A stretch of DNA of 64,000 bases, taken from assembly GCA_965209035.1 (NCBI GenBank), contig OZ242372.1, positions 704,001 to 768,000 of the forward strand, in the 5' to 3' direction. This document shows, in pieces, positions 1 through 64,000 of the stretch; within the stretch, counting starts at the first letter, position 1, and each line of letters opens with the position of its first letter. The translations under genes were made by a program, and so were the position numbers. This DNA comes from Gammaproteobacteria bacterium (GTDB taxonomy: Bacteria; Pseudomonadota; Gammaproteobacteria; CBDBNL01; JAAOII01). The notes beneath the pieces were generated by a model, which was not told where the DNA came from, made no database searches, and worked only from the letters and a program-made list of their open reading frames with translations.

Positions 1-82
1 CCGCAACCGCACCATCATGAGCACGACTTGCCTGATCATTTACCAAAGCAATTATCTTCTCTTTGTCTTTTTTAGTTAACAT
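1..82 (-). CDS. rplJ: 50S ribosomal protein L10, N-terminal part (runs off window start)
   Basis: Manual translation from ATG at 82: MLTKKDKEKIIALVNDQASRAHDGAVA, similar to the L10 N-terminus; lies downstream of rplK-rplA as expected. Confidence 0.85.
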   Translation of the reverse strand, partial: MLTKKDKEKIIALVNDQASRAHDGAVA

Positions 83-124
83 TGCATGTAGATTGTGTAA
101 ACGGGAAACACCAAAAGAGATGGT

Positions 125-182
125 CCCGGATTAACCGTCTGCGCGGGGTATTAAGCAAAATGCTCCCGCGGTCTTCAACAAT
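125..182 (-). promoter_or_regulatory. L10 leader (rplJ-rplL autoregulatory RNA element)
   Basis: Minus strand reads GAAGACCGCGGGAG...TTAATACCCCGCGCAGACGGT, matching the AAGACCGYAGG..TTAA..CCTGCGTAGACGG pattern of L10 leaders, in the rplA-rplJ gap. Confidence 0.7.
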
Positions 183-213
183 GAAATTAAAAATCGTACG
201 CATCTTCTTCGGG

Positions 214-915
214 CTAGGACCTGTCTTCCGGGAGAATTTCCAAAGACGGTCCCATAGTGGATGATAAAAAAATACGCTTCAAATAGACTCCCTTACTTGT
301 TTTGGGCTTTAATTTGCGAATTTCGTTTAAAACAGCATAAAAATTCTTTGTCAAATCTTCGGTGTTTGCGTTTAATTTTCCTATGCCACAATGCACTATA
401 CCGCCCTTTTCATTGCGAAATCTTACCTGTCCCGATTTTGCAGCCTTAACAGTTGCCGCAACTTCGTTTGTAACCGTTCCGTCTTTCGGATTTGGCATGA
501 GCCCTTTGGGACCTAACACTCTCCCCAAACGACTTGCAATCTTCATTGTGGCGGGAGTAGCAATCACCACATCATAATCCATCCGCCCCTTTTGCATGGA
601 TTCGGCCAAATCGTCCATACCCACGGCATCCGCGCCGGCGTCTTTGGCTTCCTTCGCGGTGTCCCCTTCCGCAAACACAGCTATGCGCACCTTTTTGCCG
701 GAACCACCCGGCAAGGAGGCAAGACCGCGTACCATTTGATCTCCCTTGCGAGCATCAATTCCCAGTTTAACCGCCAGATCCAAGCCTTGGTCAAACTTAC
801 AGGGAGGAAGATTCTTAAGAAAGTTAATGGCATCCAAAGGCGAGTAGGCTGAGGCTCCTTTTTTATCGTTCAGCCCGGCTTGAATCTGTTTTGCCCGTTT
901 TGTTGTTTTATTCAT
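214..915 (-). CDS. rplA: 50S ribosomal protein L1
   Basis: KFDQ..D, LGRVLGPKGLMPNPK.GTV and SSTMGP motifs. Confidence 0.98.
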   Translation of the reverse strand: MNKTTKRAKQIQAGLNDKKGASAYSPLDAINFLKNLPPCKFDQGLDLAVKLGIDARKGDQMVRGLASLPGGSGKKVRIAVFAEGDTAKEAKDAGADAVGMDDLAESMQKGRMDYDVVIATPATMKIASRLGRVLGPKGLMPNPKDGTVTNEVAATVKAAKSGQVRFRNEKGGIVHCGIGKLNANTEDLTKNFYAVLNEIRKLKPKTSKGVYLKRIFLSSTMGPSLEILPEDRS

Positions 916-921
916 CGCTAT

Positions 922-1377
922 TTATCCTTCCACCTCCAATCCCATGCTACGCGCCGTTCCTTCTATAATGCGCGCAGCGGCATCCATATTCGCCGCATTA
1001 AGATCCGGCTTTTTCTTTTCCGCAATCTCTTTTAACTGATCTCTCGTGACCTTGCCCACTTTATTTTTGTTTGGCTCACCGCTTCCTTTTTGAATATTTG
1101 CCGCTTTGCGTAACAAAAATGAGGCCGGCGGGGTCTTAACAATAAAAGTAAAACTGCGATCCTTGTAGACTGTCACAATGACAGGTAACGGCATCCCCTG
1201 CTCTTCTTTGGAGGTCTTATCATTAAATGACTTACAGAATTCCTGGATGTTCGCCCCGTGTTGACCCAACGCGGGCCCAACCGCAGTACCGGGGTTAGCT
1301 TGCCCGGCGGGAAGTTGTAACTTAATGATCGCCGCAATCTTATCCTTGGAAATGCCTTGTTTTGCTTTCTTGTTCAT
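922..1377 (-). CDS. rplK: 50S ribosomal protein L11
   Basis: [32 protein letters not shown] and GTARSMG motifs. Confidence 0.98.
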
Positions 1378-1916
1378 CCTTTTTCTACCTTTTTAAATTC
1401 TATCTCTACGGGGGCCGTTCTGCCAAATATGGAAACCAGAACATTTAACCTTTGTTTTGCACTATCTACCTTCTCCACTGTTCCGCTAAATCCGGAAAAA
1501 GGACCGTCTGTAATACGCACAATTTCGCCCACACTAAATAATTGTGTTTCCACCTTTCCTTCCAATCTGCGCTGAATTGCATCTATTTCTTTTTTCCGTA
1601 TAGGGGCGGGATTTTTTGCTGTCCCGCCAATGAAACCCATGACCCAGGGAGTGGAACGCACCAGATGCCAACTCTTGTCGTTCATATCCATTCTAACCAG
1701 CAAACATCCCGGGAAAAACTTTTTTTCGGTAGAACGCCGCTGATTACCGTGAAGTTCGACAATTTTTTCCGACGGCACTAAAATATCCGGCTCATCACCG
1801 AAATCTTTCGCCGCGGCACCTTCTTCTTCTTGCTCTTCTCTTATACGCTCTTCCAAAAACCGTTTAACTTGGTTTTCATATCCGGAATATGCTTGAACCA
1901 CATACCAATCCATCAT
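1374..1916 (-). CDS. nusG: Transcription termination/antitermination factor NusG
   Basis: [12 protein letters not shown]-terminus, FFPG, KOW motif [22 protein letters not shown]. Confidence 0.97.
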
Positions 1917-1919
1917 TTC

Positions 1920-2294
1920 CTAACCCAATATAGCGGCAGCCGCCCAAGCAAATATCGAATCCAATCCCCACAAAAGGAGCATCACCAAGATAACCATCAA
2001 AATAACGGAAATAAAGGTTTGCATCATTTCCGACCTGGTCGGCCAAATCACTCTTCCTATTTCCAATCTCGCTTGCAACATTAACGCAACTGTTTTCTTT
2101 CCTCGCTCGGTCGTGTAAAATATTCCGCCAGCCACTGCCAACAATATCAACCCCAGTACTACTCTGTAAAAAACAGAGTAATTGGCATAGTAATAATTTC
2201 CGGCGACTATCGCAACCATTATGATACAAATAGCAACCCACTTAACAGAGGCGGAAAAAGAGCTACCGAGAATTACCTTGTTCGCGTCACTCAT
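1920..2294 (-). CDS. secE: Preprotein translocase subunit SecE (3-TM gammaproteobacterial type)
   Basis: Three hydrophobic segments, EIGRVIWPTRSE motif, located between tRNA-Trp and nusG. Confidence 0.95.
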   Translation of the reverse strand: MSDANKVILGSSFSASVKWVAICIIMVAIVAGNYYYANYSVFYRVVLGLILLAVAGGIFYTTERGKKTVALMLQARLEIGRVIWPTRSEMMQTFISVILMVILVMLLLWGLDSIFAWAAAAILG

Positions 2295-2331
2295 TTTATT
2301 TCTCTTTTTAAGTTCAATTTGACTAACACAA

Positions 2332-2404
<73 letters not shown>

Positions 2405-2427
2405 AAAAAAATAGACTGTGAACTCTA

Positions 2428-3618
2428 TTATTTTATGACTTTGGCCACCACGCCCGCACCAACAGTCCGACCGCCTTCCCGTATGGCAAAGCGCAACCCT
2501 TCTTCCATGGCAATAGGAGCGATCAATTTAACCAACATCTTGATGTTATCTCCCGGCATGACCATTTCTACCTTGTCCGGTAACTCGACCTCGCCGGTAA
2601 CATCAGTGGTCCGAAAATAAAACTGCGGCTTATAACCCTTTATAAACGGCGTATGTCTTCCGCCTTCGTCTTTGGTCAGAATGTAAACCTCGGCTTCAAA
2701 CTCAGTATGCGGAGTGATACTGCCGGGTTTGGCAAGCACCTGTCCGCGCTCCACGTCTTCGCGCTTTGTCCCTCTCAACAAGACGCCCACATTCTCGCCG
2801 GCTCTGCCTTCATCCAAAAGTTTTCTAAACATTTCAACGCCGGTGCAGGTCGTCTTTGTTGTATCCTTGATACCGATAATTGCCACTTCCTCATGAACCT
2901 TAACGATCCCGCGCTCAATTCGCCCGGTGACCACGGTCCCACGGCCTGAGATGCTGAAGATATCTTCTATGGGCATCAAAAACGGCTTGTCTATGTCTCT
3001 CTTAGGTTCCGGAAAATACTCGTCAAGCGTTTCCACCAGTTTAATGACAGAACCCGCCCCCATCTCACTCGTATCTCCCTCCAGAGACTTGAGTGCGGAG
3101 CCCACAATAATCGGAGTATCGTCACCGGGGAACTCGTATTTTGTCAGAAGTTCTCTGATTTCTACTTCCACCAGTTCCAATAGTTCTTTGTCGTCGACCT
3201 GATCGGCTTTGTTAAGATAAACCACAATTCGGGGGACCCCTACCTGGCGTGCCAGAAGGATGTGCTCCCGAGTCTGCGGCATAGGACCGTCGGCGGCGGA
3301 AACCACCAAAATAGCGCCGTCCATTTGGGCCGCACCGGTAATCATGTTTTTGATGTAGTCCGCGTGTCCCGGACAATCCACATGCGCATAATGTCTCTTG
3401 TCACTTTGGTATTCCACATGCGAGGTTGCTATGGTAATACCGCGTTCTTTTTCTTCCGGAGCATTGTCAATACCCGCAAAAGTCAGAGCATCTCCGCCCC
3501 ATTTGTCGGCACAAACTTTTGTAAGAGCGGCCGTCAAAGTAGTTTTCCCATGATCCACATGACCGATGGTTCCCACATTAATATGGGGTTTTGTTCTTTC
3601 GTATTTTTCTTTTGCCAT
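2428..3618 (-). CDS. tuf: Elongation factor Tu
   Basis: [21 protein letters not shown] motifs; 396 aa. Confidence 0.99.
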
Positions 3619-3673
3619 TTTTTATCTTCTAAAATAAAATTTAATTTTTATAAAATCCAATCGTCAAACTCAA

Positions 3674-3746
<73 letters not shown>

Positions 3747-3779
3747 AACCTCATTCTTATTTGCCGTTACTTTAACTTA

Positions 3780-3850
3780 AGCGGGTAGCGGGGATCGAAC
3801 CCGCATTCTCAGCTTGGAAGGCTGATGTGCTACCATTATACCATACCCGC
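3780..3850 (-). tRNA. glyT: tRNA-Gly (TCC)
   Basis: GCGGGTA..TACCCGC acceptor stem, anticodon loop CTTCCAA; no CCA encoded. Confidence 0.97.
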
Positions 3851-4014
3851 AAGAATTGCATAAAACATAAGACTCGCACAGCACATGATACAAAAGCATT
3901 AATAAAATAATACCCGACAGAGAATGACTCGCACCAACGCAACACAAGAATTATAACAAAAAAAACTAAAAAAACACGCTTTTTAATGATTTTTTATCAA
4001 ATCTTTGTTAAAAA

Positions 4015-4096
4015 TGGAGAGGGCAGGATTCGAACCTACGAAGCACGAGGCGGCAGGTTTACAGCCTGCTGGGTTTGACCGCTCCCCAACCTCTCC
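4015..4096 (-). tRNA. tyrU: tRNA-Tyr (GTA)
   Basis: GGAGAGG..CCTCTCC stem, anticodon loop CTGTAAA, long variable arm; discriminator A followed by TTTT, so no CCA. Confidence 0.96.
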
Positions 4097-4105
4097 CCAA
4101 TAATA

Positions 4106-4178
<73 letters not shown>

Positions 4179-4328
4179 CAGAGATGTTATTTTAACCTTC
4201 AATGATTGAATGTGTAACAGATTTTTCCAAATTTTTGCCCCATAAAACAGATTTGCACTCTTAATTAAGATAATCAATGTTACTATTCATTAATCAATAA
4301 TCTCACACAAACACCGTGAACAGAATTC

Positions 4329-5834
4329 TTAATAATATGTGGATTCCAGTTCGGTGAATATCTCTATCTGGGTTTTTCGTTCGTCTCTTCTGGTTCGGTC
4401 CAGTTCAAGCAAATAATCCGGCGTGATCCCGCCTGTAACATATTTGCCGTCAAACATAGAACAATCAAAGTTTTTAATTTTTGTAGTGTCTCCGCCAACC
4501 GCTTCCACCAAAGAAGGCAGATCTTGGTAAACCAAACCGTCTGCACCGATGGAAGCACAAATATCTTCCGCATCGCAGCCATGTGCAATGAACTCGCTCT
4601 GAGAAGGCATGTCTATGCCGTAAACATTGGGGTAGCGCACAGGAGGCGCGGCAGATGCATAATAAACATGTTTTGCCCCGGCCTGACGTGCCATAGCGAT
4701 AATCTGTCGGCAGGTTGTTCCGCGCACAATCGAATCATCCACCAATAGGACATTCTTATTACGAAATTCAAAATCTATGATGCTCAGTTTACGACGAACC
4801 GAAGCATCTCTTAGGTGTTGATGTGGCATGATAAAAGTTCGACCGATGTAACGATTTTTGACGAGTCCCTCTCTGTAGTTGATGCCAAGATTCAATGCCA
4901 CTTCAACCGCGGATACGCGACTACTGTCCGGAACAGGAATGACCACATCTATGCGGTCTTTGGGGATCTTTTGGCGAATTCGCTTGCTGAGAGAAACACC
5001 CATTCGCTGCCTCGCCTGATGAACGGAGATCCCGTCAAGAACAGAATCCGGACGCGCAAAGTAAACATACTCAAAAATACAGGGCGATTTTTTGCCGCCA
5101 TAAACATGACGAAACAAGTCACCTGTCTCGGTGATTAACAACGCCTCACCGGCTTCCAGATCACGCACAACGGAAAAGCCTTGAGACTGCAAAGCAACCG
5201 ATTCGGAAGCAACCATGTATTCTGTTTTTGCCAAGCGGCGCCCTCGGCGTTCTCCCAAAATCAGAGGACGAATGCCATGTTTGTCGCGAAATGCCAATAC
5301 GCCTATCCCCAGCAGCAAGCAAACAGCCGCATAACCGCCTTCGCAGTTTTGGTACAACTGTTCAAGTGCCTTAAAAATTTGTGACGGCTCCGAAATATTG
5401 GAAGCAACGGGTTCCAAACAATATGCCAAATAATTGAGCATTAGTTCCGAATCGGAATTTGTATTGATATGCCGACGAGCATTAAGACGTAATTCTTCGC
5501 GAAGTTCGTGCGTATTGTTAATTGTCCCGTTATGGGCCAAGGAAATTCCATAGGGGCTGTTAACATAAAAAGGTTGACACTCGTTCGGATGCTCACCGCC
5601 GGCTGTCGGGTAACGCACATGTCCGATGCCCATATTGCCTCGCAATTGCAAAAGATGTTTCGATTCGTCAAATACTTCACTAACCAACCCCTTCTGACGA
5701 CGCAGATAAATAGAGTTTTTTTGGGCAGTTGCAATCCCGGCACCGTCTTGCCCGCGGTGTTGAAGCATAGTCAAGGCATCAAAAATACTCTGATTGACAT
5801 CAGTTTGGGCATATATACCCACCAGCCCGCACAT
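4329..5834 (-). CDS. purF: Amidophosphoribosyltransferase
   Basis: N-terminal MCG, LQHRGQD, GHVRYPTAG, PRPP-binding VLLVDDSIVRGTT. Confidence 0.98.
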   Translation of the reverse strand: MCGLVGIYAQTDVNQSIFDALTMLQHRGQDGAGIATAQKNSIYLRRQKGLVSEVFDESKHLLQLRGNMGIGHVRYPTAGGEHPNECQPFYVNSPYGISLAHNGTINNTHELREELRLNARRHINTNSDSELMLNYLAYCLEPVASNISEPSQIFKALEQLYQNCEGGYAAVCLLLGIGVLAFRDKHGIRPLILGERRGRRLAKTEYMVASESVALQSQGFSVVRDLEAGEALLITETGDLFRHVYGGKKSPCIFEYVYFARPDSVLDGISVHQARQRMGVSLSKRIRQKIPKDRIDVVIPVPDSSRVSAVEVALNLGINYREGLVKNRYIGRTFIMPHQHLRDASVRRKLSIIDFEFRNKNVLLVDDSIVRGTTCRQIIAMARQAGAKHVYYASAAPPVRYPNVYGIDMPSQSEFIAHGCDAEDICASIGADGLVYQDLPSLVEAVGGDTTKIKNFDCSMFDGKYVTGGITPDYLLELDRTRRDERKTQIEIFTELESTYY

Positions 5835-5932
5835 TTTTATTTACTCGTGTTTTTTGAAAAAGAAGTCGTCAAGATTTCCCAACCCGACATGCCCGACGAG
5901 AAGACCGGGCATCCTTTGGCAGATTTACAAGT

Positions 5933-6460
5933 TTACAAAACACATAGCCCGCCCCAAAGAACATCACATATTTTTTGTAAAACAGAGTTTGCCCAATACA
6001 ACTCCCATTGTTCCAAATAGGGAGTCAGACGAGAATTTTGCCAATAAGCACTTTCGTCCAAAGTTAAAAGGCGAACGATCTGGACAATAAAAATGCTTTG
6101 AACGGCCAACAAAGGCAAACTCAGAATCCCGCCAATCGCCCTTGTCAGAGGGACGGTGGTAACATTTGGATAACTTAACATCACAAAAGATACGATGATC
6201 CTAAGAAAAACGAACAGAAAGAAAAATATCAGGGCAAAGGGTAATAACAGCAAAAGTTCCGGGTCGGTAACATAGCGGCCCAATGGCTTTTGCAAAATAC
6301 CCGCAATCACTTGCGAAGAAGTCAAAACAGCTAACCAGAGAATGAGTGCAATCAAAGCCTTCACAAAGCCGCGAGATATGCCCACGCCGATTAAAATAAC
6401 CGCCAAGGCGACAAGTATCCAGTCCGTCTCATTAAATGAGGTAATGTTTATTAGTTCCAC
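5933..6460 (-). CDS. cvpA: CvpA family (colicin V production) membrane protein
   Basis: DWIL..GISRGFVKAL hydrophobic pattern, W.NSRL.P motif; canonical dedD-cvpA-purF order. Confidence 0.85.
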   Translation of the reverse strand: MELINITSFNETDWILVALAVILIGVGISRGFVKALIALILWLAVLTSSQVIAGILQKPLGRYVTDPELLLLLPFALIFFFLFVFLRIIVSFVMLSYPNVTTVPLTRAIGGILSLPLLAVQSIFIVQIVRLLTLDESAYWQNSRLTPYLEQWELYWANSVLQKICDVLWGGLCVL

Positions 6461-7008
6461 TTTCTTATTATGCTATCCATTTGAAATAATCTGTCAACTT
6501 CTCCTTTATTATGAAGGGCTTTATCTTTTTGTAGGGTTGGTCCCACATAAACCGCGTATATTATATCATTTTCGGATTGTTTATGACTATGTGTAAAAGA
6601 AATAAATCCTTTGTCCGCCAATTCTTGCTTCAATTTTTGTGCGGATTCTTTGCTTTTTAATGAAGCCACCTGAACTACCCAGCGCACCGGAATTCCATTA
6701 TCATCAAAAGAAAAAGCATCCAGGCCGGCCTCACCGGCTTTGGGTTTGACGGTTTTCTTGGCATCTTTGCCGGAATTTTTTGCTTGAGTTTGAACATTTT
6801 CTTTGATTTCGGATAATTTTTCTTTGATCTCCAAAGAGTCAGAGACGGGCGGCGGCGGTTTTAACTCAAGCTCAACAAATCCCGGCGGCACTTCAATATC
6901 CCGATAGGAATGCGGCGGGATGTTGCGTAAAAGTTGTAAAAAAACAATCACCGCAATCACCAAAACAATGACCCCGCCTAAGATGCGAGAGCGAATCTTG
7001 TCATCCAT
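6451..7008 (-). CDS. dedD: SPOR-domain cell division protein DedD
   Basis: N-terminal TM (RILGGVIVLVIAVIVF), linker, C-terminal SPOR (WVVQVASL, VYVGP); upstream of cvpA. Confidence 0.85.
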   Translation of the reverse strand: MDDKIRSRILGGVIVLVIAVIVFLQLLRNIPPHSYRDIEVPPGFVELELKPPPPVSDSLEIKEKLSEIKENVQTQAKNSGKDAKKTVKPKAGEAGLDAFSFDDNGIPVRWVVQVASLKSKESAQKLKQELADKGFISFTHSHKQSENDIIYAVYVGPTLQKDKALHNKGEVDRLFQMDSIIRKWN

Positions 7009-7029
7009 TTTGTTAATTCAATTTCAACA

Positions 7030-8634
7030 TCAATCAAAAACAACCCGAATGCCTATGACGGAAGATTTGTGATGCAAAGGGGCCTTTGCATAATAACTAT
7101 AATACGCGCTTAATGGACCGGGAAGGCGATAGTTTCCTCCTTTAACTATGGCCTTAAGAGTCGCACCTTCCGGGGTAAAAGAACTTGTCCATTCCGAAAT
7201 ATTACCCGCCATTGACACCACCCCTGTGTTTGTTTTATCCGCTAACTCTTTGCGAACAGGAATCGGCACATCCGGCGTATATTGATTTTCAAGATCTCGC
7301 ACATGCGCCGCTTCTTTTTGATACGCATTTCCCCAGGGGTAAGGCTTACGAGAGTCACCGCCGAAAGCATAAAGCCATTCGCGTTCGGTAGGCAGCCTGC
7401 CCCCGGCCCATTTCGCAAATGCATAAGCACTCCACCAATCAATACCAACCACAGGCAGATCCAATTGACCGGTCTGTTCTTGCCAATTCGTTGGTCGATA
7501 AGAATGTTTACGCGGTTGGTTTTTGTTCGCATAAAAGCCGAGACCGGCAAAAGGGTCACGCAAAAAACTTCGATATTGTGCCCGACTCACTTCATACTTA
7601 CCAAACCTAATGTCCCCGTTCTGCGGAGAAACTGCCGAGAGAAAGTTTCTAAAAGAAGACGGTTTGATTTCTTCGGATCGCGACAGTAACTTGGGCGCAT
7701 AATGCCGAGCAGCAATGCCGATAAAATAAGAACCACCCGAAACACGAACGACCTTACTTTTTGCATTCCACGGTATTTCTCGCACGGAGTTTTTCAAGTC
7801 TTTGTCCCGGTTGTTCGGCGGGTAAACACAACGAAACCCGGTGTACTTGGAACGAAAAGAAAAAGGTGCCGGCCGTGCAATAAAATTGAGAGCATGGATC
7901 TGATGCGGGCGATTATAACTGTTACCGCCGCGTAGCACAGATCTTTTGTCTTCCGTGATCTCCAAAGTCCATTCCGAAAGACCGCTCCCCAAATCATAAA
8001 CACCTTCGGGACTGGCATTTGGCTGACGCTGTTTATCCGAGGCCGCCAAATTCAACAGAGGATCACTATAACGCCATGCCGAGGCAACAAACTTCTCTCC
8101 CCAAGGATAGGATCTGTTTTCTTTGCCGCCGGCAGCGGCAATCCATTGTTCTCGATTTGGGAGAGAGCCACCGACTGCGGAACAATAAGCATAGGCCTCG
8201 TAAAAGCTCACCCCGGCTGCCGGAAGTGCCAGTTTTCCTAAAATAGGATGTCGGGCATGCGGGTTTTGAAAACGATAGTCCGCTGGCTGAGAAACATGCA
8301 CATGCCGTTGCCCGGATGCTCCTTGTAAAACATACCAGTTCAGAAATTGGCGGTAATCACTTTGACGAACTTCGTATTTATCAATATAAAAAGCGTCGAT
8401 CCGCAACATCTCACCCGAAGCCATGATTTGATCCCTTAGTTCCCCGTTACCCAAAACATAACCGGCGTGTTCGGCAATTGCCCGGTCCAAACCGCTCAGC
8501 GGAGTTTCTTGAGCGGGAACATCCAACGCGACGCGTTCTATGAAACGTGCCTGTACTCGTAAAAAAATAAGATAAACCGCCAGTGCGAAAACCGGCAATA
8601 TCCATAAAACAAGGTAAGTGAATCGTCTCAGCAT
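7030..8634 (-). CDS. Membrane-anchored protein with two FGE-sulfatase (SUMF1/GldK-like) domains
   Basis: Two copies of the family motifs: FYIDKYEV/FGKYEV, A.AYC...GG.LP..EQW and AYAFAKWAGGRLPTEREW, YPWG, G.LSEW/GNISEW, RGG/KGG, GFRCV/GIRVV; N-terminal TM. Confidence 0.85.
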   Translation of the reverse strand: MLRRFTYLVLWILPVFALAVYLIFLRVQARFIERVALDVPAQETPLSGLDRAIAEHAGYVLGNGELRDQIMASGEMLRIDAFYIDKYEVRQSDYRQFLNWYVLQGASGQRHVHVSQPADYRFQNPHARHPILGKLALPAAGVSFYEAYAYCSAVGGSLPNREQWIAAAGGKENRSYPWGEKFVASAWRYSDPLLNLAASDKQRQPNASPEGVYDLGSGLSEWTLEITEDKRSVLRGGNSYNRPHQIHALNFIARPAPFSFRSKYTGFRCVYPPNNRDKDLKNSVREIPWNAKSKVVRVSGGSYFIGIAARHYAPKLLSRSEEIKPSSFRNFLSAVSPQNGDIRFGKYEVSRAQYRSFLRDPFAGLGFYANKNQPRKHSYRPTNWQEQTGQLDLPVVGIDWWSAYAFAKWAGGRLPTEREWLYAFGGDSRKPYPWGNAYQKEAAHVRDLENQYTPDVPIPVRKELADKTNTGVVSMAGNISEWTSSFTPEGATLKAIVKGGNYRLPGPLSAYYSYYAKAPLHHKSSVIGIRVVFD

Positions 8635-8676
8635 TTTATTATCATATGATTATAATGCAACACCTATCTGCGGAAC

Positions 8677-10479
8677 TTACGAAGTCAGGCGAGTACGGGT
8701 AATGCCGCTACCAAGTGCCCAAAGAACCATCACAATTAAAATAAAGGTCCCGCCGTAAACCAGACTCAACACGATCTCACGCCGAGAAGAAAAAACCGGT
8801 AACTTGGTAAAAATGGACTGACTTCCCAAGTAAACTTTGTTCAGTTCCCCCAAAACTCCAAAATCAAACCCTTCAATAATTTCACCTCCGTAAACATATC
8901 CGATGACCACATCGGAGATGTTCGGATCCAAAACAGCGACGGGATACCACCGCTCAAAATCCAAAATATCACTCGGTATCAGAAGCGTATCTCCGCGAAA
9001 AATCTCGGTTGTCTTGCCCGTATCCGGATAAGGAAAAAGGCGCATGTCAGCATTGACCCATTCCGCCAGGCGAGGTGTACTTTGAAATAAATTCATTGAA
9101 AAAAGGTGTATGCTATCCAAGGGACCATTAATCGGCATCAATAAACGACTTAAACAAAAAGAACAAAGGCGATATTCAACTTCCAAGGGACCCTCTTTTG
9201 TTTCAAAAGCAGTCCGCATGTTTTCCCGTAAACTCTCCGCCAATTGCATCTCTTCCGTGCTGACACCGGAAAAGCCGCTTGTCAAAAACTCCGTAAAAAA
9301 TTGATCCGGGTTTATGCTGTCAATTCCGTTTTTATCCGCACGACGCAAATATTCGTTCAAGAACAGAATCATAAAAGTATGATAATCCACCGGCTCACCC
9401 TCTTGTCCCGGCGGAAAGGCGTTTTCAAAAAGTTGTTGAAACAACAAGGTTCCTTCTTCGCCCTCTCCTCCGAAAGGAACGCGAATCTTCACAGAAGAAG
9501 GCCTGCCAAAAGAATCACCCTCGGTGCCGCGTTCCTCCGTTATGGCTCTTGCCAATTCTTCGGCCAGAGTATCTCCGTAGCCGCCGTCATTATTTGCCTC
9601 AAACTCCGACAAACTTTCGGCTCGCTCTCGCCTTTCCAGACCGCCGCGCGCCAGTCCCACTGTCTCACTCGGTGGCAATAATTCTTCAATCAACTCGGCA
9701 TCCCTCAAAGATCCCCCTTCAGGAATATCCTCCGGAATGATGGCAGCCGCATCTTCCGTATCCGTATTACCGCCTTGCTCTCGCACTTCGGGAGATTCCG
9801 GATCTTCTTCCAAACCCTCTCCGTTACCTTCGTCTTCTTCACCGTCCGATGCGGAACCATTTGACGATGTCTCGTCACTCTCACTCAGAGTATCTCCTTC
9901 GCCACCAGGAGGCAGGGGCACAGATTCACCGACAAAATGCCAATGGCTCGGCTCCACTCCGTTCTCGCGCAAAATAGAAAGTCCGAGATAGTAAAGATCC
10001 GCGGAATAAATGTCCAATCTGGCCCGTTGTTTTTCCACCGGGTTTAAAAGACTTAAATACACATCCAAGGCGTTATTTTCACGCAGCAGTTCCCCCCGAT
10101 TAAAGATGCGTCCCGAGTTGCGCTCGCGTATATAACCCGCATGCAGTTCAAAAATTGGATAAAGCCATAACAAGCAATCATGCCGTTCGTATTCGTTTCT
10201 CCAAGGGCCACGCGGCGAAGCACAATGATAGTTATGCAAAACGGCCGGCGGGCTGCTCGGTAAATCGTTGAATACCAAACTGCCGGCAATATCGCGAGCA
10301 AGAATGGCATCAATTTCAACACTTTGTTCTGTCTCCTGTTCCGCTTGAATCTTTCTTTGATTAATCGTAATGATAATCACTACCAACAGAACAACCACGC
10401 CGTTGGCCAAAATATCCGCCAAAGCAACACCGCCAAAACTGCCAATAATCTTTTTCTTCTTGCCCGCGAAACGATGCAT
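8677..10479 (-). CDS. Hypothetical membrane protein; N-terminal MotB/ExbD-like TM, acidic linker, C-terminal TM
   Basis: 600 aa ORF; basic N-terminus then GGVALADILANGVVVLLVVIII with an intramembrane Asp; E/D/G-rich middle; hydrophobic C-terminus. Confidence 0.75.
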   Translation of the reverse strand: MHRFAGKKKKIIGSFGGVALADILANGVVVLLVVIIITINQRKIQAEQETEQSVEIDAILARDIAGSLVFNDLPSSPPAVLHNYHCASPRGPWRNEYERHDCLLWLYPIFELHAGYIRERNSGRIFNRGELLRENNALDVYLSLLNPVEKQRARLDIYSADLYYLGLSILRENGVEPSHWHFVGESVPLPPGGEGDTLSESDETSSNGSASDGEEDEGNGEGLEEDPESPEVREQGGNTDTEDAAAIIPEDIPEGGSLRDAELIEELLPPSETVGLARGGLERRERAESLSEFEANNDGGYGDTLAEELARAITEERGTEGDSFGRPSSVKIRVPFGGEGEEGTLLFQQLFENAFPPGQEGEPVDYHTFMILFLNEYLRRADKNGIDSINPDQFFTEFLTSGFSGVSTEEMQLAESLRENMRTAFETKEGPLEVEYRLCSFCLSRLLMPINGPLDSIHLFSMNLFQSTPRLAEWVNADMRLFPYPDTGKTTEIFRGDTLLIPSDILDFERWYPVAVLDPNISDVVIGYVYGGEIIEGFDFGVLGELNKVYLGSQSIFTKLPVFSSRREIVLSLVYGGTFILIVMVLWALGSGITRTRLTS

Positions 10480-10484
10480 TTTGT

Positions 10485-11006
10485 TTATCTGCTTTTTTCC
10501 AGACTGCGGCGGATACGCGGTGGCAGATCTTCCAAGCGCACCGCTTGCAGAAAATCGTCATTTGCAATAATCCAACCGATGGAAATTCTTCGGTTTGGCC
10601 ACATGTTCTTTAAACAATCGCGCGCCAACCGCATAGTGGAAACACTGCCTGTGGTGATTGCAAAAATTAATTGGGTATTTTTTTTATCGTATACTTCGCG
10701 CGCATAGTTGGCAAAGTTTGTTTGCGCGCAGTCTTTGCGTAAGTCCGCTCTGTTCGTTGCTTCCTTTTTTTCTATGACATGCACTCTGTCCGGAAAAGTG
10801 AGCACAATATAGCCTTCGGCACCCTGTTCCCAATTAATCTTGTAAATGCTGTCTTCCAGAGAGTTTTCCACCTGAGCCCGCAATTCCGATTCGGCAAAGA
10901 TATTGATCAGCAGGAACAAAATTAATAGCAAGGCAAATGCCGCGCCAAAGATTTCTACCATAGGGGTATTGCCGCCGGCCAGATCCTGGCGCGTTCTACG
11001 GGGCAC
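10485..11006 (-). CDS. Hypothetical ExbD/TolR/MotB-like single-TM protein
   Basis: MPRRTR basic N-terminus, then PMVEIFGAAFALLLILFLLI, resembling the P(M/L)(I/V)D ExbD motif with Glu; starts just after the MotA-like gene. Confidence 0.7.
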   Translation of the reverse strand: MPRRTRQDLAGGNTPMVEIFGAAFALLLILFLLINIFAESELRAQVENSLEDSIYKINWEQGAEGYIVLTFPDRVHVIEKKEATNRADLRKDCAQTNFANYAREVYDKKNTQLIFAITTGSVSTMRLARDCLKNMWPNRRISIGWIIANDDFLQAVRLEDLPPRIRRSLEKSR

Positions 11007-11009
11007 GGG

Positions 11010-12116
11010 CTATACTTTTTGTGCTAGTTGGTTTTCAAGAAACAAAAATTTCTGCTCTTCCCACTTTTGCAAGGCAGTGTACAGAAAAACCAAAAATACA
11101 CTCAATGACAGAGCGATCAAGGTGGTATCAAATGCAATACTTAAAGGTTCCATTGCCCGGTTAATTCCTTCTCCCACATTAACACTTGTTGTGCCAACAA
11201 TGTTTCCTATTTCACCGGCCGCCAACGAAATTCCAAGAACTGTGCCAATAAACCCCAAAATGGGAATCGCCCAATTAATGTAACGCGGCACAAAGTAAAA
11301 GTTTTCGTTGATCTGCCAAACTGTTTCCAAAAAATCTCCGGACACAGACTTGGCAAGTTTGTCTTTTTTCCTGTTGTCCGAATACTCCCGCCATAATGAG
11401 GATATGGCAGAATCGGCCGAGGCAACCCTTAGATGACGAAAACTTAAATAATATTTACCCGCCAAAAGAACCAATTCCCAGTAAAAGAGTGTCAAACACA
11501 AGGGAGGAATGAGACCGCGTTGCAAGAATTTTTCTCTTAAGAAAACAAGCCCGCCGTCGCCAAACAAGTAAAACAAAACCATCGTCAAAGAGGTTAATAT
11601 TGCGGCAACACAAAAACTGACATACAAAGAAGGTCCGCCAAGCAAGCCGTGCAGCCGCTGTTGCAATGAAATTGTTGGCATCATCTCCGAATAAAGAAAA
11701 CGGAGCAAAATTCCGACACAACCGAGGCCCAAAAGGAAAAACAACATCACAGTATGTCCGGCAATATCCGGCGGTTTTTCTCGAAGCAAACCATCCCACA
11801 AAAAGTAACTGCTTAGCAACACCGTAATTAACAACACGATTGCATTAACGGCAATCGCCACACGCATCGCCATCCGAATACCCGCACCTTGTGTGTCTTT
11901 GACATAGATAAACCGAACCGCATAAAGCAAAACATCCGCCAACAACCCGATCACCAATCCGACAACAAGTGTCAATCCCATCAAAGAGGTGAGTGCGCTC
12001 AAAGAAACGGGTAAAAATAACAGGTTGAGCCACCAAACAATTCTGCCAAACTTGCCGGCAAGTTTATTTTTTTTATTTTGGCCCTTTTTGCCAAGGTCTG
12101 CCGTTCTCTTTTTCAT
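11010..12116 (-). CDS. MotA/TolQ/ExbB proton channel family protein with extra N-terminal TM helices
   Basis: WAIPILGFIGTVLGI and LSIAFDTTLIAL channel-helix motifs at the C-terminus; about 6 extra hydrophobic segments upstream. Confidence 0.85.
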   Translation of the reverse strand: MKKRTADLGKKGQNKKNKLAGKFGRIVWWLNLLFLPVSLSALTSLMGLTLVVGLVIGLLADVLLYAVRFIYVKDTQGAGIRMAMRVAIAVNAIVLLITVLLSSYFLWDGLLREKPPDIAGHTVMLFFLLGLGCVGILLRFLYSEMMPTISLQQRLHGLLGGPSLYVSFCVAAILTSLTMVLFYLFGDGGLVFLREKFLQRGLIPPLCLTLFYWELVLLAGKYYLSFRHLRVASADSAISSLWREYSDNRKKDKLAKSVSGDFLETVWQINENFYFVPRYINWAIPILGFIGTVLGISLAAGEIGNIVGTTSVNVGEGINRAMEPLSIAFDTTLIALSLSVFLVFLYTALQKWEEQKFLFLENQLAQKV

Positions 12117-12679
12117 TTTTTATTTGTTCGTTGTTTTTTATCTTGCCCATCCCGGTTATCTTTTATCTCCTTGTAAAACGAGCCGTCGTGCGGCTTGTTT
12201 TCAACGGATCCTTCCTCTTTGTTCTGTGTCCCGTTACCCGCGGAGTTGCCCACTGACGTACCCGATGCGTGTGCATCGTCTCTTTTTGTATGCTTCCCGG
12301 GTGGCTTTCCTTTTGTATGGTGAAAGCGACCACTCATGGATACGCCGTGGCGCATGTCTATATCCCGGTAATAAATATCGCCGCGCACACTTGCCCCGGG
12401 CATCAAACTGATCACGCCTTTGGAGTAGATACTGCCGGTTACTTTTCCAAAAATAATGACTCTGTCCGCACGAATATCACCAATGATTTGGGCATTTTTA
12501 CCAAGTATTAACTTGTTTTTCCCTTCTTCTTCGGCAACCAAATCGCCGCGCACGGAACCGTCAAAATAGAAACTACCGCTAAATAACAGGTCCCCGCGAA
12601 TCTTAACAACCGCATTAACATAGGTATCCGATCCCTTAACATCTATACCCGATTCCGGTCTGTTTTTCCCAAACATCAA
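12113..12679 (-). CDS. Bactofilin (polymer-forming cytoskeletal protein, CcmA-like) with charged C-terminal tail
   Basis: Beta-helix pattern IRGDLLFSG..FDG.VRGDL, LILGKNAQIIGDI, IIFGKVTG.I, VRGDI.Y. Confidence 0.9.
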   Translation of the reverse strand: MMFGKNRPESGIDVKGSDTYVNAVVKIRGDLLFSGSFYFDGSVRGDLVAEEEGKNKLILGKNAQIIGDIRADRVIIFGKVTGSIYSKGVISLMPGASVRGDIYYRDIDMRHGVSMSGRFHHTKGKPPGKHTKRDDAHASGTSVGNSAGNGTQNKEEGSVENKPHDGSFYKEIKDNRDGQDKKQRTNKK

Positions 12680-12692
12680 AGAAAGATCCGAA

Positions 12693-13052
12693 TTACCCGC
12701 CGGTGTTTATAAAAGTATTTGCATTCACGCTGGATGACACTTCCAAGGACAAACTTTCACTTTTAATCTCACCTGTGATGCGACCTCCTGCCAGTACACT
12801 GCAACTTTGGGCAATAACTCCGCCCTCCACAAGACCCTTGACATAAACATTGACCGCATGGATTTTCCCTTTAACAGAACCATTTTTCCCTATGGACACA
12901 TCATCGGTACTTACAAGACTTCCTTCCAAATGACCATCCAAATGCAGAGTCCCTGCCAAATTGATGTCGCCGGTCAAAGTAGTCCCTGAAGTGATAACCG
13001 TAGTCCCTCTTTGTCCTGTTGTTGTAATATTGCCGCTATTATCGGTTCCCAC
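12693..13052 (-). CDS. Bactofilin (CcmA-like)
   Basis: TTVITSGTTLTGDI, LHLDGHLEG, IGKNGSVKGKI, VKGLVEG. Confidence 0.9.
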   Translation of the reverse strand: MGTDNSGNITTTGQRGTTVITSGTTLTGDINLAGTLHLDGHLEGSLVSTDDVSIGKNGSVKGKIHAVNVYVKGLVEGGVIAQSCSVLAGGRITGEIKSESLSLEVSSSVNANTFINTGG

Positions 13053-13954
13053 TTAACTGATTTTATGGTTAAAAAAATCTTATTATAATTTACAAGATTC
13101 CAATTATAAAACAAATACGGATTAATTGGCTTGTCCAGATAGCGGACCTCATAATGCACATGCGGACCGGTTGATATCCCGGTGTTGCCACCCAAAGCAA
13201 TTTGTTCTCCCTTTTGCACCACATCTCCTTTGCTCACCAAGTATTCATCCAAATGTCCGTATACGGTGGAAAATCCGTATGCGTGTTCCAATATCACAAC
13301 CTTGCCATAACCTCCTTTATAGCCGGTAAAAGTTACAGTGCCGGGAGAGGTTGCCACCACACTGTCTCTCATTCGTATGGGAAGATCTATGCCGTGGTGA
13401 AACTGACGGTAATTACGCAAGGGATGAATGCGGACACCATAACTGCTACTAATGTAAGTATCTTTTGCCAAAGGAGTACCGCTGGGAAGAGCATATAGCA
13501 CGCGGGCACGACGATGAATCTCATTATCTAACACACCAAATACCTCTTTATATTCATACGATGACGCGGAATTAAAACCTACAAATTGCGGCGATGCAAA
13601 AATATCGTTCGTTTTTTTCTGCTCCAATACATTCGCAAGAACATTCAATCTTGTCATAATAGCGGATTGAATATTTTCGTTGTGTAACAGTTCTTCCGAC
13701 AGCGTATTGCTGTATACCCGCTGATTATTATATTTGGTTGTCATGCTCTTATATTTAATGTGCATGTCAGCATACTGTCTTTGAATATAATCCTTTTGTT
13801 CTTGCAAGTAATCCACCAAAAATGTGCCTCCAATCAAGCCGACCATCATAGAAAATAACAGGCCCACACCGAGAAATACAACGAACCGATGCGTCCGGAT
13901 CACCCGAGTTCCGTGAATACTACTGATTGTAATTGTTGATCTTTTATGAAGCAT
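12974..13954 (-). CDS. M23 family metallopeptidase, Csd1-like
   Basis: HHGID, YGHL, TGPHVHYEVR zinc motifs; N-terminal TM and coiled coil; C-terminus overlaps the bactofilin start. Confidence 0.9.
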   Translation of the reverse strand: MLHKRSTITISSIHGTRVIRTHRFVVFLGVGLLFSMMVGLIGGTFLVDYLQEQKDYIQRQYADMHIKYKSMTTKYNNQRVYSNTLSEELLHNENIQSAIMTRLNVLANVLEQKKTNDIFASPQFVGFNSASSYEYKEVFGVLDNEIHRRARVLYALPSGTPLAKDTYISSSYGVRIHPLRNYRQFHHGIDLPIRMRDSVVATSPGTVTFTGYKGGYGKVVILEHAYGFSTVYGHLDEYLVSKGDVVQKGEQIALGGNTGISTGPHVHYEVRYLDKPINPYLFYNWNLVNYNKIFLTIKSVKWEPIIAAILQQQDKEGLRLSLQGLL

Positions 13955-14061
13955 TCTATTTATATCATTATCCGGTAGTTACCTTTATCTATAGCATAAG
14001 TCATTCATTCCATATATACTATCAATATTATACATCTTACAGGCAAAAACTATGCATACCT

Positions 14062-14127
14062 TGTATGATCCCACCCATTTCCGGACTTTTTTTGTTTTTG
14101 TAAAAATTGGATCGGCGAGAGTTGTTG
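14062..14127 (-). mobile_element. IS481-like right-end fragment (copy 1, left edge of adhesin island)
   Basis: TGTATGATCCCACCCATTTCCGGAC...GGATCGGCGAGAGTTGTT is the reverse complement of about 34983-35047. Confidence 0.65.
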
Positions 14128-14345
14128 AGGGAAAAACGCGTATCAGCCGGCATAAAAGACCCGGGTGCTTGCCAATAGATTTCGAATAACAGATGAAAGG
14201 CAGAGACTAAGAATAAGTTAGAAGTTGGAAGTTGAACGAGCAGTCGTCTTATTTGTCGTGCTCTGTCCTGCCTCGTCCTGTCCCGCCCCGATCTGCCGGT
14301 CCGTTCCGGGGCTTCCCTCTTGCCGAACTCTCTTGCCGGCCTCTC
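14128..14345. repeat. Conserved 3' trailer of adhesin paralogs (copy 1; others at about 16428-16661, 20345-20561, 29853-30057)
   Basis: Near-identical block of about 200 bp (GTATCAGCCGGCATAAAAGACCCGGGTG...GAGCAGTCGTCTTATTTGTCGTGCTCTG...) after each paralog stop. Confidence 0.85.
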
Positions 14346-16274
14346 TTACCGGCCTTGTGTCGAGAGGCCGCCCGGCAGGCAATTCAGGGCCGGGTATTGG
14401 CTGCTCGTGCCGAGATCCCAGACGCGGATGAAGGAGGCACCTGGCCCGTCATCGGTGGCATCTTCCATTTCCTCGCCGGTGTCCGGATCACACCAGAAGC
14501 TGCCCCAGACCTCATAGATGCTCCCGGCAAACTCGGTCGGCGATTGCAAGGCTGTCGTGCTATGACCATCGCCCAAATTACCGGCACTCATAGACTGCAT
14601 GGTGGTTTGATTGTCCCAGTAGGAAGCAATGACATCGGTGTCACTATTGTTGCTGCCGATCAATCCGCCGACATCACTGAGACCTGAAACAAGCCCGGGG
14701 GCGGCATAAGAATAATTAATTTGAGCTCCTGCCCCCGTCCCAACTAGGCCGCCAACACGCGGTCCGGTTGTTCCCTTAACACTTCCGCCGGACACATAAA
14801 CATGGCGAATATTCGCGCTATCCCCTTCCCCTATCAGGCCGCCAACAGCATTACTCCCGGCAACATTCACACCGGACACGGGCGCATAGCGAATATCCGC
14901 ATCCTGACCAAACCCAACCAGGCCGCCAACAGCATTACTCCCGGCAACATTCACACCGGACACGGGCGCATAGCGAATATCCGCATCCTGACCAAACCCA
15001 ACCAGGCCGCCAACATTGCTCCTCCCGGAAATATTCACACCGAACACGGACGCATAGCGAATATCCGCATTAAACCCCTGCCCAACCAGGCCGCCAACAT
15101 TATTAATCCCGGAAATATTCACACCGGACACGGACGCATAGCGAATATCCGCATTCTCGCCCTTCCCAACCAGGCCGCCAGCAAAAGAATCCGCCCCGGA
15201 AACAACTCCGCCGGATACGACGGCATAGCGAATATCCGCATCCTCGCCATTCCCAACTAGGCCGCCAACATTACTACTCCCGAAAACATTCACACCGGAT
15301 ACGGACGCATTGCGAATATCCGCATTCCTACCATACCCAACCAGGCCGCCAACATTAGTGGCACCGCTACTGACATTTGCATTCCGGAGATGCAGATTTT
15401 GGATATCGCCGGTTAAGGCACCAAACAACCCCACTCCATTGGCAGTATTGTTCGCAGAGATGAACAGATCTGCAATACGATAACCCCCGCCGTCAAAGAT
15501 TCCGGTATAAGACGTGCAAACAGTCGATGATGAACAAGAGCCGATCGGCTGCCAACCGCTGCCGGTCGTCCAGACAGACCGGTTGCCACTGCCCGCGGCA
15601 TAGGAATCCGCATCGCTAAAATTCAACGAGCGAGTTAATTCGTAGCCATTACAGCCGGAACTCGGGCAACCCACAGAACCCATAGCGGTAATATTGGGAA
15701 ACATCCCATCATCCGTTCCATTGCCATTGAGATTATCGCGCAGCCGTGCCAAGTCATCCAAAGTGCTGATTTCTATGAGGCTGTTATTATTGTCGTCCAC
15801 ATCTGTCTCATCCAAGATCTCGTCATTGTCATCGTCCGGGTCCTCCCTCAGGGTTGTTTGACATCCGGTAACCAAACTATCCGGCAGCTCATCGCTATCC
15901 GTGTCCACACTCGCACAGGCATCTGTCCGGAACGCATCGTTCGTATCCGCCACGCCATCATTGTCATCGTCCAAATCCTCGCCCGCATCGCGACAGCCGT
16001 CACGGTCATTGTCCGTAGATGCATTGGAAGTCCAGTCGGTATCGCCGCTCGGACAGGCGTCCGCAGTATCCGCAATGCCGTCCCCATCCAAGTCTGTGTT
16101 CGTTCCCCCGCCGGAACCGCCGCCACCGGAACCGCCACCGCCACAGGCGGCGAGTAGGACAACCGATAGAGTGATTGTCAATAATAAAATGATGCCGCTG
16201 CGTGCCGTTTGCCCGGCCGCGGCAATACATGCAATGCAGTTGCTACTGATAGTTTGTATATTAAATATGTTCAT
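14346..16274 (-). CDS. Lipoprotein adhesin-like paralog 1 (TSP3-like Asp-rich repeat plus GLUG repeats)
   Basis: Lipobox VLLAAC then Gly linker, DLDGDGIAD..DACP motifs, VGGLVG repeats, shared C-terminus VWDLGTSSQYPALNCLPGGLS. Confidence 0.85.
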   Translation of the reverse strand: MNIFNIQTISSNCIACIAAAGQTARSGIILLLTITLSVVLLAACGGGGSGGGGSGGGTNTDLDGDGIADTADACPSGDTDWTSNASTDNDRDGCRDAGEDLDDDNDGVADTNDAFRTDACASVDTDSDELPDSLVTGCQTTLREDPDDDNDEILDETDVDDNNNSLIEISTLDDLARLRDNLNGNGTDDGMFPNITAMGSVGCPSSGCNGYELTRSLNFSDADSYAAGSGNRSVWTTGSGWQPIGSCSSSTVCTSYTGIFDGGGYRIADLFISANNTANGVGLFGALTGDIQNLHLRNANVSSGATNVGGLVGYGRNADIRNASVSGVNVFGSSNVGGLVGNGEDADIRYAVVSGGVVSGADSFAGGLVGKGENADIRYASVSGVNISGINNVGGLVGQGFNADIRYASVFGVNISGRSNVGGLVGFGQDADIRYAPVSGVNVAGSNAVGGLVGFGQDADIRYAPVSGVNVAGSNAVGGLIGEGDSANIRHVYVSGGSVKGTTGPRVGGLVGTGAGAQINYSYAAPGLVSGLSDVGGLIGSNNSDTDVIASYWDNQTTMQSMSAGNLGDGHSTTALQSPTEFAGSIYEVWGSFWCDPDTGEEMEDATDDGPGASFIRVWDLGTSSQYPALNCLPGGLSTQGR

Positions 16275-16362
16275 AATTTATTTTTGTAATTGTGAATTAA
16301 TAAAGTTCCCTAAATAAGGAATAGTAATAATATACCATATTTCGCCGGATCTTCCTTTGAAT

Positions 16363-16427
16363 TGTATGATCCCACCCATTTCCGGACTTTTGTTGTTTTT
16401 GCAAAAACCGGATCGGCGAGAGTTGTT
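16363..16427 (-). mobile_element. IS481-like right-end fragment (copy 2)
   Basis: Same TGTATGATCCCACCCATTTCCGGAC block as at 14062. Confidence 0.65.
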
Positions 16428-16661
16428 GAGGGAAAACGCGTATCAGCCGGCATAAAAGACCCGGGTGTTTGCCAATAGATTTCGAATAACAGATGAGAGG
16501 CAGAGGCTAAGAAGTGGGAAGTTGAACGAGCAGTCGTCTTATTTGTCGTGCTCTGCCTTGCCTCGCCCTGTCCCGCCCCGATCTGCCGGTCCGTTCCGGG
16601 GCTTCCCTCTTGCCGGCCTCTCTTGCCGGACTCTCTTGCCGGACTCTCTTGCCGGCCCCTC

Positions 16662-19259
16662 TTACCGGTCTTGTGCCGAGAGGCCGCCCGGCAGGCAATT
16701 CAGAGCCGGGTATTGGCTGCTCGTGCCGAGATCCCAGACGCGGATGAAGGGGGCGGGCAACTCGGTGGTGCTTTCCGCACCAGTGTTCGGGTTGCACCAA
16801 GCATTGCCCCAGTCGGCATAAATATTGTCCATCCCCGTGAAGTCGGTCGGCGATTGTAATTCCAGCGTGGTCTTACCTCCACCGGGATGACCGGCATCGA
16901 TTGGCTGTTCGGTGGTTACAGTATCCCAGTAGGAAGCAGTGACGACGGTGTCACTATTGTTGCCGATCAATCCACCGACAGCATTCTCACCTGAAACAAG
17001 CCCGGGGGCGGCATAAGAATAATTAATTTGAGCTTCTTCCCCATTCCCAACCAGGCCGCCGGCAACACCCCCGGAAACACTTCCGCCGAGCACATAGGCA
17101 TAGCGAATATCCGCATCCTCACCATACCCAACCAGGCCGCCAACAGCAACACTCACCCCGGAAACATTCACACCGGACACGGACGCATAGCCAATACCCG
17201 CATTCTCACCATCCCCAATCAGGCCGCCAACAGAAATACCTCCGAAAACACTTCCGCCGGACACGGACGCATAGCGAATATCCGCATCCTCACCATCCCC
17301 AACCAGGCCGCCAACAGAAAAAGGCCCGGAAACATCCACACCGGACACGGACGCATAGCCAATATCCGCATTAAGCCCCTGCCCAACCAGGCCGCCAGCA
17401 GCAGTATTCCCGATAACATTTCCGCCGGACACGGACGCATTGCGAATATCCGCATTCTCACCATTCCCAACCAGGCCACCGGCAACCCTTCCGATAACAC
17501 TTCCACCGGACACGGACGCATTGCGAATATCCGCATTCCCACCATTCCCAACCAGGCCACCGGCAACACTCCCGAAAACATCCACACCGGACACGGACGC
17601 ATTGCGAATATTCGCATTCCTACCATCCCCAACCAGGCCACCGGCAACCTTCCCGGCAACACTTCCGCCGGACACGGGCGCATTGCGAATATCCGCATTC
17701 CTACCATACCCAACCAGGCCGCCAGCAACAGTGGTGGCACCGCCACTGACATTTGCATTCAAGAGATGCAAATTTTGGATACCGCCGGTTAAGGCACCAA
17801 ACAACCCCACTCCATAGGCAGTATTGCTCGCAGAGATGAACAGATCTGCAATACGATAACCGCCGCCGTCAAAGATTCCGGTATAAGAGGTGCAATCATT
17901 CACAGCGGAACAAGAGCCGATCGGCTGCCAACCGCTGCCGGTCGTCCAGACAGTCGGGTTGCCACTGCCCGCGGCATAGGAATCCGCATCACCAAAATTC
18001 AACGAGCGAGTCAGCTCATAACCCACACAGCCGCCGTCATCGTCATCCGGGCAGCCCATAGAACCCACAGAGGTGATCTCGGGGATACGGTCATCATCCG
18101 CCCCATCGCCGTTCAGATCATCGCGCAGCCGTGCCAAGTCATCCAAAGTGTGGATCTCGATCAAGCCATTATTATTGTCATCCACATCCTCTGTCAAGGT
18201 AGTATTCACACCGGTCGTGCAACCGGCAGCGAGTTTGTCCGGTGCTCCGTCTCCATCCGTGTCGATGCTCGCACAGGCATCCGTCACAAACGCATCGTCC
18301 GGATCCGCCACGCCATCATTGTCATCGTCCGAATCTTCATCTGTGTCGCGACAGCCGTCACCGTCATGGTCCGCGGACGCATTGGAAGTCCAGCCAGTAA
18401 CACCGGTCGGACAAGTATCGGCCGTATCCGCCACGCCATCATTGTCATCGTCCGAATCTTCATCTGTGTCGCGACAGCCGTCACCGTCATGATCCGCGGA
18501 CGCATTGGAAGTCCAGCCGGTAACACCGATCGGACAAGTATCGGCCGTATCCGCCACGCCATCATTGTCATCGTCATCATCACAGGCATCACCGCCGTCA
18601 TCCGCATTGTCCGTGTTGGCTTGGTCCGCATTGGCAACCAACGGACAATTATCGTTATCATCATCCTCACCGTCACCGTCAATATCTGTGCCTACACCCG
18701 CTCCCGTTGTGCTTGACACAGGAGGTGAGGTCACGATAATGCCGTTCTTATAACGCACCGCAACTGTGATGCTGTAGGTGATGTTATTGGTTAAATCCGT
18801 AATATTGTAGCTGACCCAAGCACGCGGCGAAACATCCGCCACGGTAGAACTAAATTCTTTTGTTGTGCCACCATCGCTCGCATCGTCACGGCGTGTGGTA
18901 ATAACGAACCCGTCGATATTATCCAAGGCCGGATTAGTCCAATCCACGAGAATATAATCCTCACCGGCCAGAGCCTGCATATTGAAAACAGCCAGGAAAT
19001 TCTGAGAAGCAGGATCGCCGCCGCCACCGATGCCATCGCTGCCGCCACAACCTGTCAGGACCAAACCGAACATACCCGCCAGCAGTACACCGTAAAAACG
19101 AGCCAGTATGCACATCCGTCGTGCCCTATTGGGTTCGGGAAAAGCCTTAAAGGCATTAAAAGCATTAAAAATATTAAGGAGACGCACAGATACCGTGCCT
19201 CTTTGTTCGCGGCGCATTGCTTTCGCCGACCGCACAGGAAAAAAGTGTAACTGATTCAT
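16662..19259 (-). CDS. Lipoprotein adhesin-like paralog 2 (FN3, TSP3-like repeats, GLUG repeats)
   Basis: Lipobox LVLTGC; FN3-like ILVDWTNP...YNITDLTNNITYSITV; DNCPLVANADQANTD TSP3 motif; two 41-aa repeats; GLUG tract. Confidence 0.88.
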   Translation of the reverse strand: MNQLHFFPVRSAKAMRREQRGTVSVRLLNIFNAFNAFKAFPEPNRARRMCILARFYGVLLAGMFGLVLTGCGGSDGIGGGGDPASQNFLAVFNMQALAGEDYILVDWTNPALDNIDGFVITTRRDDASDGGTTKEFSSTVADVSPRAWVSYNITDLTNNITYSITVAVRYKNGIIVTSPPVSSTTGAGVGTDIDGDGEDDDNDNCPLVANADQANTDNADDGGDACDDDDDNDGVADTADTCPIGVTGWTSNASADHDGDGCRDTDEDSDDDNDGVADTADTCPTGVTGWTSNASADHDGDGCRDTDEDSDDDNDGVADPDDAFVTDACASIDTDGDGAPDKLAAGCTTGVNTTLTEDVDDNNNGLIEIHTLDDLARLRDDLNGDGADDDRIPEITSVGSMGCPDDDDGGCVGYELTRSLNFGDADSYAAGSGNPTVWTTGSGWQPIGSCSAVNDCTSYTGIFDGGGYRIADLFISASNTAYGVGLFGALTGGIQNLHLLNANVSGGATTVAGGLVGYGRNADIRNAPVSGGSVAGKVAGGLVGDGRNANIRNASVSGVDVFGSVAGGLVGNGGNADIRNASVSGGSVIGRVAGGLVGNGENADIRNASVSGGNVIGNTAAGGLVGQGLNADIGYASVSGVDVSGPFSVGGLVGDGEDADIRYASVSGGSVFGGISVGGLIGDGENAGIGYASVSGVNVSGVSVAVGGLVGYGEDADIRYAYVLGGSVSGGVAGGLVGNGEEAQINYSYAAPGLVSGENAVGGLIGNNSDTVVTASYWDTVTTEQPIDAGHPGGGKTTLELQSPTDFTGMDNIYADWGNAWCNPNTGAESTTELPAPFIRVWDLGTSSQYPALNCLPGGLSAQDR

Positions 19260-19436
19260 TATTTTCTATTGTTTATTATTGTTTTCTATTATGATTAATA
19301 TTAATATTTTTTTATAGTTCATATTTTTTGTGTGAAATGTTTCCTTGAATTTTACAAAATTCAAAGAAACATCTCACGATGCTGCACTAGTTACTTGAAT
19401 TTAAGCATTATTATAACTTTAATTTTCAAAATCATG

Positions 19437-19562
19437 TGTATTCCCGCCTATTTTCGGACTTTTTTTATTTTTGTAAAAACCGGATCGGCGAGAGTTGTTT
19501 GAGAGCATAATGGGGACGTTCGCGATGAGCTTGGCGTTGAATGCCGGCATATCCTTGTAAAA
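19437..19562 (-). mobile_element. IS481-like right-end fragment (copy 3, longer, internally deleted)
   Basis: Matches the reverse complement of 34900-35047, including GGCGTTGAATGCCGGCATATCCTT. Confidence 0.65.
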
Positions 19563-19567
19563 ACGAA

Positions 19568-19680
19568 CCGGTATGCACATCCGTCGTGCCCCTTTGTTCG
19601 CGCACCCACCGCACAGGAAAAAAGTGTAACTGATTCATTATTTTCTATTGTTTATTATTGTTTTCTGTCATTATTAATAT
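19568..19680 (-). pseudogene. Collapsed 5' relic of a fifth adhesin paralog
   Basis: CCGGTATGCACATCCGTCGTGCCC, CTTTGTTCGCG and CCGCACAGGAAAAAAGTGTAACTGATTCAT plus the upstream AT tract are pieces of the paralog 5' end joined by deletions. Confidence 0.75.
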
Positions 19681-19749
19681 TAATTTTTGAGAATTATATG
19701 CTTTGTGACCCATAAAAAAGTAAGTGTCATTATTATTCCATTAAATGAG

Positions 19750-19900
19750 AGTTGAGGAGTAAAATATGAGCATAAATACTGGTAAATACAAGAAAAAAGA
19801 GGGTTATTTTCTGTTCGAGACATTCAGAATGGAAGTTTTGGCAGATCCCCGGGCTGTTTGCAATGGATCTTGAGGCAAATGGCAAATTTTTTGAAGTGCA
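19750..19900 (+). mobile_element. Decayed 5' fragment of IS1016-like element
   Basis: GTAAAATATGAGCATAAAT..GTAAATACAAG..TTTTGGCAGAT..GGATCTTGAGGC aligns with the reverse complement of about 29340-29460; near-identical to 34705-34865. Confidence 0.7.
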
Positions 19901-19982
19901 TAGGTTGTCAAGTGTATAATTCCCCTTTTTTGAGACATCACTCAACCATTATTATAACTTTAATTTTCAAAATCATGCTGTA

Positions 19983-20056
19983 TGTATGATCCCACCCATT
20001 TCCGGACTTTTTTTGTTTTTGCAAAAACCGGATTGGCGAGAGTTGTTTGTGGGCAT
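19983..20056 (-). mobile_element. IS481-like right-end fragment (copy 4)
   Basis: TGTATGATCCCACCCATTTCCGGAC block; a further partial copy sits at 20304-20345. Confidence 0.65.
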
Positions 20057-20301
20057 CGCGGGGATCTGCTAAATGATATCAACGCATCCCTCTCATTTCA
20101 AATCCGCAGGGCAGCCGCACCCGCACCCGCACCCGTATAGCGCACTGTGTCGCAAGCGAGAGTGCCGCGACAGGTTTTGAACAACACGCCGCCGCTCGCA
20201 CCGCGGAGACCGGAGTAGTTGGCAGTCCGGCTTACACGCCTTATATTTTTATTCTTGCGGCACTTGAACCCGGCACCCTCCTGTTTGCGGGTTCCTTAAT
20301 A
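20056..20301. repeat. Duplicated non-coding element of about 245 bp with hairpins (second copy 29612-29851)
   Basis: The two copies are near-identical by direct comparison; internal inverted repeats TGTCGC/GCGACA, CCGGA/TCCGG, GAACCCG/CGGGTTC. Confidence 0.8.
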
Positions 20302-20561
20302 GACGGACTTATTTTTGCAAAAACCGGATCGGCGAGAGCTGTTGAGGGAAAAACGTGTATCAGCCGGCATAAAAGACCCGGGTGCCTGCCAATAGATTTC
20401 GAATAACAGAGATGAGAGGCAGAGGCTAAGAAGTTGGAAGTTGGAAGTTGAACGAGCAGTCGTCTTATTTGTCGTGCTCTGCCTTGCCTCGTCCTGTCCC
20501 ACCCCGAACTGCCGGTCCGTTCCGGAGCTTCCCGCTTGCCGGCCTCTCTTACCGGCCCCTC

Positions 20562-23500
20562 TTACCGGTCTTGTGCCGAAAGGCCACCCGGCAGGCAGTT
20601 CAGAGCCGGGTATTGGCTGCTCGTGCCGAGATCCCAGACGCGGATGAAACCGAGCGGTTGGGAAGAACTTTCCCTTTCCTCGCCGGTGTTCGGGTTGCAC
20701 CAGAAGTTGCCCCAGTCGGCATAAATATTGTCCGTCCCCGTGAAGTCGGTCGGCGATTGTAATTCCAGCATGGTCTTACCTCCACCGGGATGACCGGCAC
20801 CGATTGGCTGTCCGGTGGTTTCAGTATCCCAGTAGGAAGCAATGACATCGGTGCCACTATTGGTACGGCCGATCAATCCACCGACAGCATTTTCACCTGA
20901 AACAAGCCCGGGGGCGGCATAAGAATAATTAATTTGAGCTCCTATCCCACTCCCAACCAGGCCGCCAATCCCAACCAGGTCGCGAGCAGAAAGACTCCCC
21001 GCGCCCCCGGAAACACTTCCGCCGAGCACATAGGCATGGCGAATATCCGCATCCTCACCATACCCAACCAGGCCGCCAACATAATTATTTCCGGCAACAT
21101 AATTACTTCCGGAAACATCTCCGCCGGACACGGACGCATAGCCAATATCCGCATTCTCACCATCCCCAACCAGGCCGCCAACAGCAGTACTCCCGATAAC
21201 ACTCACACCGGACACGGACGCATAGCCAATATCCGCATTCTCACCATCCCCAACCAGGCCGCCAGCAGCAGTACTCCCGGAAACACTTCCGCCGGACACG
21301 GACGCATTGTGAATATCCGCATTAAGCCCCTGCCCAACCAGGCCGCCAGCAGCAATAGTCCCGATAACATTTCCGCCGGACACGGACGCATTGCGAATAT
21401 CCGCATTAAGCCCCTGCCCAACCAGGCCGCCAGCAACATTCCCGAAAACACTTCCGCCGGACATGAACGCATTGCGAATATCCGCATTAAGCCCCTGCCC
21501 AACCAGGCCGCCGGCAATATTCCCGGAAACACTTCCGCCGGACATGGACGCATTGCGAATATCCGCATTCCTACCATACCCAACCAGGCCGCCGGCAATA
21601 TTCCCGAAAAGACTTCCGCCGGACACGGACGCATTGCGAATATCCGCATGCTCACCATACCCAACCAGGCCGCCCACAGCGCCGCCCACAGCAGTGGCAC
21701 CGCCAATGACATCCGCATTCAAGAGATGCAAATTTTGGATCTCACCGGTTAAGGCACCAAACAACCCCACTCCATAGGCAGTATTGCTCGCAGAGATGAA
21801 CAGATCGACAATACGATAACCGCCGCCGTCAAAGATTCCGGTATAAGAGGTGCAATCATTCACAGAGGAACAAGAGCCGATCGGCTGCCAGCCGCTGCCG
21901 GTCGTCCAGACAGTCGGGTTGCCACTGCCCGCGGCATAGGAATCCGCATCACCAAAATTCAACGAGCGAGTCAGCTCATAACCCACACAGCCGCCGTCAT
22001 CGTCATCCGGGCAACCCATAGAACCCACAGAGGTGATCTCGGGGATACGGTCATCATCCGCCCCATCGCCGTTCAGATCATCGCGCAGCCGTGCCAAGTC
22101 ATCCAAAGTGTGGATCTCTATCAAGCCATTATTATCGTCATCCACATCCTCTGTCAAGATAGTATTCACACCGGTCGTGCAACCGGCAGATAATCTATCC
22201 GGCATGCCGTCCTCATCCGTATCGGTGCTCGCACAGGCATCCGTCACAAACGCATCGCCCGTATCCGCCACGCCATCATTGTCATCGTCCGAATCTTCAT
22301 CTGTGTCGCGACAGCCGTCACCGTCATGGTCCGCGGACGCATTGGAAGTCCAGCCGATAACACCGGTCGGACAAGTATCGTCCGTATCCGCCACGCCATC
22401 ATTGTCATCGTCCGAATCTTCATCTGTGTCGCGACAGCCGTCACCGTCATGGTCCGCGGACGCATTGGAAGTCCAGCCGGTAACACCGGTCGGGCAAGTA
22501 TCGGCCGTATCCGCCACGCCATCATTGTCATCGTCCGAATCTTCATCTGTGTCGCGACAGCCGTCACCGTCATGGTCCGCGGACGCATTGGAAGTCCAGC
22601 CGGTAACACCGGCCGGGCAAGTATCCGCAAGATCCGCCACATCGTCATTGTCATCGTCCGGATCTTCATCTGTGTCGCGACAGCCGTCACCGTCATGGTC
22701 CGCGGACGCATTGGAAGTCCAGCCGATAACACCGATCGGACAAGTATCGGCCGTATCCGCCACGCCATCATTGTCATCGTCCGGATCTTCTGTTAAGGTA
22801 GTATTCACACCGGTCGTGCAACCGGCAGATAATCTGTCCGGATTGCCGTCCTCATCCGTGTCGATGCTCGCACAGGCATCCGTCACAAACGCATCGTCCG
22901 GATCCGCCACGCCATCATTATCATCGTCCGAATCTTCATCTGTATCGCGACAGCCGTCACCGTCATGGTCCGCGGACGCATTGGAAGTCCAGCCGGTAAC
23001 ACCGGCCGGGCAAGTATCCGCAAGATCCGCCACATCGTCATTGTCATCGTCCGAATCTTCATCTGTGTCGCGACAGCCGTCACCGTCATGGTCCGCGGAC
23101 GCATTGGAAGTCCAGCCGGTAACACCAATCGGACAAGTATCCGCAAGATCCTCCACATCGTCATTGTCATCGTCCGAATCTTCATCTGTGTCGCGACAGC
23201 CGTCACCGTCATGGTCCGCGGACGCATTGGAAGTCCAGCCGGTAACACCGGTCGGACAAGTATCCGCAAGATCCTCCACATCGTCATTGTCATCGTCCGA
23301 ATCTTCATCTGTGTCGCGACAACCGTCACCGTCATGGTCCGCGGACGCATTGGAAGTCCAGCCGGTAACACCGGCCGGACAAGTATCATCCGTATCCGCC
23401 ACGCCATCATTGTCATCGTCCGAATCTTCATCTGTGTCGCGACAGCCGTCACCGTCATGGTCCGCGGACGCATTGGAAGTCCAGCCGGTAACACCAATCG

Positions 23501-26500
23501 GACAAGTATCCGCAAGATCCTCCACATCGTCATTGTCATCGTCCGAATCTTCATCTGTGTCGCGACAGCCGTCACCGTCATGGTCCGCGGACGCATTGGA
23601 AGCCCAGCCGGTAACACCGGCCGGGCAAGTATCCGCAAGATCCGCCACATCGTCATTGTCATCGTCCGAATCTTCATCTGTGTCGCGACAGCCGTCACCG
23701 TCATGGTCCGCGGACACATTGGAAGTCCAGCCGGTAACACCGATCGGGCAAGTATCGGCCGTATCCGCCACGCCATCATTGTCATCGTCCGAATCTTCAT
23801 CTGTGTCGCGACAGCCGTCACCATCATGGTCCGCGGACACATTGGAAGTCCAGCCGGTAACACCGATCGGGCAAGTATCGGCCGTATCCGCCACGCCATC
23901 ATTGTCATCGTCCGAATCTTCATCTGTGTCGCGACAGCCGTCACCATCATGGTCCGCGGACGCATTGGAAGTCCAGCCAGTAACACCGGTCGGACAAGTA
24001 TCCGCAAGATCATCCACATCGTCATTGTCATCGTCCGAATCTTCATCTGTGTCGCGACAGCCGTCACCGTCATGGTCCGCGGACGCATTGGAAGTCCAGC
24101 CAGTAACACCGGTCGGACAAGTATCCGCAAGATCCTTCACATCGTCATTATCATCGTCCGAATCTTCATCTGTGTCGCGACAGCCGTCACCGTCATGGTC
24201 CGCGGACGCATTGGAAGTCCAGCCGGTAACACCGGCCGGGCAAGTATCCGCAAGATCCTCCACATCGTCATTGTCATCGTCCGAATCTTCATCTGTGTCG
24301 CGACAGCCGTCACCATCATGGTCCGCGGACACATTGGAAGTCCAGCCGATAACACCGGTCGGACAAGTATCCGCAAGATCCTCCACACCGTCATTGTCAT
24401 CGTCCGAATCTTCATCTGTGTCGCGACAGCCGTCACCGTCATGGTCCGCGGACGCATTGGAAGTCCAGCCGGTAACACCGGCCGGACAAGTATCCGCAAG
24501 ATCCTCCACATCGTCATTGTCATCGTCCGAATCTTCATCTGTGTCGCGACAGCCGTCACCGTCATGGTCCGCGGACGCATTGGAAGTCCAGCCGGTAACA
24601 CCGGTCGGGCAAGTATCCGCAAGATCCTCCACATCGTCATTGTCATCGTCCGGATCTTCATCTGTGTCGCGACAGCCGTCACCGTCATGGTCCGCGGACA
24701 CATTGGAAGTCCAGCCAATCACACCGGTCGGGCAAGTATCCGCAAGATCCTCCACATCGTCATTGTCATCGTCCGAATCTTCATCTGTGTCGCGACAGCC
24801 GTCACCATCATGGTCCGCGGACGCATTGGAAGTCCAGCCGGTAACACCGGCCGGACAAGTATCCGTACTGTCTCCCAGACCATCATTGTCATCGTCCGGA
24901 TCTTCATCTGTGTCGCGACAGCCGTCCCCGTCATGGTCCGCGGACACATTGGAAGTCCAGCCGGTAACACCGGTCGGGCAAGTATCCGCAAGATCCTCCA
25001 CATCGTCATTGTCATCGTCCGGATCTTCATCTGTGTCGCGACAGCCGTCACCGTCATGGTCCGCGGACGCATTGGAAGTCCAGCCAATCACACCGGTCGG
25101 GCAAGTATCGGCCGTATCCGCCACGCCATCATTGTCATCGTCCGAATCTTCATCTGTGTCGCGACAGCCGTCACCATCATGGTCCGCGGACACATTGGAA
25201 GTCCAGCCGGTAACACCGGTCGGACAAGTATCGGCCGTATCCGCCACGCCATCATTGTCATCGTCCGGATCTTCATCTGTGTCGCGACAGCCATCACCGT
25301 CATGGTCCGCGGACGCATTGGAAGTCCAGCCGGTAACACCGGTCGGGCAAGTATCGGCCGTATCCGCCACGCCATCATTGTCATCGTCCGAATCTTCATC
25401 TGTGTCGCGACAGCCGTCACCGTCATGGTCCGCGGACGCATTGGAAGTCCAGCCGGTAACACCAGTCGGGCAAGTATCGGCCGTATCCGCCACATCGTCA
25501 TTGTCATCGTCCGGATCTTCATCTGTGTCGCGACAGCCGTCACCGTCATGATCCGCGGACACATTGGAAGTCCAGCCGGTAACACCGGTCGGACAAGTAT
25601 CGGCCGTATCCGCCACGCCATCATTGTCATCGTCCGAATCTTCATCTGTGTCGCGACAGCCGTCACCGTCATGGTCCGCGGACGCATTGGAAGTCCAGCC
25701 GGTAACACCGGTCGGACAAGTATCCGTACTGTCTCCCAGACCATCATTGTCATCGTCCGAATCTTCATCTGTGTCGCGACAACCGTCACCGTCATGGTCC
25801 GCGGACGCATTGGAAGTCCAGCCGGTAACACCGGTTGGGCAAGTATCCGCAAGATCATCCACATCGTCATTGTCATCGTCCGAATCTTCATCTGTGTCGC
25901 GACAGCCGTCACCGTCATGGTCCGCGGACGCATTGGAAGTCCAGCCAATCACACCGGTCGGGCAAGTATCCGCAAGATCATCCACATCGTCATTGTCATC
26001 GTCCGAATCTTCATCTGTGTCGCGACAGCCGTCACCATCATGGTCCGCGGACACATTGGAAGTCCAGCCGGTAACACCGGTCGGGCAAGTATCCGCAAGA
26101 TCATCCACATCGTCATTGTCATCGTCCGGATCTTCATCTGTGTCGCGACAGCCGTCACCATCATGGTCCGCGGACGCATTGGAAGTCCAGCCGGTAACAC
26201 CGGTCGGACAAGTATCCGCAAGATCATCCACGCCATCATTGTCATCGTCCGGATCTTCATCTGTGTCGCGACAGCCGTCACCATCATGGTCCGCGGACGC
26301 ATTGGAAGTCCAGCCGGTAACACCGGTCGGACAAGTATCCGCAAGATCCTCCACATCGTCATTGTCATCGTCCGGATCTTCATCTGTGTCGCGACAGCCA
26401 TCACTGTCATGGTCCGCGGACGCATTGGAAGTCCAGCCAATCACACCGGTCGGGCAAGTATCCGTACTGTCTCCCAGACCATCATTGTCATCGTCCGAAT

Positions 26501-28754
26501 CTTCATCTGTGTCGCGACAGCCGTCACCGTCATGGTCCGCGGACGCATTGGAAGTCCAGCCGGTAACACCGATCGGGCAAGTATCCGCAAGATCATCCAC
26601 ATCGTCATTGTCATCGTCCGAATCTTCATCTGTGTCGCGACAGCCGTCACCGTCATGGTCCGCGGACGCATTGGAAGTCCAGCCGGTAACACCGGCCGGG
26701 CAAGTATCCGCAAGATCCTCCACATCGTCATTGTCATCGTCCGAATCTTCATCTGTGTCGCGACAGCCGTCACCGTCATGGTCCGCGGACGCATTGGAAG
26801 TCCAGCCGGTAACACCGGCCGGGCAAGTATCCGCAAGATCCTCCACATCGTCATTGTCATCGTCCGAATCTTCATCTGTGTCGCGACAGCCGTCACCGTC
26901 ATGGTCCGCGGACGCATTGGAAGTCCAGCCGGTAACACCGGCCGGGCAAGTATCCGCAAGATCCTCCACATCGTCATTGTCATCGTCCGAATCTTCATCT
27001 GTGTCGCGACAGCCGTCACCGTCATGGTCCGCGGACGCATTGGAAGTCCAGCCGGTAACACCGGTCGGGCAAGTATCCGCAAGATCCTCCACACCGTCAT
27101 TGTCATCGTCCGGATCTTCATCTGTGTCGCGACAGCCGTCACCGTCATGGTCCGCGGACACATTGGAAGTCCAGCCAATCACACCGGTCGGGCAAGTATC
27201 CGCAAGATCCTCCACATCGTCATTGTCATCGTCCGAATCTTCATCTGTGTCGCGACAGCCGTCACCGTCATGGTCCGCGGACACATTGGAAGTCCAGCCG
27301 GTAACACCGGCCGGGCAAGTATCCGCAAGATCCTCCACATCGTCATTGTCATCGTCCAAGTCTTCTATTAAGGTAGTATTTGTGCAACCGACAATCAAAC
27401 TATCCGGCATGCCATCCTGATCCGTATCAAGGCTCGCACAGGCATCCGTCACAAACGCATCGTCCGCATCCGCCACGCCATCATTGTCATCGTCCGGATC
27501 TTCATCTGTGTCGCGACAGCCGTCACCGTCATGGTCCGCGGACACATTGGAAGTCCAGCCGGTAACACCGGCCGGACAAGTATCGACCGTATCCGCCACG
27601 CCATCATTGTCATCGTCCAAGTCTTCTATTAAAGTAGTATTTGTGCAACCGACAATCAAACTATCCGGCATACCATCCTGATCCGTATCGGTACTCGCAC
27701 AGACATCCGTCACAAACGCATCGTCCGGATCCGCCACGCCATCATCGTCATCGCCCGAATCTTCACCTGTGTCGCGACAGCCATCACCGTCATGGTCCGC
27801 GGACGCATTGGAAGTCCAGCCGGTAACACCGGCCGGACAAGTATCGTCCGTATCCGGCACGCCATCATTGTCATCGTCCGGATCTTCTGTTAAGGTAGTA
27901 TTCACACCGGTCGTGCAGCCGGCAGATAATCTGTCCGGATTGCCGTCCTCATCCGTATCGGTGCTCGCACAGGCATCCGTCACAAACGCATCGCCCGTAT
28001 CCGGCACGCCATCATTGTCATCATCCGGATCTTTCGTCAAGTCTGTTTGACAACCCGCAACCACACTATCCGGCTTGCCGTCATTATCCGTGTCGGTACT
28101 CGCACATGCATCCGTCGGAAACGCATCTACGTCATTCAAGGTATCATCATCGTCAATATCTGTGCCTACACCCGCATCCGCTCCCGTTGTACTTGACACA
28201 GGAGGTGAGGTCACGATAGTGCCGCTCTCATAACGCACCGCAATCGTGATGTTGTAGGCGATGTTATTGGTTAAGCTCGTAATGTTGTAGATGACCCGAG
28301 CAAGCGGCGAAACATCCGCCATGGTAGAATTAAGTTCTTTTCTGCCGCCATCGCTCGCATCGTCACTGCGTGTGGTAATAACGAACCTGTCGATATTATC
28401 CGGAGCCGGATTAGTCCAACCCACAAGAATATAATCCGCACCGGCCAGAGTCTGGATATTGGAAACAGCCGGGGAATTCTGCGGAGCGGGATCGCCACCG
28501 CCACCGATGCTGCCGCCGCCACCGATGCTGCCGCTGCCGCCGCTGCCACAACCTGTCAGGACCAAACTGAACATACCCGCCAGCAGCACACCGTAAAAAC
28601 TAGCCGGTATGCACATCCGTCGTGCCCTATTGGGTTCGGGGAAAGCCTTTTTAAAGGCATTAAGAGTATTAAGGAGACGCACAGATACCGCCCCTCTTTG
28701 TTCGCGGCGCATTGCTTTCGCCGACCGCACAGGAAAAAAGTGTAACTGATTCAT
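20562..28754 (-). CDS. Giant lipoprotein adhesin-like paralog 3 (2730 aa; FN3, about 42 Asp/Cys-rich 41-aa repeats, GLUG repeats)
   Basis: Uninterrupted ORF; lipobox LVLTGC; repeat DDDNDDVEDLADTCPTGVTGWTSNASADHDGDGCRDTDEDS; same N- and C-terminal domains as paralog 2. Confidence 0.9.
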   Translation of the reverse strand: MNQLHFFPVRSAKAMRREQRGAVSVRLLNTLNAFKKAFPEPNRARRMCIPASFYGVLLAGMFSLVLTGCGSGGSGSIGGGGSIGGGGDPAPQNSPAVSNIQTLAGADYILVGWTNPAPDNIDRFVITTRSDDASDGGRKELNSTMADVSPLARVIYNITSLTNNIAYNITIAVRYESGTIVTSPPVSSTTGADAGVGTDIDDDDTLNDVDAFPTDACASTDTDNDGKPDSVVAGCQTDLTKDPDDDNDGVPDTGDAFVTDACASTDTDEDGNPDRLSAGCTTGVNTTLTEDPDDDNDGVPDTDDTCPAGVTGWTSNASADHDGDGCRDTGEDSGDDDDGVADPDDAFVTDVCASTDTDQDGMPDSLIVGCTNTTLIEDLDDDNDGVADTVDTCPAGVTGWTSNVSADHDGDGCRDTDEDPDDDNDGVADADDAFVTDACASLDTDQDGMPDSLIVGCTNTTLIEDLDDDNDDVEDLADTCPAGVTGWTSNVSADHDGDGCRDTDEDSDDDNDDVEDLADTCPTGVIGWTSNVSADHDGDGCRDTDEDPDDDNDGVEDLADTCPTGVTGWTSNASADHDGDGCRDTDEDSDDDNDDVEDLADTCPAGVTGWTSNASADHDGDGCRDTDEDSDDDNDDVEDLADTCPAGVTGWTSNASADHDGDGCRDTDEDSDDDNDDVEDLADTCPAGVTGWTSNASADHDGDGCRDTDEDSDDDNDDVDDLADTCPIGVTGWTSNASADHDGDGCRDTDEDSDDDNDGLGDSTDTCPTGVIGWTSNASADHDSDGCRDTDEDPDDDNDDVEDLADTCPTGVTGWTSNASADHDGDGCRDTDEDPDDDNDGVDDLADTCPTGVTGWTSNASADHDGDGCRDTDEDPDDDNDDVDDLADTCPTGVTGWTSNVSADHDGDGCRDTDEDSDDDNDDVDDLADTCPTGVIGWTSNASADHDGDGCRDTDEDSDDDNDDVDDLADTCPTGVTGWTSNASADHDGDGCRDTDEDSDDDNDGLGDSTDTCPTGVTGWTSNASADHDGDGCRDTDEDSDDDNDGVADTADTCPTGVTGWTSNVSADHDGDGCRDTDEDPDDDNDDVADTADTCPTGVTGWTSNASADHDGDGCRDTDEDSDDDNDGVADTADTCPTGVTGWTSNASADHDGDGCRDTDEDPDDDNDGVADTADTCPTGVTGWTSNVSADHDGDGCRDTDEDSDDDNDGVADTADTCPTGVIGWTSNASADHDGDGCRDTDEDPDDDNDDVEDLADTCPTGVTGWTSNVSADHDGDGCRDTDEDPDDDNDGLGDSTDTCPAGVTGWTSNASADHDGDGCRDTDEDSDDDNDDVEDLADTCPTGVIGWTSNVSADHDGDGCRDTDEDPDDDNDDVEDLADTCPTGVTGWTSNASADHDGDGCRDTDEDSDDDNDDVEDLADTCPAGVTGWTSNASADHDGDGCRDTDEDSDDDNDGVEDLADTCPTGVIGWTSNVSADHDGDGCRDTDEDSDDDNDDVEDLADTCPAGVTGWTSNASADHDGDGCRDTDEDSDDDNDDVKDLADTCPTGVTGWTSNASADHDGDGCRDTDEDSDDDNDDVDDLADTCPTGVTGWTSNASADHDGDGCRDTDEDSDDDNDGVADTADTCPIGVTGWTSNVSADHDGDGCRDTDEDSDDDNDGVADTADTCPIGVTGWTSNVSADHDGDGCRDTDEDSDDDNDDVADLADTCPAGVTGWASNASADHDGDGCRDTDEDSDDDNDDVEDLADTCPIGVTGWTSNASADHDGDGCRDTDEDSDDDNDGVADTDDTCPAGVTGWTSNASADHDGDGCRDTDEDSDDDNDDVEDLADTCPTGVTGWTSNASADHDGDGCRDTDEDSDDDNDDVEDLADTCPIGVTGWTSNASADHDGDGCRDTDEDSDDDNDDVADLADTCPAGVTGWTSNASADHDGDGCRDTDEDSDDDNDGVADPDDAFVTDACASIDTDEDGNPDRLSAGCTTGVNTTLTEDPDDDNDGVADTADTCPIGVIGWTSNASADHDGDGCRDTDEDPDDDNDDVADLADTCPAGVTGWTSNASADHDGDGCRDTDEDSDDDNDGVADTADTCPTGVTGWTSNASADHDGDGCRDTDEDSDDDNDGVADTDDTCPTGVIGWTSNASADHDGDGCRDTDEDSDDDNDGVADTGDAFVTDACASTDTDEDGMPDRLSAGCTTGVNTILTEDVDDDNNGLIEIHTLDDLARLRDDLNGDGADDDRIPEITSVGSMGCPDDDDGGCVGYELTRSLNFGDADSYAAGSGNPTVWTTGSGWQPIGSCSSVNDCTSYTGIFDGGGYRIVDLFISASNTAYGVGLFGALTGEIQNLHLLNADVIGGATAVGGAVGGLVGYGEHADIRNASVSGGSLFGNIAGGLVGYGRNADIRNASMSGGSVSGNIAGGLVGQGLNADIRNAFMSGGSVFGNVAGGLVGQGLNADIRNASVSGGNVIGTIAAGGLVGQGLNADIHNASVSGGSVSGSTAAGGLVGDGENADIGYASVSGVSVIGSTAVGGLVGDGENADIGYASVSGGDVSGSNYVAGNNYVGGLVGYGEDADIRHAYVLGGSVSGGAGSLSARDLVGIGGLVGSGIGAQINYSYAAPGLVSGENAVGGLIGRTNSGTDVIASYWDTETTGQPIGAGHPGGGKTMLELQSPTDFTGTDNIYADWGNFWCNPNTGEERESSSQPLGFIRVWDLGTSSQYPALNCLPGGLSAQDR
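22270..27880. repeat. 123-bp coding tandem repeat (about 42 units; longest uninterrupted block about 36 units at 22920-27360)
   Basis: Periodic CTTCATCTGTGTCGCGACAGCCGTCACCGTCATGGTCCGCGGAC(G/A)CATTGGAAGTCCAGCC; counts estimated from span divided by 123. Confidence 0.95.
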
Positions 28755-28770
28755 TACTTTCTATTGTTTA

Positions 28771-29475
28771 GGGGCTAGACTAATTGAGGGGTCTTTTTCT
28801 TAACAATTTTAACATGACTTGATAGAAGTTTTCGTTCCGGTGATTGAAACGGAACTCGCATTCTTTCAAGTGCAACAAACCAGACACGTCTTGGTATAAC
28901 TCCAAAAGATTTCTATCCCATTGATGTAATTCGTTCCCACAGCAAACTCCTTGTCTCCATGACGAACCAGATAATGTTTCTTATAAACCATATCGATCAA
29001 TCCATTATAACCCTTCCGGCTATCCGTGCGGATGATACTATCCTCACCGACACGACCACGAATCACGCGTAATAACCGGCTTTTTGAGCAGTCCGGCACA
29101 ATCTCCGCAGACACTTTGCCACCGCGTTTGAGCACACCAACGACAATGGTCTTGCTGCCGGCACCGCGACCACGAGGAGCGGGAATACGTTTTCGTCCAA
29201 AATAACTCTCATCCACTTCAAATTCACCACAGGATGTTTTTTGACAGCGACAGGCCCCCGCCAGCCGTTGCCGGAACATCATCAAATATTTGTTCACCGC
29301 ATTACGATTCAATCCGGTCAGTATTGCTATCTTATTGGCCTCAAGATCCGGGGCAAATAGCTTGATCATCTGCCAAAATTTCCGCTCCAAGATTCTGAAA
29401 CGGAAAACATACCGGTTTTTCCTTGTATTTACTGGCATTTATGCTCATATTTTACCTCTCAATTAGTCTAGCCCC
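28771..29475 (-). mobile_element. IS1595-family, IS1016-like insertion sequence (705 bp)
   Basis: Terminal inverted repeats GGGGCTAGACTAATTGAG / CTCAATTAGTCTAGCCCC enclosing the transposase. Confidence 0.9.
28780..29438 (-). pseudogene. IS1595/ISXO2-like DDE transposase, frameshifted near the C-terminus
   Basis: EVDESYFG, RGRGA..KT.V.G, TD...YNGL, INGIE.FW; the expected tail LHLKECEFRFNHR...RKRPLN* is in a different frame. Confidence 0.85.
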
Positions 29476-29529
29476 TTATTTTTTGAGCATCACTCAACCA
29501 TTATTATAACTTTAATTTCCAAAATCATG

Positions 29530-29612
29530 TGTATCATGCATATCATTCCACCCATTTCCGGACTTTTGTTGTTTTTGTAAAAATTGGATCGGCGAGAGTT
29601 GTTTGTGAGCAT
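29530..29612 (-). mobile_element. IS481-like right-end fragment (copy 5, degenerate tip)
   Basis: CCACCCATTTCCGGACTTTTGTTGTTTTTGTAAAAATTGGATCGGCGAGAGTTGTTTGTG. Confidence 0.6.
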
Positions 29613-29851
29613 CGCGGGGATCTGCTAAATGATATCAACGCATCCCTCTCATTTCAAATCCGCAGGGCAGCCGCACCCGCACCCGTATAGCGCACTGTGT
29701 CGCAAGCGAGAGTGCCGCGACAGATTTTGAACAACAGGCCGCCGCCCGCACCGCGGAGACCGGAGTAGTTGGCAGTCCGGCTTACTCGCCTTATATTTTT
29801 ATTCTTGCGGCACTTGAACCCGGCACCCTCCTGTTTGCGGGTTCCTTAATA
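29612..29851. repeat. Second copy of the duplicated non-coding element
   Basis: Near-identical to 20056-20301, with one fewer GCACCC unit. Confidence 0.8.
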
Positions 29852-31638
29852 AGTTGAGGGAAAAACGCGTATCAGCCAGCATAAAAGACCCGGGTGCCCG
29901 CCAATAGATTTCGAATAATAGATGATGAGAGGCAGAGGCTAAGAAGAAGTTGGAAGTTGGGCGAGCAGTCGTCTTATTTGTCGTGCTCTGCCCTGCCTCG
30001 TCCTGTCCCGCCCCGATCTGCCGGTCCGTTCCGGGGCTTCCCTCTTGCCGGCCTCTCTTACCGGTCTTGTGCCGAGAGGCCGCCCGGCAGGCAATTCAGA
30101 GCCGGGTATTGGCTGCTCATGCCGAGATCCCAGACGCGGATGAAACCGGGCGGTTGGGAAGAACTTGTCATTTCCTCGCCGGTGTCCGGATCACACCAGA
30201 AGTTACCCCAGTCGGCATAGATGCTCCCGGCAAAATCGGTCGGCGATTGCAAGTCTGTCGTGTTATGACCCTCGCCAAAATTACCGGCACTCATAGGCCG
30301 CTTGGTGGTTTGATTGTCCCAATAGGTGGCAGTGACGACGGTGTCACCATCGGTGCTGCCGATCAATCCACCGACAGTACCGGAACCTGAAACAGGCCCG
30401 GGGGCGGCATAAGAATAATTAATTTGAGCTCTTGCCCCCTTCCCAACCAGGCCGCCAGCAGCAGCACGATTCCCGCTGCCCCCGGAAACAATTCCGCCGC
30501 GCACATAGGCATGGCGAATATCCGCATCCTCACCATTCCCAACCAGGCCACCAACAGAAGAACCAAAGGAAACATCCACACCGAACACGAACGCATAGCG
30601 AATATCCACATCCTCACCATTCCCAACCAGGCCGCCGGCAACATTCCCGGAAACACTTCCACCGGACACGGACGCATAGCGAATATCCGCATTCCCACCA
30701 TCCCCAACCAGGCCGCCGGCAACATTCCCGGAAACACTTCCGCCGGACACGGACGCATTGCGAATATCCGCATCCTCACCATTCCCAACCAGGCCACCGG
30801 CAACATCCCCGATAACACTTCCGCCGGACACGGACGCATGGCGAATATCCGCATCCTCACCATACCCAACCAGGCCACCGGCAACATTCCCGAAAACACT
30901 TCCGCCGGACACGGACGCATTGCGAATATCCGCATTCCTACCATCCCCAACCAGGCCGCCCACAGCGCCGCCCACAACAGCGGTATCGCCACTGACATCC
31001 GCATTCAAGAGATGCAGATTTTGGATCTCACCGGTTAAGGCACCAAACAACCCCACTCCATAGGCAGTATTGTTCGCAGAGATGAACAGATCGGCAATAC
31101 GATAACCGACGCCGTCAAAGATTCCGGTATAAGAGGTGCAAACATCCACAGCGGAACAAGAGCCGATCGGCTGCCAGCCGCTGCCACTGAGATTCGTCCA
31201 AACAACTTGGTTGCCACTGCCCTCGGCATAGAAATCCGCATCACCAAAATTCAACGAGCGAGTCAGCTCATAACCCACACAGCCGCCGTCATCGTCATCC
31301 GGATCCGGGCAGCCCATAGAGCCCACAGAGGTGATCTCGGGGATACGGTCATCATCCTCACCATCGCCGTTCAGATCATCGCGCAGCCGCGCCAAGTCAT
31401 CCAAAGTGTGGATCTCTATCAAGCCATTATTATTGTCATCCACATCCTCATCGTCATCCCGACAACCGTCACGATCATCGTCCGTCCCCGCCGAAGAAGT
31501 CCAGCCAATCACACCGCGCGGACAAGTATCCGCAAGATCCTCCACACCGTCATTGTCATCATCTTCATCACAGGCATCACCGTCGTCATCCGCATTGTCC
31601 GTGTTGGCTTGGTCCGCATTGGCAACCAACGGGCAATT

Positions 31639-31885
31639 ATCGTTATCATCATCCTCACCGTCACCGTCATCGTCCATATCTTCCGTCAAGGGCGATGTCG
31701 TGCAACCCGGAACAAGGCTATCCGGATTGCCGTCATTATCCGTGTCGGTACTGGCACAGGCATCTGTCCGGAACGCATCTGCGCCATTCACAGTATCATC
31801 ATCGTCAATATCTGTGCCTACACCCGCTCCCGCTCCCGTTGTGCTTGACACAGGAGGTGAGGTCCCGATAGTGCGGCTCTTATAA
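31639..31885. repeat. 247-bp direct repeat (target duplication), left copy
   Basis: ATCGTTATCATCATCC...GCGGCTCTTATAA matches 33857-34103. Confidence 0.92.
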
Positions 31886-33856
31886 CTTGACTTCGGAAAC
31901 TTCTTAAAAAACCTTGATTTTATAAGGGTTTGCGGGCCGTTTTTATACCCTGCCAGCCTTTGCCTTGCCCCTTAGTGCCGGTTATTGAACAAAGCGGGTT
32001 GTTTGGGTTTTAGTTGCACGGCTTGTAAAATGCGTTGCTGTCCCGGGGTGAGTGGGTGCGGGTTGTGGTAATAGTTGCCGATGGGATCGCGTTGGATAGT
32101 TGCTTTGAAGTTGCGCAGTTCTTTGAGGATCTTCTTGGTGGTGACGATTTCCTCGGTCTTGTTTTTTTGCGGCGGCTGCGGTCGGGCATCTAGATCGGTG
32201 AACGGCAGCATTTCGGTGGTCCACACGGTGGTGGGTGCGGGCTTTTGTTGGCGGAGGACATACCGCAAGCGGCGGATGGCGGCAAACGCCAGATAGCAGA
32301 GGGCGAAATGGGCGCGGATGCGCTCGGGTTTCCAATGGAAGGTCGGGCGGATTTGCAGATCACTTTTAAGATCCCGGAAGCCGTGTTCAATGGCATACAG
32401 TTGTTTGTAGTAAGTGTAGGCGGTTTGGTAGTCAATATTGGGCGAGGCCTGCACGCCATAGAGACCGATTTCTTGCATCGCCTGCTTGATGGCGGCGGTG
32501 TTCAGTGTGGTGATGCCGTTGTTGGATAAGAACTTACGGATATCGGGATTGGTAATCCCCTGCAGGGCTTGGCGGTTGCCGCCGGTACTGTTTTGGGCCC
32601 GCTTCAAGGCCAGATCCAGCTGATGGAGATCGCGGCGGGCGCGCTTGAAGGATAAGTTGGCATAATAATTGCGTGCCACGGTGCGCCGGTCATCGTCGGC
32701 ACGTGGGCTGCGCGCCCGCGGTAGCAAGCCGAGCTCAAAGATACGGGCCCCGCCTTCAAAATCAAAGCTGTAGACCGCCGTGCGGATCTCTTTGGGTAAC
32801 TTGCGTGGCGAACAGGCCATGACAAACTCATGCCCGGCCGCGGTAATCGCCGCCAAGTTGTCTTCACTGAGGAGGCCGTTGTCAGCAATCACCACCGTCT
32901 TTTGGGCCCCCAGCCGCTGCTGCATCTCGTCCAAAGCCGGCAACAAGGTCGACACATCCGCCGTATTGCCGGTAAATAGTTTGTAGCCCAACGGCAAGCC
33001 ACAAGGCGTCATCCACATCCCAAAGACCACTTGCGTCCGATGGGCTTTGCCGTCTTTGGACCAACCCCTGCAGCGGAAGTCATCGGCCTGCACCGATTCA
33101 AAGTAAAAGGTCGTCGTGTCATACAGCAACAGCTGCACCGTCTTTTGGTTGAGCAATGCCAAGTTGGAACGTGCCACCCGCATCTGAATGCGCTCAATCG
33201 CGGCATCATCCAAATGATCCATCGCTTTATACATGCTGTCCTCAGACCAGCGGATCCCATATTCTTCTTCCAACAGCTGCGACAATTGCCGTTTACTAAT
33301 CCGCTCGGCCGTCAGCCGCCCCCAACTGAGCACCCGCAAACAGGCATTCAGCCGTTGGCGCCGCGGTGCCACCAACGTATCCAAGCCCATGGACGCAAAT
33401 AATTTCTCCATGACATAGGGCAGACCGTAACTGCGCGCACCCAGAGCCTGAACAAATAGTGTGGCACCCGCATTGTCTGCGCGCGTACTTTGCCGTTTTG
33501 CATGGCCACGACCACAACCGACAAACTTTTGATGCTGTGCCAAAAACACATTCACCGACTCGCTTTGTTTGAACTCCTTCTCCAAACGCACGCGCCGTTG
33601 CTCAACATCAGCACGCACCGTATCATACGCCGCACTACCGGCTTTGACCGCCGGGCTGGTATAGAGGGTCATATTCGTTGCGTTTTTGCTGCCGGATGGC
33701 TGAAAACAAAACACCACGGACAGAACCTGTCCCTTTTTTCGGGTAATTTCACGGATACGCATAATATACCCTATAATTATACCCTGTAAAAACTCTAAAA
33801 AACCCTTATAAATACAAGAGTTTTTAAAAATCTAAAAATTTCTTTCCGAAGTCAAG
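31886..33856 (-). mobile_element. IS1634-family insertion sequence
   Basis: Perfect 14-bp terminal IR CTTGACTTCGGAAA / TTTCCGAAGTCAAG plus a subterminal shared TTTATAAGGGTTT block; long flanking direct repeats. Confidence 0.92.
31972..33762 (-). CDS. IS1634-family DDE transposase
   Basis: LYDTTTFYFES, GWSKDGK, GNTADVSTL, VIADNGL, Y...IEHGFRDLKS.L.IRP.FHW..RIRAH motifs. Confidence 0.92.
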   Translation of the reverse strand: MRIREITRKKGQVLSVVFCFQPSGSKNATNMTLYTSPAVKAGSAAYDTVRADVEQRRVRLEKEFKQSESVNVFLAQHQKFVGCGRGHAKRQSTRADNAGATLFVQALGARSYGLPYVMEKLFASMGLDTLVAPRRQRLNACLRVLSWGRLTAERISKRQLSQLLEEEYGIRWSEDSMYKAMDHLDDAAIERIQMRVARSNLALLNQKTVQLLLYDTTTFYFESVQADDFRCRGWSKDGKAHRTQVVFGMWMTPCGLPLGYKLFTGNTADVSTLLPALDEMQQRLGAQKTVVIADNGLLSEDNLAAITAAGHEFVMACSPRKLPKEIRTAVYSFDFEGGARIFELGLLPRARSPRADDDRRTVARNYYANLSFKRARRDLHQLDLALKRAQNSTGGNRQALQGITNPDIRKFLSNNGITTLNTAAIKQAMQEIGLYGVQASPNIDYQTAYTYYKQLYAIEHGFRDLKSDLQIRPTFHWKPERIRAHFALCYLAFAAIRRLRYVLRQQKPAPTTVWTTEMLPFTDLDARPQPPQKNKTEEIVTTKKILKELRNFKATIQRDPIGNYYHNPHPLTPGQQRILQAVQLKPKQPALFNNRH

Positions 33857-34103
33857 ATCGTTATCATCATCCTCACCGTCACCGTCATCGTCCATATCTT
33901 CCGTCAAGGGCGATGTCGTGCAACCCGGAACAAGGCTATCCGGATTGCCGTCATTATCCGTGTCGGTACTGGCACAGGCATCTGTCCGGAACGCATCTGC
34001 GCCATTCACAGTATCATCATCGTCAATATCTGTGCCTACACCCGCTCCCGCTCCCGTTGTGCTTGACACAGGAGGTGAGGTCCCGATAGTGCGGCTCTTA
34101 TAA
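33857..34103. repeat. 247-bp direct repeat (target duplication), right copy
   Basis: Matches 31639-31885. Confidence 0.92.
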
Positions 34104-34704
34104 CGCACCGCAATCGTGATGTGATAGGTGATGTCATTGGTTAAGCCCGTAATGTTGTAGATGACCCGAGCAAGCGGCGCAACATCCGCCACGGTAGAAT
34201 TAAGTTCTGTTGTGCCACCATCGCTCGCATTGTCACGGCGTGCGGTAATAACGAACCCCGTGATATTATCCGAAGCCGGATTGGTCCAACCCACGAGAAT
34301 ATAATCCTCACCGACCAGAGTCTGGATATTGGAAACAGCCGGGGAATTCTGAGCAGCGGGATCGCCACCACCACCGCTGCCGCCACCGCCACAACCTGTC
34401 AGAACCAAACCGAACATACCCGCCAGCAGCACACCGTAAAAACGAGCCGGTATGCGCATCCGTCGCGCCCTATTGGGTTCGGGAAAATTCTTAAAGGCAT
34501 TAAAAGCATTAAAAGTATTAAAGAGACGCACAGATACCGTGCCTCTTTGTTCGCGGCGCATTGCTTTCACCGACCGCACAGGAAAAAAGTGTAACTGATT
34601 CATTATTTTCTATTGTTTATTATTGTTTTCTGTTATGATTAATGGGGATTAGATACTTTGTGACCCATAAAAAAGTAAGTGCCATTATTATTACATTAAA
34701 AAGG

Positions 34705-34865
34705 AGAGTTGAGGAGTAAAATATGAGCATAAATACTGGTAAATACAAGAAAAAAGAGGGTTATTTTCTGTTCGAGACTCGAGACCTTCAGAATGGAAGT
34801 TTTGGCAGATCCCCAGGCTGTTTGCAATGGATCTTGAGGCAAATGGCAAATTTTTTGAAGTGCAG
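34705..34865 (+). mobile_element. Decayed 5' fragment of IS1016-like element (second copy)
   Basis: Near-identical to 19750-19900; homologous to the 5' end of the 28771-29475 element. Confidence 0.7.
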
Positions 34866-34867
34866 GG

Positions 34868-35047
34868 GAAGAGTTCGGTTGTCATATGCGGCATCTCTTG
34901 TTTAAGGATATGCCGGCATTCAACGCCAAACTCATCGAGTGGTTGGCTTGGTATCATCTGGAACGTCTCCATTATGCCCACAAACAACTCTCGCCGATCC
35001 AATTTTTACAAAAACAACAAAAGTCCGGGAATGGGTGGGATCATACA
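34868..35047 (+). mobile_element. IS481-like transposase 3' remnant and right end (right edge of island)
   Basis: Encodes AFNAKLIEWLAWYHLERLHYAHKQLSPIQFL, resembling the integrase-core YN..RPH..L...SP tail; ends in ACA like IS481 TGT/ACA termini. Confidence 0.65.
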
Positions 35048-35138
35048 AGCATTTTCAAAACTGAGCGGAGTCGAGTATAATGATTTAGCAACAGGTGTTG
35101 CGTTAGTGAGTTGAATTCAGCCTTATAATTATAGGTAA

Positions 35139-35894
35139 ATGTTGGAACTAAAGAATTTGGAAGCCGGTTATGGTCGTATTAAGATCTTAAACAACATTAA
35201 TATGTCGATTCCCGGGGGCAGTATCGTGGCATTATTAGGCGGAAACGGGACTGGCAAATCCACCTTGCTAAAAACTATTTCCGGACTGCTAAAAATTCAA
35301 GGCGGGACAATGATATTCAACAACGAACGCATAGACAATTTGCGACCGGACAAAATTGTCAAGAAGGGATTGGTACAAGTCACTCAAGCAAAAGAAGCAT
35401 TCGTCAATATGACCGTAGAAGAAAACTTAAAGGTCGGCGCTTTTGTCAAATCATCGGCAAAGGATCTTGCCCGCAACTTGGAAATTGTTTACGGCTATTT
35501 TCCGGACTTGAAAAACAAACGGCGACAGTTGTCCGGCAGTTTATCCGGCGGCCAATTGCAAATGCTCTGCATCGGGCGCGGGTTGATGAGCGAGCCCAAG
35601 ATGCTGATGTTGGATGAGCCCAGTGCGGCATTGGCACCGCGCGTGGTCTTGGATATCTTTCGCATCATCAACCGAATTCGCAAAAGCGGAATGACTGTGT
35701 TATTGGTGGAGCAAAATGTTCGGATGGCGTTATTATTGTCCTCTTACGGATATGTCATTAAGGACGGCATGATCCATCTGGAGGGGGCTGCGGACAAACT
35801 CATCTCGGATGACAATTTACGATTGTCATACCTTGGCGGAGGCACGGTGACGCGCCATCAAGAAGATAGCCAGCCGGATCAAAACTCTCCATAA
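35139..35894 (+). CDS. Branched-chain amino acid-type ABC transporter ATP-binding protein (LivF-like)
   Basis: GGNGTGKST, LSGGQLQML.IGRGLM, LDEPS, LLVEQN. Confidence 0.92.
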   Translation: MLELKNLEAGYGRIKILNNINMSIPGGSIVALLGGNGTGKSTLLKTISGLLKIQGGTMIFNNERIDNLRPDKIVKKGLVQVTQAKEAFVNMTVEENLKVGAFVKSSAKDLARNLEIVYGYFPDLKNKRRQLSGSLSGGQLQMLCIGRGLMSEPKMLMLDEPSAALAPRVVLDIFRIINRIRKSGMTVLLVEQNVRMALLLSSYGYVIKDGMIHLEGAADKLISDDNLRLSYLGGGTVTRHQEDSQPDQNSP

Positions 35895-35917
35895 TCTCTT
35901 CATACAAACAAACAAAA

Positions 35918-36808
35918 ATGGAATTTTTTATTGATCTCTTGATTGTCGGCATATCCGTAGGGATGATCTACGCACTGGTCGCTTTGGGGATCTCTTTAAT
36001 TTATTCCGGCTTGGATATCGTTCATTTTGCCCACGGTGAAATATATATGTTCGGAGCTTTCTTTGGTTTGGTTGCATACAGAGATTTGACTTTCATCTAC
36101 CCTCTGGCGTTAGTGGCTGCCATGATCATAACCGCCCTGTTTGGAATGTTAGTTGAACGCTTGTTTTACAGACGTCTTACGCGCACCGGCGGCGGCTATA
36201 CGGTTGCCGGCATGGGAATGATCATCTGCGGCTTCGGCATGTCCGTGGTCCTCCAAAATATTGCTTATTTGATCTGGTCGCCCAAGACATTTCCTTTCTT
36301 TGTTGATTTTGGTCTGCCGATGGAAGTCGGCAATCTGATTTTACCGAAAAGTTACTTATGGATCCTTTTAATCTCCTTGGGCCTAATGGTCAGTCTGCAC
36401 CTTTTCTTAAAGTACACCAAATGGGGGCGCGCTATTCGGGCTGTTGCCAATAACAAGGATATTGCTTTTTTGATGGGGATCAATGTTCCCGTCACTATTT
36501 CTCTTATTTTTGGGTTGGCATGTGCTCTGGCGGCGGCGGCGGGTGTCTTGGTAGGACCGATCAATACCGTCCAGGTTCAAATGGGGTATCTTATTCTCAT
36601 TAAATCTTTTGCCGCCGCCGTAGTAGGCGGTTTTGGCAGCTTGCCGGGCGCTATTGTGGGCGGCTTAACCGTCGGTATTGCGGAAACACTTGGCGCCGGC
36701 TATATTTCCGGCAGCCATAAAGATATCTATGCATTCCTACTTCTAATTCTTGTCCTAATGTTTCGACCGGGCGGCTTTTTGGGGCAACACTTTAAATCCA
36801 AAGCATAA
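35918..36808 (+). CDS. Branched-chain amino acid-type ABC transporter permease (LivH-like)
   Basis: YALVALG, HFAHGE, GRAIRAVA, VVGGFGSLPGA, RPGG motifs. Confidence 0.92.
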   Translation: MEFFIDLLIVGISVGMIYALVALGISLIYSGLDIVHFAHGEIYMFGAFFGLVAYRDLTFIYPLALVAAMIITALFGMLVERLFYRRLTRTGGGYTVAGMGMIICGFGMSVVLQNIAYLIWSPKTFPFFVDFGLPMEVGNLILPKSYLWILLISLGLMVSLHLFLKYTKWGRAIRAVANNKDIAFLMGINVPVTISLIFGLACALAAAAGVLVGPINTVQVQMGYLILIKSFAAAVVGGFGSLPGAIVGGLTVGIAETLGAGYISGSHKDIYAFLLLILVLMFRPGGFLGQHFKSKA

Positions 36809-36908
36809 AGGTTGCCCCGGCCGGTTTAACCGGTTTTTTCTATCTTTTCTTTTCTTTTCTTTTAATAACTCCCTCCCCCCCCTTCTCTATCCCTATCCCT
36901 ATCCCCTA

Positions 36909-37712
36909 ATGTCATACAGAGACGAGTTAACAGGACAAACGGCACTCATCACCGGCGGTAGCAAGGGGATTGGCAAAGCAATCGCGGATATTTTATACAG
37001 AGACGGCGCGGACATTTTATTGGTTGCTTCCCAAGAACGGGGGTTACAAAAAGCAAGGGAAGAGCTCTTACAACATCATCCTCAAAAAGGCAACATAGAG
37101 ATCCTGGCAACGGACTTGCGTCGGGCGGATAATTGCCGCAGACTCTATGAGGATGTGATCGCAAAGAGTAACACAAAACCCGCAATCCTTATTAATTCGG
37201 CGGGTGCCACCCGCGGCGGGGATTTTTTGGAATTAACAGACGATGACTGGCAGGACGGCTTTGCCCTCAAGTTTTATGCTTGTGTGCGTCTCTGCCGTCT
37301 GTTTTGGCAAGATCTGGCCGCCAATAACGGGCGGGTCGTCAATATTGTCGGGGGGTTTGCCCGCACACCGCATCCGGATTTTATGATAGGAGGATCAGTC
37401 AATGCCGCCATGACAAACTTTAGTAAGTCCTTGGCCGCCCGCGGAATTCGCGACGGTGTCAGAGTGAATGTTGTACATCCGGGCTCTACGCAATCGGATC
37501 GGCTGCTCAATGTTTTGAGGGACATTGCATCCGCATCCGACAAGACACCGGAACAAGTTCAAGAAGAGCGGTTTAAAGAAGAGGGAGTCCGTCGATTAGG
37601 TCAGCCGGAAGATGTTGCAAATCTTGTCCGATTTCTTGTCAGCCGGGAAGCCGAACATATTCAAGGAATATCCGTCTCGGTGGACGGCGGTGCGACCAAG
37701 AGTATCTTTTAG
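36909..37712 (+). CDS. Short-chain dehydrogenase/reductase (SDR)
   Basis: TGGSKGIG, NSAG, GVRVNVVHPG, VDGG; atypical active site without the canonical YxxxK. Confidence 0.9.
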   Translation: MSYRDELTGQTALITGGSKGIGKAIADILYRDGADILLVASQERGLQKAREELLQHHPQKGNIEILATDLRRADNCRRLYEDVIAKSNTKPAILINSAGATRGGDFLELTDDDWQDGFALKFYACVRLCRLFWQDLAANNGRVVNIVGGFARTPHPDFMIGGSVNAAMTNFSKSLAARGIRDGVRVNVVHPGSTQSDRLLNVLRDIASASDKTPEQVQEERFKEEGVRRLGQPEDVANLVRFLVSREAEHIQGISVSVDGGATKSIF

Positions 37713-37729
37713 AACCGACCCCGCCCCCC

Positions 37730-38620
37730 TTATTTTTTGGCGTTGTTCATCTTCCGTATTTTTTTCATCAGATCCACCTGTCTTTTCGCCCCGGCAAAAA
37801 TCGGATAATCCACAAAGTTGCCGCGCACCTTGATCGCGGCGATTCCCTGTTTTTCCGCTTTACGAAACTCTCTCACAATCGCAAGAGACAAATCATATTC
37901 TTCGGCGGAAGGAGAAAAGCCGGCATTAATGTCGGGTAACTGGCAGGGATGAATACAGGCCTTTCCTTGAAAACCGATTTTACGCGCGACGGCGGCTGAT
38001 CGTCGCAGACCTTCGGTGTCCTCTAAAATCGGGTAGGATGTATCAATCGGGGCTTCCAAACCATGCGCCCGAGCGGCCGTTACCAACTGATGGCGTGCCG
38101 TAACAATTGCCTCTTCGGACGCATCCCAGATTCTGTCCGTATCCGCACAAAAGTCCCAAGAACCAAAAGAAAGTTTTTTTATTCTGCCGGCGGCCGCGCA
38201 AATTGCATTCAAGGCAATGAACCCCTTCGCTGTTTCAATCACCGGGATAATCTCGGTCCCGGTACGGGAGTACTCGCGTTCCAAAGCGTTGACAAGCCAA
38301 TTCAATATGTGGCAGTCCGCCGCGGTTTCAATTTTTGGGACAATAAACCCTTTAATGAACCCTTTAATCTCCGCCCGCATTAATTGACACATATCGCCAT
38401 AGGTTCTGTCAGCCGCCAAAGTATTCAAGCGGACATAAAAGCGGCGCGTCGGATTTTTGGCAACTCGGATGATTGTCTTTAAAGCCCTGTCCTTCTCGCC
38501 GGGCGGTACCGCGTCTTCAAGGTCAACCGCCACCTGGTCCGCATCGCTCAGCAAGGCCTTACGCATCTTCGCCTCCTCGTGGCCCGGCGCAAAGAGGACG
38601 CTACGAAAGAGTTCAGTCAT
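37730..38620 (-). CDS. HpcH/HpaI aldolase/citrate lyase beta (CitE-like CoA ester lyase)
   Basis: RSVLFAPG, DLEDAV, VRLN, PKIE, IETAKG, GKACIHP.Q. Confidence 0.9.
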   Translation of the reverse strand: MTELFRSVLFAPGHEEAKMRKALLSDADQVAVDLEDAVPPGEKDRALKTIIRVAKNPTRRFYVRLNTLAADRTYGDMCQLMRAEIKGFIKGFIVPKIETAADCHILNWLVNALEREYSRTGTEIIPVIETAKGFIALNAICAAAGRIKKLSFGSWDFCADTDRIWDASEEAIVTARHQLVTAARAHGLEAPIDTSYPILEDTEGLRRSAAVARKIGFQGKACIHPCQLPDINAGFSPSAEEYDLSLAIVREFRKAEKQGIAAIKVRGNFVDYPIFAGAKRQVDLMKKIRKMNNAKK

Positions 38621-39788
38621 TCTCGGAGGCAGTACAGTCTTTGATCAGGTAGTCTTTAATGACCTCTTCGTCCGGGTCCGCTCCCAATCCGGGCAAGTCA
38701 CTCGGCTGATAAAACCCTTCTGTCGGTGCAATCAATCCGTTAAACAGATCCGCTTCCGGTTCAATAAAAAATCTCTCCACCATCGGCGGGTGTTTCTCGG
38801 CGGCACACAAATGAATCGTTGCCAATAAGCCGGGGCCAAAATAAGCGGAATGTGGCGCGAGATGAACAGCCCGATGTTGCCGCACCAACCGGGCAATCTT
38901 AACAAACTCGGTAATACCGCCGACCTTGGTGACACTCGGTTGAACAAAATCAACGGCACCGCAACCAAGAAGTTGCCGAAAGGCATGCAAAGTACTTGCA
39001 TTCTCTCCGGCCGCTATCGCAACAGGCTTCCCGGTTTGTCTTCCGACTTGTCTTCCGGTTTGTCTTAATGCCGCCAAAGATTCGTAATCATCCGGCGGAA
39101 AGATGGGTTCTTCCAACCACATGAGATCATAGGGTTGAAAGCGAGAGACGGCAGTACGCGCCTCCGGCAAACTCCAACAACAGTTAACATCGGTTGCCAA
39201 CGGAATATCGTCGCCAATTTCTTTGCGCGCCGCCTCTATTTCCCTCTCGTTATTCTCGTGGAGTTTAATCGCCTTGTAACCCAACTCCAAGGCACGCCGA
39301 CAGTTTGCCCGCACCGTCTCCGAGTCTCCGTACTTAAACAAACTGGCATAGGCGGTCAACTTCGGGACGGGGACGGTGACACTCCGCGCACCCTCATGCT
39401 CCGTTTCGCACAAAAGAGCGAACAAAGGTTTGCCCGCAAGTTTTCCTTTCAGATCCCAAAGAGCGATGTCCGCACCCGCAAGAGCAAACATCCCGATACC
39501 GGAATGCCCGTATGTATGCATTTGTTGTCGCACGCTGTGCATCAGATCGTCGATCTTGTCGACTGACTTTCCCACCAAAAGAGGAACAAACATATCACGC
39601 AACGCAAACACCACGGCTCTCCAACAAGAGTAACCGAAAGATTCCCCCCAGCCTACCGCCCCCTCGTCTGTCTCAATTCTTACCAAGACCACACAAATAC
39701 TCTTCCAATCCGCCCCCTTGAAGCCGCCGGCACCGAGAGTATCCACAGGCAATCGCAAGGGAAAAATTTGAATGTCTTTAATAATCAT
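38613..39788 (-). CDS. Mandelate racemase/muconate-lactonizing enzyme family protein
   Basis: V.IETDEG..GWGE, DIALWDLKGK, DVN, WLEEP, AAGEN, QPSVTKVGGI. Confidence 0.9.
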   Translation of the reverse strand: MIIKDIQIFPLRLPVDTLGAGGFKGADWKSICVVLVRIETDEGAVGWGESFGYSCWRAVVFALRDMFVPLLVGKSVDKIDDLMHSVRQQMHTYGHSGIGMFALAGADIALWDLKGKLAGKPLFALLCETEHEGARSVTVPVPKLTAYASLFKYGDSETVRANCRRALELGYKAIKLHENNEREIEAARKEIGDDIPLATDVNCCWSLPEARTAVSRFQPYDLMWLEEPIFPPDDYESLAALRQTGRQVGRQTGKPVAIAAGENASTLHAFRQLLGCGAVDFVQPSVTKVGGITEFVKIARLVRQHRAVHLAPHSAYFGPGLLATIHLCAAEKHPPMVERFFIEPEADLFNGLIAPTEGFYQPSDLPGLGADPDEEVIKDYLIKDCTASEND

Positions 39789-39849
39789 CCATGATCATCC
39801 ATAATCATCCCGGTATGGCACCCCAGTCCATTTGAACTAGCTGTTTCCA

Positions 39850-40662
39850 TTATAGATTCTTGCGGAATCTGCGAAAATTGGGCTTGCGTTTTTCCAAGAA
39901 CGCCTTGGCGCCTTCTTCCTGCTCCCCCGTTGCAAAGTAACCCGGTGCAATTTGCCGGACCATCTCGTCTTGCCGCAAAGACAAAACGGATGCCATCTGA
40001 TGTCTAAAAGTTTCTTTAAGAATTTTTAAACAAGTGGGCGATAAAGACAACATATCCGCGGCCCATGCGGACACCTCCGCGTCCAGATCCTCATAAGGAA
40101 CGACCGCGTTAACCAGCCCCCAATCCAGCATTTTTGCCGCCGAATATCGGCGGCATGTCAGCCACATTTCTCTGGCGCGCTTGTGTCCCAGAATATTTGC
40201 CAAATGGGCGACAGTGGCACCCGCCGCCGGCGAACCCACCCTCGGCCCGTTTTGGCCAAAGACCGCGTGCTCGGCTGCGATGGTCAAGTCACAATAGTAT
40301 GCCATGTGGTTTCCCCCGCCGATGGCGTAACCATTGACACGTGCAATCACCGGTTTGGGACACTCCGTCAAATGCCGGTGTAATTCATACTCATGCTTCT
40401 TAAATTCTTTCGTTGCCTCCCAATTGACATCGCCACCGGAACAAAAGGCGCGTTCCCCGGCCCCCGTAAGAACAATGACGCCAACTTGCGGGTCTTCGGC
40501 TGCAATTTTTAAAGCACTTTGAATTTCATTCAAAGTAACGGGAGTAAACGCATTAAGAACCTGCGGGCGATTAATGGTGATGCGAGCAACTTCATCTCGC
40601 ACCTCATAAATAATATCCTTAAACGAAGCCACTTTTAATACCGCGTTTAATGCCACTTTCAA
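39850..40662 (-). CDS. Crotonase-superfamily enzyme, BadI/MenB-like (beta-ketoacyl-CoA hydrolase type)
   Basis: ITINRP..LNAF, AFCSGGD, VNGYAIGGG, FGQNGPRVGS, EG.KAFLEKRKP. Confidence 0.85.
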   Translation of the reverse strand: MKVALNAVLKVASFKDIIYEVRDEVARITINRPQVLNAFTPVTLNEIQSALKIAAEDPQVGVIVLTGAGERAFCSGGDVNWEATKEFKKHEYELHRHLTECPKPVIARVNGYAIGGGNHMAYYCDLTIAAEHAVFGQNGPRVGSPAAGATVAHLANILGHKRAREMWLTCRRYSAAKMLDWGLVNAVVPYEDLDAEVSAWAADMLSLSPTCLKILKETFRHQMASVLSLRQDEMVRQIAPGYFATGEQEEGAKAFLEKRKPNFRRFRKNL

Positions 40663-40677
40663 TATTCTTCAATGTTT

Positions 40678-42705
40678 TCAATGCGTCTTAGCCGACAACC
40701 GTTGAAACAGATACTCTTTTTGTAAACTGCGAACCGCCGCCGGATTCATCACAGACGACACATCCTTTATTTCTTCTCCCATCAAAGCCGACCTTATGGT
40801 TTTACGCATAATTTTCATCGTTCGCGTTTTGGGAAGATCCGCCACTTGCAAGATATGCTTGGGGCAAAAAGAACGCCCCAGATCCTTTGTGATTCTACGG
40901 GTTAAAAGCTCTTCAAGTTCCGCGGCCGAAACATCTTCTTGCCCTTCGGTATCCTTCGGGACATACAAACACAAAATCATATTCCCGGTGTGCTCATCCG
41001 GCAGCCCTATAGCCGCGCATTCCAACACGCGCCCGCTGTGCATCATAGAATTCTCAATTTCAGCCGGGCCGACCCGCTTACCGGAAATCTTGATCACATC
41101 ATCGGACCTCCCGTGAATGAACCAAAAGCCATCCTCGTCACGGGAAACAAGATCGCCGTGCGCCCAATAACCCGGTATTTTATTCCAATAATTTTCCAAG
41201 TAGCCTTTCGGATTCTTCCACAACCCGGCGGTTAACCCGACAGACGAGTGCGTCATGACCAGCTCGCCGATCTCTCCCGTTGCAACCGGACTCCCGTCCG
41301 AGTGTCGAATTTCCGCCCCCATACCGGGTATGGCAATAGAAAAGCCGCCGCGTTTTAGCGGGTGATGCAGGTCGCACAAAAGTATGGAGCCGCTGACTTC
41401 GGTACCGCCGGCCGAATTGAGAATAGGCACCCGCCCTCCGCAAAGATCAAACAACCTGTTCCAGGCGGTTTCGGTCCAGGGTTCGCCGCCGCTAACGATG
41501 ATACGCAAACTGCTCAGATCGTATTTGTCCGGCTCGGCTGCCGGATAACGCATCATATTGCGTATCAAAGCGGGACTCAGTTCAACCCAACTGGCGCGAT
41601 AATCTTGAATCAGCCGCCAAAATCTTCCGTGCTGCGGATAGTCCGGCAAGCCCTCCGCCAGGATCATACTGCCGCCGTTAACCGCCGCAATGGTAGCGGA
41701 CTTAGAGCCGACCATCCATCCCATATCCGCCATGCAAAAATGCCGGTCTCGGGAACGAAAATCCGTTAAGATACCGTGATCAAACAGCATCTTGGTCACA
41801 AGTCCTATGTGCGTATAAACACAGCCTTTCGGACTGCCGGTCGTCCCGGATGTGTAGTGAATGACTGCGGGGGCCATGGCATCCATCGGGACTGTGGCGG
41901 TATTCTTATCTCCGCGAGAAAGAAGTTCTCCCCATTCTATGCTGTTATTCTTATTCTTATTCTTATTCTTATTCTTCCCCGCAATGTCGCGGGTCTCTTC
42001 ACAAGCATCTCCGCGAGCCTCTCCGGAAGTATCAACATAAATGAGAGACTTTAAGTCGGTAAGATCACGCCGGGCTTCTTCCAGCAACTTCTTCATAGGT
42101 ATTTTTTTACCCCGCCGCCAAGCATGTGTCACCGTTACAACCGCCTTCGCATTGGCCGGCCTTAACCGGTCCGCGCAAGCCCGAGGTCCGAAGCCGGAAA
42201 AAAGCGGCATCACTATGGCACCTATTTTTGCTATGCCGTAATACGCGATATAGGTTTCCGCCACATTGGGCATATACAACGCAACCACATCCCCCTGCTT
42301 AATGCCAAGTTCCAACAAGCCGCCGGCAAACTTGCACACCTCCGCATCAAACTGCGCGTAGGTTAGGGTTTTTCTGTCGCCGTTTTCACGCTCTTCAAAA
42401 ATGAAAGTCTTGTGATAGATATCGGATTGGCGATATCTGTCAAGACAGTTCAAAACAAGGTTTGTTTTTCCGCCGACACACCATTGCGTCCAAGGTTTGC
42501 CGCGAGAATCGTCCATGATCTTCGCGTAAGGTTGATAAAACTTCAGATCCCCAAAACGGATCACCGCATCCCACAACCATCCCGGATCCTGCCGAGCCCG
42601 GTCTTCCATCTCTTCAAAAGAATGCAATCCCTCGGCTTTCAAAAACTCACTTTGCCCGGAAGAAGCGATCAGTGCCTCGGAGGGCGACCAGGCATAAGCC
42701 GACAT
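40678..42705 (-). CDS. Acyl-CoA synthetase (AMP-binding, acetate-CoA ligase-like)
   Basis: YTSGTTGSPKG, GGTE, HGDL, GRSDDVIKISGKR, LPKTRTMK. Confidence 0.92.
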   Translation of the reverse strand: MSAYAWSPSEALIASSGQSEFLKAEGLHSFEEMEDRARQDPGWLWDAVIRFGDLKFYQPYAKIMDDSRGKPWTQWCVGGKTNLVLNCLDRYRQSDIYHKTFIFEERENGDRKTLTYAQFDAEVCKFAGGLLELGIKQGDVVALYMPNVAETYIAYYGIAKIGAIVMPLFSGFGPRACADRLRPANAKAVVTVTHAWRRGKKIPMKKLLEEARRDLTDLKSLIYVDTSGEARGDACEETRDIAGKNKNKNKNKNNSIEWGELLSRGDKNTATVPMDAMAPAVIHYTSGTTGSPKGCVYTHIGLVTKMLFDHGILTDFRSRDRHFCMADMGWMVGSKSATIAAVNGGSMILAEGLPDYPQHGRFWRLIQDYRASWVELSPALIRNMMRYPAAEPDKYDLSSLRIIVSGGEPWTETAWNRLFDLCGGRVPILNSAGGTEVSGSILLCDLHHPLKRGGFSIAIPGMGAEIRHSDGSPVATGEIGELVMTHSSVGLTAGLWKNPKGYLENYWNKIPGYWAHGDLVSRDEDGFWFIHGRSDDVIKISGKRVGPAEIENSMMHSGRVLECAAIGLPDEHTGNMILCLYVPKDTEGQEDVSAAELEELLTRRITKDLGRSFCPKHILQVADLPKTRTMKIMRKTIRSALMGEEIKDVSSVMNPAAVRSLQKEYLFQRLSAKTH

Positions 42706-42706
42706 T

Positions 42707-43771
42707 TTATTTGTCCTTCGCTTTCTTATCGTTAATCATTTTGCCGCGCAAAGAAGGGGCAACATAAATATTATTAATTCTGTGAACACCTCCCGCCGGA
42801 TAAAAGACCCCCTCATAATGTGCTTCCTCCGGAGTGATATCATAATGATAATGTCCGCCTTGTTGTTTATCTTCCATGTGATAAAAGTGGGTATGCTCGT
42901 GCGAAGGTCGCAGATGCAACCTACCGCCCGTTGGATCGCCGCTCCAAAGGACACTGAAGTTGACAAGATTCGGACCCATCGTCTCATAAAACTGCAGAAA
43001 GTCCCGAAACACTTCATCTTTTTCCTCGTCATAATATTGATGCGCGATGCATTCAAAGTTCGGCATGATATGCGAACGCACCTTGCCCCCCTTCATTTCA
43101 AACACACCGCCCATACCCAATTGCTCACCCTTACCTCTCTCGCGACACAGGTTCACCAACCCCTTGCGAATGTTTAGAGGAAAAGAGCCACTCTTGCCAA
43201 TTCGCTTTTTGACTTTAATATGCATCACATCGCCGGGATTGCCTTCACAAAGAAAGAAGTTTGCCAAGCCACCGTGCAAATAAGAATCATAAGGTTCCAG
43301 AACCGCCCGCTCATCCTCGCCGACGCGCGCCGCTTTGGAACGATTGACGGCATCGCCCAAATGCGCGGAGGCTATTAATTCGCCGCAATTCCCGCCAAGG
43401 ACATCCCGGTGGGCGATGCCCGCACCCAGAATATGACCGCCCGGCAAGCCGCAGGCTGCCGCCAGTCCATCCATATGAAAGCAAATATCCCGGTATGCGG
43501 TATGATGCGCATAGGGCTCACCGCCCAACTCTATGAGTCGTGCGGAACCGCATAATCCGGCAGACGCCGAACCCAAATCGGACAGATCCGGACAGGGTGC
43601 GATTCCCACATCCACAAACGCGTAATCCTCGCGCAGACTCTGTTCCACGGCTGCCGCGAGCATCTCCAACGGCAGCAATGCAAAATCAGCGGAATCCGCC
43701 CACAAGGTCGGATTCTTTAAGGTCCCCTCTTCAACCCGCATCGGTGTACTTGCTTTCCAATGCCTTAACAT
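42707..43771 (-). CDS. DUF1907 / PTD012 (C11orf54-like) zinc metalloenzyme
   Basis: CPDL...GLCG, GG, ILGAG, LANFFLCEG.PG, LGMGGVF, HIMP.F, EHTHF...GGHYHYD.TP...YEG.F match the C11orf54 family pattern; start may be slightly downstream. Confidence 0.82.
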   Translation of the reverse strand: MLRHWKASTPMRVEEGTLKNPTLWADSADFALLPLEMLAAAVEQSLREDYAFVDVGIAPCPDLSDLGSASAGLCGSARLIELGGEPYAHHTAYRDICFHMDGLAAACGLPGGHILGAGIAHRDVLGGNCGELIASAHLGDAVNRSKAARVGEDERAVLEPYDSYLHGGLANFFLCEGNPGDVMHIKVKKRIGKSGSFPLNIRKGLVNLCRERGKGEQLGMGGVFEMKGGKVRSHIMPNFECIAHQYYDEEKDEVFRDFLQFYETMGPNLVNFSVLWSGDPTGGRLHLRPSHEHTHFYHMEDKQQGGHYHYDITPEEAHYEGVFYPAGGVHRINNIYVAPSLRGKMINDKKAKDK

Positions 43772-44696
43772 AAGCGGTCAGGATATCGTTGACCGGGGTC
43801 GGGATGCCGTGCTTTCGCCCCAGTTTTGCAACCATACCGTTGATGTAATCAATCTCTGTCGGTCTGGAATTGAGAATATCCACACACAGGCTGGACTTGT
43901 TCCCCGGGGTGCCGCCGTGAGGATCGGTGATTTGGTTGAATACCTTAACAGATTCTTCGCGACCAAACTCAAGTCCCTCGGCTGCGGCAACACGCACTGC
44001 TTCTTCTATGGCGGCATAGGACACTTTTCTAAGCGAAGGATCTTCGCTTAATTTTTTTAAAGCAACATCCAAAATACCGCTCGGCGCGCTGACCCCTATG
44101 TTCGCAAAAAGTTTTGCCCAGATGCTGCGACGAATATCGGCAACCGCCTGCGTGGGTAACCCGTTTTGGCTGAGAAAATCCGCAATCTTTTGACTCCTTT
44201 CAGACAGATCACCGGACAGATCATCGGACATCTCGCCGATATAAGTAGGTAACTCGGCATGATTACGAACACAACCCGGGCCTTCCATATTCGCTCCTTG
44301 CGCGGTCAAGCCACCCAGGACGCGATCAGTCCCAAGATGTTCGGCAATCTTCTCTTCGTTACCCAAACCGTTTTGAAAACTAATGGCTATTGTTTGTGTC
44401 TCGGCGGAAAAAAGATATCGCACCGAATCTGCGGCCGCATCGTTGTAAATCGCCTTGCATTGAAAAAATACCAGATCCGTCTCACCAATCTCCTTTGCAT
44501 CCGTGAGTGCGCGCAGTTTGATCATTCTGTCACCGCCGTGACCTATCATTTTGAGACCATCGCGCCTAACGGCATCCATATGCTCTTGCCAAGGATCGAG
44601 TAAAGTGACATCCGCCCCTCCTTCCGCCAATAGGCCGCCAAACAAAGAGCCCATGGCACCGGCACCCGCAATTGTGATTTTTAGTTTGTTCGTCAT
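43731..44696 (-). CDS. Ketopantoate reductase family protein (PanE/ApbA-like)
   Basis: GAGAMGSLFG, FQNGLG, W.KL..N, SS...D....RPTEIDYING, GIPTPVN. Confidence 0.9.
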   Translation of the reverse strand: MTNKLKITIAGAGAMGSLFGGLLAEGGADVTLLDPWQEHMDAVRRDGLKMIGHGGDRMIKLRALTDAKEIGETDLVFFQCKAIYNDAAADSVRYLFSAETQTIAISFQNGLGNEEKIAEHLGTDRVLGGLTAQGANMEGPGCVRNHAELPTYIGEMSDDLSGDLSERSQKIADFLSQNGLPTQAVADIRRSIWAKLFANIGVSAPSGILDVALKKLSEDPSLRKVSYAAIEEAVRVAAAEGLEFGREESVKVFNQITDPHGGTPGNKSSLCVDILNSRPTEIDYINGMVAKLGRKHGIPTPVNDILTAYVKALESKYTDAG

Positions 44697-44746
44697 AATA
44701 AGTAGTAAGTAGTATTAATAAATAAATCTTTAAGGCACTCGCAGCA

Positions 44747-45565
44747 TTAATGCAAGATAACCGAGATATGAGCGGAACCTTTTTCGGTGGAAAAATAAGC
44801 GGCCGCCAGATCACCCGATGTCACCGGCACCGGCTGCGTCAGAGAGCCTGTCAAAATTAAATCGTCTTTCTTAAGAGGCAACCCGCATGCCTTGGCATGA
44901 CAAAAAATCCACTGTAACGGCGGCATCAAATAATCTGCAACCGACATTTGATTTTTGGCATCGGCAACCGGTCTTCCGTTTAGAATCAGCCGGACTTCCC
45001 AAAAATTTGCATCATCCGGAACAACCGGAACAACAGACAGCGGTTCGGAATCCAAAACAACAAACCCGCCGTTACCGTTGTCCGCCAACTGTGCCAGCAT
45101 CCGTTCGCGGGCGCTCGCCCTGTTCATCCAGTCCGCGGCATAGCGACCGGCGGTAATATCAAAAGATAAAAAGATGTCCGCCAACTCACCGAGTTCCAAG
45201 GAAGTTGGCGAGCCCTCGCAGCCCCAATCCGCGGGTGTTTCTTTCAGACGCACCGCCAATTCACATTCAATCTTGGGTTGGCTCTTTGCCGACAGAGAGA
45301 CACAGGAGCCGCTTTCAAAAACATAATCGGCAAGCAGACGACCGGGAATTGGACCGTCATAACCTTCCGCTTTTTGAACTTCCGGTGAAAGTGCGCCAAG
45401 TTTCCAACCACAAGTGGACAACCCAAGCCGTTGAATGACCGCGTCGCGGACCCGATAAGCATCCTCGCGATGACGCGGCAACATCTGCGGCGATGGCGAC
45501 AAGGCGGCCCTATGCGGATTACGAGCCGCGACCAGAGCGACGGTTAAACTCGACGGAGCGGACAC
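44747..45565 (-). CDS. 2-keto-4-pentenoate hydratase-like / FAA hydrolase family protein
   Basis: GWKLGA, P..GRL, IECELA, ADNG, ILTGS motifs; start uncertain. Confidence 0.8.
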   Translation of the reverse strand: MSAPSSLTVALVAARNPHRAALSPSPQMLPRHREDAYRVRDAVIQRLGLSTCGWKLGALSPEVQKAEGYDGPIPGRLLADYVFESGSCVSLSAKSQPKIECELAVRLKETPADWGCEGSPTSLELGELADIFLSFDITAGRYAADWMNRASARERMLAQLADNGNGGFVVLDSEPLSVVPVVPDDANFWEVRLILNGRPVADAKNQMSVADYLMPPLQWIFCHAKACGLPLKKDDLILTGSLTQPVPVTSGDLAAAYFSTEKGSAHISVILH

Positions 45566-45666
45566 AAAGCAATCTTTGCGAAGATTGGAGATATCGGTTC
45601 CGGCAATTATGTTGGGCGTGGCGGGCGAGGTGAATATGGCGGGCGCGGTAAATATGACGGCGACGA

Positions 45667-46470
45667 TTAGGTGGCAAAAAACTCGCGCACCTTGTCATCC
45701 TCCATTTCCTGTCCCAGGTAGGCTTCAACCACCCCGTGATCGTTCTTTATTTCCTCGGGACTCCCCTCGGCTATTTTGACGCCATAATCCAAAACAGTGA
45801 CAATGCGACAAGTGTTCATAATCACCTTGAGTATATGCTCCACCAAGATTAAAGTAATATCCATGGCCTTATTCATACGCCGAATAATTTCCATGATATT
45901 ATCCACATTGGCGGGACTCAACCCCGCACCCGGCTCATCCAGCATGAGAAGTTTGGGTTTCATCGCCATCGCGCGCGCCATAGAAATTAATCTTCGCTGA
46001 CCGATGGAAGTTTCACTCGCCGGCATGTCGGCAAAATCCGCCATACCGACAAAATCCAAAAGATCCTTCATTTCTTTTTTTACCCGCTGCTCGGTCTTGC
46101 GAGAGGCGGGGGAGTTAAGCATCAGATCCCAAAAGTTTCTTTTAATATGGCAGTGATGCCCCACCAACACATTTTCAAGAACACTCATCTCCGGCCAAAT
46201 CCGCAACATCTGAAACGAACGAGCCAGCCCCCGTCTCGCAATTTGATGCGGCGGCATACCGGCGATTTTTTCTCCGCAAAATTCAATCTTACCGGAATCC
46301 GGTTTATAGATACCGGATACCACATTAAACAAAGTACTCTTGCCGGAGCCGTTCGGACCAATCACACCGTGAATGTCATGCTCCTTTACCGAAAAACTCA
46401 CATCGTTCAATGCCACAAGACCGCCAAAACTTTTGTTAAGGCGATCAATAACGAGAATGTCCGTCTTCAA
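45667..46470 (-). CDS. Branched-chain amino acid-type ABC transporter ATP-binding protein (LivG-like)
   Basis: FGGLVAL, GPNGSGKST, LARSFQ, LDEPGAGL, EAYLG. Confidence 0.92.
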   Translation of the reverse strand: MKTDILVIDRLNKSFGGLVALNDVSFSVKEHDIHGVIGPNGSGKSTLFNVVSGIYKPDSGKIEFCGEKIAGMPPHQIARRGLARSFQMLRIWPEMSVLENVLVGHHCHIKRNFWDLMLNSPASRKTEQRVKKEMKDLLDFVGMADFADMPASETSIGQRRLISMARAMAMKPKLLMLDEPGAGLSPANVDNIMEIIRRMNKAMDITLILVEHILKVIMNTCRIVTVLDYGVKIAEGSPEEIKNDHGVVEAYLGQEMEDDKVREFFAT

Positions 46471-47453
46471 GCCCGGGCGCGGTCTCGCTGGGCCGCGATG
46501 AATTTTCGGCGACTCGTATATCGCGTGATGAAGCCGCCAATGCCTTTTGGCATAAACAAAACAGTAAAGACAATGCCGAGACCGAATATGAGCAATTGAT
46601 ATTGATAATACTCGCGAGTGAGATCATAAAAAATTGTAATGATGATCGCGCCGATAATGCCGCCCCATATATTGCCGACACCGCCCAAAATCACCATCAA
46701 CAACAGAGTGACCATTTCTATGATTGTGAAGTTATTCGGATGAATATAGCCCGGCTCCAAATGCGCATACAAACTTCCGGCCGCCCCCGCATAAAAGGCG
46801 CTGATTAAAAATGCCAGTGACTTGTATGTGCGCACAGGGATGCCGGACGTTGCCGCCGCCAAGGAGTCATCTCTGACGGCCTTAAAGCCGCGTCCGAGAG
46901 ACGAGTTTAAAATATTAAAAGAAAAATAGATGCCCATCAAGGTAATCGGCATTAACAAAAAATAATACTTGTTCGGTGTGTCAAGATGAAAACCGAATAA
47001 GTTGGGTGCCGGGATGTTACCAATACCAAGTGTTGTCCCGAAGTAGTCAGTCACCGATATCAAAATTCGCACAGTTTCGGCAAAACCGAGAGTGGCAAGC
47101 GCCAAGTAGGCCCCTTCCAACTTGAAGGAAGGAACGGCGACCAAAAGCCCGACAGCGCCCGTAATAGCGATCGCGGACAAAAAAGCGAGAAAAAACGGAA
47201 AATCAAAATTAATGGAAAGAATGGCGGAACTGTATGCTCCGATGGCATACAAGGCAATATGTCCGACCGTAACCTGCCCCGCAAAACCCTTGACCACATT
47301 CAGCCCGACCGCCAGCAAGATATTAATCATCACAATACAGATCAAATGATCCACATAAAGATTGGGAGTGATTAATGGCACCGGCAGCAAAAGAGCCAAC
47401 GCAACCAGCCAGCCATAGCGCGGATTAATCTTATTAAAAAAAGAAAACTGCAT
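46467..47453 (-). CDS. Branched-chain amino acid-type ABC transporter permease (LivM-like)
   Basis: GLNVVKGFAGQ..GH, GAYLALATLGFAE, GR...AVRD, MVILGG.G, PKGI. Confidence 0.92.
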   Translation of the reverse strand: MQFSFFNKINPRYGWLVALALLLPVPLITPNLYVDHLICIVMINILLAVGLNVVKGFAGQVTVGHIALYAIGAYSSAILSINFDFPFFLAFLSAIAITGAVGLLVAVPSFKLEGAYLALATLGFAETVRILISVTDYFGTTLGIGNIPAPNLFGFHLDTPNKYYFLLMPITLMGIYFSFNILNSSLGRGFKAVRDDSLAAATSGIPVRTYKSLAFLISAFYAGAAGSLYAHLEPGYIHPNNFTIIEMVTLLLMVILGGVGNIWGGIIGAIIITIFYDLTREYYQYQLLIFGLGIVFTVLFMPKGIGGFITRYTSRRKFIAAQRDRARA

Positions 47454-47511
47454 TACTCGTTTTTTGTTACGATTGCGGTTATTTCCGTATCTCTCTTAAT
47501 TAAAAGCGGAC

Positions 47512-47562
47512 ACAAAAACAGAAACACCTCCCAAGCACGAATGCGGCGGAGGTGTTTTCTGT
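47512..47562 (-). terminator. Stem-loop downstream of the substrate-binding protein gene (terminator or stabiliser)
   Basis: ACAGAAACACCTCC...GGAGGTGTTTTCTGT inverted repeat followed by a T-run on the minus strand. Confidence 0.65.
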
Positions 47563-47579
47563 GAACTTACAAACTGATC

Positions 47580-48776
47580 TTATAAACCAAAATCAGCATC
47601 AAATGTTATAGTATCCAGCACTCTGGTTTGAAAGTTTTTACCGCCTTGGGTATACTCAATCAAAACAGGTGTCCTGTTACCGTCTCGACACTGCGGAGTG
47701 GGTGCCCGACAAAAACTGATAGGACCCGAAGCCAGACCCTGATAGTTCTTTATGTTTGCCAAAGCATCGCGCAAAGCCGCTCTGTCCGCAGCCAGCGTCG
47801 CCGGCTGATTCTTAATATCGGCATTCTCCAATGCAATCTTCATAATTTGCACCATATCCCACGCCTGAGAAAAGTCATGATCGGGCGAAGTGCCATAACG
47901 CTCATTGACCGTCTTGGTAAACTTTTTCGCAATAGGACGCTCGTCGGCATGCGAAAAGGCAGCCGCATAGAAAACGCCCTTAACCGCCTTGCCCGCCAAG
48001 ATAGGAACATCCTGCTTGGACGCCACCGAAGGAGCGACTCTTTTCACCTTTTTGGAAATACCCACTTCATAGGACTGGATAAGCATTCGGGCAACATCGT
48101 CCTGCAGACCGGAAAGAATTAACGCATCCGGTTTGGCCGCCTTGGCCTTAAGAAGAACCGAACGATAGTCCACTTCTTTTTCTTGCACCTGCGCTTCGTA
48201 CACCGGATCCACATTGTATTTTTCTTTCATATAGGCAATGGTATCTTTGGACTGCTTCAAACCGGCGGCATCGGTCGCGTAAATATAAGCAATTTTCTTG
48301 CCCACATTGTTGGCGACATATTCCGCCTGAACCGCATTATAAAAGCGGCCGGAAACAGGAACACGAAATATCCAATCGCTTCCTTTCATCGTGATGCCCG
48401 GATTAGTGGAATGCGGCGTAATCTGCGGCACCCCGGCTTTTGCGGTTACATCCACTATGGGAAGAGTGACCGAACTGCAACTTGAACCTATCACAGCAAG
48501 AACCTTGTGTTGATAGATCAACTTGTTCGCGTTGGCGACTCCTTTTTCGGACTTGCATTCGTCATTGAGAAAAACGAGTTCTATGTCGCGACCGTTAATA
48601 CCGCCCGCATCATTGATTGCTTTAAACTCATCTTCGATCATTTGACCGATTTTGAAGCCCGCATCGCTAATCATCCTAATGGTCACACCAAGTTTCAAAG
48701 TATCCGCGGATACGGAAACAGAGGCGGTCGCCAAAAAGGCAATTAACAAGACATATAATAATTTAATTGATTTCAT
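47580..48776 (-). CDS. ABC transporter substrate-binding protein (LivK/LivJ-like)
   Basis: Signal peptide; INDAGGINGR.IEL...D, VIGSSCSSVT, WIFR motifs. Confidence 0.92.
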   Translation of the reverse strand: MKSIKLLYVLLIAFLATASVSVSADTLKLGVTIRMISDAGFKIGQMIEDEFKAINDAGGINGRDIELVFLNDECKSEKGVANANKLIYQHKVLAVIGSSCSSVTLPIVDVTAKAGVPQITPHSTNPGITMKGSDWIFRVPVSGRFYNAVQAEYVANNVGKKIAYIYATDAAGLKQSKDTIAYMKEKYNVDPVYEAQVQEKEVDYRSVLLKAKAAKPDALILSGLQDDVARMLIQSYEVGISKKVKRVAPSVASKQDVPILAGKAVKGVFYAAAFSHADERPIAKKFTKTVNERYGTSPDHDFSQAWDMVQIMKIALENADIKNQPATLAADRAALRDALANIKNYQGLASGPISFCRAPTPQCRDGNRTPVLIEYTQGGKNFQTRVLDTITFDADFGL

Positions 48777-49078
48777 AAGTATTACCTCTAATTGATTTTT
48801 ATATAAATAATCTTACTCATATTTTACTCTATTCAACGCCGGGAAACACATTAAATGACAAAAAACATCATTTTTCAACGGGCGATTTTTTGGAGAATGA
48901 ACGCAGCATCTAAATAAAGCATTGCAAGCACGGAAAGCATAAAAAACATGGAAAACATGGAGCACATTGGAAGCACCGGTGAGACTGCCCGGTTCGCTTA
49001 TTTAAAGAGTTCCGGCAAGCACACCCTCTTTCTCTGCGGTGAAACCGGCACGGGTGTGATGAAGTTATAATAACCCAT

Positions 49079-49588
49079 ATGGCAATACGCAACATCCTTG
49101 TTTTTCCGGAACCCCAATTACGCGCAGTCTCAAAAGAGGTCACGGAATTCAACGCAGCACTTCAATCTCTGGAAGCGGAACTTTATGAAACGATGGAAAG
49201 TGTTTCCGGCATCGGGCTGGCGGCAATTCAAGTTGGCATCCCGCTCAGGATTGCGGTCACCCATGTGGAGGAACCTCTGACTATTGTGAACCCGCAAATT
49301 GAGTCTTTGGATGCAACAACCTTAACACACGAGGAGGGTTGCCTGTCCTTGCCCGGTATTCGCGGCGAGATCACACGCCCCAAGAACATTCGCCTGACTG
49401 CCCAAGATATGAAAGGCGAACCTTTTAAAATGCCCGTTCAAGGATTATTGGCCGTCTGTTTACAACACGAGGCGGATCACATGGATGGGAAGTTACTCAT
49501 AGACAGAATATCGCCTTTGAAGCGCGCCGCACTCAACACCGAACTGAGAAATCTAATCGCACTGCAAAGAAAACAAACGGCAAGTTAA
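49079..49588 (+). CDS. def: Peptide deformylase
   Basis: GIGLAAIQ, EGCLS, QHEADH. Confidence 0.97.
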   Translation: MAIRNILVFPEPQLRAVSKEVTEFNAALQSLEAELYETMESVSGIGLAAIQVGIPLRIAVTHVEEPLTIVNPQIESLDATTLTHEEGCLSLPGIRGEITRPKNIRLTAQDMKGEPFKMPVQGLLAVCLQHEADHMDGKLLIDRISPLKRAALNTELRNLIALQRKQTAS

Positions 49589-49596
49589 TTCAGAAG

Positions 49597-50541
49597 TTGA
49601 TTAAATATGCTCTTGTCGGCACGCCGCAGTTTGCGGCCGATATCGGCGAACGACTTCTGGCAAGCGGGGACAAGCCCGCGTTCATTTTAACCAGAGCGGA
49701 TAAGCCGGCGGGGCGCGGGCAAAAGGTCGTGCCCTCGCCTATGCGTTCTTTGGCATTGCGACATTCCGTTCCCTGTATTGTTGCCGAACAACCCGGCGAA
49801 CTTCACCCGGATCGCATTTGTAACTATGATGTCCGCTTGTTAATTGTCATCGCCTTTGGATTGTTCCTGCCGGTGAGTCTTTTGAAACAAGTGCGCTGCG
49901 TCAATCTGCATCCTTCTTTATTGCCGCGTTGGCGCGGCGCTGCGCCGATTGAACGGGCGATAGAAGCCGGTGATGCGGAAAGCGGGATCACGCTAATGCG
50001 CGTGAGCAACCGGCTGGATGCCGGTCCTATCCTCATGCAAAAAAAGTGTGTCTTGGAAGACGAGACAGAGACGGCCGCAAGTTTGGCAGACAAATTAAAA
50101 GATATGGCGGTAACCGCTTTGAAGGAATATCTCGCTGCGCCCGACCAATACAAAGAAGAACCGCAAGACGATTCTCTGGCATCCTACGCCGCCAAGATTG
50201 AAAAAACCGAAACCCGTATCAACTGGACGGAGGCGGCACAGACCATCGCGCGACGGATTCGCGCTTTTAATCCGAGCCCCGGATGTTGGACCGAGTATCA
50301 CGGTCAAAGATTAAAGATTTGGATGGCCACCGCGGCGACCGACCCGACAAACCGGCCGGAACAAACAACAAAACATCCGCCGGGCACGGTTGTAAAAAGT
50401 GACCGGAACAGTTTGTCCGTTGCCGGCGGTGACGGCTGCTTGGAAGTGACGCAGTTGCAGTTTGCCGGCAGCACAAAAACGGATGTGGCGGCGGCAACCA
50501 ACCTGCCCCGACCGGGTGAGGTTCTTGGGACAACGCGCTAA
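49597..50541 (+). CDS. fmt: Methionyl-tRNA formyltransferase
   Basis: GTPQFA, PAGRG, NLHPSLLPRWRGAAPI, LDAGP. Confidence 0.96.
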   Translation: MIKYALVGTPQFAADIGERLLASGDKPAFILTRADKPAGRGQKVVPSPMRSLALRHSVPCIVAEQPGELHPDRICNYDVRLLIVIAFGLFLPVSLLKQVRCVNLHPSLLPRWRGAAPIERAIEAGDAESGITLMRVSNRLDAGPILMQKKCVLEDETETAASLADKLKDMAVTALKEYLAAPDQYKEEPQDDSLASYAAKIEKTETRINWTEAAQTIARRIRAFNPSPGCWTEYHGQRLKIWMATAATDPTNRPEQTTKHPPGTVVKSDRNSLSVAGGDGCLEVTQLQFAGSTKTDVAAATNLPRPGEVLGTTR

Positions 50542-51979
50542 GCACTCTGCGCGCAGGGGGACTCCCGCCCCGCGGGCACAGGCCGCCCCGCGGGCACAAG
50601 CCTCCCCCCGGGCACAAGCCTTGTCCGTTCTGACAAGCATCCTGCAAAAAAAATCCAACTTGGACAAACTCTTGAAAGAAAGAACGGTTGGGCTGAGCGC
50701 GCGCGATGCCGCTTTAACCGCCGAAATATCCTACGGGGTTTGCCGATTTTATCAGCGTCTTAAACGAAAACTGGACCGGGTCTCGGATCGCCCGCCGCGC
50801 GATACCGAAGTGGCGGTTGCCATTTTAATGGGAATTTATGAGTTGGAGTACACCCGCATACCCGCATATGCAACTCTGAACGAAATGACAACACTCATCG
50901 GAACACGCAAACGCCACGCCAAAGGAATGGTCAATGCGTGCCTGAGGAAACATCTGTCTTTTTTGGACAATTTTTTGGACCCTCTTTTGGACAATGACGA
51001 CTTGCGGTTGTCGGATGATCCGGAAGAACTGTACGCGCATCCGCAATGGCAGATTGAAAAATTCCGTCGCAACTTCCCGCAACATTGGCAAGAAATTCTA
51101 AAGTGCGGCAACGAGAAACCGCCGCTTGCTGTGCGGGTGAACCCGCACAGGTCCGGCATGCCGGACTATGCGGAACTTCTGAACAAACATTCCGTTGCCT
51201 GCCATCCTCAGGGCCGGGACCCGGATGCGCCGCACGGTTTGATATTGAAAAACAGCATTGCAACAAGCCGCTTGCCGGGATACTCGGACGGGACAGCCCG
51301 GGTGCAGGACATAGGTTCCCAAAAAGCGGCGAGATTGCCCAAGTTGCGGCAAGGGATGCGTTTGCTGGATGCTTGCTGTGCGCCGGGAAACAAAGTATCT
51401 TATATACTGAGCATAGCGAAGGCGGCGGGAATGGATTCCATTGCCGTTGATTGCTTGGATAAGAACCCTGTCCGGTTGGAAAGCGCGCGCCGCAACCTTG
51501 CCGAACAGGGTTTTTGTGCGGGGGATCTTCTTGCGTTCTTTTGCCAAGATCTCGCGGACTATGCAATGTCGCCGACACGGAATGCCCAATACGATTGTGT
51601 CCTTTTGGATGTGCCTTGCTCGGGCAGCGGTGTGATTCGGCGACATCCGGAACTGAAAATTTTGGCGGCGGAGGCGGACATTAAAAAACTGAGTCGGGAA
51701 CAACGCAACTTGCTCTCGCATGCTTGGAAATGTCTTAAACCGGGCGGAGAGTTAATTTACATCACTTGTTCTTTGTTTGCCGAAGAAAACGAGGAAGTCA
51801 TACGGGACTTTTTGGCAAAGCAAAAGGATGCCGTTTTTATTCCTCCCAAGTTAACCGCAACCGAAACAAGTCTCTTAGTCCCCCGACCGGGAGCGGGACT
51901 CTGTTTGCTGCCCGGCGAAACAAACGACGGTTTCTTTTTTGCCTGTCTAATGAAAAAAGATTCCTCTAAAAGCGGCTGA
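50525..51979 (+). CDS. rsmB: 16S rRNA m5C967 methyltransferase RsmB
   Basis: NusB-like N-terminal domain, VQD, LDACCAPGNK, DVPCSGSGVIRRHP, YITCS; start (TTG at 50525) uncertain. Confidence 0.92.
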   Translation: MGQRAKHSARRGTPAPRAQAAPRAQASPRAQALSVLTSILQKKSNLDKLLKERTVGLSARDAALTAEISYGVCRFYQRLKRKLDRVSDRPPRDTEVAVAILMGIYELEYTRIPAYATLNEMTTLIGTRKRHAKGMVNACLRKHLSFLDNFLDPLLDNDDLRLSDDPEELYAHPQWQIEKFRRNFPQHWQEILKCGNEKPPLAVRVNPHRSGMPDYAELLNKHSVACHPQGRDPDAPHGLILKNSIATSRLPGYSDGTARVQDIGSQKAARLPKLRQGMRLLDACCAPGNKVSYILSIAKAAGMDSIAVDCLDKNPVRLESARRNLAEQGFCAGDLLAFFCQDLADYAMSPTRNAQYDCVLLDVPCSGSGVIRRHPELKILAAEADIKKLSREQRNLLSHAWKCLKPGGELIYITCSLFAEENEEVIRDFLAKQKDAVFIPPKLTATETSLLVPRPGAGLCLLPGETNDGFFFACLMKKDSSKSG

Positions 51980-52092
51980 TAATTAATGCCCGCCAAAAGC
52001 GGGCTGATAATTGACGCCCGCTAAAAGCGGCTGATTAAGGATCCCCGCTGAAAGCGGCTGATAATTGACGCCCGCTAAAAGCGGCCTATTAA
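51966..52092. repeat. Five-copy tandem repeat of about 28 bp with CCGCTAAAAGCGG palindrome between convergent genes
   Basis: Repeated (CCG)CT(A/G)AAAGCGG(G)CTGAT units read directly. Confidence 0.85.
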
Positions 52093-52097
52093 GAGAA

Positions 52098-53690
52098 TTA
52101 AATCGTTTGTAGCAGATCTTTGGTGTATTGGGATTGCGGGTTGCGAAAAACTTTTGCCGTCTCGCCAAACTCCACCGCAGTGCCGCCGTGCAAAACCAAA
52201 GTTTTATGCCCCAAAGATCTTGCCAAACGCATATCGTGCGTAATGAACACATAGGCCAGTTTGTGCTCTTTTTGCAGTTGACGCAAAAGAGCAATGATCT
52301 CCGTCTGCACTGTCACATCCAAAGAAGAAGTCGGTTCATCCAGAACAAGAAGACGCGGTTGCATGATCAAAGCGCGGGCAATGGCAATGCGTTGTTTTTG
52401 ACCGCCGGAGAACTTGCTCGGCGGTTCAAACAGCCTGTCAGGGTCCAGTTGCACTTCTGTCATCGCCGCCTTGCATTGCTTTTGCAGATCTTCCGGGTTG
52501 CCCTCTTCTTTTTTGCGGCTGCGCATCAGTCCTTCCGTAATGATGCGAAACACACCAAACCGCGGGTTAATACTGGCGGCGGGATCTTGGAATATCATCT
52601 GCATTGTGGGACGCAGTGCGCGCAGTTGGCGCGAGGTCAACAGCCGCAGATCCTGCCCCGCAAAACGCACACTGCCATTCCAGTCTTCGTCCTTAAGTAG
52701 CCTGAGCAGGGCCAGGGCAAGAGATGTTTTACCGCTGCCGCTGCCGCCGATGACCGCCAGGGTCTCGCCGGCAAACAGATCAAAACTGACACCGGTCAAT
52801 GCCACGTGATAACCTTTGATGCGACGCAGAATTCCCTTGCGCTGCGGATAACGAATACGCAGGTCGCGCACGGCAAGCAGCGGCGCTTCATTGCTGCGCG
52901 CGGGCGCGCGTCGCGTCGGTCGGCCCACACGGTATGCCCCAAGAAGTTTCTTGGTGTAAGGATGTTTCGGTCTCTTCATCAGTTCCGATAGTTTCGTTAG
53001 TTTCGATGCTTTTCCCGTTTCTATGATCCGCCCGTCTTTCATTACACAGACATCGTCGCCGAAATGCCGAACCAGCGGGAGATCATGAGTAATTAACAGA
53101 AGACTTGTTTTCTGTTCGGAACAAAGAGCGCACATCAGGGTCATCATTTGCAATCTCAAAGAAGCATCCAAAGCAGTCGTCGGCTCGTCCGCTATCAACA
53201 GATCCGGTTTACGCATCATCATCATCGCCAATAGGACTCTTTGTCTTTGACCGCCGGACAATTGGTGCGGATAACGCTGCCCCAGTTCCTCGGGTAAATG
53301 CACTCGCGCAAGCGCTGCGCTCACTTCGGTGCGGCACAAGTTTGGATTTCTTTTTGAAAAAGGATGCGCCATCTCACTCAATTGCCGGGAAACCTTATGC
53401 AACGGGTTGAGAGCGGCAAGACTGTCTTGAAAAATCATGGCAATCTTAGTCCCGCGCAGCCGACTATTTTGCTTTTCGTTTGGCGGTAACAACTCGGTTC
53501 CCCGAAAGCGGATACTGCCGCGAACTTTTGCCCCGGCAGGCAACAATCCCATGATCGCCATAGCAGTCATGCTTTTACCGCTGCCACTTTCGCCGACCAG
53601 GGCGCAAACACGCCCTTTGCCAATATCCATACTGACATTGTGCAAAATCTCAGATTGCAGTGACAGATGCAGATTTCGGATGCTCAGCAT
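52098..53690 (-). CDS. yejF: Peptide ABC transporter dual ATP-binding protein (YejF-like)
   Basis: Two NBDs (GESGSGKS / GGSGSGKT), YPHQLSGGQRQR, FSGGQKQRIAIARAL. Confidence 0.8.
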   Translation of the reverse strand: MLSIRNLHLSLQSEILHNVSMDIGKGRVCALVGESGSGKSMTAMAIMGLLPAGAKVRGSIRFRGTELLPPNEKQNSRLRGTKIAMIFQDSLAALNPLHKVSRQLSEMAHPFSKRNPNLCRTEVSAALARVHLPEELGQRYPHQLSGGQRQRVLLAMMMMRKPDLLIADEPTTALDASLRLQMMTLMCALCSEQKTSLLLITHDLPLVRHFGDDVCVMKDGRIIETGKASKLTKLSELMKRPKHPYTKKLLGAYRVGRPTRRAPARSNEAPLLAVRDLRIRYPQRKGILRRIKGYHVALTGVSFDLFAGETLAVIGGSGSGKTSLALALLRLLKDEDWNGSVRFAGQDLRLLTSRQLRALRPTMQMIFQDPAASINPRFGVFRIITEGLMRSRKKEEGNPEDLQKQCKAAMTEVQLDPDRLFEPPSKFSGGQKQRIAIARALIMQPRLLVLDEPTSSLDVTVQTEIIALLRQLQKEHKLAYVFITHDMRLARSLGHKTLVLHGGTAVEFGETAKVFRNPQSQYTKDLLQTI

Positions 53691-53741
53691 CCTAACAGCC
53701 CCGCGGCGGATAACCTCCGCAATTGGACGCCGACCCGTCCG

Positions 53742-54761
53742 TTACAAAATACGCGGATCAAAAGAATCGCGCAGACCTTCGCCGACAAACACCAGCAGGG
53801 ATAACATGACTGTGATCACAACAAACGCCGTAATGCCGATCCAAGGCGCGGTGAGATTGGTTTTTGCCTGAGCAATTAACTCCCCCAAAGAGGGTGTTCC
53901 CAAAGGCAGTCCGTAACCCAGAAAATCCAAAGATGCCAAGACCGAAACGGCCGAAGTGAAAATCAAAGGAACAAATGTAAACACGGACACGGCGGCATTC
54001 GGCAAAATATGTGTGAACATAATACCCGTATCGCGGACACCCAGATTGCGCGCCGCCAACACATAGGTCATATTCCGGCCGCGCAGGAATTCCGCACGCA
54101 CCAGATCGGCCAAACCCATCCAACTAAACAGCAGCGTAATAAATAACAGCCACCAAAGATTCGGTTGAACCAGACTGGCAAGGATAATCAAAATGAACAG
54201 GACAGGCATACCGCTCCATACTTCAATCACTCGCTGCCCGAGTAAATCCGGCAAGCCACCGTAATATCCTTGGACGGCACCGAACAACACGCCCAATACA
54301 ACGGTGAACACAGTTAACAGAAATGCAAAAACAATGGAAATGCGGTAACCATACAGAACACGCGCCAGAAGATCCCTGCCCTGATCATCGGTGCCGAGCC
54401 AATGAATCGCATCCGGCGGGCTCGGTGTCGGCTTTGAAAGTTCGTAATCTATACCGGTCCCGCTGAACGGGATTGGCGGCCAAACTTGGCGGGCATTTTT
54501 CTCCGCAAAAAATGCGCGCATATAATCATCGCGATAATTGACATGCCAGTCCAACTCGCCGCCAAAATCGCGCTCCGTATAGTCGGTAAAAATCGGCACA
54601 TAAACCCGGTCATCCATTAAGATTAACCAAGGTCTGTCGTTCGCCAAAAACTCGGCAAACAAGGACAGGAGCGCCAAGATAGCAAATATCCAAAGCGAAT
54701 AGTAGGAACGCCTCCTGGCTCTGAACTTAGACCAAACAGAGCGGAGGGCCGCGGAATGCAT
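53742..54761 (-). CDS. yejE: Peptide ABC transporter permease (YejE-like)
   Basis: LFAEFLANDRP, WLGTDDQGRD, VRAEFLRGRN, GEGLRDSFDPR. Confidence 0.88.
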   Translation of the reverse strand: MHSAALRSVWSKFRARRRSYYSLWIFAILALLSLFAEFLANDRPWLILMDDRVYVPIFTDYTERDFGGELDWHVNYRDDYMRAFFAEKNARQVWPPIPFSGTGIDYELSKPTPSPPDAIHWLGTDDQGRDLLARVLYGYRISIVFAFLLTVFTVVLGVLFGAVQGYYGGLPDLLGQRVIEVWSGMPVLFILIILASLVQPNLWWLLFITLLFSWMGLADLVRAEFLRGRNMTYVLAARNLGVRDTGIMFTHILPNAAVSVFTFVPLIFTSAVSVLASLDFLGYGLPLGTPSLGELIAQAKTNLTAPWIGITAFVVITVMLSLLVFVGEGLRDSFDPRIL

Positions 54762-56123
54762 TTAGAACTTAAATCTGTATAAAAAAGGAGACCAGTCCGG
54801 TGATTTAATATTGCCGCCGCCAAGGGGCAGGTAAACCGGATTGCCGAGATCAACCGAAGCAATTGCCAATCTGTAACTGCCGCCGCGGCGCGTAGAATAA
54901 ATAACCCTGTTGCCGTCCGGCGATACGCTCGGACTGTCGTCCAGTTGATTTTTTGTCACCAACTGCAATTCTCCCTTCGCCAGGTCCATCTTGGTGACTC
55001 TGTAACCGCCGGCCGCTCGGGATATTAAAACAAGAGCACTGTCGCCGTGTGTGTACTCGGCACTTGATGTATAAACATTGTCAAATGTCAGACGCTTAAT
55101 TGCATTATCGTTCAGGTCGTATTGAAAGATTTGCGGTCTGTTGTTTATTCGGTCGGAAGTAAATACCAGTTTTGTCCCTTCCCGGGACCAGGCGGGTTCG
55201 GTGTCTATCCCGGGGTGCCGAGTCAATCGCCGTGCCTTCAAGCTATCCAGGTCTATCAAGTAGATATCGGCGTTGGCTCCTTGCGATAAAACCACCGCCA
55301 GTTGTCTGCCATCCGGCGACCAGGCGGGCGCGCTGTTAATTCCCCTAAAAGCGGTCACCAACCAACGTTTGCCGCTGAGGATATCCTGGACATAGATGTT
55401 GGAGCGACCGTTCTCAAAAGAAACATATGCAACTTTTTTGGCATCCGGCGACCAGGCGGGAGAAGTGATTGGCTCATCCGAACGCAAAATTAATCGTTCA
55501 CGTTTCCCGTCCGCATCGGCGATATTTAAACTAAACTCTTTTTTACCTCTTCGGTCAGATTCGCGCACAAAAACGATTTTTGTTGAAAAAGAACCTTGAA
55601 TGCCGAGCATCTTTTCATAAATATAATCGCTAACATAATGTGCGAAATCTTGCGTATATTTTGAGGGAAAAGTAAATGCATTGTTGGAAAGCACCTCCTC
55701 CGCAAAAACATCCATAATCGTAATGTTCAAACTGTAGGTGCGCCCGCCTGTTTTCGCTAGCTCGCCAAATATTAAATATTCAACATCCTTGTCGCGCCAC
55801 TCCTTGTAAAGAATTTGATTTACACGAAAGGGAGAAGAAGGCAAGTCGTTTTCGGCAATTCCAGTTAAGTGACCGCTAAAACGAAAGTCATTTCTTATCA
55901 GACGAACAATTTGAGTGCGCGTATCGGCACCGGCCCCCGATACGCGAAAAGGCACCAACGCCAAAGTAATGGGGCGAGTCACACCGCGACGAATCTTAAT
56001 GATTAACTCGTCTTCTTGTGCCGCCAATTGTTGGTCGGGGGTGCCGGGGGTGCTGTCCGCTGCCATCGCATTGCCGGCAAGAGCAAACAGGCAACAGCAA
56101 CAAAAAATAATTAATCTGTACAT
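54762..56123 (-). CDS. tolB: Tol-Pal system beta-propeller protein TolB
   Basis: AHYVSD.IY, ADADG, repeated P.WSPD, YVSFE; start placed at the MYRLII signal peptide. Confidence 0.95.
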   Translation of the reverse strand: MYRLIIFCCCCLFALAGNAMAADSTPGTPDQQLAAQEDELIIKIRRGVTRPITLALVPFRVSGAGADTRTQIVRLIRNDFRFSGHLTGIAENDLPSSPFRVNQILYKEWRDKDVEYLIFGELAKTGGRTYSLNITIMDVFAEEVLSNNAFTFPSKYTQDFAHYVSDYIYEKMLGIQGSFSTKIVFVRESDRRGKKEFSLNIADADGKRERLILRSDEPITSPAWSPDAKKVAYVSFENGRSNIYVQDILSGKRWLVTAFRGINSAPAWSPDGRQLAVVLSQGANADIYLIDLDSLKARRLTRHPGIDTEPAWSREGTKLVFTSDRINNRPQIFQYDLNDNAIKRLTFDNVYTSSAEYTHGDSALVLISRAAGGYRVTKMDLAKGELQLVTKNQLDDSPSVSPDGNRVIYSTRRGGSYRLAIASVDLGNPVYLPLGGGNIKSPDWSPFLYRFKF

Positions 56124-56224
56124 CCTTTCATTATAAAAACTCGGTGAGAACTTTTTGACGCAAATTCTGTGTCGGTTACCGTTGTCTCTTTTTTTTACCC
56201 CAAATAATAACATCTCTAACTCTT

Positions 56225-56941
56225 TTAAGGACCCAGTTGAAACTCCATGGTAATTTCTTTAAAGTATTTTTCCACCAGCAAAGGATCCGACGGCAAAATA
56301 AATCGTTTCACCCGGCGCACCGCCCTTTCGGCTTCGGCGTCAAATACGCGATTACCGCTGGACTTAAGAATTCGCATATCGGTTAGCCTCCCTTCCGCAT
56401 CCAAGAAAATTTTTATACGCACGACAAGCCCCTCAAAAAGTTTGCGTTGTGCGGCCGTCCCCGTATTAAAATTACGCTCTACCAAAGCCTGATTGCGTTG
56501 ATAGTATGCCAAGGCCTGATTAATTCTTGCCTCTTGCTTCTCTCGTATTTCTGCCGTTTCTTGTTCTGAGGCACTTTGCCCGGTCGTTTCTTTCTTTTCC
56601 ACATACAACGGGAGTTCGTCGGCAAGCGCCTCATCCGTGCGCTTTTTGTCGTCCGCGAGAACAGGCTGATTTAAATGCTCCACAAGGCTTTCCAAAGGGT
56701 TCTTTTGTGGCTGCGACGCGGATTTTTTAATCTTTTTGGGCGGGGTCGGGCGCACAGGTGCGACAAGCGTTACCAAGCTCGCTTTGACGGAAAGGCCGGG
56801 ATCCGGTTGTAAGGCAAATGTTTCTTCATCAATGTGCGTCCAGTTGCTTAGCATGATGACCAATACAATATGAACAAAACACGCGCCAAAACAAGGAAGC
56901 AAGAATGGCGGAGTATCATCCGCAAAATAACCGCCGGACAT
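56225..56941 (-). CDS. tolA: TolA/TonB-type energy transducer (short)
   Basis: N-terminal TM with His (CFVHIVL), C-terminal SSGNRVFD..A.RAV domain; between tolR and tolB. Confidence 0.75.
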   Translation of the reverse strand: MSGGYFADDTPPFLLPCFGACFVHIVLVIMLSNWTHIDEETFALQPDPGLSVKASLVTLVAPVRPTPPKKIKKSASQPQKNPLESLVEHLNQPVLADDKKRTDEALADELPLYVEKKETTGQSASEQETAEIREKQEARINQALAYYQRNQALVERNFNTGTAAQRKLFEGLVVRIKIFLDAEGRLTDMRILKSSGNRVFDAEAERAVRRVKRFILPSDPLLVEKYFKEITMEFQLGP

Positions 56942-56971
56942 GTTTTTTGTTTCGCTTTCTTTCGCGACAAC

Positions 56972-57391
56972 TCACTTGGACGGCGGTTGGGACACCAATC
57001 CCACATCCGAAATCCCGGCATTTTGCATCACTTGCATGAGTTCCATAATCTTGCCATATACAACCCTTGCATCCCCTTTAATAAACACATCCGGCACATC
57101 TTTATCCTTAAAAGTATCCGACAAATACCCGCGCAATTCGGGCAAAGATACCTGTTTACTGCCGCTGCCGCTATCATAGTAGTATTTTCCATCGGCGGTA
57201 ATACTAACCACCAGTTGATCTTTTTTGTTAATTTTAATCGGTTTGGCGGCAACCGAAGGCAACTTCACCGGATAACCCTGGGAAAGCAACGGGGCTGTGA
57301 CAATAAAAACCACAAGAAGGACCAACATCACATCAATATAGGGAACAACATTGATATCGGATATCAAACGATTTTTGCGCCGTCTTGCCAT
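56972..57391 (-). CDS. tolR: TolR
   Basis: INVVPYIDVMLVLLVVF.VTAP, GD..V.YG. Confidence 0.95.
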   Translation of the reverse strand: MARRRKNRLISDINVVPYIDVMLVLLVVFIVTAPLLSQGYPVKLPSVAAKPIKINKKDQLVVSITADGKYYYDSGSGSKQVSLPELRGYLSDTFKDKDVPDVFIKGDARVVYGKIMELMQVMQNAGISDVGLVSQPPSK

Positions 57392-57491
57392 GTGCTATGT
57401 GTGCTATGCGGATAGGACAAAAAACTTGCCCGCGTCCCTTTTCAAAAAGACCCTTCTGTCCATTTCATCCTTTTCATCCTTTTCATCCTTT

Positions 57492-58178
57492 TCATAAGGT
57501 GGAATAAAGACGGCGATGCAGAATACTGACAAACTCTTCACTAAATAACTCATAACGAGAAAGCAAAAAATCCGCCTTGCCGCCGTAATAATTGTAAGAA
57601 AGAACAGCCGGGATCGCGGCAATTAATCCCATGGCGGTTGCTATCAGGGCTTCGGCAATACCCGGCGCAACCACATTAATGGTGATCGCCTCGGTGGATG
57701 CGGCAAGTCCCAGGAACGCATTCATAATTCCCCAAACCGTACCAAAAAGACCGATATAGGGGCTCACCGAGCCAACGGATGCCAGAAAGCCCAGGCCGGA
57801 TATCAGAGATTCTTCCTCCCGGTTGATCGCCACCCGCATCAACCTTTGCACCCCTTCCATGGTCGCATCGGCGGAGGCTCTTTTCTTAAGAAGGCGATTA
57901 AATTCTTCGTATCCGTCCACAAAGACATTGTTAATACCGCGAATATTGCCTTTATTGTCGCGCAGTTCATAAAACAGGGTGTTCAAATCCATGCCGGACC
58001 AAAACTTGCGTTCAAACACATCCAAAGCGGCGCGACTGCCGCCGATGATCAGGTAACGCTGAATAATAACAATCCAGGAGAAGATCGAAGCTACGACAAG
58101 AACAGACATCGCCGCTTGGACCACCGGCGATGCTTCTTTTACCAGTTGCCAAAATGCTGTTTCGGTTAAAAATTCCAT
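57492..58178 (-). CDS. tolQ: TolQ
   Basis: FE.KFWSGMDL, SPYIGLFGTVWGIM, VAPGIAEALIATA; start placed at MEFL. Confidence 0.95.
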   Translation of the reverse strand: MEFLTETAFWQLVKEASPVVQAAMSVLVVASIFSWIVIIQRYLIIGGSRAALDVFERKFWSGMDLNTLFYELRDNKGNIRGINNVFVDGYEEFNRLLKKRASADATMEGVQRLMRVAINREEESLISGLGFLASVGSVSPYIGLFGTVWGIMNAFLGLAASTEAITINVVAPGIAEALIATAMGLIAAIPAVLSYNYYGGKADFLLSRYELFSEEFVSILHRRLYSTL

Positions 58179-58200
58179 TATTCTCTTGCTTGCTTGCGTC

Positions 58201-58656
58201 CTATTGTATCCGCTTGTCTTGCTCTGTCCCGGAGTCGGCAATCCCGGCAAGGATTTCTTTGGGTAAGAGGCGGGGACATAACTTTTGGGTATTAACACAT
58301 ACCACCTGAACTTGCGCTCGGCACAATAAGGCCTTGTCATGCACCCGACTAATGTCCTGGATAAAGGTTATCGCACACTTGCTTTTTTGCGCGGCATCCG
58401 CCCGCACCCGAAGAATGTCATCCAAGTAAGCGGGGGCAAGATATCTAATTTGCACTTGTCGCACTACAAACAAAATATTTCGCAGCCGCATGCTCTTTTT
58501 GTCCATGCCGATCCTGCGAATGAACTCGGTGCGCGCCCGCTCCATGAACTTAAGATAATTGGCGTAGTAAACAACACCGCCGGCATCCGTATCTTCCATG
58601 TAAACGCGCTGATGAAATGGCGAAAGAGCTGAGTGATTAACGCCGTGTATGGCCAT
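58201..58656 (-). CDS. ybgC: Tol-pal-associated acyl-CoA thioesterase
   Basis: RVYMEDTDAGGVVYYANYLKFMERARTE. Confidence 0.95.
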   Translation of the reverse strand: MAIHGVNHSALSPFHQRVYMEDTDAGGVVYYANYLKFMERARTEFIRRIGMDKKSMRLRNILFVVRQVQIRYLAPAYLDDILRVRADAAQKSKCAITFIQDISRVHDKALLCRAQVQVVCVNTQKLCPRLLPKEILAGIADSGTEQDKRIQ

Positions 58657-60427
58657 AAATTCTTAAGGTCGCCGAGCCGGAAGAACCTTGCCCGCCACCC
58701 GTAACCCTTAGTTCCCAGGCCCCATTGGGGTTCTCGCCAAGATGGGCCGCCGTGCCAAAAGTGAATGTGTTGCTAAGATCCGCACAATCCGTCACCCGTG
58801 TTGGCATCTCTCGATTCGGAAAAAAGTTCAAACAAGAATGCGGGTTGGCAAGACGACTTTGCACCCCGTTTGGAGAAACCAAAGTAATCGTCATATCTCC
58901 AAAATTGGGGTAATTCCCTTGCATTTCTACCTGAGCAGACTCAATAAAATTAATTGCGTCACTAATAGTGAAACTAAATCCACCGGCGTCGGCAGTTCCG
59001 GGAACGAACACTTGCTCTTCATTCGGTAAAAGTTCCCAATTTCTTGCTAAATTAACCGCGGCACCGGCATTCACCAAACCAAATCCATAGTCATGATGAT
59101 GTGTATAGCGAGTTGAGCCATTATGCAAGGTAAACCCCGAATCTTGCCACCCGATGTCGAAAGTTTCGTTCCGGTTCACATCCACCTGCTCGGCGGTTTC
59201 TGCCAGGATGAGTTTGACATCTCTCCATGTCAATTCCTCATTTGCATCCCTCATAAGGGCAATAATCCCGCTGACTGTCGGTGTGGCCGCCGAAGTGCCG
59301 GTAAAAAATCTGTGGTAATTAAAGGATTCAAAATTAAAACAATCCCGAATAATAAATGTTTGGCCCAGAACTCCCGTCGGGGTGCAGGCAATCACTACCG
59401 ATGGATCAGGCATTTTGTTATAACCGGCATTGCCGCTGAGATCCGTTGTAGATATACCCACGTGCTCAATAGTAAGCCGCATCAGCTCCTCATTCGAAAG
59501 ACCTCTACGTTCTTCCTCACCGGGAGATCTGCCCGAACTTGACGCACCGCAAACCCACAGGTTGGCACCCGGGTTGGAATAGGAGGCAACCTTATCATCC
59601 CTTCCTACCGAACAAACCGGTATGACCCCGCGGTGATTCAGCAGCCCTTCGTATGTTGCCAGATCTTCATATGCTTCCCCGCCGTTCCGAGGCGGAACCA
59701 TAAGTCCCTCAAACGGTATATTGTCGGATATTGTTCGAGCATTGCCGGCGGCAAAAACATAACTGATGCCTTTGCCGCCAAATCCAGTGGTTAATCCGCT
59801 ACTAATGGCCATCTCGCGCACACCACTCAACCTGGCTCTCAGCCTGGTATAAGATTGTGCCCCCCAACTGTTACTGGAAATTGCCGTTTCGTTCAACTCG
59901 CGTGTCAGAGATTGAAATAAATTACCTTCCGTAGAAGCACCGAGATAGTTAACACCAAATATCTTTGCCCCGTGGGCTATCCCCTTAATTCCCAATCCAT
60001 TGTTCGCCGTAGCTGCGATGATTCCCGCCACAGATGTGCCATGGCCGCTTTCGCAATCCTCGGGACGCGGGTCATTGCGAGGTATATTCTGATAACTGAC
60101 CACATTTAAACTCTTATTCGACGCAATATTATCTTTCAGATCCTCGTGTGCAATTTCCAAGCCATCGTCCACTATCCCGATTTGAATGCCTTTTCCGTTG
60201 AATCCGGATGTCCAAACTTCAGGAACCGACAGCCTACTCAGATACCACTGTGTATCACTCAACGGATCCCCACCCCCGGCGGTGCCTGCGGCGGACCCGG
60301 AATCAAGATCACAATGAGTACCGAAACCTCCCCTTGACCCCGAAAGTTCTTCGGGCACCACTTCAATTCCACAACCGGTGAGTGTGAGAAGTAAAACAAT
60401 GAGACCGCATAAATAAATTCTTTGCAT
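58637..60427 (-). CDS. S8 subtilase, kexin/furin-like lipoprotein with C-terminal P-domain
   Basis: Lipobox LTLTGC; triad VDDG, HGTSVAG, GTSAATP; NSWG, FAAGN, LTWRDV, YGFG; P-domain L.SP.G...GENPNGAW.L. Confidence 0.92.
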   Translation of the reverse strand: MQRIYLCGLIVLLLTLTGCGIEVVPEELSGSRGGFGTHCDLDSGSAAGTAGGGDPLSDTQWYLSRLSVPEVWTSGFNGKGIQIGIVDDGLEIAHEDLKDNIASNKSLNVVSYQNIPRNDPRPEDCESGHGTSVAGIIAATANNGLGIKGIAHGAKIFGVNYLGASTEGNLFQSLTRELNETAISSNSWGAQSYTRLRARLSGVREMAISSGLTTGFGGKGISYVFAAGNARTISDNIPFEGLMVPPRNGGEAYEDLATYEGLLNHRGVIPVCSVGRDDKVASYSNPGANLWVCGASSSGRSPGEEERRGLSNEELMRLTIEHVGISTTDLSGNAGYNKMPDPSVVIACTPTGVLGQTFIIRDCFNFESFNYHRFFTGTSAATPTVSGIIALMRDANEELTWRDVKLILAETAEQVDVNRNETFDIGWQDSGFTLHNGSTRYTHHHDYGFGLVNAGAAVNLARNWELLPNEEQVFVPGTADAGGFSFTISDAINFIESAQVEMQGNYPNFGDMTITLVSPNGVQSRLANPHSCLNFFPNREMPTRVTDCADLSNTFTFGTAAHLGENPNGAWELRVTGGGQGSSGSATLRIYGHTRR

Positions 60428-60478
60428 GCTTAATCTTTATTCTTTAAACCGTAGGTTATTCTCTTTTCCATCCGGTTC

Positions 60479-61540
60479 CTACTTACCGAACAGGCCGTTT
60501 TGCCCGGCAGTCATGTGCTCCGGGACCACGAGAGAAAAATGTTCATACGCGCGCGGCAGAGCGAGTCGACCGCGCGCCGTGCGCTTAATAAATCCTTCGC
60601 GAATGAGATAAGGTTCCACCACATCTTCCAAGGTCCCGCGTTCCTCTTGCATGGCCGTGGCCAGATTATCTATGCCGACGGGACCGCCGTTAAATCGTTC
60701 CATAATCGTGGTCAACAGTTTGCGATCCGTTTCATCCAAGCCGGAAACATCCACCCCCAACAGTTGCAATGCCTTCGCAACGACCTGCTCGTTAATTTTT
60801 TTGACTCCTTCCACCTCGGCATAGTCGCGCACCCGCCGCAACAAGCGATTGACGATCCGCGGTGTGCCGCGCGCACCGGCCGCAATCTTCAGGGCGGCGC
60901 CATCTGTGAGAGAAATTTTGAGCAGTTGCGCCGAGCGCAACACGATGGATTTAAGTTCCTCTTGTTCGTAAAAATCCAACCGAAGAACAATGCCAAATCT
61001 GTCTCGCAGAGGAGAAGTTAGCAGGCCGCTGCGTGTGGTTGCACCGATCAAGGTGAACGGCGACACATCCAATCGCAACGGGCGGGATGCGCTGCCGTCG
61101 CCAAACACAATATCAATCTTGTAGTCTTCCATTGCCGGATACAAAATTTCTTCCACATGAGGCGAAAGGCGATGCAGTTCATCAACAAACAGAACATCCC
61201 GACGCTCCAAGTTGGACAGCAGCGCGGCAATATCCCGTCCTTTTTCCAGAACAGGGCCGGAACTAACGGAAATGTTCGCTCCAATTTCATTTGCAATGAT
61301 GCGGGCCAAGGTGGTCTTACCAAGACCGGGCGGCCCAAACAAGAGAATGTGATCCAAGGGTTCGGACCGTTGTTTCGCGGCACGCACGGCAACATCCAGT
61401 TGCCGGCGAATATTATCTTGACCGATGTACTCGCCCAGACTGCGCGGCCGCAGTGCGTTATCAAATACCCCCTCCTCCGCCACCGAGGCAATACGAACGG
61501 TTCTGTCCTCTTTAATCGCGGGCATCATTTTACCGACCAC
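60479..61540 (-). CDS. ruvB: Holliday junction branch migration helicase RuvB
   Basis: [35 protein letters not shown]. Confidence 0.98.
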
Positions 61541-61564
61541 TCCCCAAATACGGAAAACGATTGA

Positions 61565-61852
61565 TTAATAAAGGATTTGGAAATGACATTCGGTATCCGC
61601 GGCCTCTTCACCCGCATCACTCGGTTCGCAACAACGAACGGATACCACCTCGGCAAGATGCGGTCCTCTGTGGCACAATTTCAAGCACCTTTCAATTTTT
61701 TGTTTATCGCCGCGCAGTTCGGCCTCAACTCTGCCGTTGGGCAAATTGCGCACCCAGCCGGACAAAGCCAACTCACTCGCTCTGCTTCTTAACCAATCCC
61801 TGTAGCCGACACCCTGAACGCGACCACAAACTTCCAAACGCATCCTTGTCAC
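61565..61852 (-). CDS. acyP: Acylphosphatase
   Basis: GRVQGVGYR, GWVRN..GRVE, GP..A.V. Confidence 0.93.
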   Translation of the reverse strand: MTRMRLEVCGRVQGVGYRDWLRSRASELALSGWVRNLPNGRVEAELRGDKQKIERCLKLCHRGPHLAEVVSVRCCEPSDAGEEAADTECHFQILY

Positions 61853-61872
61853 GGCCGCGAGAACGCCGATAC

Positions 61873-62751
61873 CTAAGATAAGGCGGAAAGAACAGACCGG
61901 GTGGCATCTCCCAATTCCACAACATTGCGCACAGTGCGAACACCGGCTTCTTCCAAAACTCTGAACTTATCTTCCGCCGTTCCCTTGCCACCGGCAATGA
62001 TCGCTCCGGCATGCCCCATCCGTTTCCCCGGCGGGGCTGTAACACCGGCAATATAAGCAAGAACGGGGGTACGCATTTCCCGTTTGATAAAATCGGCCGC
62101 TTCCTCTTCGGCACTCCCTCCTATTTCGCCGACCATAATGATCATCTCGGTGGCCGCATCCTCTTCAAACAGTTGCAAAATATCCGTGAACGAACTGCCG
62201 GCAATCGGGTCGCCGCCTATTCCCACACAGGTGCTTTGCCCTTCTCCCAGATCGGAAACCTGTTTAACCGCCTCATAGGTGAGCGTGCCGGATCTTGAGA
62301 CAATGCCGACACGACCCGGACGATGAATGTCTCCCGGCATAATTCCTATTTTGCATTCGCCCGGCGTAATGACCCCCGGACAATTCGGACCAATCAAACG
62401 AGCCCCGCGATCCGCGCAGAATATCTTAGCGCGCAACATATCCAAAACGGGAATGCCTTCTGTGATACATACGATCAATTTCACGCCGCTCACGGCTGCC
62501 TCGGCAATAGAGTCCAAACAAAAAGGCGCCGGAACATAAATGACGGAAGCGTCCGCCCGGGTTTTCTCAACAGCTTCTCGCATGGTATCAAACACGGGCA
62601 AGTTGAGATGCGTTTGCCCGCCCTTGCCGGGCGTCACCCCGCCAACCATCCGGGTGCCGTAGGCAATCGCTTGTTCGGAATGAAATGTGCCTTGGGAACC
62701 GGTAAATCCTTGGGTGATGACACGCGTGTTCTTGTTTATCAGAATGCTCAT
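61873..62751 (-). CDS. sucD: Succinyl-CoA synthetase alpha subunit
   Basis: [27 protein letters not shown]. Confidence 0.98.
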
Positions 62752-62775
62752 GCGGAAGACTGTATGAGGATAGGC

Positions 62776-63429
62776 TTAGCGAGGGCCCAAACTATTATGC
62801 CACCAGTTAGGCGAAGCAAGAAGAACGAATTCTTTGTCATCGGCAATACGATTTGCGATGTTTAAGGAAGCCAGCCCCGGTGCTGTCTTAACAATATAAC
62901 CGCTCGGATGCCAACTCAAGGGTTCAAGATGAATTCTTTGACCCGTAAGTTTCTCTAGAATCTTCTTCGCATTCGCCGGGTCCGCAAGGTCTGCGGCGTC
63001 CTTAAAAATAACGGTAACATCTCCCGGCAAGGCCTTGAGACCGCCGGAGTCCTCAAACACCGGCGACAGCATACGGGAATTGACAAACAACTCGGCTTCC
63101 GCCGATGGCGACAGATCCGGGTCCAGCCGGTAAACGGTTGCCCCGCCCTTTTTGTCCGCCACGGACATCAACCGTTCTTTTTCTTCCGCAGTCATTTGAT
63201 CGGCATGATCGCCAAATCCGGCCGCCAGCAGAGGAACGATTTGCAACGAACGCCTCAGGTCGCCGTCCATCCAATAATAGTTTTCCGCCAGGATCGTCGG
63301 GCTGGAAAAAATTAACAGCAGCAATAATACGAGCGTGCCGGTTAGTCTTTTTTTCCTTGTTAGTTTCCTTGTTAGTATCATTGTTAGTTTCATTGTTAGT
63401 TTCATTGTTAGTATCATTGTTAGTATCAT
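62776..63429 (-). CDS. Exported hypothetical protein; putative S8 protease external chaperone / prodomain-like protein
   Basis: Signal peptide (RLTGTLVLLLLLIFSSPTILA); SPVF...ALPG.V.V, PGL.SL..AN.I, SPNWW pattern recalled from proteins encoded beside bacterial kexin-like proteases (not database-checked). Confidence 0.6.
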   Translation of the reverse strand: MILTMILTMKLTMKLTMILTRKLTRKKRLTGTLVLLLLLIFSSPTILAENYYWMDGDLRRSLQIVPLLAAGFGDHADQMTAEEKERLMSVADKKGGATVYRLDPDLSPSAEAELFVNSRMLSPVFEDSGGLKALPGDVTVIFKDAADLADPANAKKILEKLTGQRIHLEPLSWHPSGYIVKTAPGLASLNIANRIADDKEFVLLASPNWWHNSLGPR

Positions 63430-63440
63430 TGTTAGTTTCC
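63357..63440. repeat. 7 x 12-bp tandem repeat spanning the sucC stop and the next start
   Basis: TTGTTAGT(A/T)TC(A/C) units at 63357, 63369, 63381, 63393, 63405, 63417 and 63429. Confidence 0.92.
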
Positions 63441-64000
63441 TTTTTGTGTTGCCCGCACGGCGGCCATGGCGGCCTCGGCCAGACCGGCTTTGGCAAGGGT
63501 CCCCGCCGCCCGCTCTTGTAAAATTTGCATACCCGCCTCGGCACGATTGCCTTCCAGGCGGACAATGATCGGCACATTTAAGCCTCCCTCTAATTCTTTG
63601 CCCAAACCGCTCCCTAAACCGTTTTCCGCCCGGAGTTCGGCAATGGCATCCGATATACCCGTGGCGATCAGATCACAGCGCACGATGCCGCCAAATATGT
63701 TTACCAAAACAGCCTTGACTTTTTTGTCGGAAAGAATAATCTTGAATGCTTCGCTGACTCTTTCTTTGGTGGCGCCGCCGCCGACATCCAAAAAGTTTGC
63801 GGGCACACCGCCATAGGTCTTAATGATATCCATCGTAGCCATTGCCAGACCCGCGCCGTTGACCATACAACCGATGTTGCCATCAAGAGCAACATAACTC
63901 AATCCGTGTTCGGCTGCTTCGTTTTCGCGCGCATCTTCTTGCAGCGGATCCCGCAATGCAACAAGATCCTTATGGCGATATAAGGCATTATCATCCAAAT
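63432..64000 (-). CDS. sucC: Succinyl-CoA synthetase beta subunit, C-terminal part (runs off window end)
   Basis: [45 protein letters not shown]. Confidence 0.97.

Follow-up and report, generated by a model that had tools for sequence, protein, structure and literature searches.

Four adjacent genes, encoding a divergent channel protein, two membrane-anchored partner proteins (p173 and p600) and a tandem FGE-fold protein, form a cassette that on balance appears to specify an inner-membrane machine of the MotA/TolQ/ExbB kind driven by ion motive force. The conserved unit across genomes is these four genes, and not the seven-gene string in which they lie in the window (the whole 64,000-nt stretch of DNA analyzed). 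No description of the cassette was found in Pfam, NCBIfam, PADLOC, the PDB sequences or the literature searched, in agreement with a preliminary description of this DNA, which had proposed an undescribed system. The cassette is rare and tightly packed, and the ion-driven motors of the Tol, Ton and gliding systems appear to be its relatives, among which it would be an undescribed one.

The seven ORFs at positions 7030 to 13954 of the minus strand are all co-oriented and run on into a DedD-like gene, cvpA, and purF (Table 1). The intergenic spacings from Bac1 to the DedD-like gene, calculated from the ORF coordinates, were 13, −4, 3, 5, 42, and 21 bp, and the start of Bac1 in its longest ORF overlaps the end of the M23 peptidase gene by 79 bp. 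With the longest ORF, this 79-bp overlap falls outside the range of 3–42 bp given for overlaps and gaps in the preliminary description; the co-orientation of the seven genes was confirmed. A canonical tolQRAB set, placed there at 54.7–58.2 kb, is indeed present as ybgC-tolQ-tolR-tolA-tolB, and the earlier view of the cassette as a MotA/TolQ/ExbB-type unit additional to the canonical tol genes of the window is supported.

Table 1. Genes of the cassette and their neighbors in the window.
Feature	Position	Strand	Product	Basis of assignment
purF	4329–5834	−	purF	NCBIfam purF, 474.5 bits (cut-off 350)
cvpA	5933–6460	−	cvpA	Pfam Colicin_V
DedD-like gene	6451–7008	−	SPOR-domain protein	Pfam SPOR
FGE gene (core gene 4)	7030–8634	−	Tandem FGE-fold protein, 534 aa	Pfam FGE-sulfatase, two stretches
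p600 (core gene 3)	8677–10479	−	600-aa protein, membrane-anchored at both ends	No known family
p173 (core gene 2)	10485–11006	−	173-aa single-pass protein	E18 membrane helix; no known family
Channel gene (core gene 1)	11010–12116	−	Divergent MotA/TolQ/ExbB-type channel, 368 aa	Pfam MotA_ExbB
Bac2 (neighbor, not core)	12113–12679	−	Bactofilin 2, 188 aa	Pfam Bactofilin, E 6.4e-20
Bac1 (neighbor, not core)	12693–13052	−	Bactofilin 1, 119 aa by longest ORF	Pfam Bactofilin, E 4.7e-20
M23 gene (neighbor, not core)	12974–13954	−	M23 (LytM-type) peptidase, bitopic	Pfam Peptidase_M23, E 9e-31
ybgC-tolQ-tolR-tolA-tolB	54762–58656	−	Canonical tol set	

Thirty-eight loci from metagenome-assembled genomes of Gammaproteobacteria (L001–L038) were fetched with the p173 alignment, and an HMM search was performed on each of them. 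The channel gene was the immediate upstream neighbor of p173 in 32 of the 37 loci with upstream DNA, the p600 gene was found downstream of p173 in 36/37 loci, and the FGE gene came next in 33/34. These counts confirm the recurrence of the four-gene core, for which the preliminary description had suggested a gene-neighborhood survey. Only for the four core genes, and not for the full set of seven, does the arrangement far exceed chance expectation. The median spacings within the cassette were 3, 3, and −4 bp, and the pairwise distances of the four core proteins were correlated with each other (r 0.95–0.97; 28 sets). All of the carriers are metagenome-assembled genomes.

Some of the loci are incomplete. 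Premature stop codons were found at L038 (TAG in p600 and TGA in the FGE gene), and a frameshift is suggested at L032, where the two halves of p600 matched in separate reading frames. L006 carries p173 alone, and L010, L035, L036, and L037 carry p173, p600, and the FGE gene but lack a channel gene within 10 kb. The damage at L038, L032, and L006 is what a degenerate or non-functional remnant, or a set of four proteins that do not work together, might be expected to show. However, the four genes are intact at 27 loci in addition to the window, cassette-bearing loci span 31% to 69% GC, the polar residues in the membrane segments are invariant, and 4-bp overlaps are frequent. This is the pattern of genes under constraint, and a remnant is highly improbable.

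In a reading that follows the preliminary description, all seven genes encode one machine acting in shape, motility, or the export of neighboring adhesins, with bactofilin filaments scaffolding the motor and the M23 peptidase. The genes are co-oriented and close-packed in the window and at L001, L002, and L004, and in the window the stop codon of Bac2 and the start of the channel gene share 4 bp; co-transcription is therefore likely in this clade. However, the M23 and bactofilin genes were found beside the core in only 3 of the 33 loci with at least 3 kb of upstream DNA (L001, L002, and L004, the closest clade), plus a Bac2 fragment at the contig edge of L003. The other flanks were unrelated, and dedD-cvpA-purF was located downstream of the core in L001–L004 only. 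Moreover, a bactofilin with an adjacent bitopic M23 peptidase constitutes a stand-alone cell-shape module, LmdC-BacA, whose genes are reported to adjoin in 226 species (PMC10945521). The upstream genes of the window agree with the definition given there, since the M23 peptidase, which has a cytoplasmic tail, a single membrane helix (residues 24–42), and HxxxD and HxH motifs (HHGID and HVHYE), is encoded beside bactofilin genes. In this comparison, which is one of gene architecture, the window differs in having two bactofilins, the second with a charged C-terminal tail, and in joining them to the cassette and dedD-cvpA-purF in a single string of genes. Judging from these features, the peptidase and the two bactofilins seem not to be machine parts but to form a separate LmdC-BacA type module, which probably shares an operon with the cassette in this clade only. 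Operon neighbors are not necessarily parts, and here the bactofilin and M23 genes would belong to another, known module.

The proposed role in adhesin export was likewise not borne out. The GLUG/TSP3 adhesin genes of the window lie in a higher-GC, transposase-bearing stretch, and none was found among 63 flanking ORFs of the 10 loci scanned; adhesin genes are not conserved neighbors of the cassette. The flanks of these 10 loci consisted mostly of unrelated housekeeping genes. A single machine of seven genes is accordingly considered quite unlikely.

The channel protein passed the Pfam MotA_ExbB model (PF01618) with its residues 247–355 (E 9e-7; 29.1 bits versus a cut-off of 22.9). Its TM2 motif PILGFIGTVLGI and TM3 motif AFDTTL aligned with the TolQ of the window, and G288, G291, T292, D330, T331, and T332 were invariant in 33/33 sequences. 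A hydropathy scan gave approximately seven hydrophobic segments, three of which match the TolQ core. The excess is therefore about four or five helices, located at the N-terminus, and the cytoplasmic loop is short. The extra helices that had been noted before are thus present, but not in the number of about six. Many relatives of the channel protein had no precomputed Pfam match, which places the subfamily at the edge of the PF01618 model.

When the PDB sequences were searched with the channel protein at E <= 1, the sole match was 8vvn_C, a 696-aa MotA/TolQ/ExbB-domain protein (E 0.019), and a PADLOC scan of the seven proteins gave ZorA as the sole match (E 0.016; 12 bits). Like Zorya ZorAB, the cassette has an unusually built MotA-like channel that lies apart from the flagellar, Ton, and Tol systems, and its contexts vary, including DNA methylase and HNH genes (L023), a nearby transposase (L007), and a nearby Fic gene (L017). 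A membrane-based, Zorya-like defense against phages, with a MotA-like/MotB-like unit as the sensor of envelope damage, is nevertheless very unlikely, because both matches are at chance level and because neither a ZorB peptidoglycan-binding domain nor a cytoplasmic nuclease or helicase effector was detected with Pfam and PADLOC. No match of the ZorB or ZorC/D/E type was obtained among the seven proteins scanned with PADLOC. The cassette also differs from Zorya in having no long cytoplasmic tail, its non-channel parts are periplasmic, and most of its flanks are housekeeping genes.

p173 consists of a basic N-terminus, a membrane helix (PMVEIFG) with Glu18 in a P-x-x-E spacing, and a small α/β periplasmic domain. 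E18 was invariant in 37/37 sequences. The family is small, since among 1.84 billion sequences E <= 0.001 was reached by 37 representatives, and no family was matched by p173 in Pfam (E <= 0.1), NCBIfam, or PADLOC. The P-x-x-acid spacing corresponds to that of the TolR alignment, in which P17 and D20 are invariant, and hhalign superposed the two motifs without significance. A search of the PDB sequences with the p173 profile did not find ExbD or TolR. In a Foldseek search of the PDB with the AF2 model of p173 (mean pLDDT 75.5), the match of highest probability was the periplasmic domain of ExbD 8pek (probability 0.72; E 0.25, far from significant); ExbD 8vgd (TM 0.66 on the target) and TolR 5by4 were also listed, neither of them significant.

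p600 carries Asp22 in an N-terminal helix (GVALADILAN) preceded by a basic N-terminus. A conserved periplasmic domain extends to about residue 185, and is followed by a variable, acidic, disordered linker of approximately 150 residues, a C-terminal α/β domain at about residues 330–560, and a membrane helix at 569–587. D22, H82, H179, W180, and H181 were invariant in 35/35 sequences. p600 matched no family in Pfam (E <= 0.1), NCBIfam, or PADLOC, and Pfam did not reveal a TonB_C or TolA-type domain in it. The AF2 model had a mean pLDDT of 68.9, with values below 50 over residues 191–303, and the top probability among the Foldseek matches listed was that of TolR 5by4 (probability 0.44; E 1.5; 82 columns; rmsd 3.5). 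This weak resemblance is located in the first periplasmic domain. The second, C-terminal membrane helix was absent from the preliminary description.

Both partners thus have the ExbD/TolR trait of a short basic cytoplasmic N-terminus followed by a helix that carries a conserved acidic residue close to its cytoplasmic end. The acidic helices (PMVEIFG and ALADILA) and the lack of a recognizable OmpA/peptidoglycan-binding domain had both been recognized earlier, and both observations were confirmed: the acidic residues are the invariant Glu18 and Asp22 (ALADIL), and no such domain, including a MotB/PomB-type C-terminal OmpA-like domain, was detected by Pfam in either protein at E <= 0.1. On the other hand, neither partner matched ExbD/TolR (PF02472) in Pfam at E <= 0.1, comparison by hhalign with a TolR/ExbD alignment of 21 sequences yielded only 0.97% probability for p173 and 0.44% for p600, and the Foldseek check that had been recommended for the two proteins returned 0 PDB matches at E <= 0.001 for either. 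A relation between p173 and p600 themselves was not detectable. The previous label of MotB/ExbD-like partners has its basis in topology and weak fold matches, and was not supported by the sequence and profile tests.

The complex of p173 with residues 1–190 of p600 was predicted in three runs together with controls. The median score was 0.49 (runs 0.49, 0.02, and 0.62), the best control reached 0.01, contact agreement among the runs was at least 21%, and the partner pLDDT was at least 65. In calibration, the mark was reached by 116/157 solved complexes and 2/215 mismatched pairs; at scores of 0.60 or below it was reached by just 18/157 solved complexes and by both of the passing mismatches. The predicted p173–p600 heterodimer passes weakly. 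Since ExbD/TolR dimers have already been solved, likeness to them may contribute to the score.

The best reading of the cassette is a Tol/Ton/GldLM-like energized envelope machine. The channel protein would form an outer ring, as TolQ and ExbB do, and the acidic helices of p173 and p600 would occupy its pore as an axle, which could be a heterodimer or one of two alternative homodimers. Ion flow via the Glu and Asp sites would move the ring against the axle, and the tandem FGE protein could receive this movement by way of the small TolR-like domains in the periplasm and the long, tethered periplasmic portion of p600. The FGE protein may serve for binding or as a scaffold, in the manner of GldK/PorK with GldLM; the target would most likely be an envelope or periplasmic substrate.

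In a layout closer to Tol/Ton, p173 alone would be the axle dimer equivalent to ExbD/TolR, p600 a TolA/TonB-like transducer bound to the outer face of the ring, and the FGE protein TolB-like. The order of a channel, a small single-pass protein, a long single-pass protein comprising a disordered linker and a C-terminal domain, and a periplasmic protein mirrors tolQ-tolR-tolA-tolB, with the FGE gene in the place of tolB, and p173 has the TolR-like P-x-x-acid spacing. The low score of one p173/p600 complex run (0.02) is also in favor of this layout. In contrast, a lipid-facing position is difficult to reconcile with the invariant Asp of p600 (35/35), the weak resemblance to TolR is in the first periplasmic domain of p600, and the heterodimer prediction passed, if weakly. 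In addition, p600 ends in a second membrane helix and not in a domain reaching the outer membrane; this helix, which has no counterpart in MotB, ExbD, TolR, TolA, or GldM, fits poorly with a protein expected to extend to the outer membrane. We regard the Tol/Ton-type layout as possible but doubtful. Whichever layout is adopted, the channel belongs to the Pfam family of the Tol/Ton channels and aligns with TolQ at TM2 and TM3. The cassette differs from these systems in the extra N-terminal helices and shorter cytoplasmic loop of its channel, in the acidic helix and C-terminal membrane helix of p600, and in partners for which neither sequence nor profile comparison detected a relation to ExbD/TolR. 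Furthermore, p173 uses Glu where TolR has Asp, and the last gene encodes an FGE fold and not a β-propeller.

The AglR-AglQ-AglS motor contains one TolQ-like and two different TolR-like subunits, and AglQ and AglS are ordinary TolR-family proteins. By description only, the cassette is similar in having one TolQ-like channel with two different partners, and different in that its partners are mutually unrelated and lie outside the ExbD/TolR family. This gliding motor of Myxococcus is named in the review PMC9389320. A stronger form of the energized-machine reading, namely a new class of 5:2 ion motor in Gammaproteobacteria with a heterodimeric axle of mutually unrelated proteins (a Glu-bearing ExbD-like protein and a doubly anchored Asp-bearing one) and a GldK/GldJ-like FGE output, is speculative and rather unlikely. 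To our knowledge, a membrane motor coupled to an FGE-fold periplasmic structure has so far been found only in Bacteroidota gliding and type IX secretion; if the proposed motor class is real, such coupling arose or spread outside Bacteroidota. We know of only a handful of uses of MotA/ExbB-type motors (flagella, Ton, Tol, Agl gliding, GldLM/PorLM, and Zorya), and every newly found motor of this type has shown another way of turning ion flow into envelope work. The cassette combines a channel subfamily so divergent that many of its members escape Pfam, two partner families without annotation in the databases and literature searched, and an output position taken by an FGE-fold protein. With four genes the cassette is compact, and Glu18 and Asp22 are clear targets for point mutation. 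As the carriers are all uncultured, heterologous study would provide the first handle on it.

The FGE protein begins with a hydrophobic anchor or signal, after which come two FGE-sulfatase-fold domains (PF03781; E 5e-50, in two stretches). Catalytic FGE has a cysteine pair near the C-terminal end of the domain, and this pair is absent from both domains here. The only cysteines are C151 and C269, both in domain 1 (YC and GFRC motifs) at positions that look structural, and domain 2 has none. The protein is thus the non-catalytic tandem FGE-fold protein that had been described. Its matches among the PDB sequences, human FGE (approximately 3e-12) and PorK (approximately 7e-12), were of similar strength (1e-11 to 1e-12). 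The cassette resembles GldLM/PorLM-GldK/PorK (GldJ) in that its predicted ion-driven motor genes adjoin a gene for a non-catalytic FGE-fold periplasmic protein, and PorK chains are among the best matches of that protein. GldK contacts GldM, according to a review (PMC9389320). On the other hand, the cassette channel is a true MotA_ExbB family member, its carriers are Gammaproteobacteria, and no counterparts of GldL, GldM, or GldN were found at the cassette. The FGE protein scored 65.6 bits with NCBIfam GldK (TIGR03525), below the cut-off of 350. Its first cysteine being residue 151, the protein of the window also differs from GldK in having no lipobox cysteine near the N-terminus. A cysteine in the N-terminal helix was present in a few distant homologues of the FGE protein.

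ORF analysis, with Pfam and NCBIfam searches for the products, revealed ten co-oriented genes running from 13954 down to 4329. The preliminary description had reported seven of them, with overlaps or gaps of 3-42 bp, and their continuation into dedD-cvpA. The gene string is real, and the co-oriented SPOR/DedD-like and Colicin_V/CvpA genes, followed by purF, do extend it. From the gene of bactofilin 1 (Bac1) to the dedD-like gene the intergenic distances were 13, -4, 3, 5, 42, and 21 bp; however, the longest Bac1 ORF starts 79 bp within the 3′ end of the M23 peptidase gene (12974-13052), which exceeds the reported range. The same overlap was present in the gene calls of L001, one of 38 related loci from other genomes, and loci L002 and L004 showed a comparable overlap when ORFs were taken stop-to-stop.

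Genes of the co-oriented string in the window
Product	Position	Strand	Length	Family evidence
M23 peptidase	12974-13954	minus		E 9e-31
Bactofilin 1	12693-13052	minus		E about 5e-20
Bactofilin 2	12113-12679	minus		E about 6e-20
MotA_ExbB protein (channel)	11010-12116	minus	368 aa	E 9e-7, 29.1 bits, cut-off 22.9
p173	10485-11006	minus	173 aa	no Pfam/NCBIfam family at E <= 0.1
p600	8677-10479	minus	600 aa	no Pfam/NCBIfam family at E <= 0.1
Two-stretch FGE-sulfatase protein	7030-8634	minus		E 5e-50
DedD-like SPOR-domain protein	6451-7008	minus		Pfam SPOR
CvpA	5933-6460	minus		Pfam Colicin_V
PurF	4329-5834	minus		474.5 bits, cut-off 350

In the window's clade, the M23/bactofilin module, the four-gene cassette (channel, p173, p600, and tandem FGE genes), and dedD-cvpA-purF form one gene string, which is probably co-transcribed. 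A scan of 4000-14600 was uninformative on transcription units because the promoter-like sites were close to expectation in number (19 observed, 16.9 expected) and no terminator-like site was found in the gaps between genes. The window also carries a separate canonical set, ybgC-tolQ-tolR-tolA-tolB, at 54762-58656, of which tolQRAB had been described. An OppC-like permease gene (53742-54761) directly follows tolB (54762-56213) with zero gap, and pal was not found at its usual position after tolB.

The p173 alignment was scanned against GTDB with one genome per species, which gave the 38 loci (L001-L038). All of them come from MAGs whose titles give Gammaproteobacteria, Pseudomonadales, or a family belonging to these, and their GC contents range from 31% to 69%. 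HMMs made from the locus homologues were then run over every ORF of the loci. The channel gene lay immediately upstream of p173 in 32 of the 37 loci having upstream DNA (L032 is cut), and this search did not find it in L006, L010, L035, L036, or L037. The p600 gene was downstream of p173 in 36/37 loci (L019 is cut) and the tandem FGE gene came next in 33/34 (L009, L013, L019, and L027 are cut), the only absence in both cases being L006. Intact four-gene sets were present in 27 loci and the window, with median spacings of 3, 3, and -4 bp. The proposed four-gene core thus recurs. Pairwise distances of the four proteins correlated with r of 0.95-0.97, a value that is expected under common descent and therefore indicates joint inheritance, not co-evolution. 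No conserved fifth gene emerged from the regions flanking 10 loci; a Pfam scan of the 63 flanking ORFs returned unrelated genes, including those for ribonucleotide reductase, TilS, GreA, MsrA, GspL/M, IMP dehydrogenase, RuvA/C, and DNA methylases. The unit consists of four genes, or of three where the channel gene is missing.

The channel protein aligned with the window's TolQ at two core helices, where PILGFIGTVLGI corresponded to the TolQ segment YIGLFGTVWGI and AFDTTLIALSLS to AEALIATAMG. Residues G288, G291, T292, D330, T331, and T332 were kept in 33/33 homologues. The N-terminal 190 residues are hydrophobic and poorly conserved; the extra helices of the preliminary description are present, but they number about four or five rather than six. 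The loop preceding TM2 is about 60 residues long, and the tail past TM3 about 20. Of the 8000 candidates scored for the channel subfamily, 537 clusters reached E <= 0.001; each of the 120 matches listed was < 1e-40, and many of these had no precomputed Pfam domain. The only PDB sequence match was a 696-aa MotA/TolQ/ExbB-domain chain (E 0.019), and the only PADLOC match was ZorA (E 0.016).

The p173 family is small: a full HMMER scan covering 1.84 billion representatives found 37 at E <= 0.001, none of them with an ExbD/TolR-like length or name, and a word-indexed search across 5.8 billion clusters, in which only 121 candidates were scored, gave 22 matches. In p173, a basic N-terminus precedes TPMVEIFG, and Glu18 and Asn35, both within the helix, were each conserved in 37/37 sequences. 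The TolR alignment has invariant P17 and D20 with the same P-x-x-acid spacing, and hhalign superposed the two motifs at a probability of only 0.97%. The AF2 model of p173 (mean pLDDT 75.5, >90 over most of residues 71-140) contains three strands, a helix, a strand, a helix, and a strand. Foldseek against the PDB gave zero matches for it at E <= 0.001; the top probability among the matches listed, 0.72 for the ExbD periplasmic domain 8pek, was not significant, and ExbD 8vgd (TM 0.66 on target, rmsd 3.5) and TolR 5by4 were also among those listed.

The N-terminal helix of p600, GVALADILAN, carries Asp22, which is invariant in 35/35 sequences. It is followed by a conserved domain extending until about residue 185; H82 and H179-W180-H181 of this first periplasmic domain were invariant in 35/35 homologues and may form a metal or catalytic site. 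Beyond it lie an acidic, variable linker (pLDDT <50 at 191-303) and an alpha/beta domain at about 330-560 that was modelled well; the terminal helix comes last, with basic residues after it. This second membrane helix, at 569-587, had been missed in the preliminary description. The model including the C-terminal domain likewise gave zero Foldseek matches against the PDB at E <= 0.001, the top probability among the matches listed being that of TolR 5by4 (0.44, 82 columns, rmsd 3.5). PDB sequence searches with p173, p600, and the p173 profile returned chance-level rows only, such as estrogen receptor and ADP-ribosylation factor. The ESM Atlas offered no usable match to the C-terminal part of p600, and for p173 only unnamed hypothetical-protein clusters. 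A paralogous relationship between p173 and p600 was rejected (hhalign 0.97%, not significant). The description of the two proteins as MotB/ExbD-like therefore holds in part. Judged from their sequences, both resemble ExbD, TolR, and MotB in topology, their helices implying a periplasmic placement, and in a buried acidic residue; however, profile comparisons were negative (hhalign of TolR with p600, 0.44%), and neither can be assigned to the ExbD/TolR/MotB family.

Complex prediction was performed with p173 and residues 1-190 of p600, both as alignments, in three runs with three controls. The median score was 0.49 (0.49, 0.02, and 0.62), the best control reached 0.01, and the verdict was 'weak support'; contacts common to the runs were at least 21%, and partner pLDDT was at least 65. 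The mark was reached by 116/157 solved complexes and 2/215 mismatched pairs; among the 157, only 18 passed with a score of 0.60 or under, as did both passing mismatches. Dimers of ExbD and of TolR have solved structures, and part of the p173/p600 score may for that reason reflect likeness to them. The prediction raises the odds of a p173-p600 heterodimer a little. The order channel-p173-p600-FGE parallels tolQ-tolR-tolA-tolB, and in a Tol-like layout p600 would be the transducer rather than half of the axle. We consider this layout rather improbable; the pairing score is too weak to decide between it and a mixed axle.

In the tandem FGE protein, an N-terminal hydrophobic segment precedes two FGE-sulfatase domains. 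Among PDB sequences, human FGE (E about 3e-12) and PorK/GldK chains (E about 7e-12) matched it equally well, and its score of 65.6 bits against the NCBIfam GldK model did not reach the cut-off of 350. Its only cysteines, C151 and C269, are both conserved and both lie in domain 1, domain 2 having none; a lipobox cysteine was not found in the window's protein. In FGE, the catalytic cysteine pair is located after the GG motif and before the terminal GFRC motif. Neither domain has a cysteine in this interval, and both domains are for this reason read as putative non-catalytic binding or scaffold modules, in agreement with what had been proposed.

In the mechanism that we slightly favor, a ring of channel subunits would encircle an axle built from the p173 and p600 helices, and ion passage via Glu18 and Asp22 would drive the ring relative to the axle. 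From there the motion would reach the FGE-fold protein by way of the TolR-like domains and the tethered periplasmic part of p600; GldM with GldK offers a parallel for motor output onto an FGE-fold protein. This mechanism does not account for p600's C-terminal helix, the extra channel helices, or the channel-less loci. The cassette itself is a real, conserved four-gene candidate motor that is undescribed in the curated families, defence models, solved structures, and papers searched, none of which matched it to a characterised system. The source annotation of p173 and p600 is 'hypothetical protein', the other names being 'formylglycine-generating enzyme family protein' and 'MotA/TolQ/ExbB proton channel family protein'. 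Literature linking FGE-sulfatase/formylglycine proteins with ExbB, or with TolQ and MotA, was not found; papers pairing formylglycine with ExbD looked unrelated from their titles and the start of their abstracts. Term searches of two motor reviews or surveys (PMC9389320 and PMC12505986) found neither 'formylglycine' nor 'sulfatase'.

The bactofilins and the M23 peptidase had been counted among the machine parts, and this assignment was dropped. In phmmer searches, M23 and bactofilin homologues adjoined the core only in L001, L002, and L004, with a fragment of bactofilin 2 at the edge of L003, and homologues of the window's DedD, CvpA, and PurF adjoined it only in L001-L004. The M23 protein has a cytoplasmic tail, a single helix at 24-42, and HxxxD and HxH motifs (HHGID, HVHYE). 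According to PMC10945521, bactofilin genes adjoin M23 peptidase genes in 226 species, and the LmdC peptidase, a bitopic membrane protein whose cytoplasmic tail binds bactofilin, forms with it a conserved morphogenetic module. The upstream trio is this known, separate module, and its joining to the cassette is a local arrangement of the window's clade. Among the listed literature matches joining bactofilin, M23, and MotA, no link was apparent. The suggested link to neighboring adhesins was likewise abandoned: the GLUG-motif, thrombospondin type 3 repeat, and fn3 proteins at 14346-34603 (642, 865, 2730, 597, and 259 aa) are interleaved with two transposase genes (IS1595-like and DDE_Tnp_1), and GC is 53-57% over much of this run compared with about 45% around the cassette. 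Within it, the GLUG/TSP3 repeat genes occupy 14346-31851. The run looks like an acquired surface-protein island; its repeats yield long spurious antisense ORFs.

Several loci showed individual features. L006 carries an orphan p173 homologue (9989-10504), scoring on par with the others, right after a gene for a 1357-aa Lhr-type helicase; channel, p600, and FGE genes are all missing within 10 kb of it. L010, L035, L036, and L037 contain p173-p600-FGE without an adjoining channel gene upstream of position 10000. Its place is taken in L036 by oppositely oriented hfq and hflX, and in L010 by a long ORF rich in hydrophobic segments that is TRAP-type permease-like by eye. The p173, p600, and FGE alignments exclude L032, for its apparent frameshift, and L038, for its premature stops. 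In L032 (517-3732) each half of p600 matches in its own reading frame, pointing to a frameshift; a p600-FGE fusion was rejected there, the long ORF being a high-GC read-through frame. In L038, in-frame stops interrupt p600 (TAG, 11816-11818) and the FGE gene (TGA, 13374-13376), reflecting either a decaying copy or assembly errors. In L007 only, the cassette is followed closely downstream by a TonB2-type set on the other strand (13760-16555), which encodes a small MotA_ExbB protein, ExbD, a TonB_C protein, and a TPR protein.
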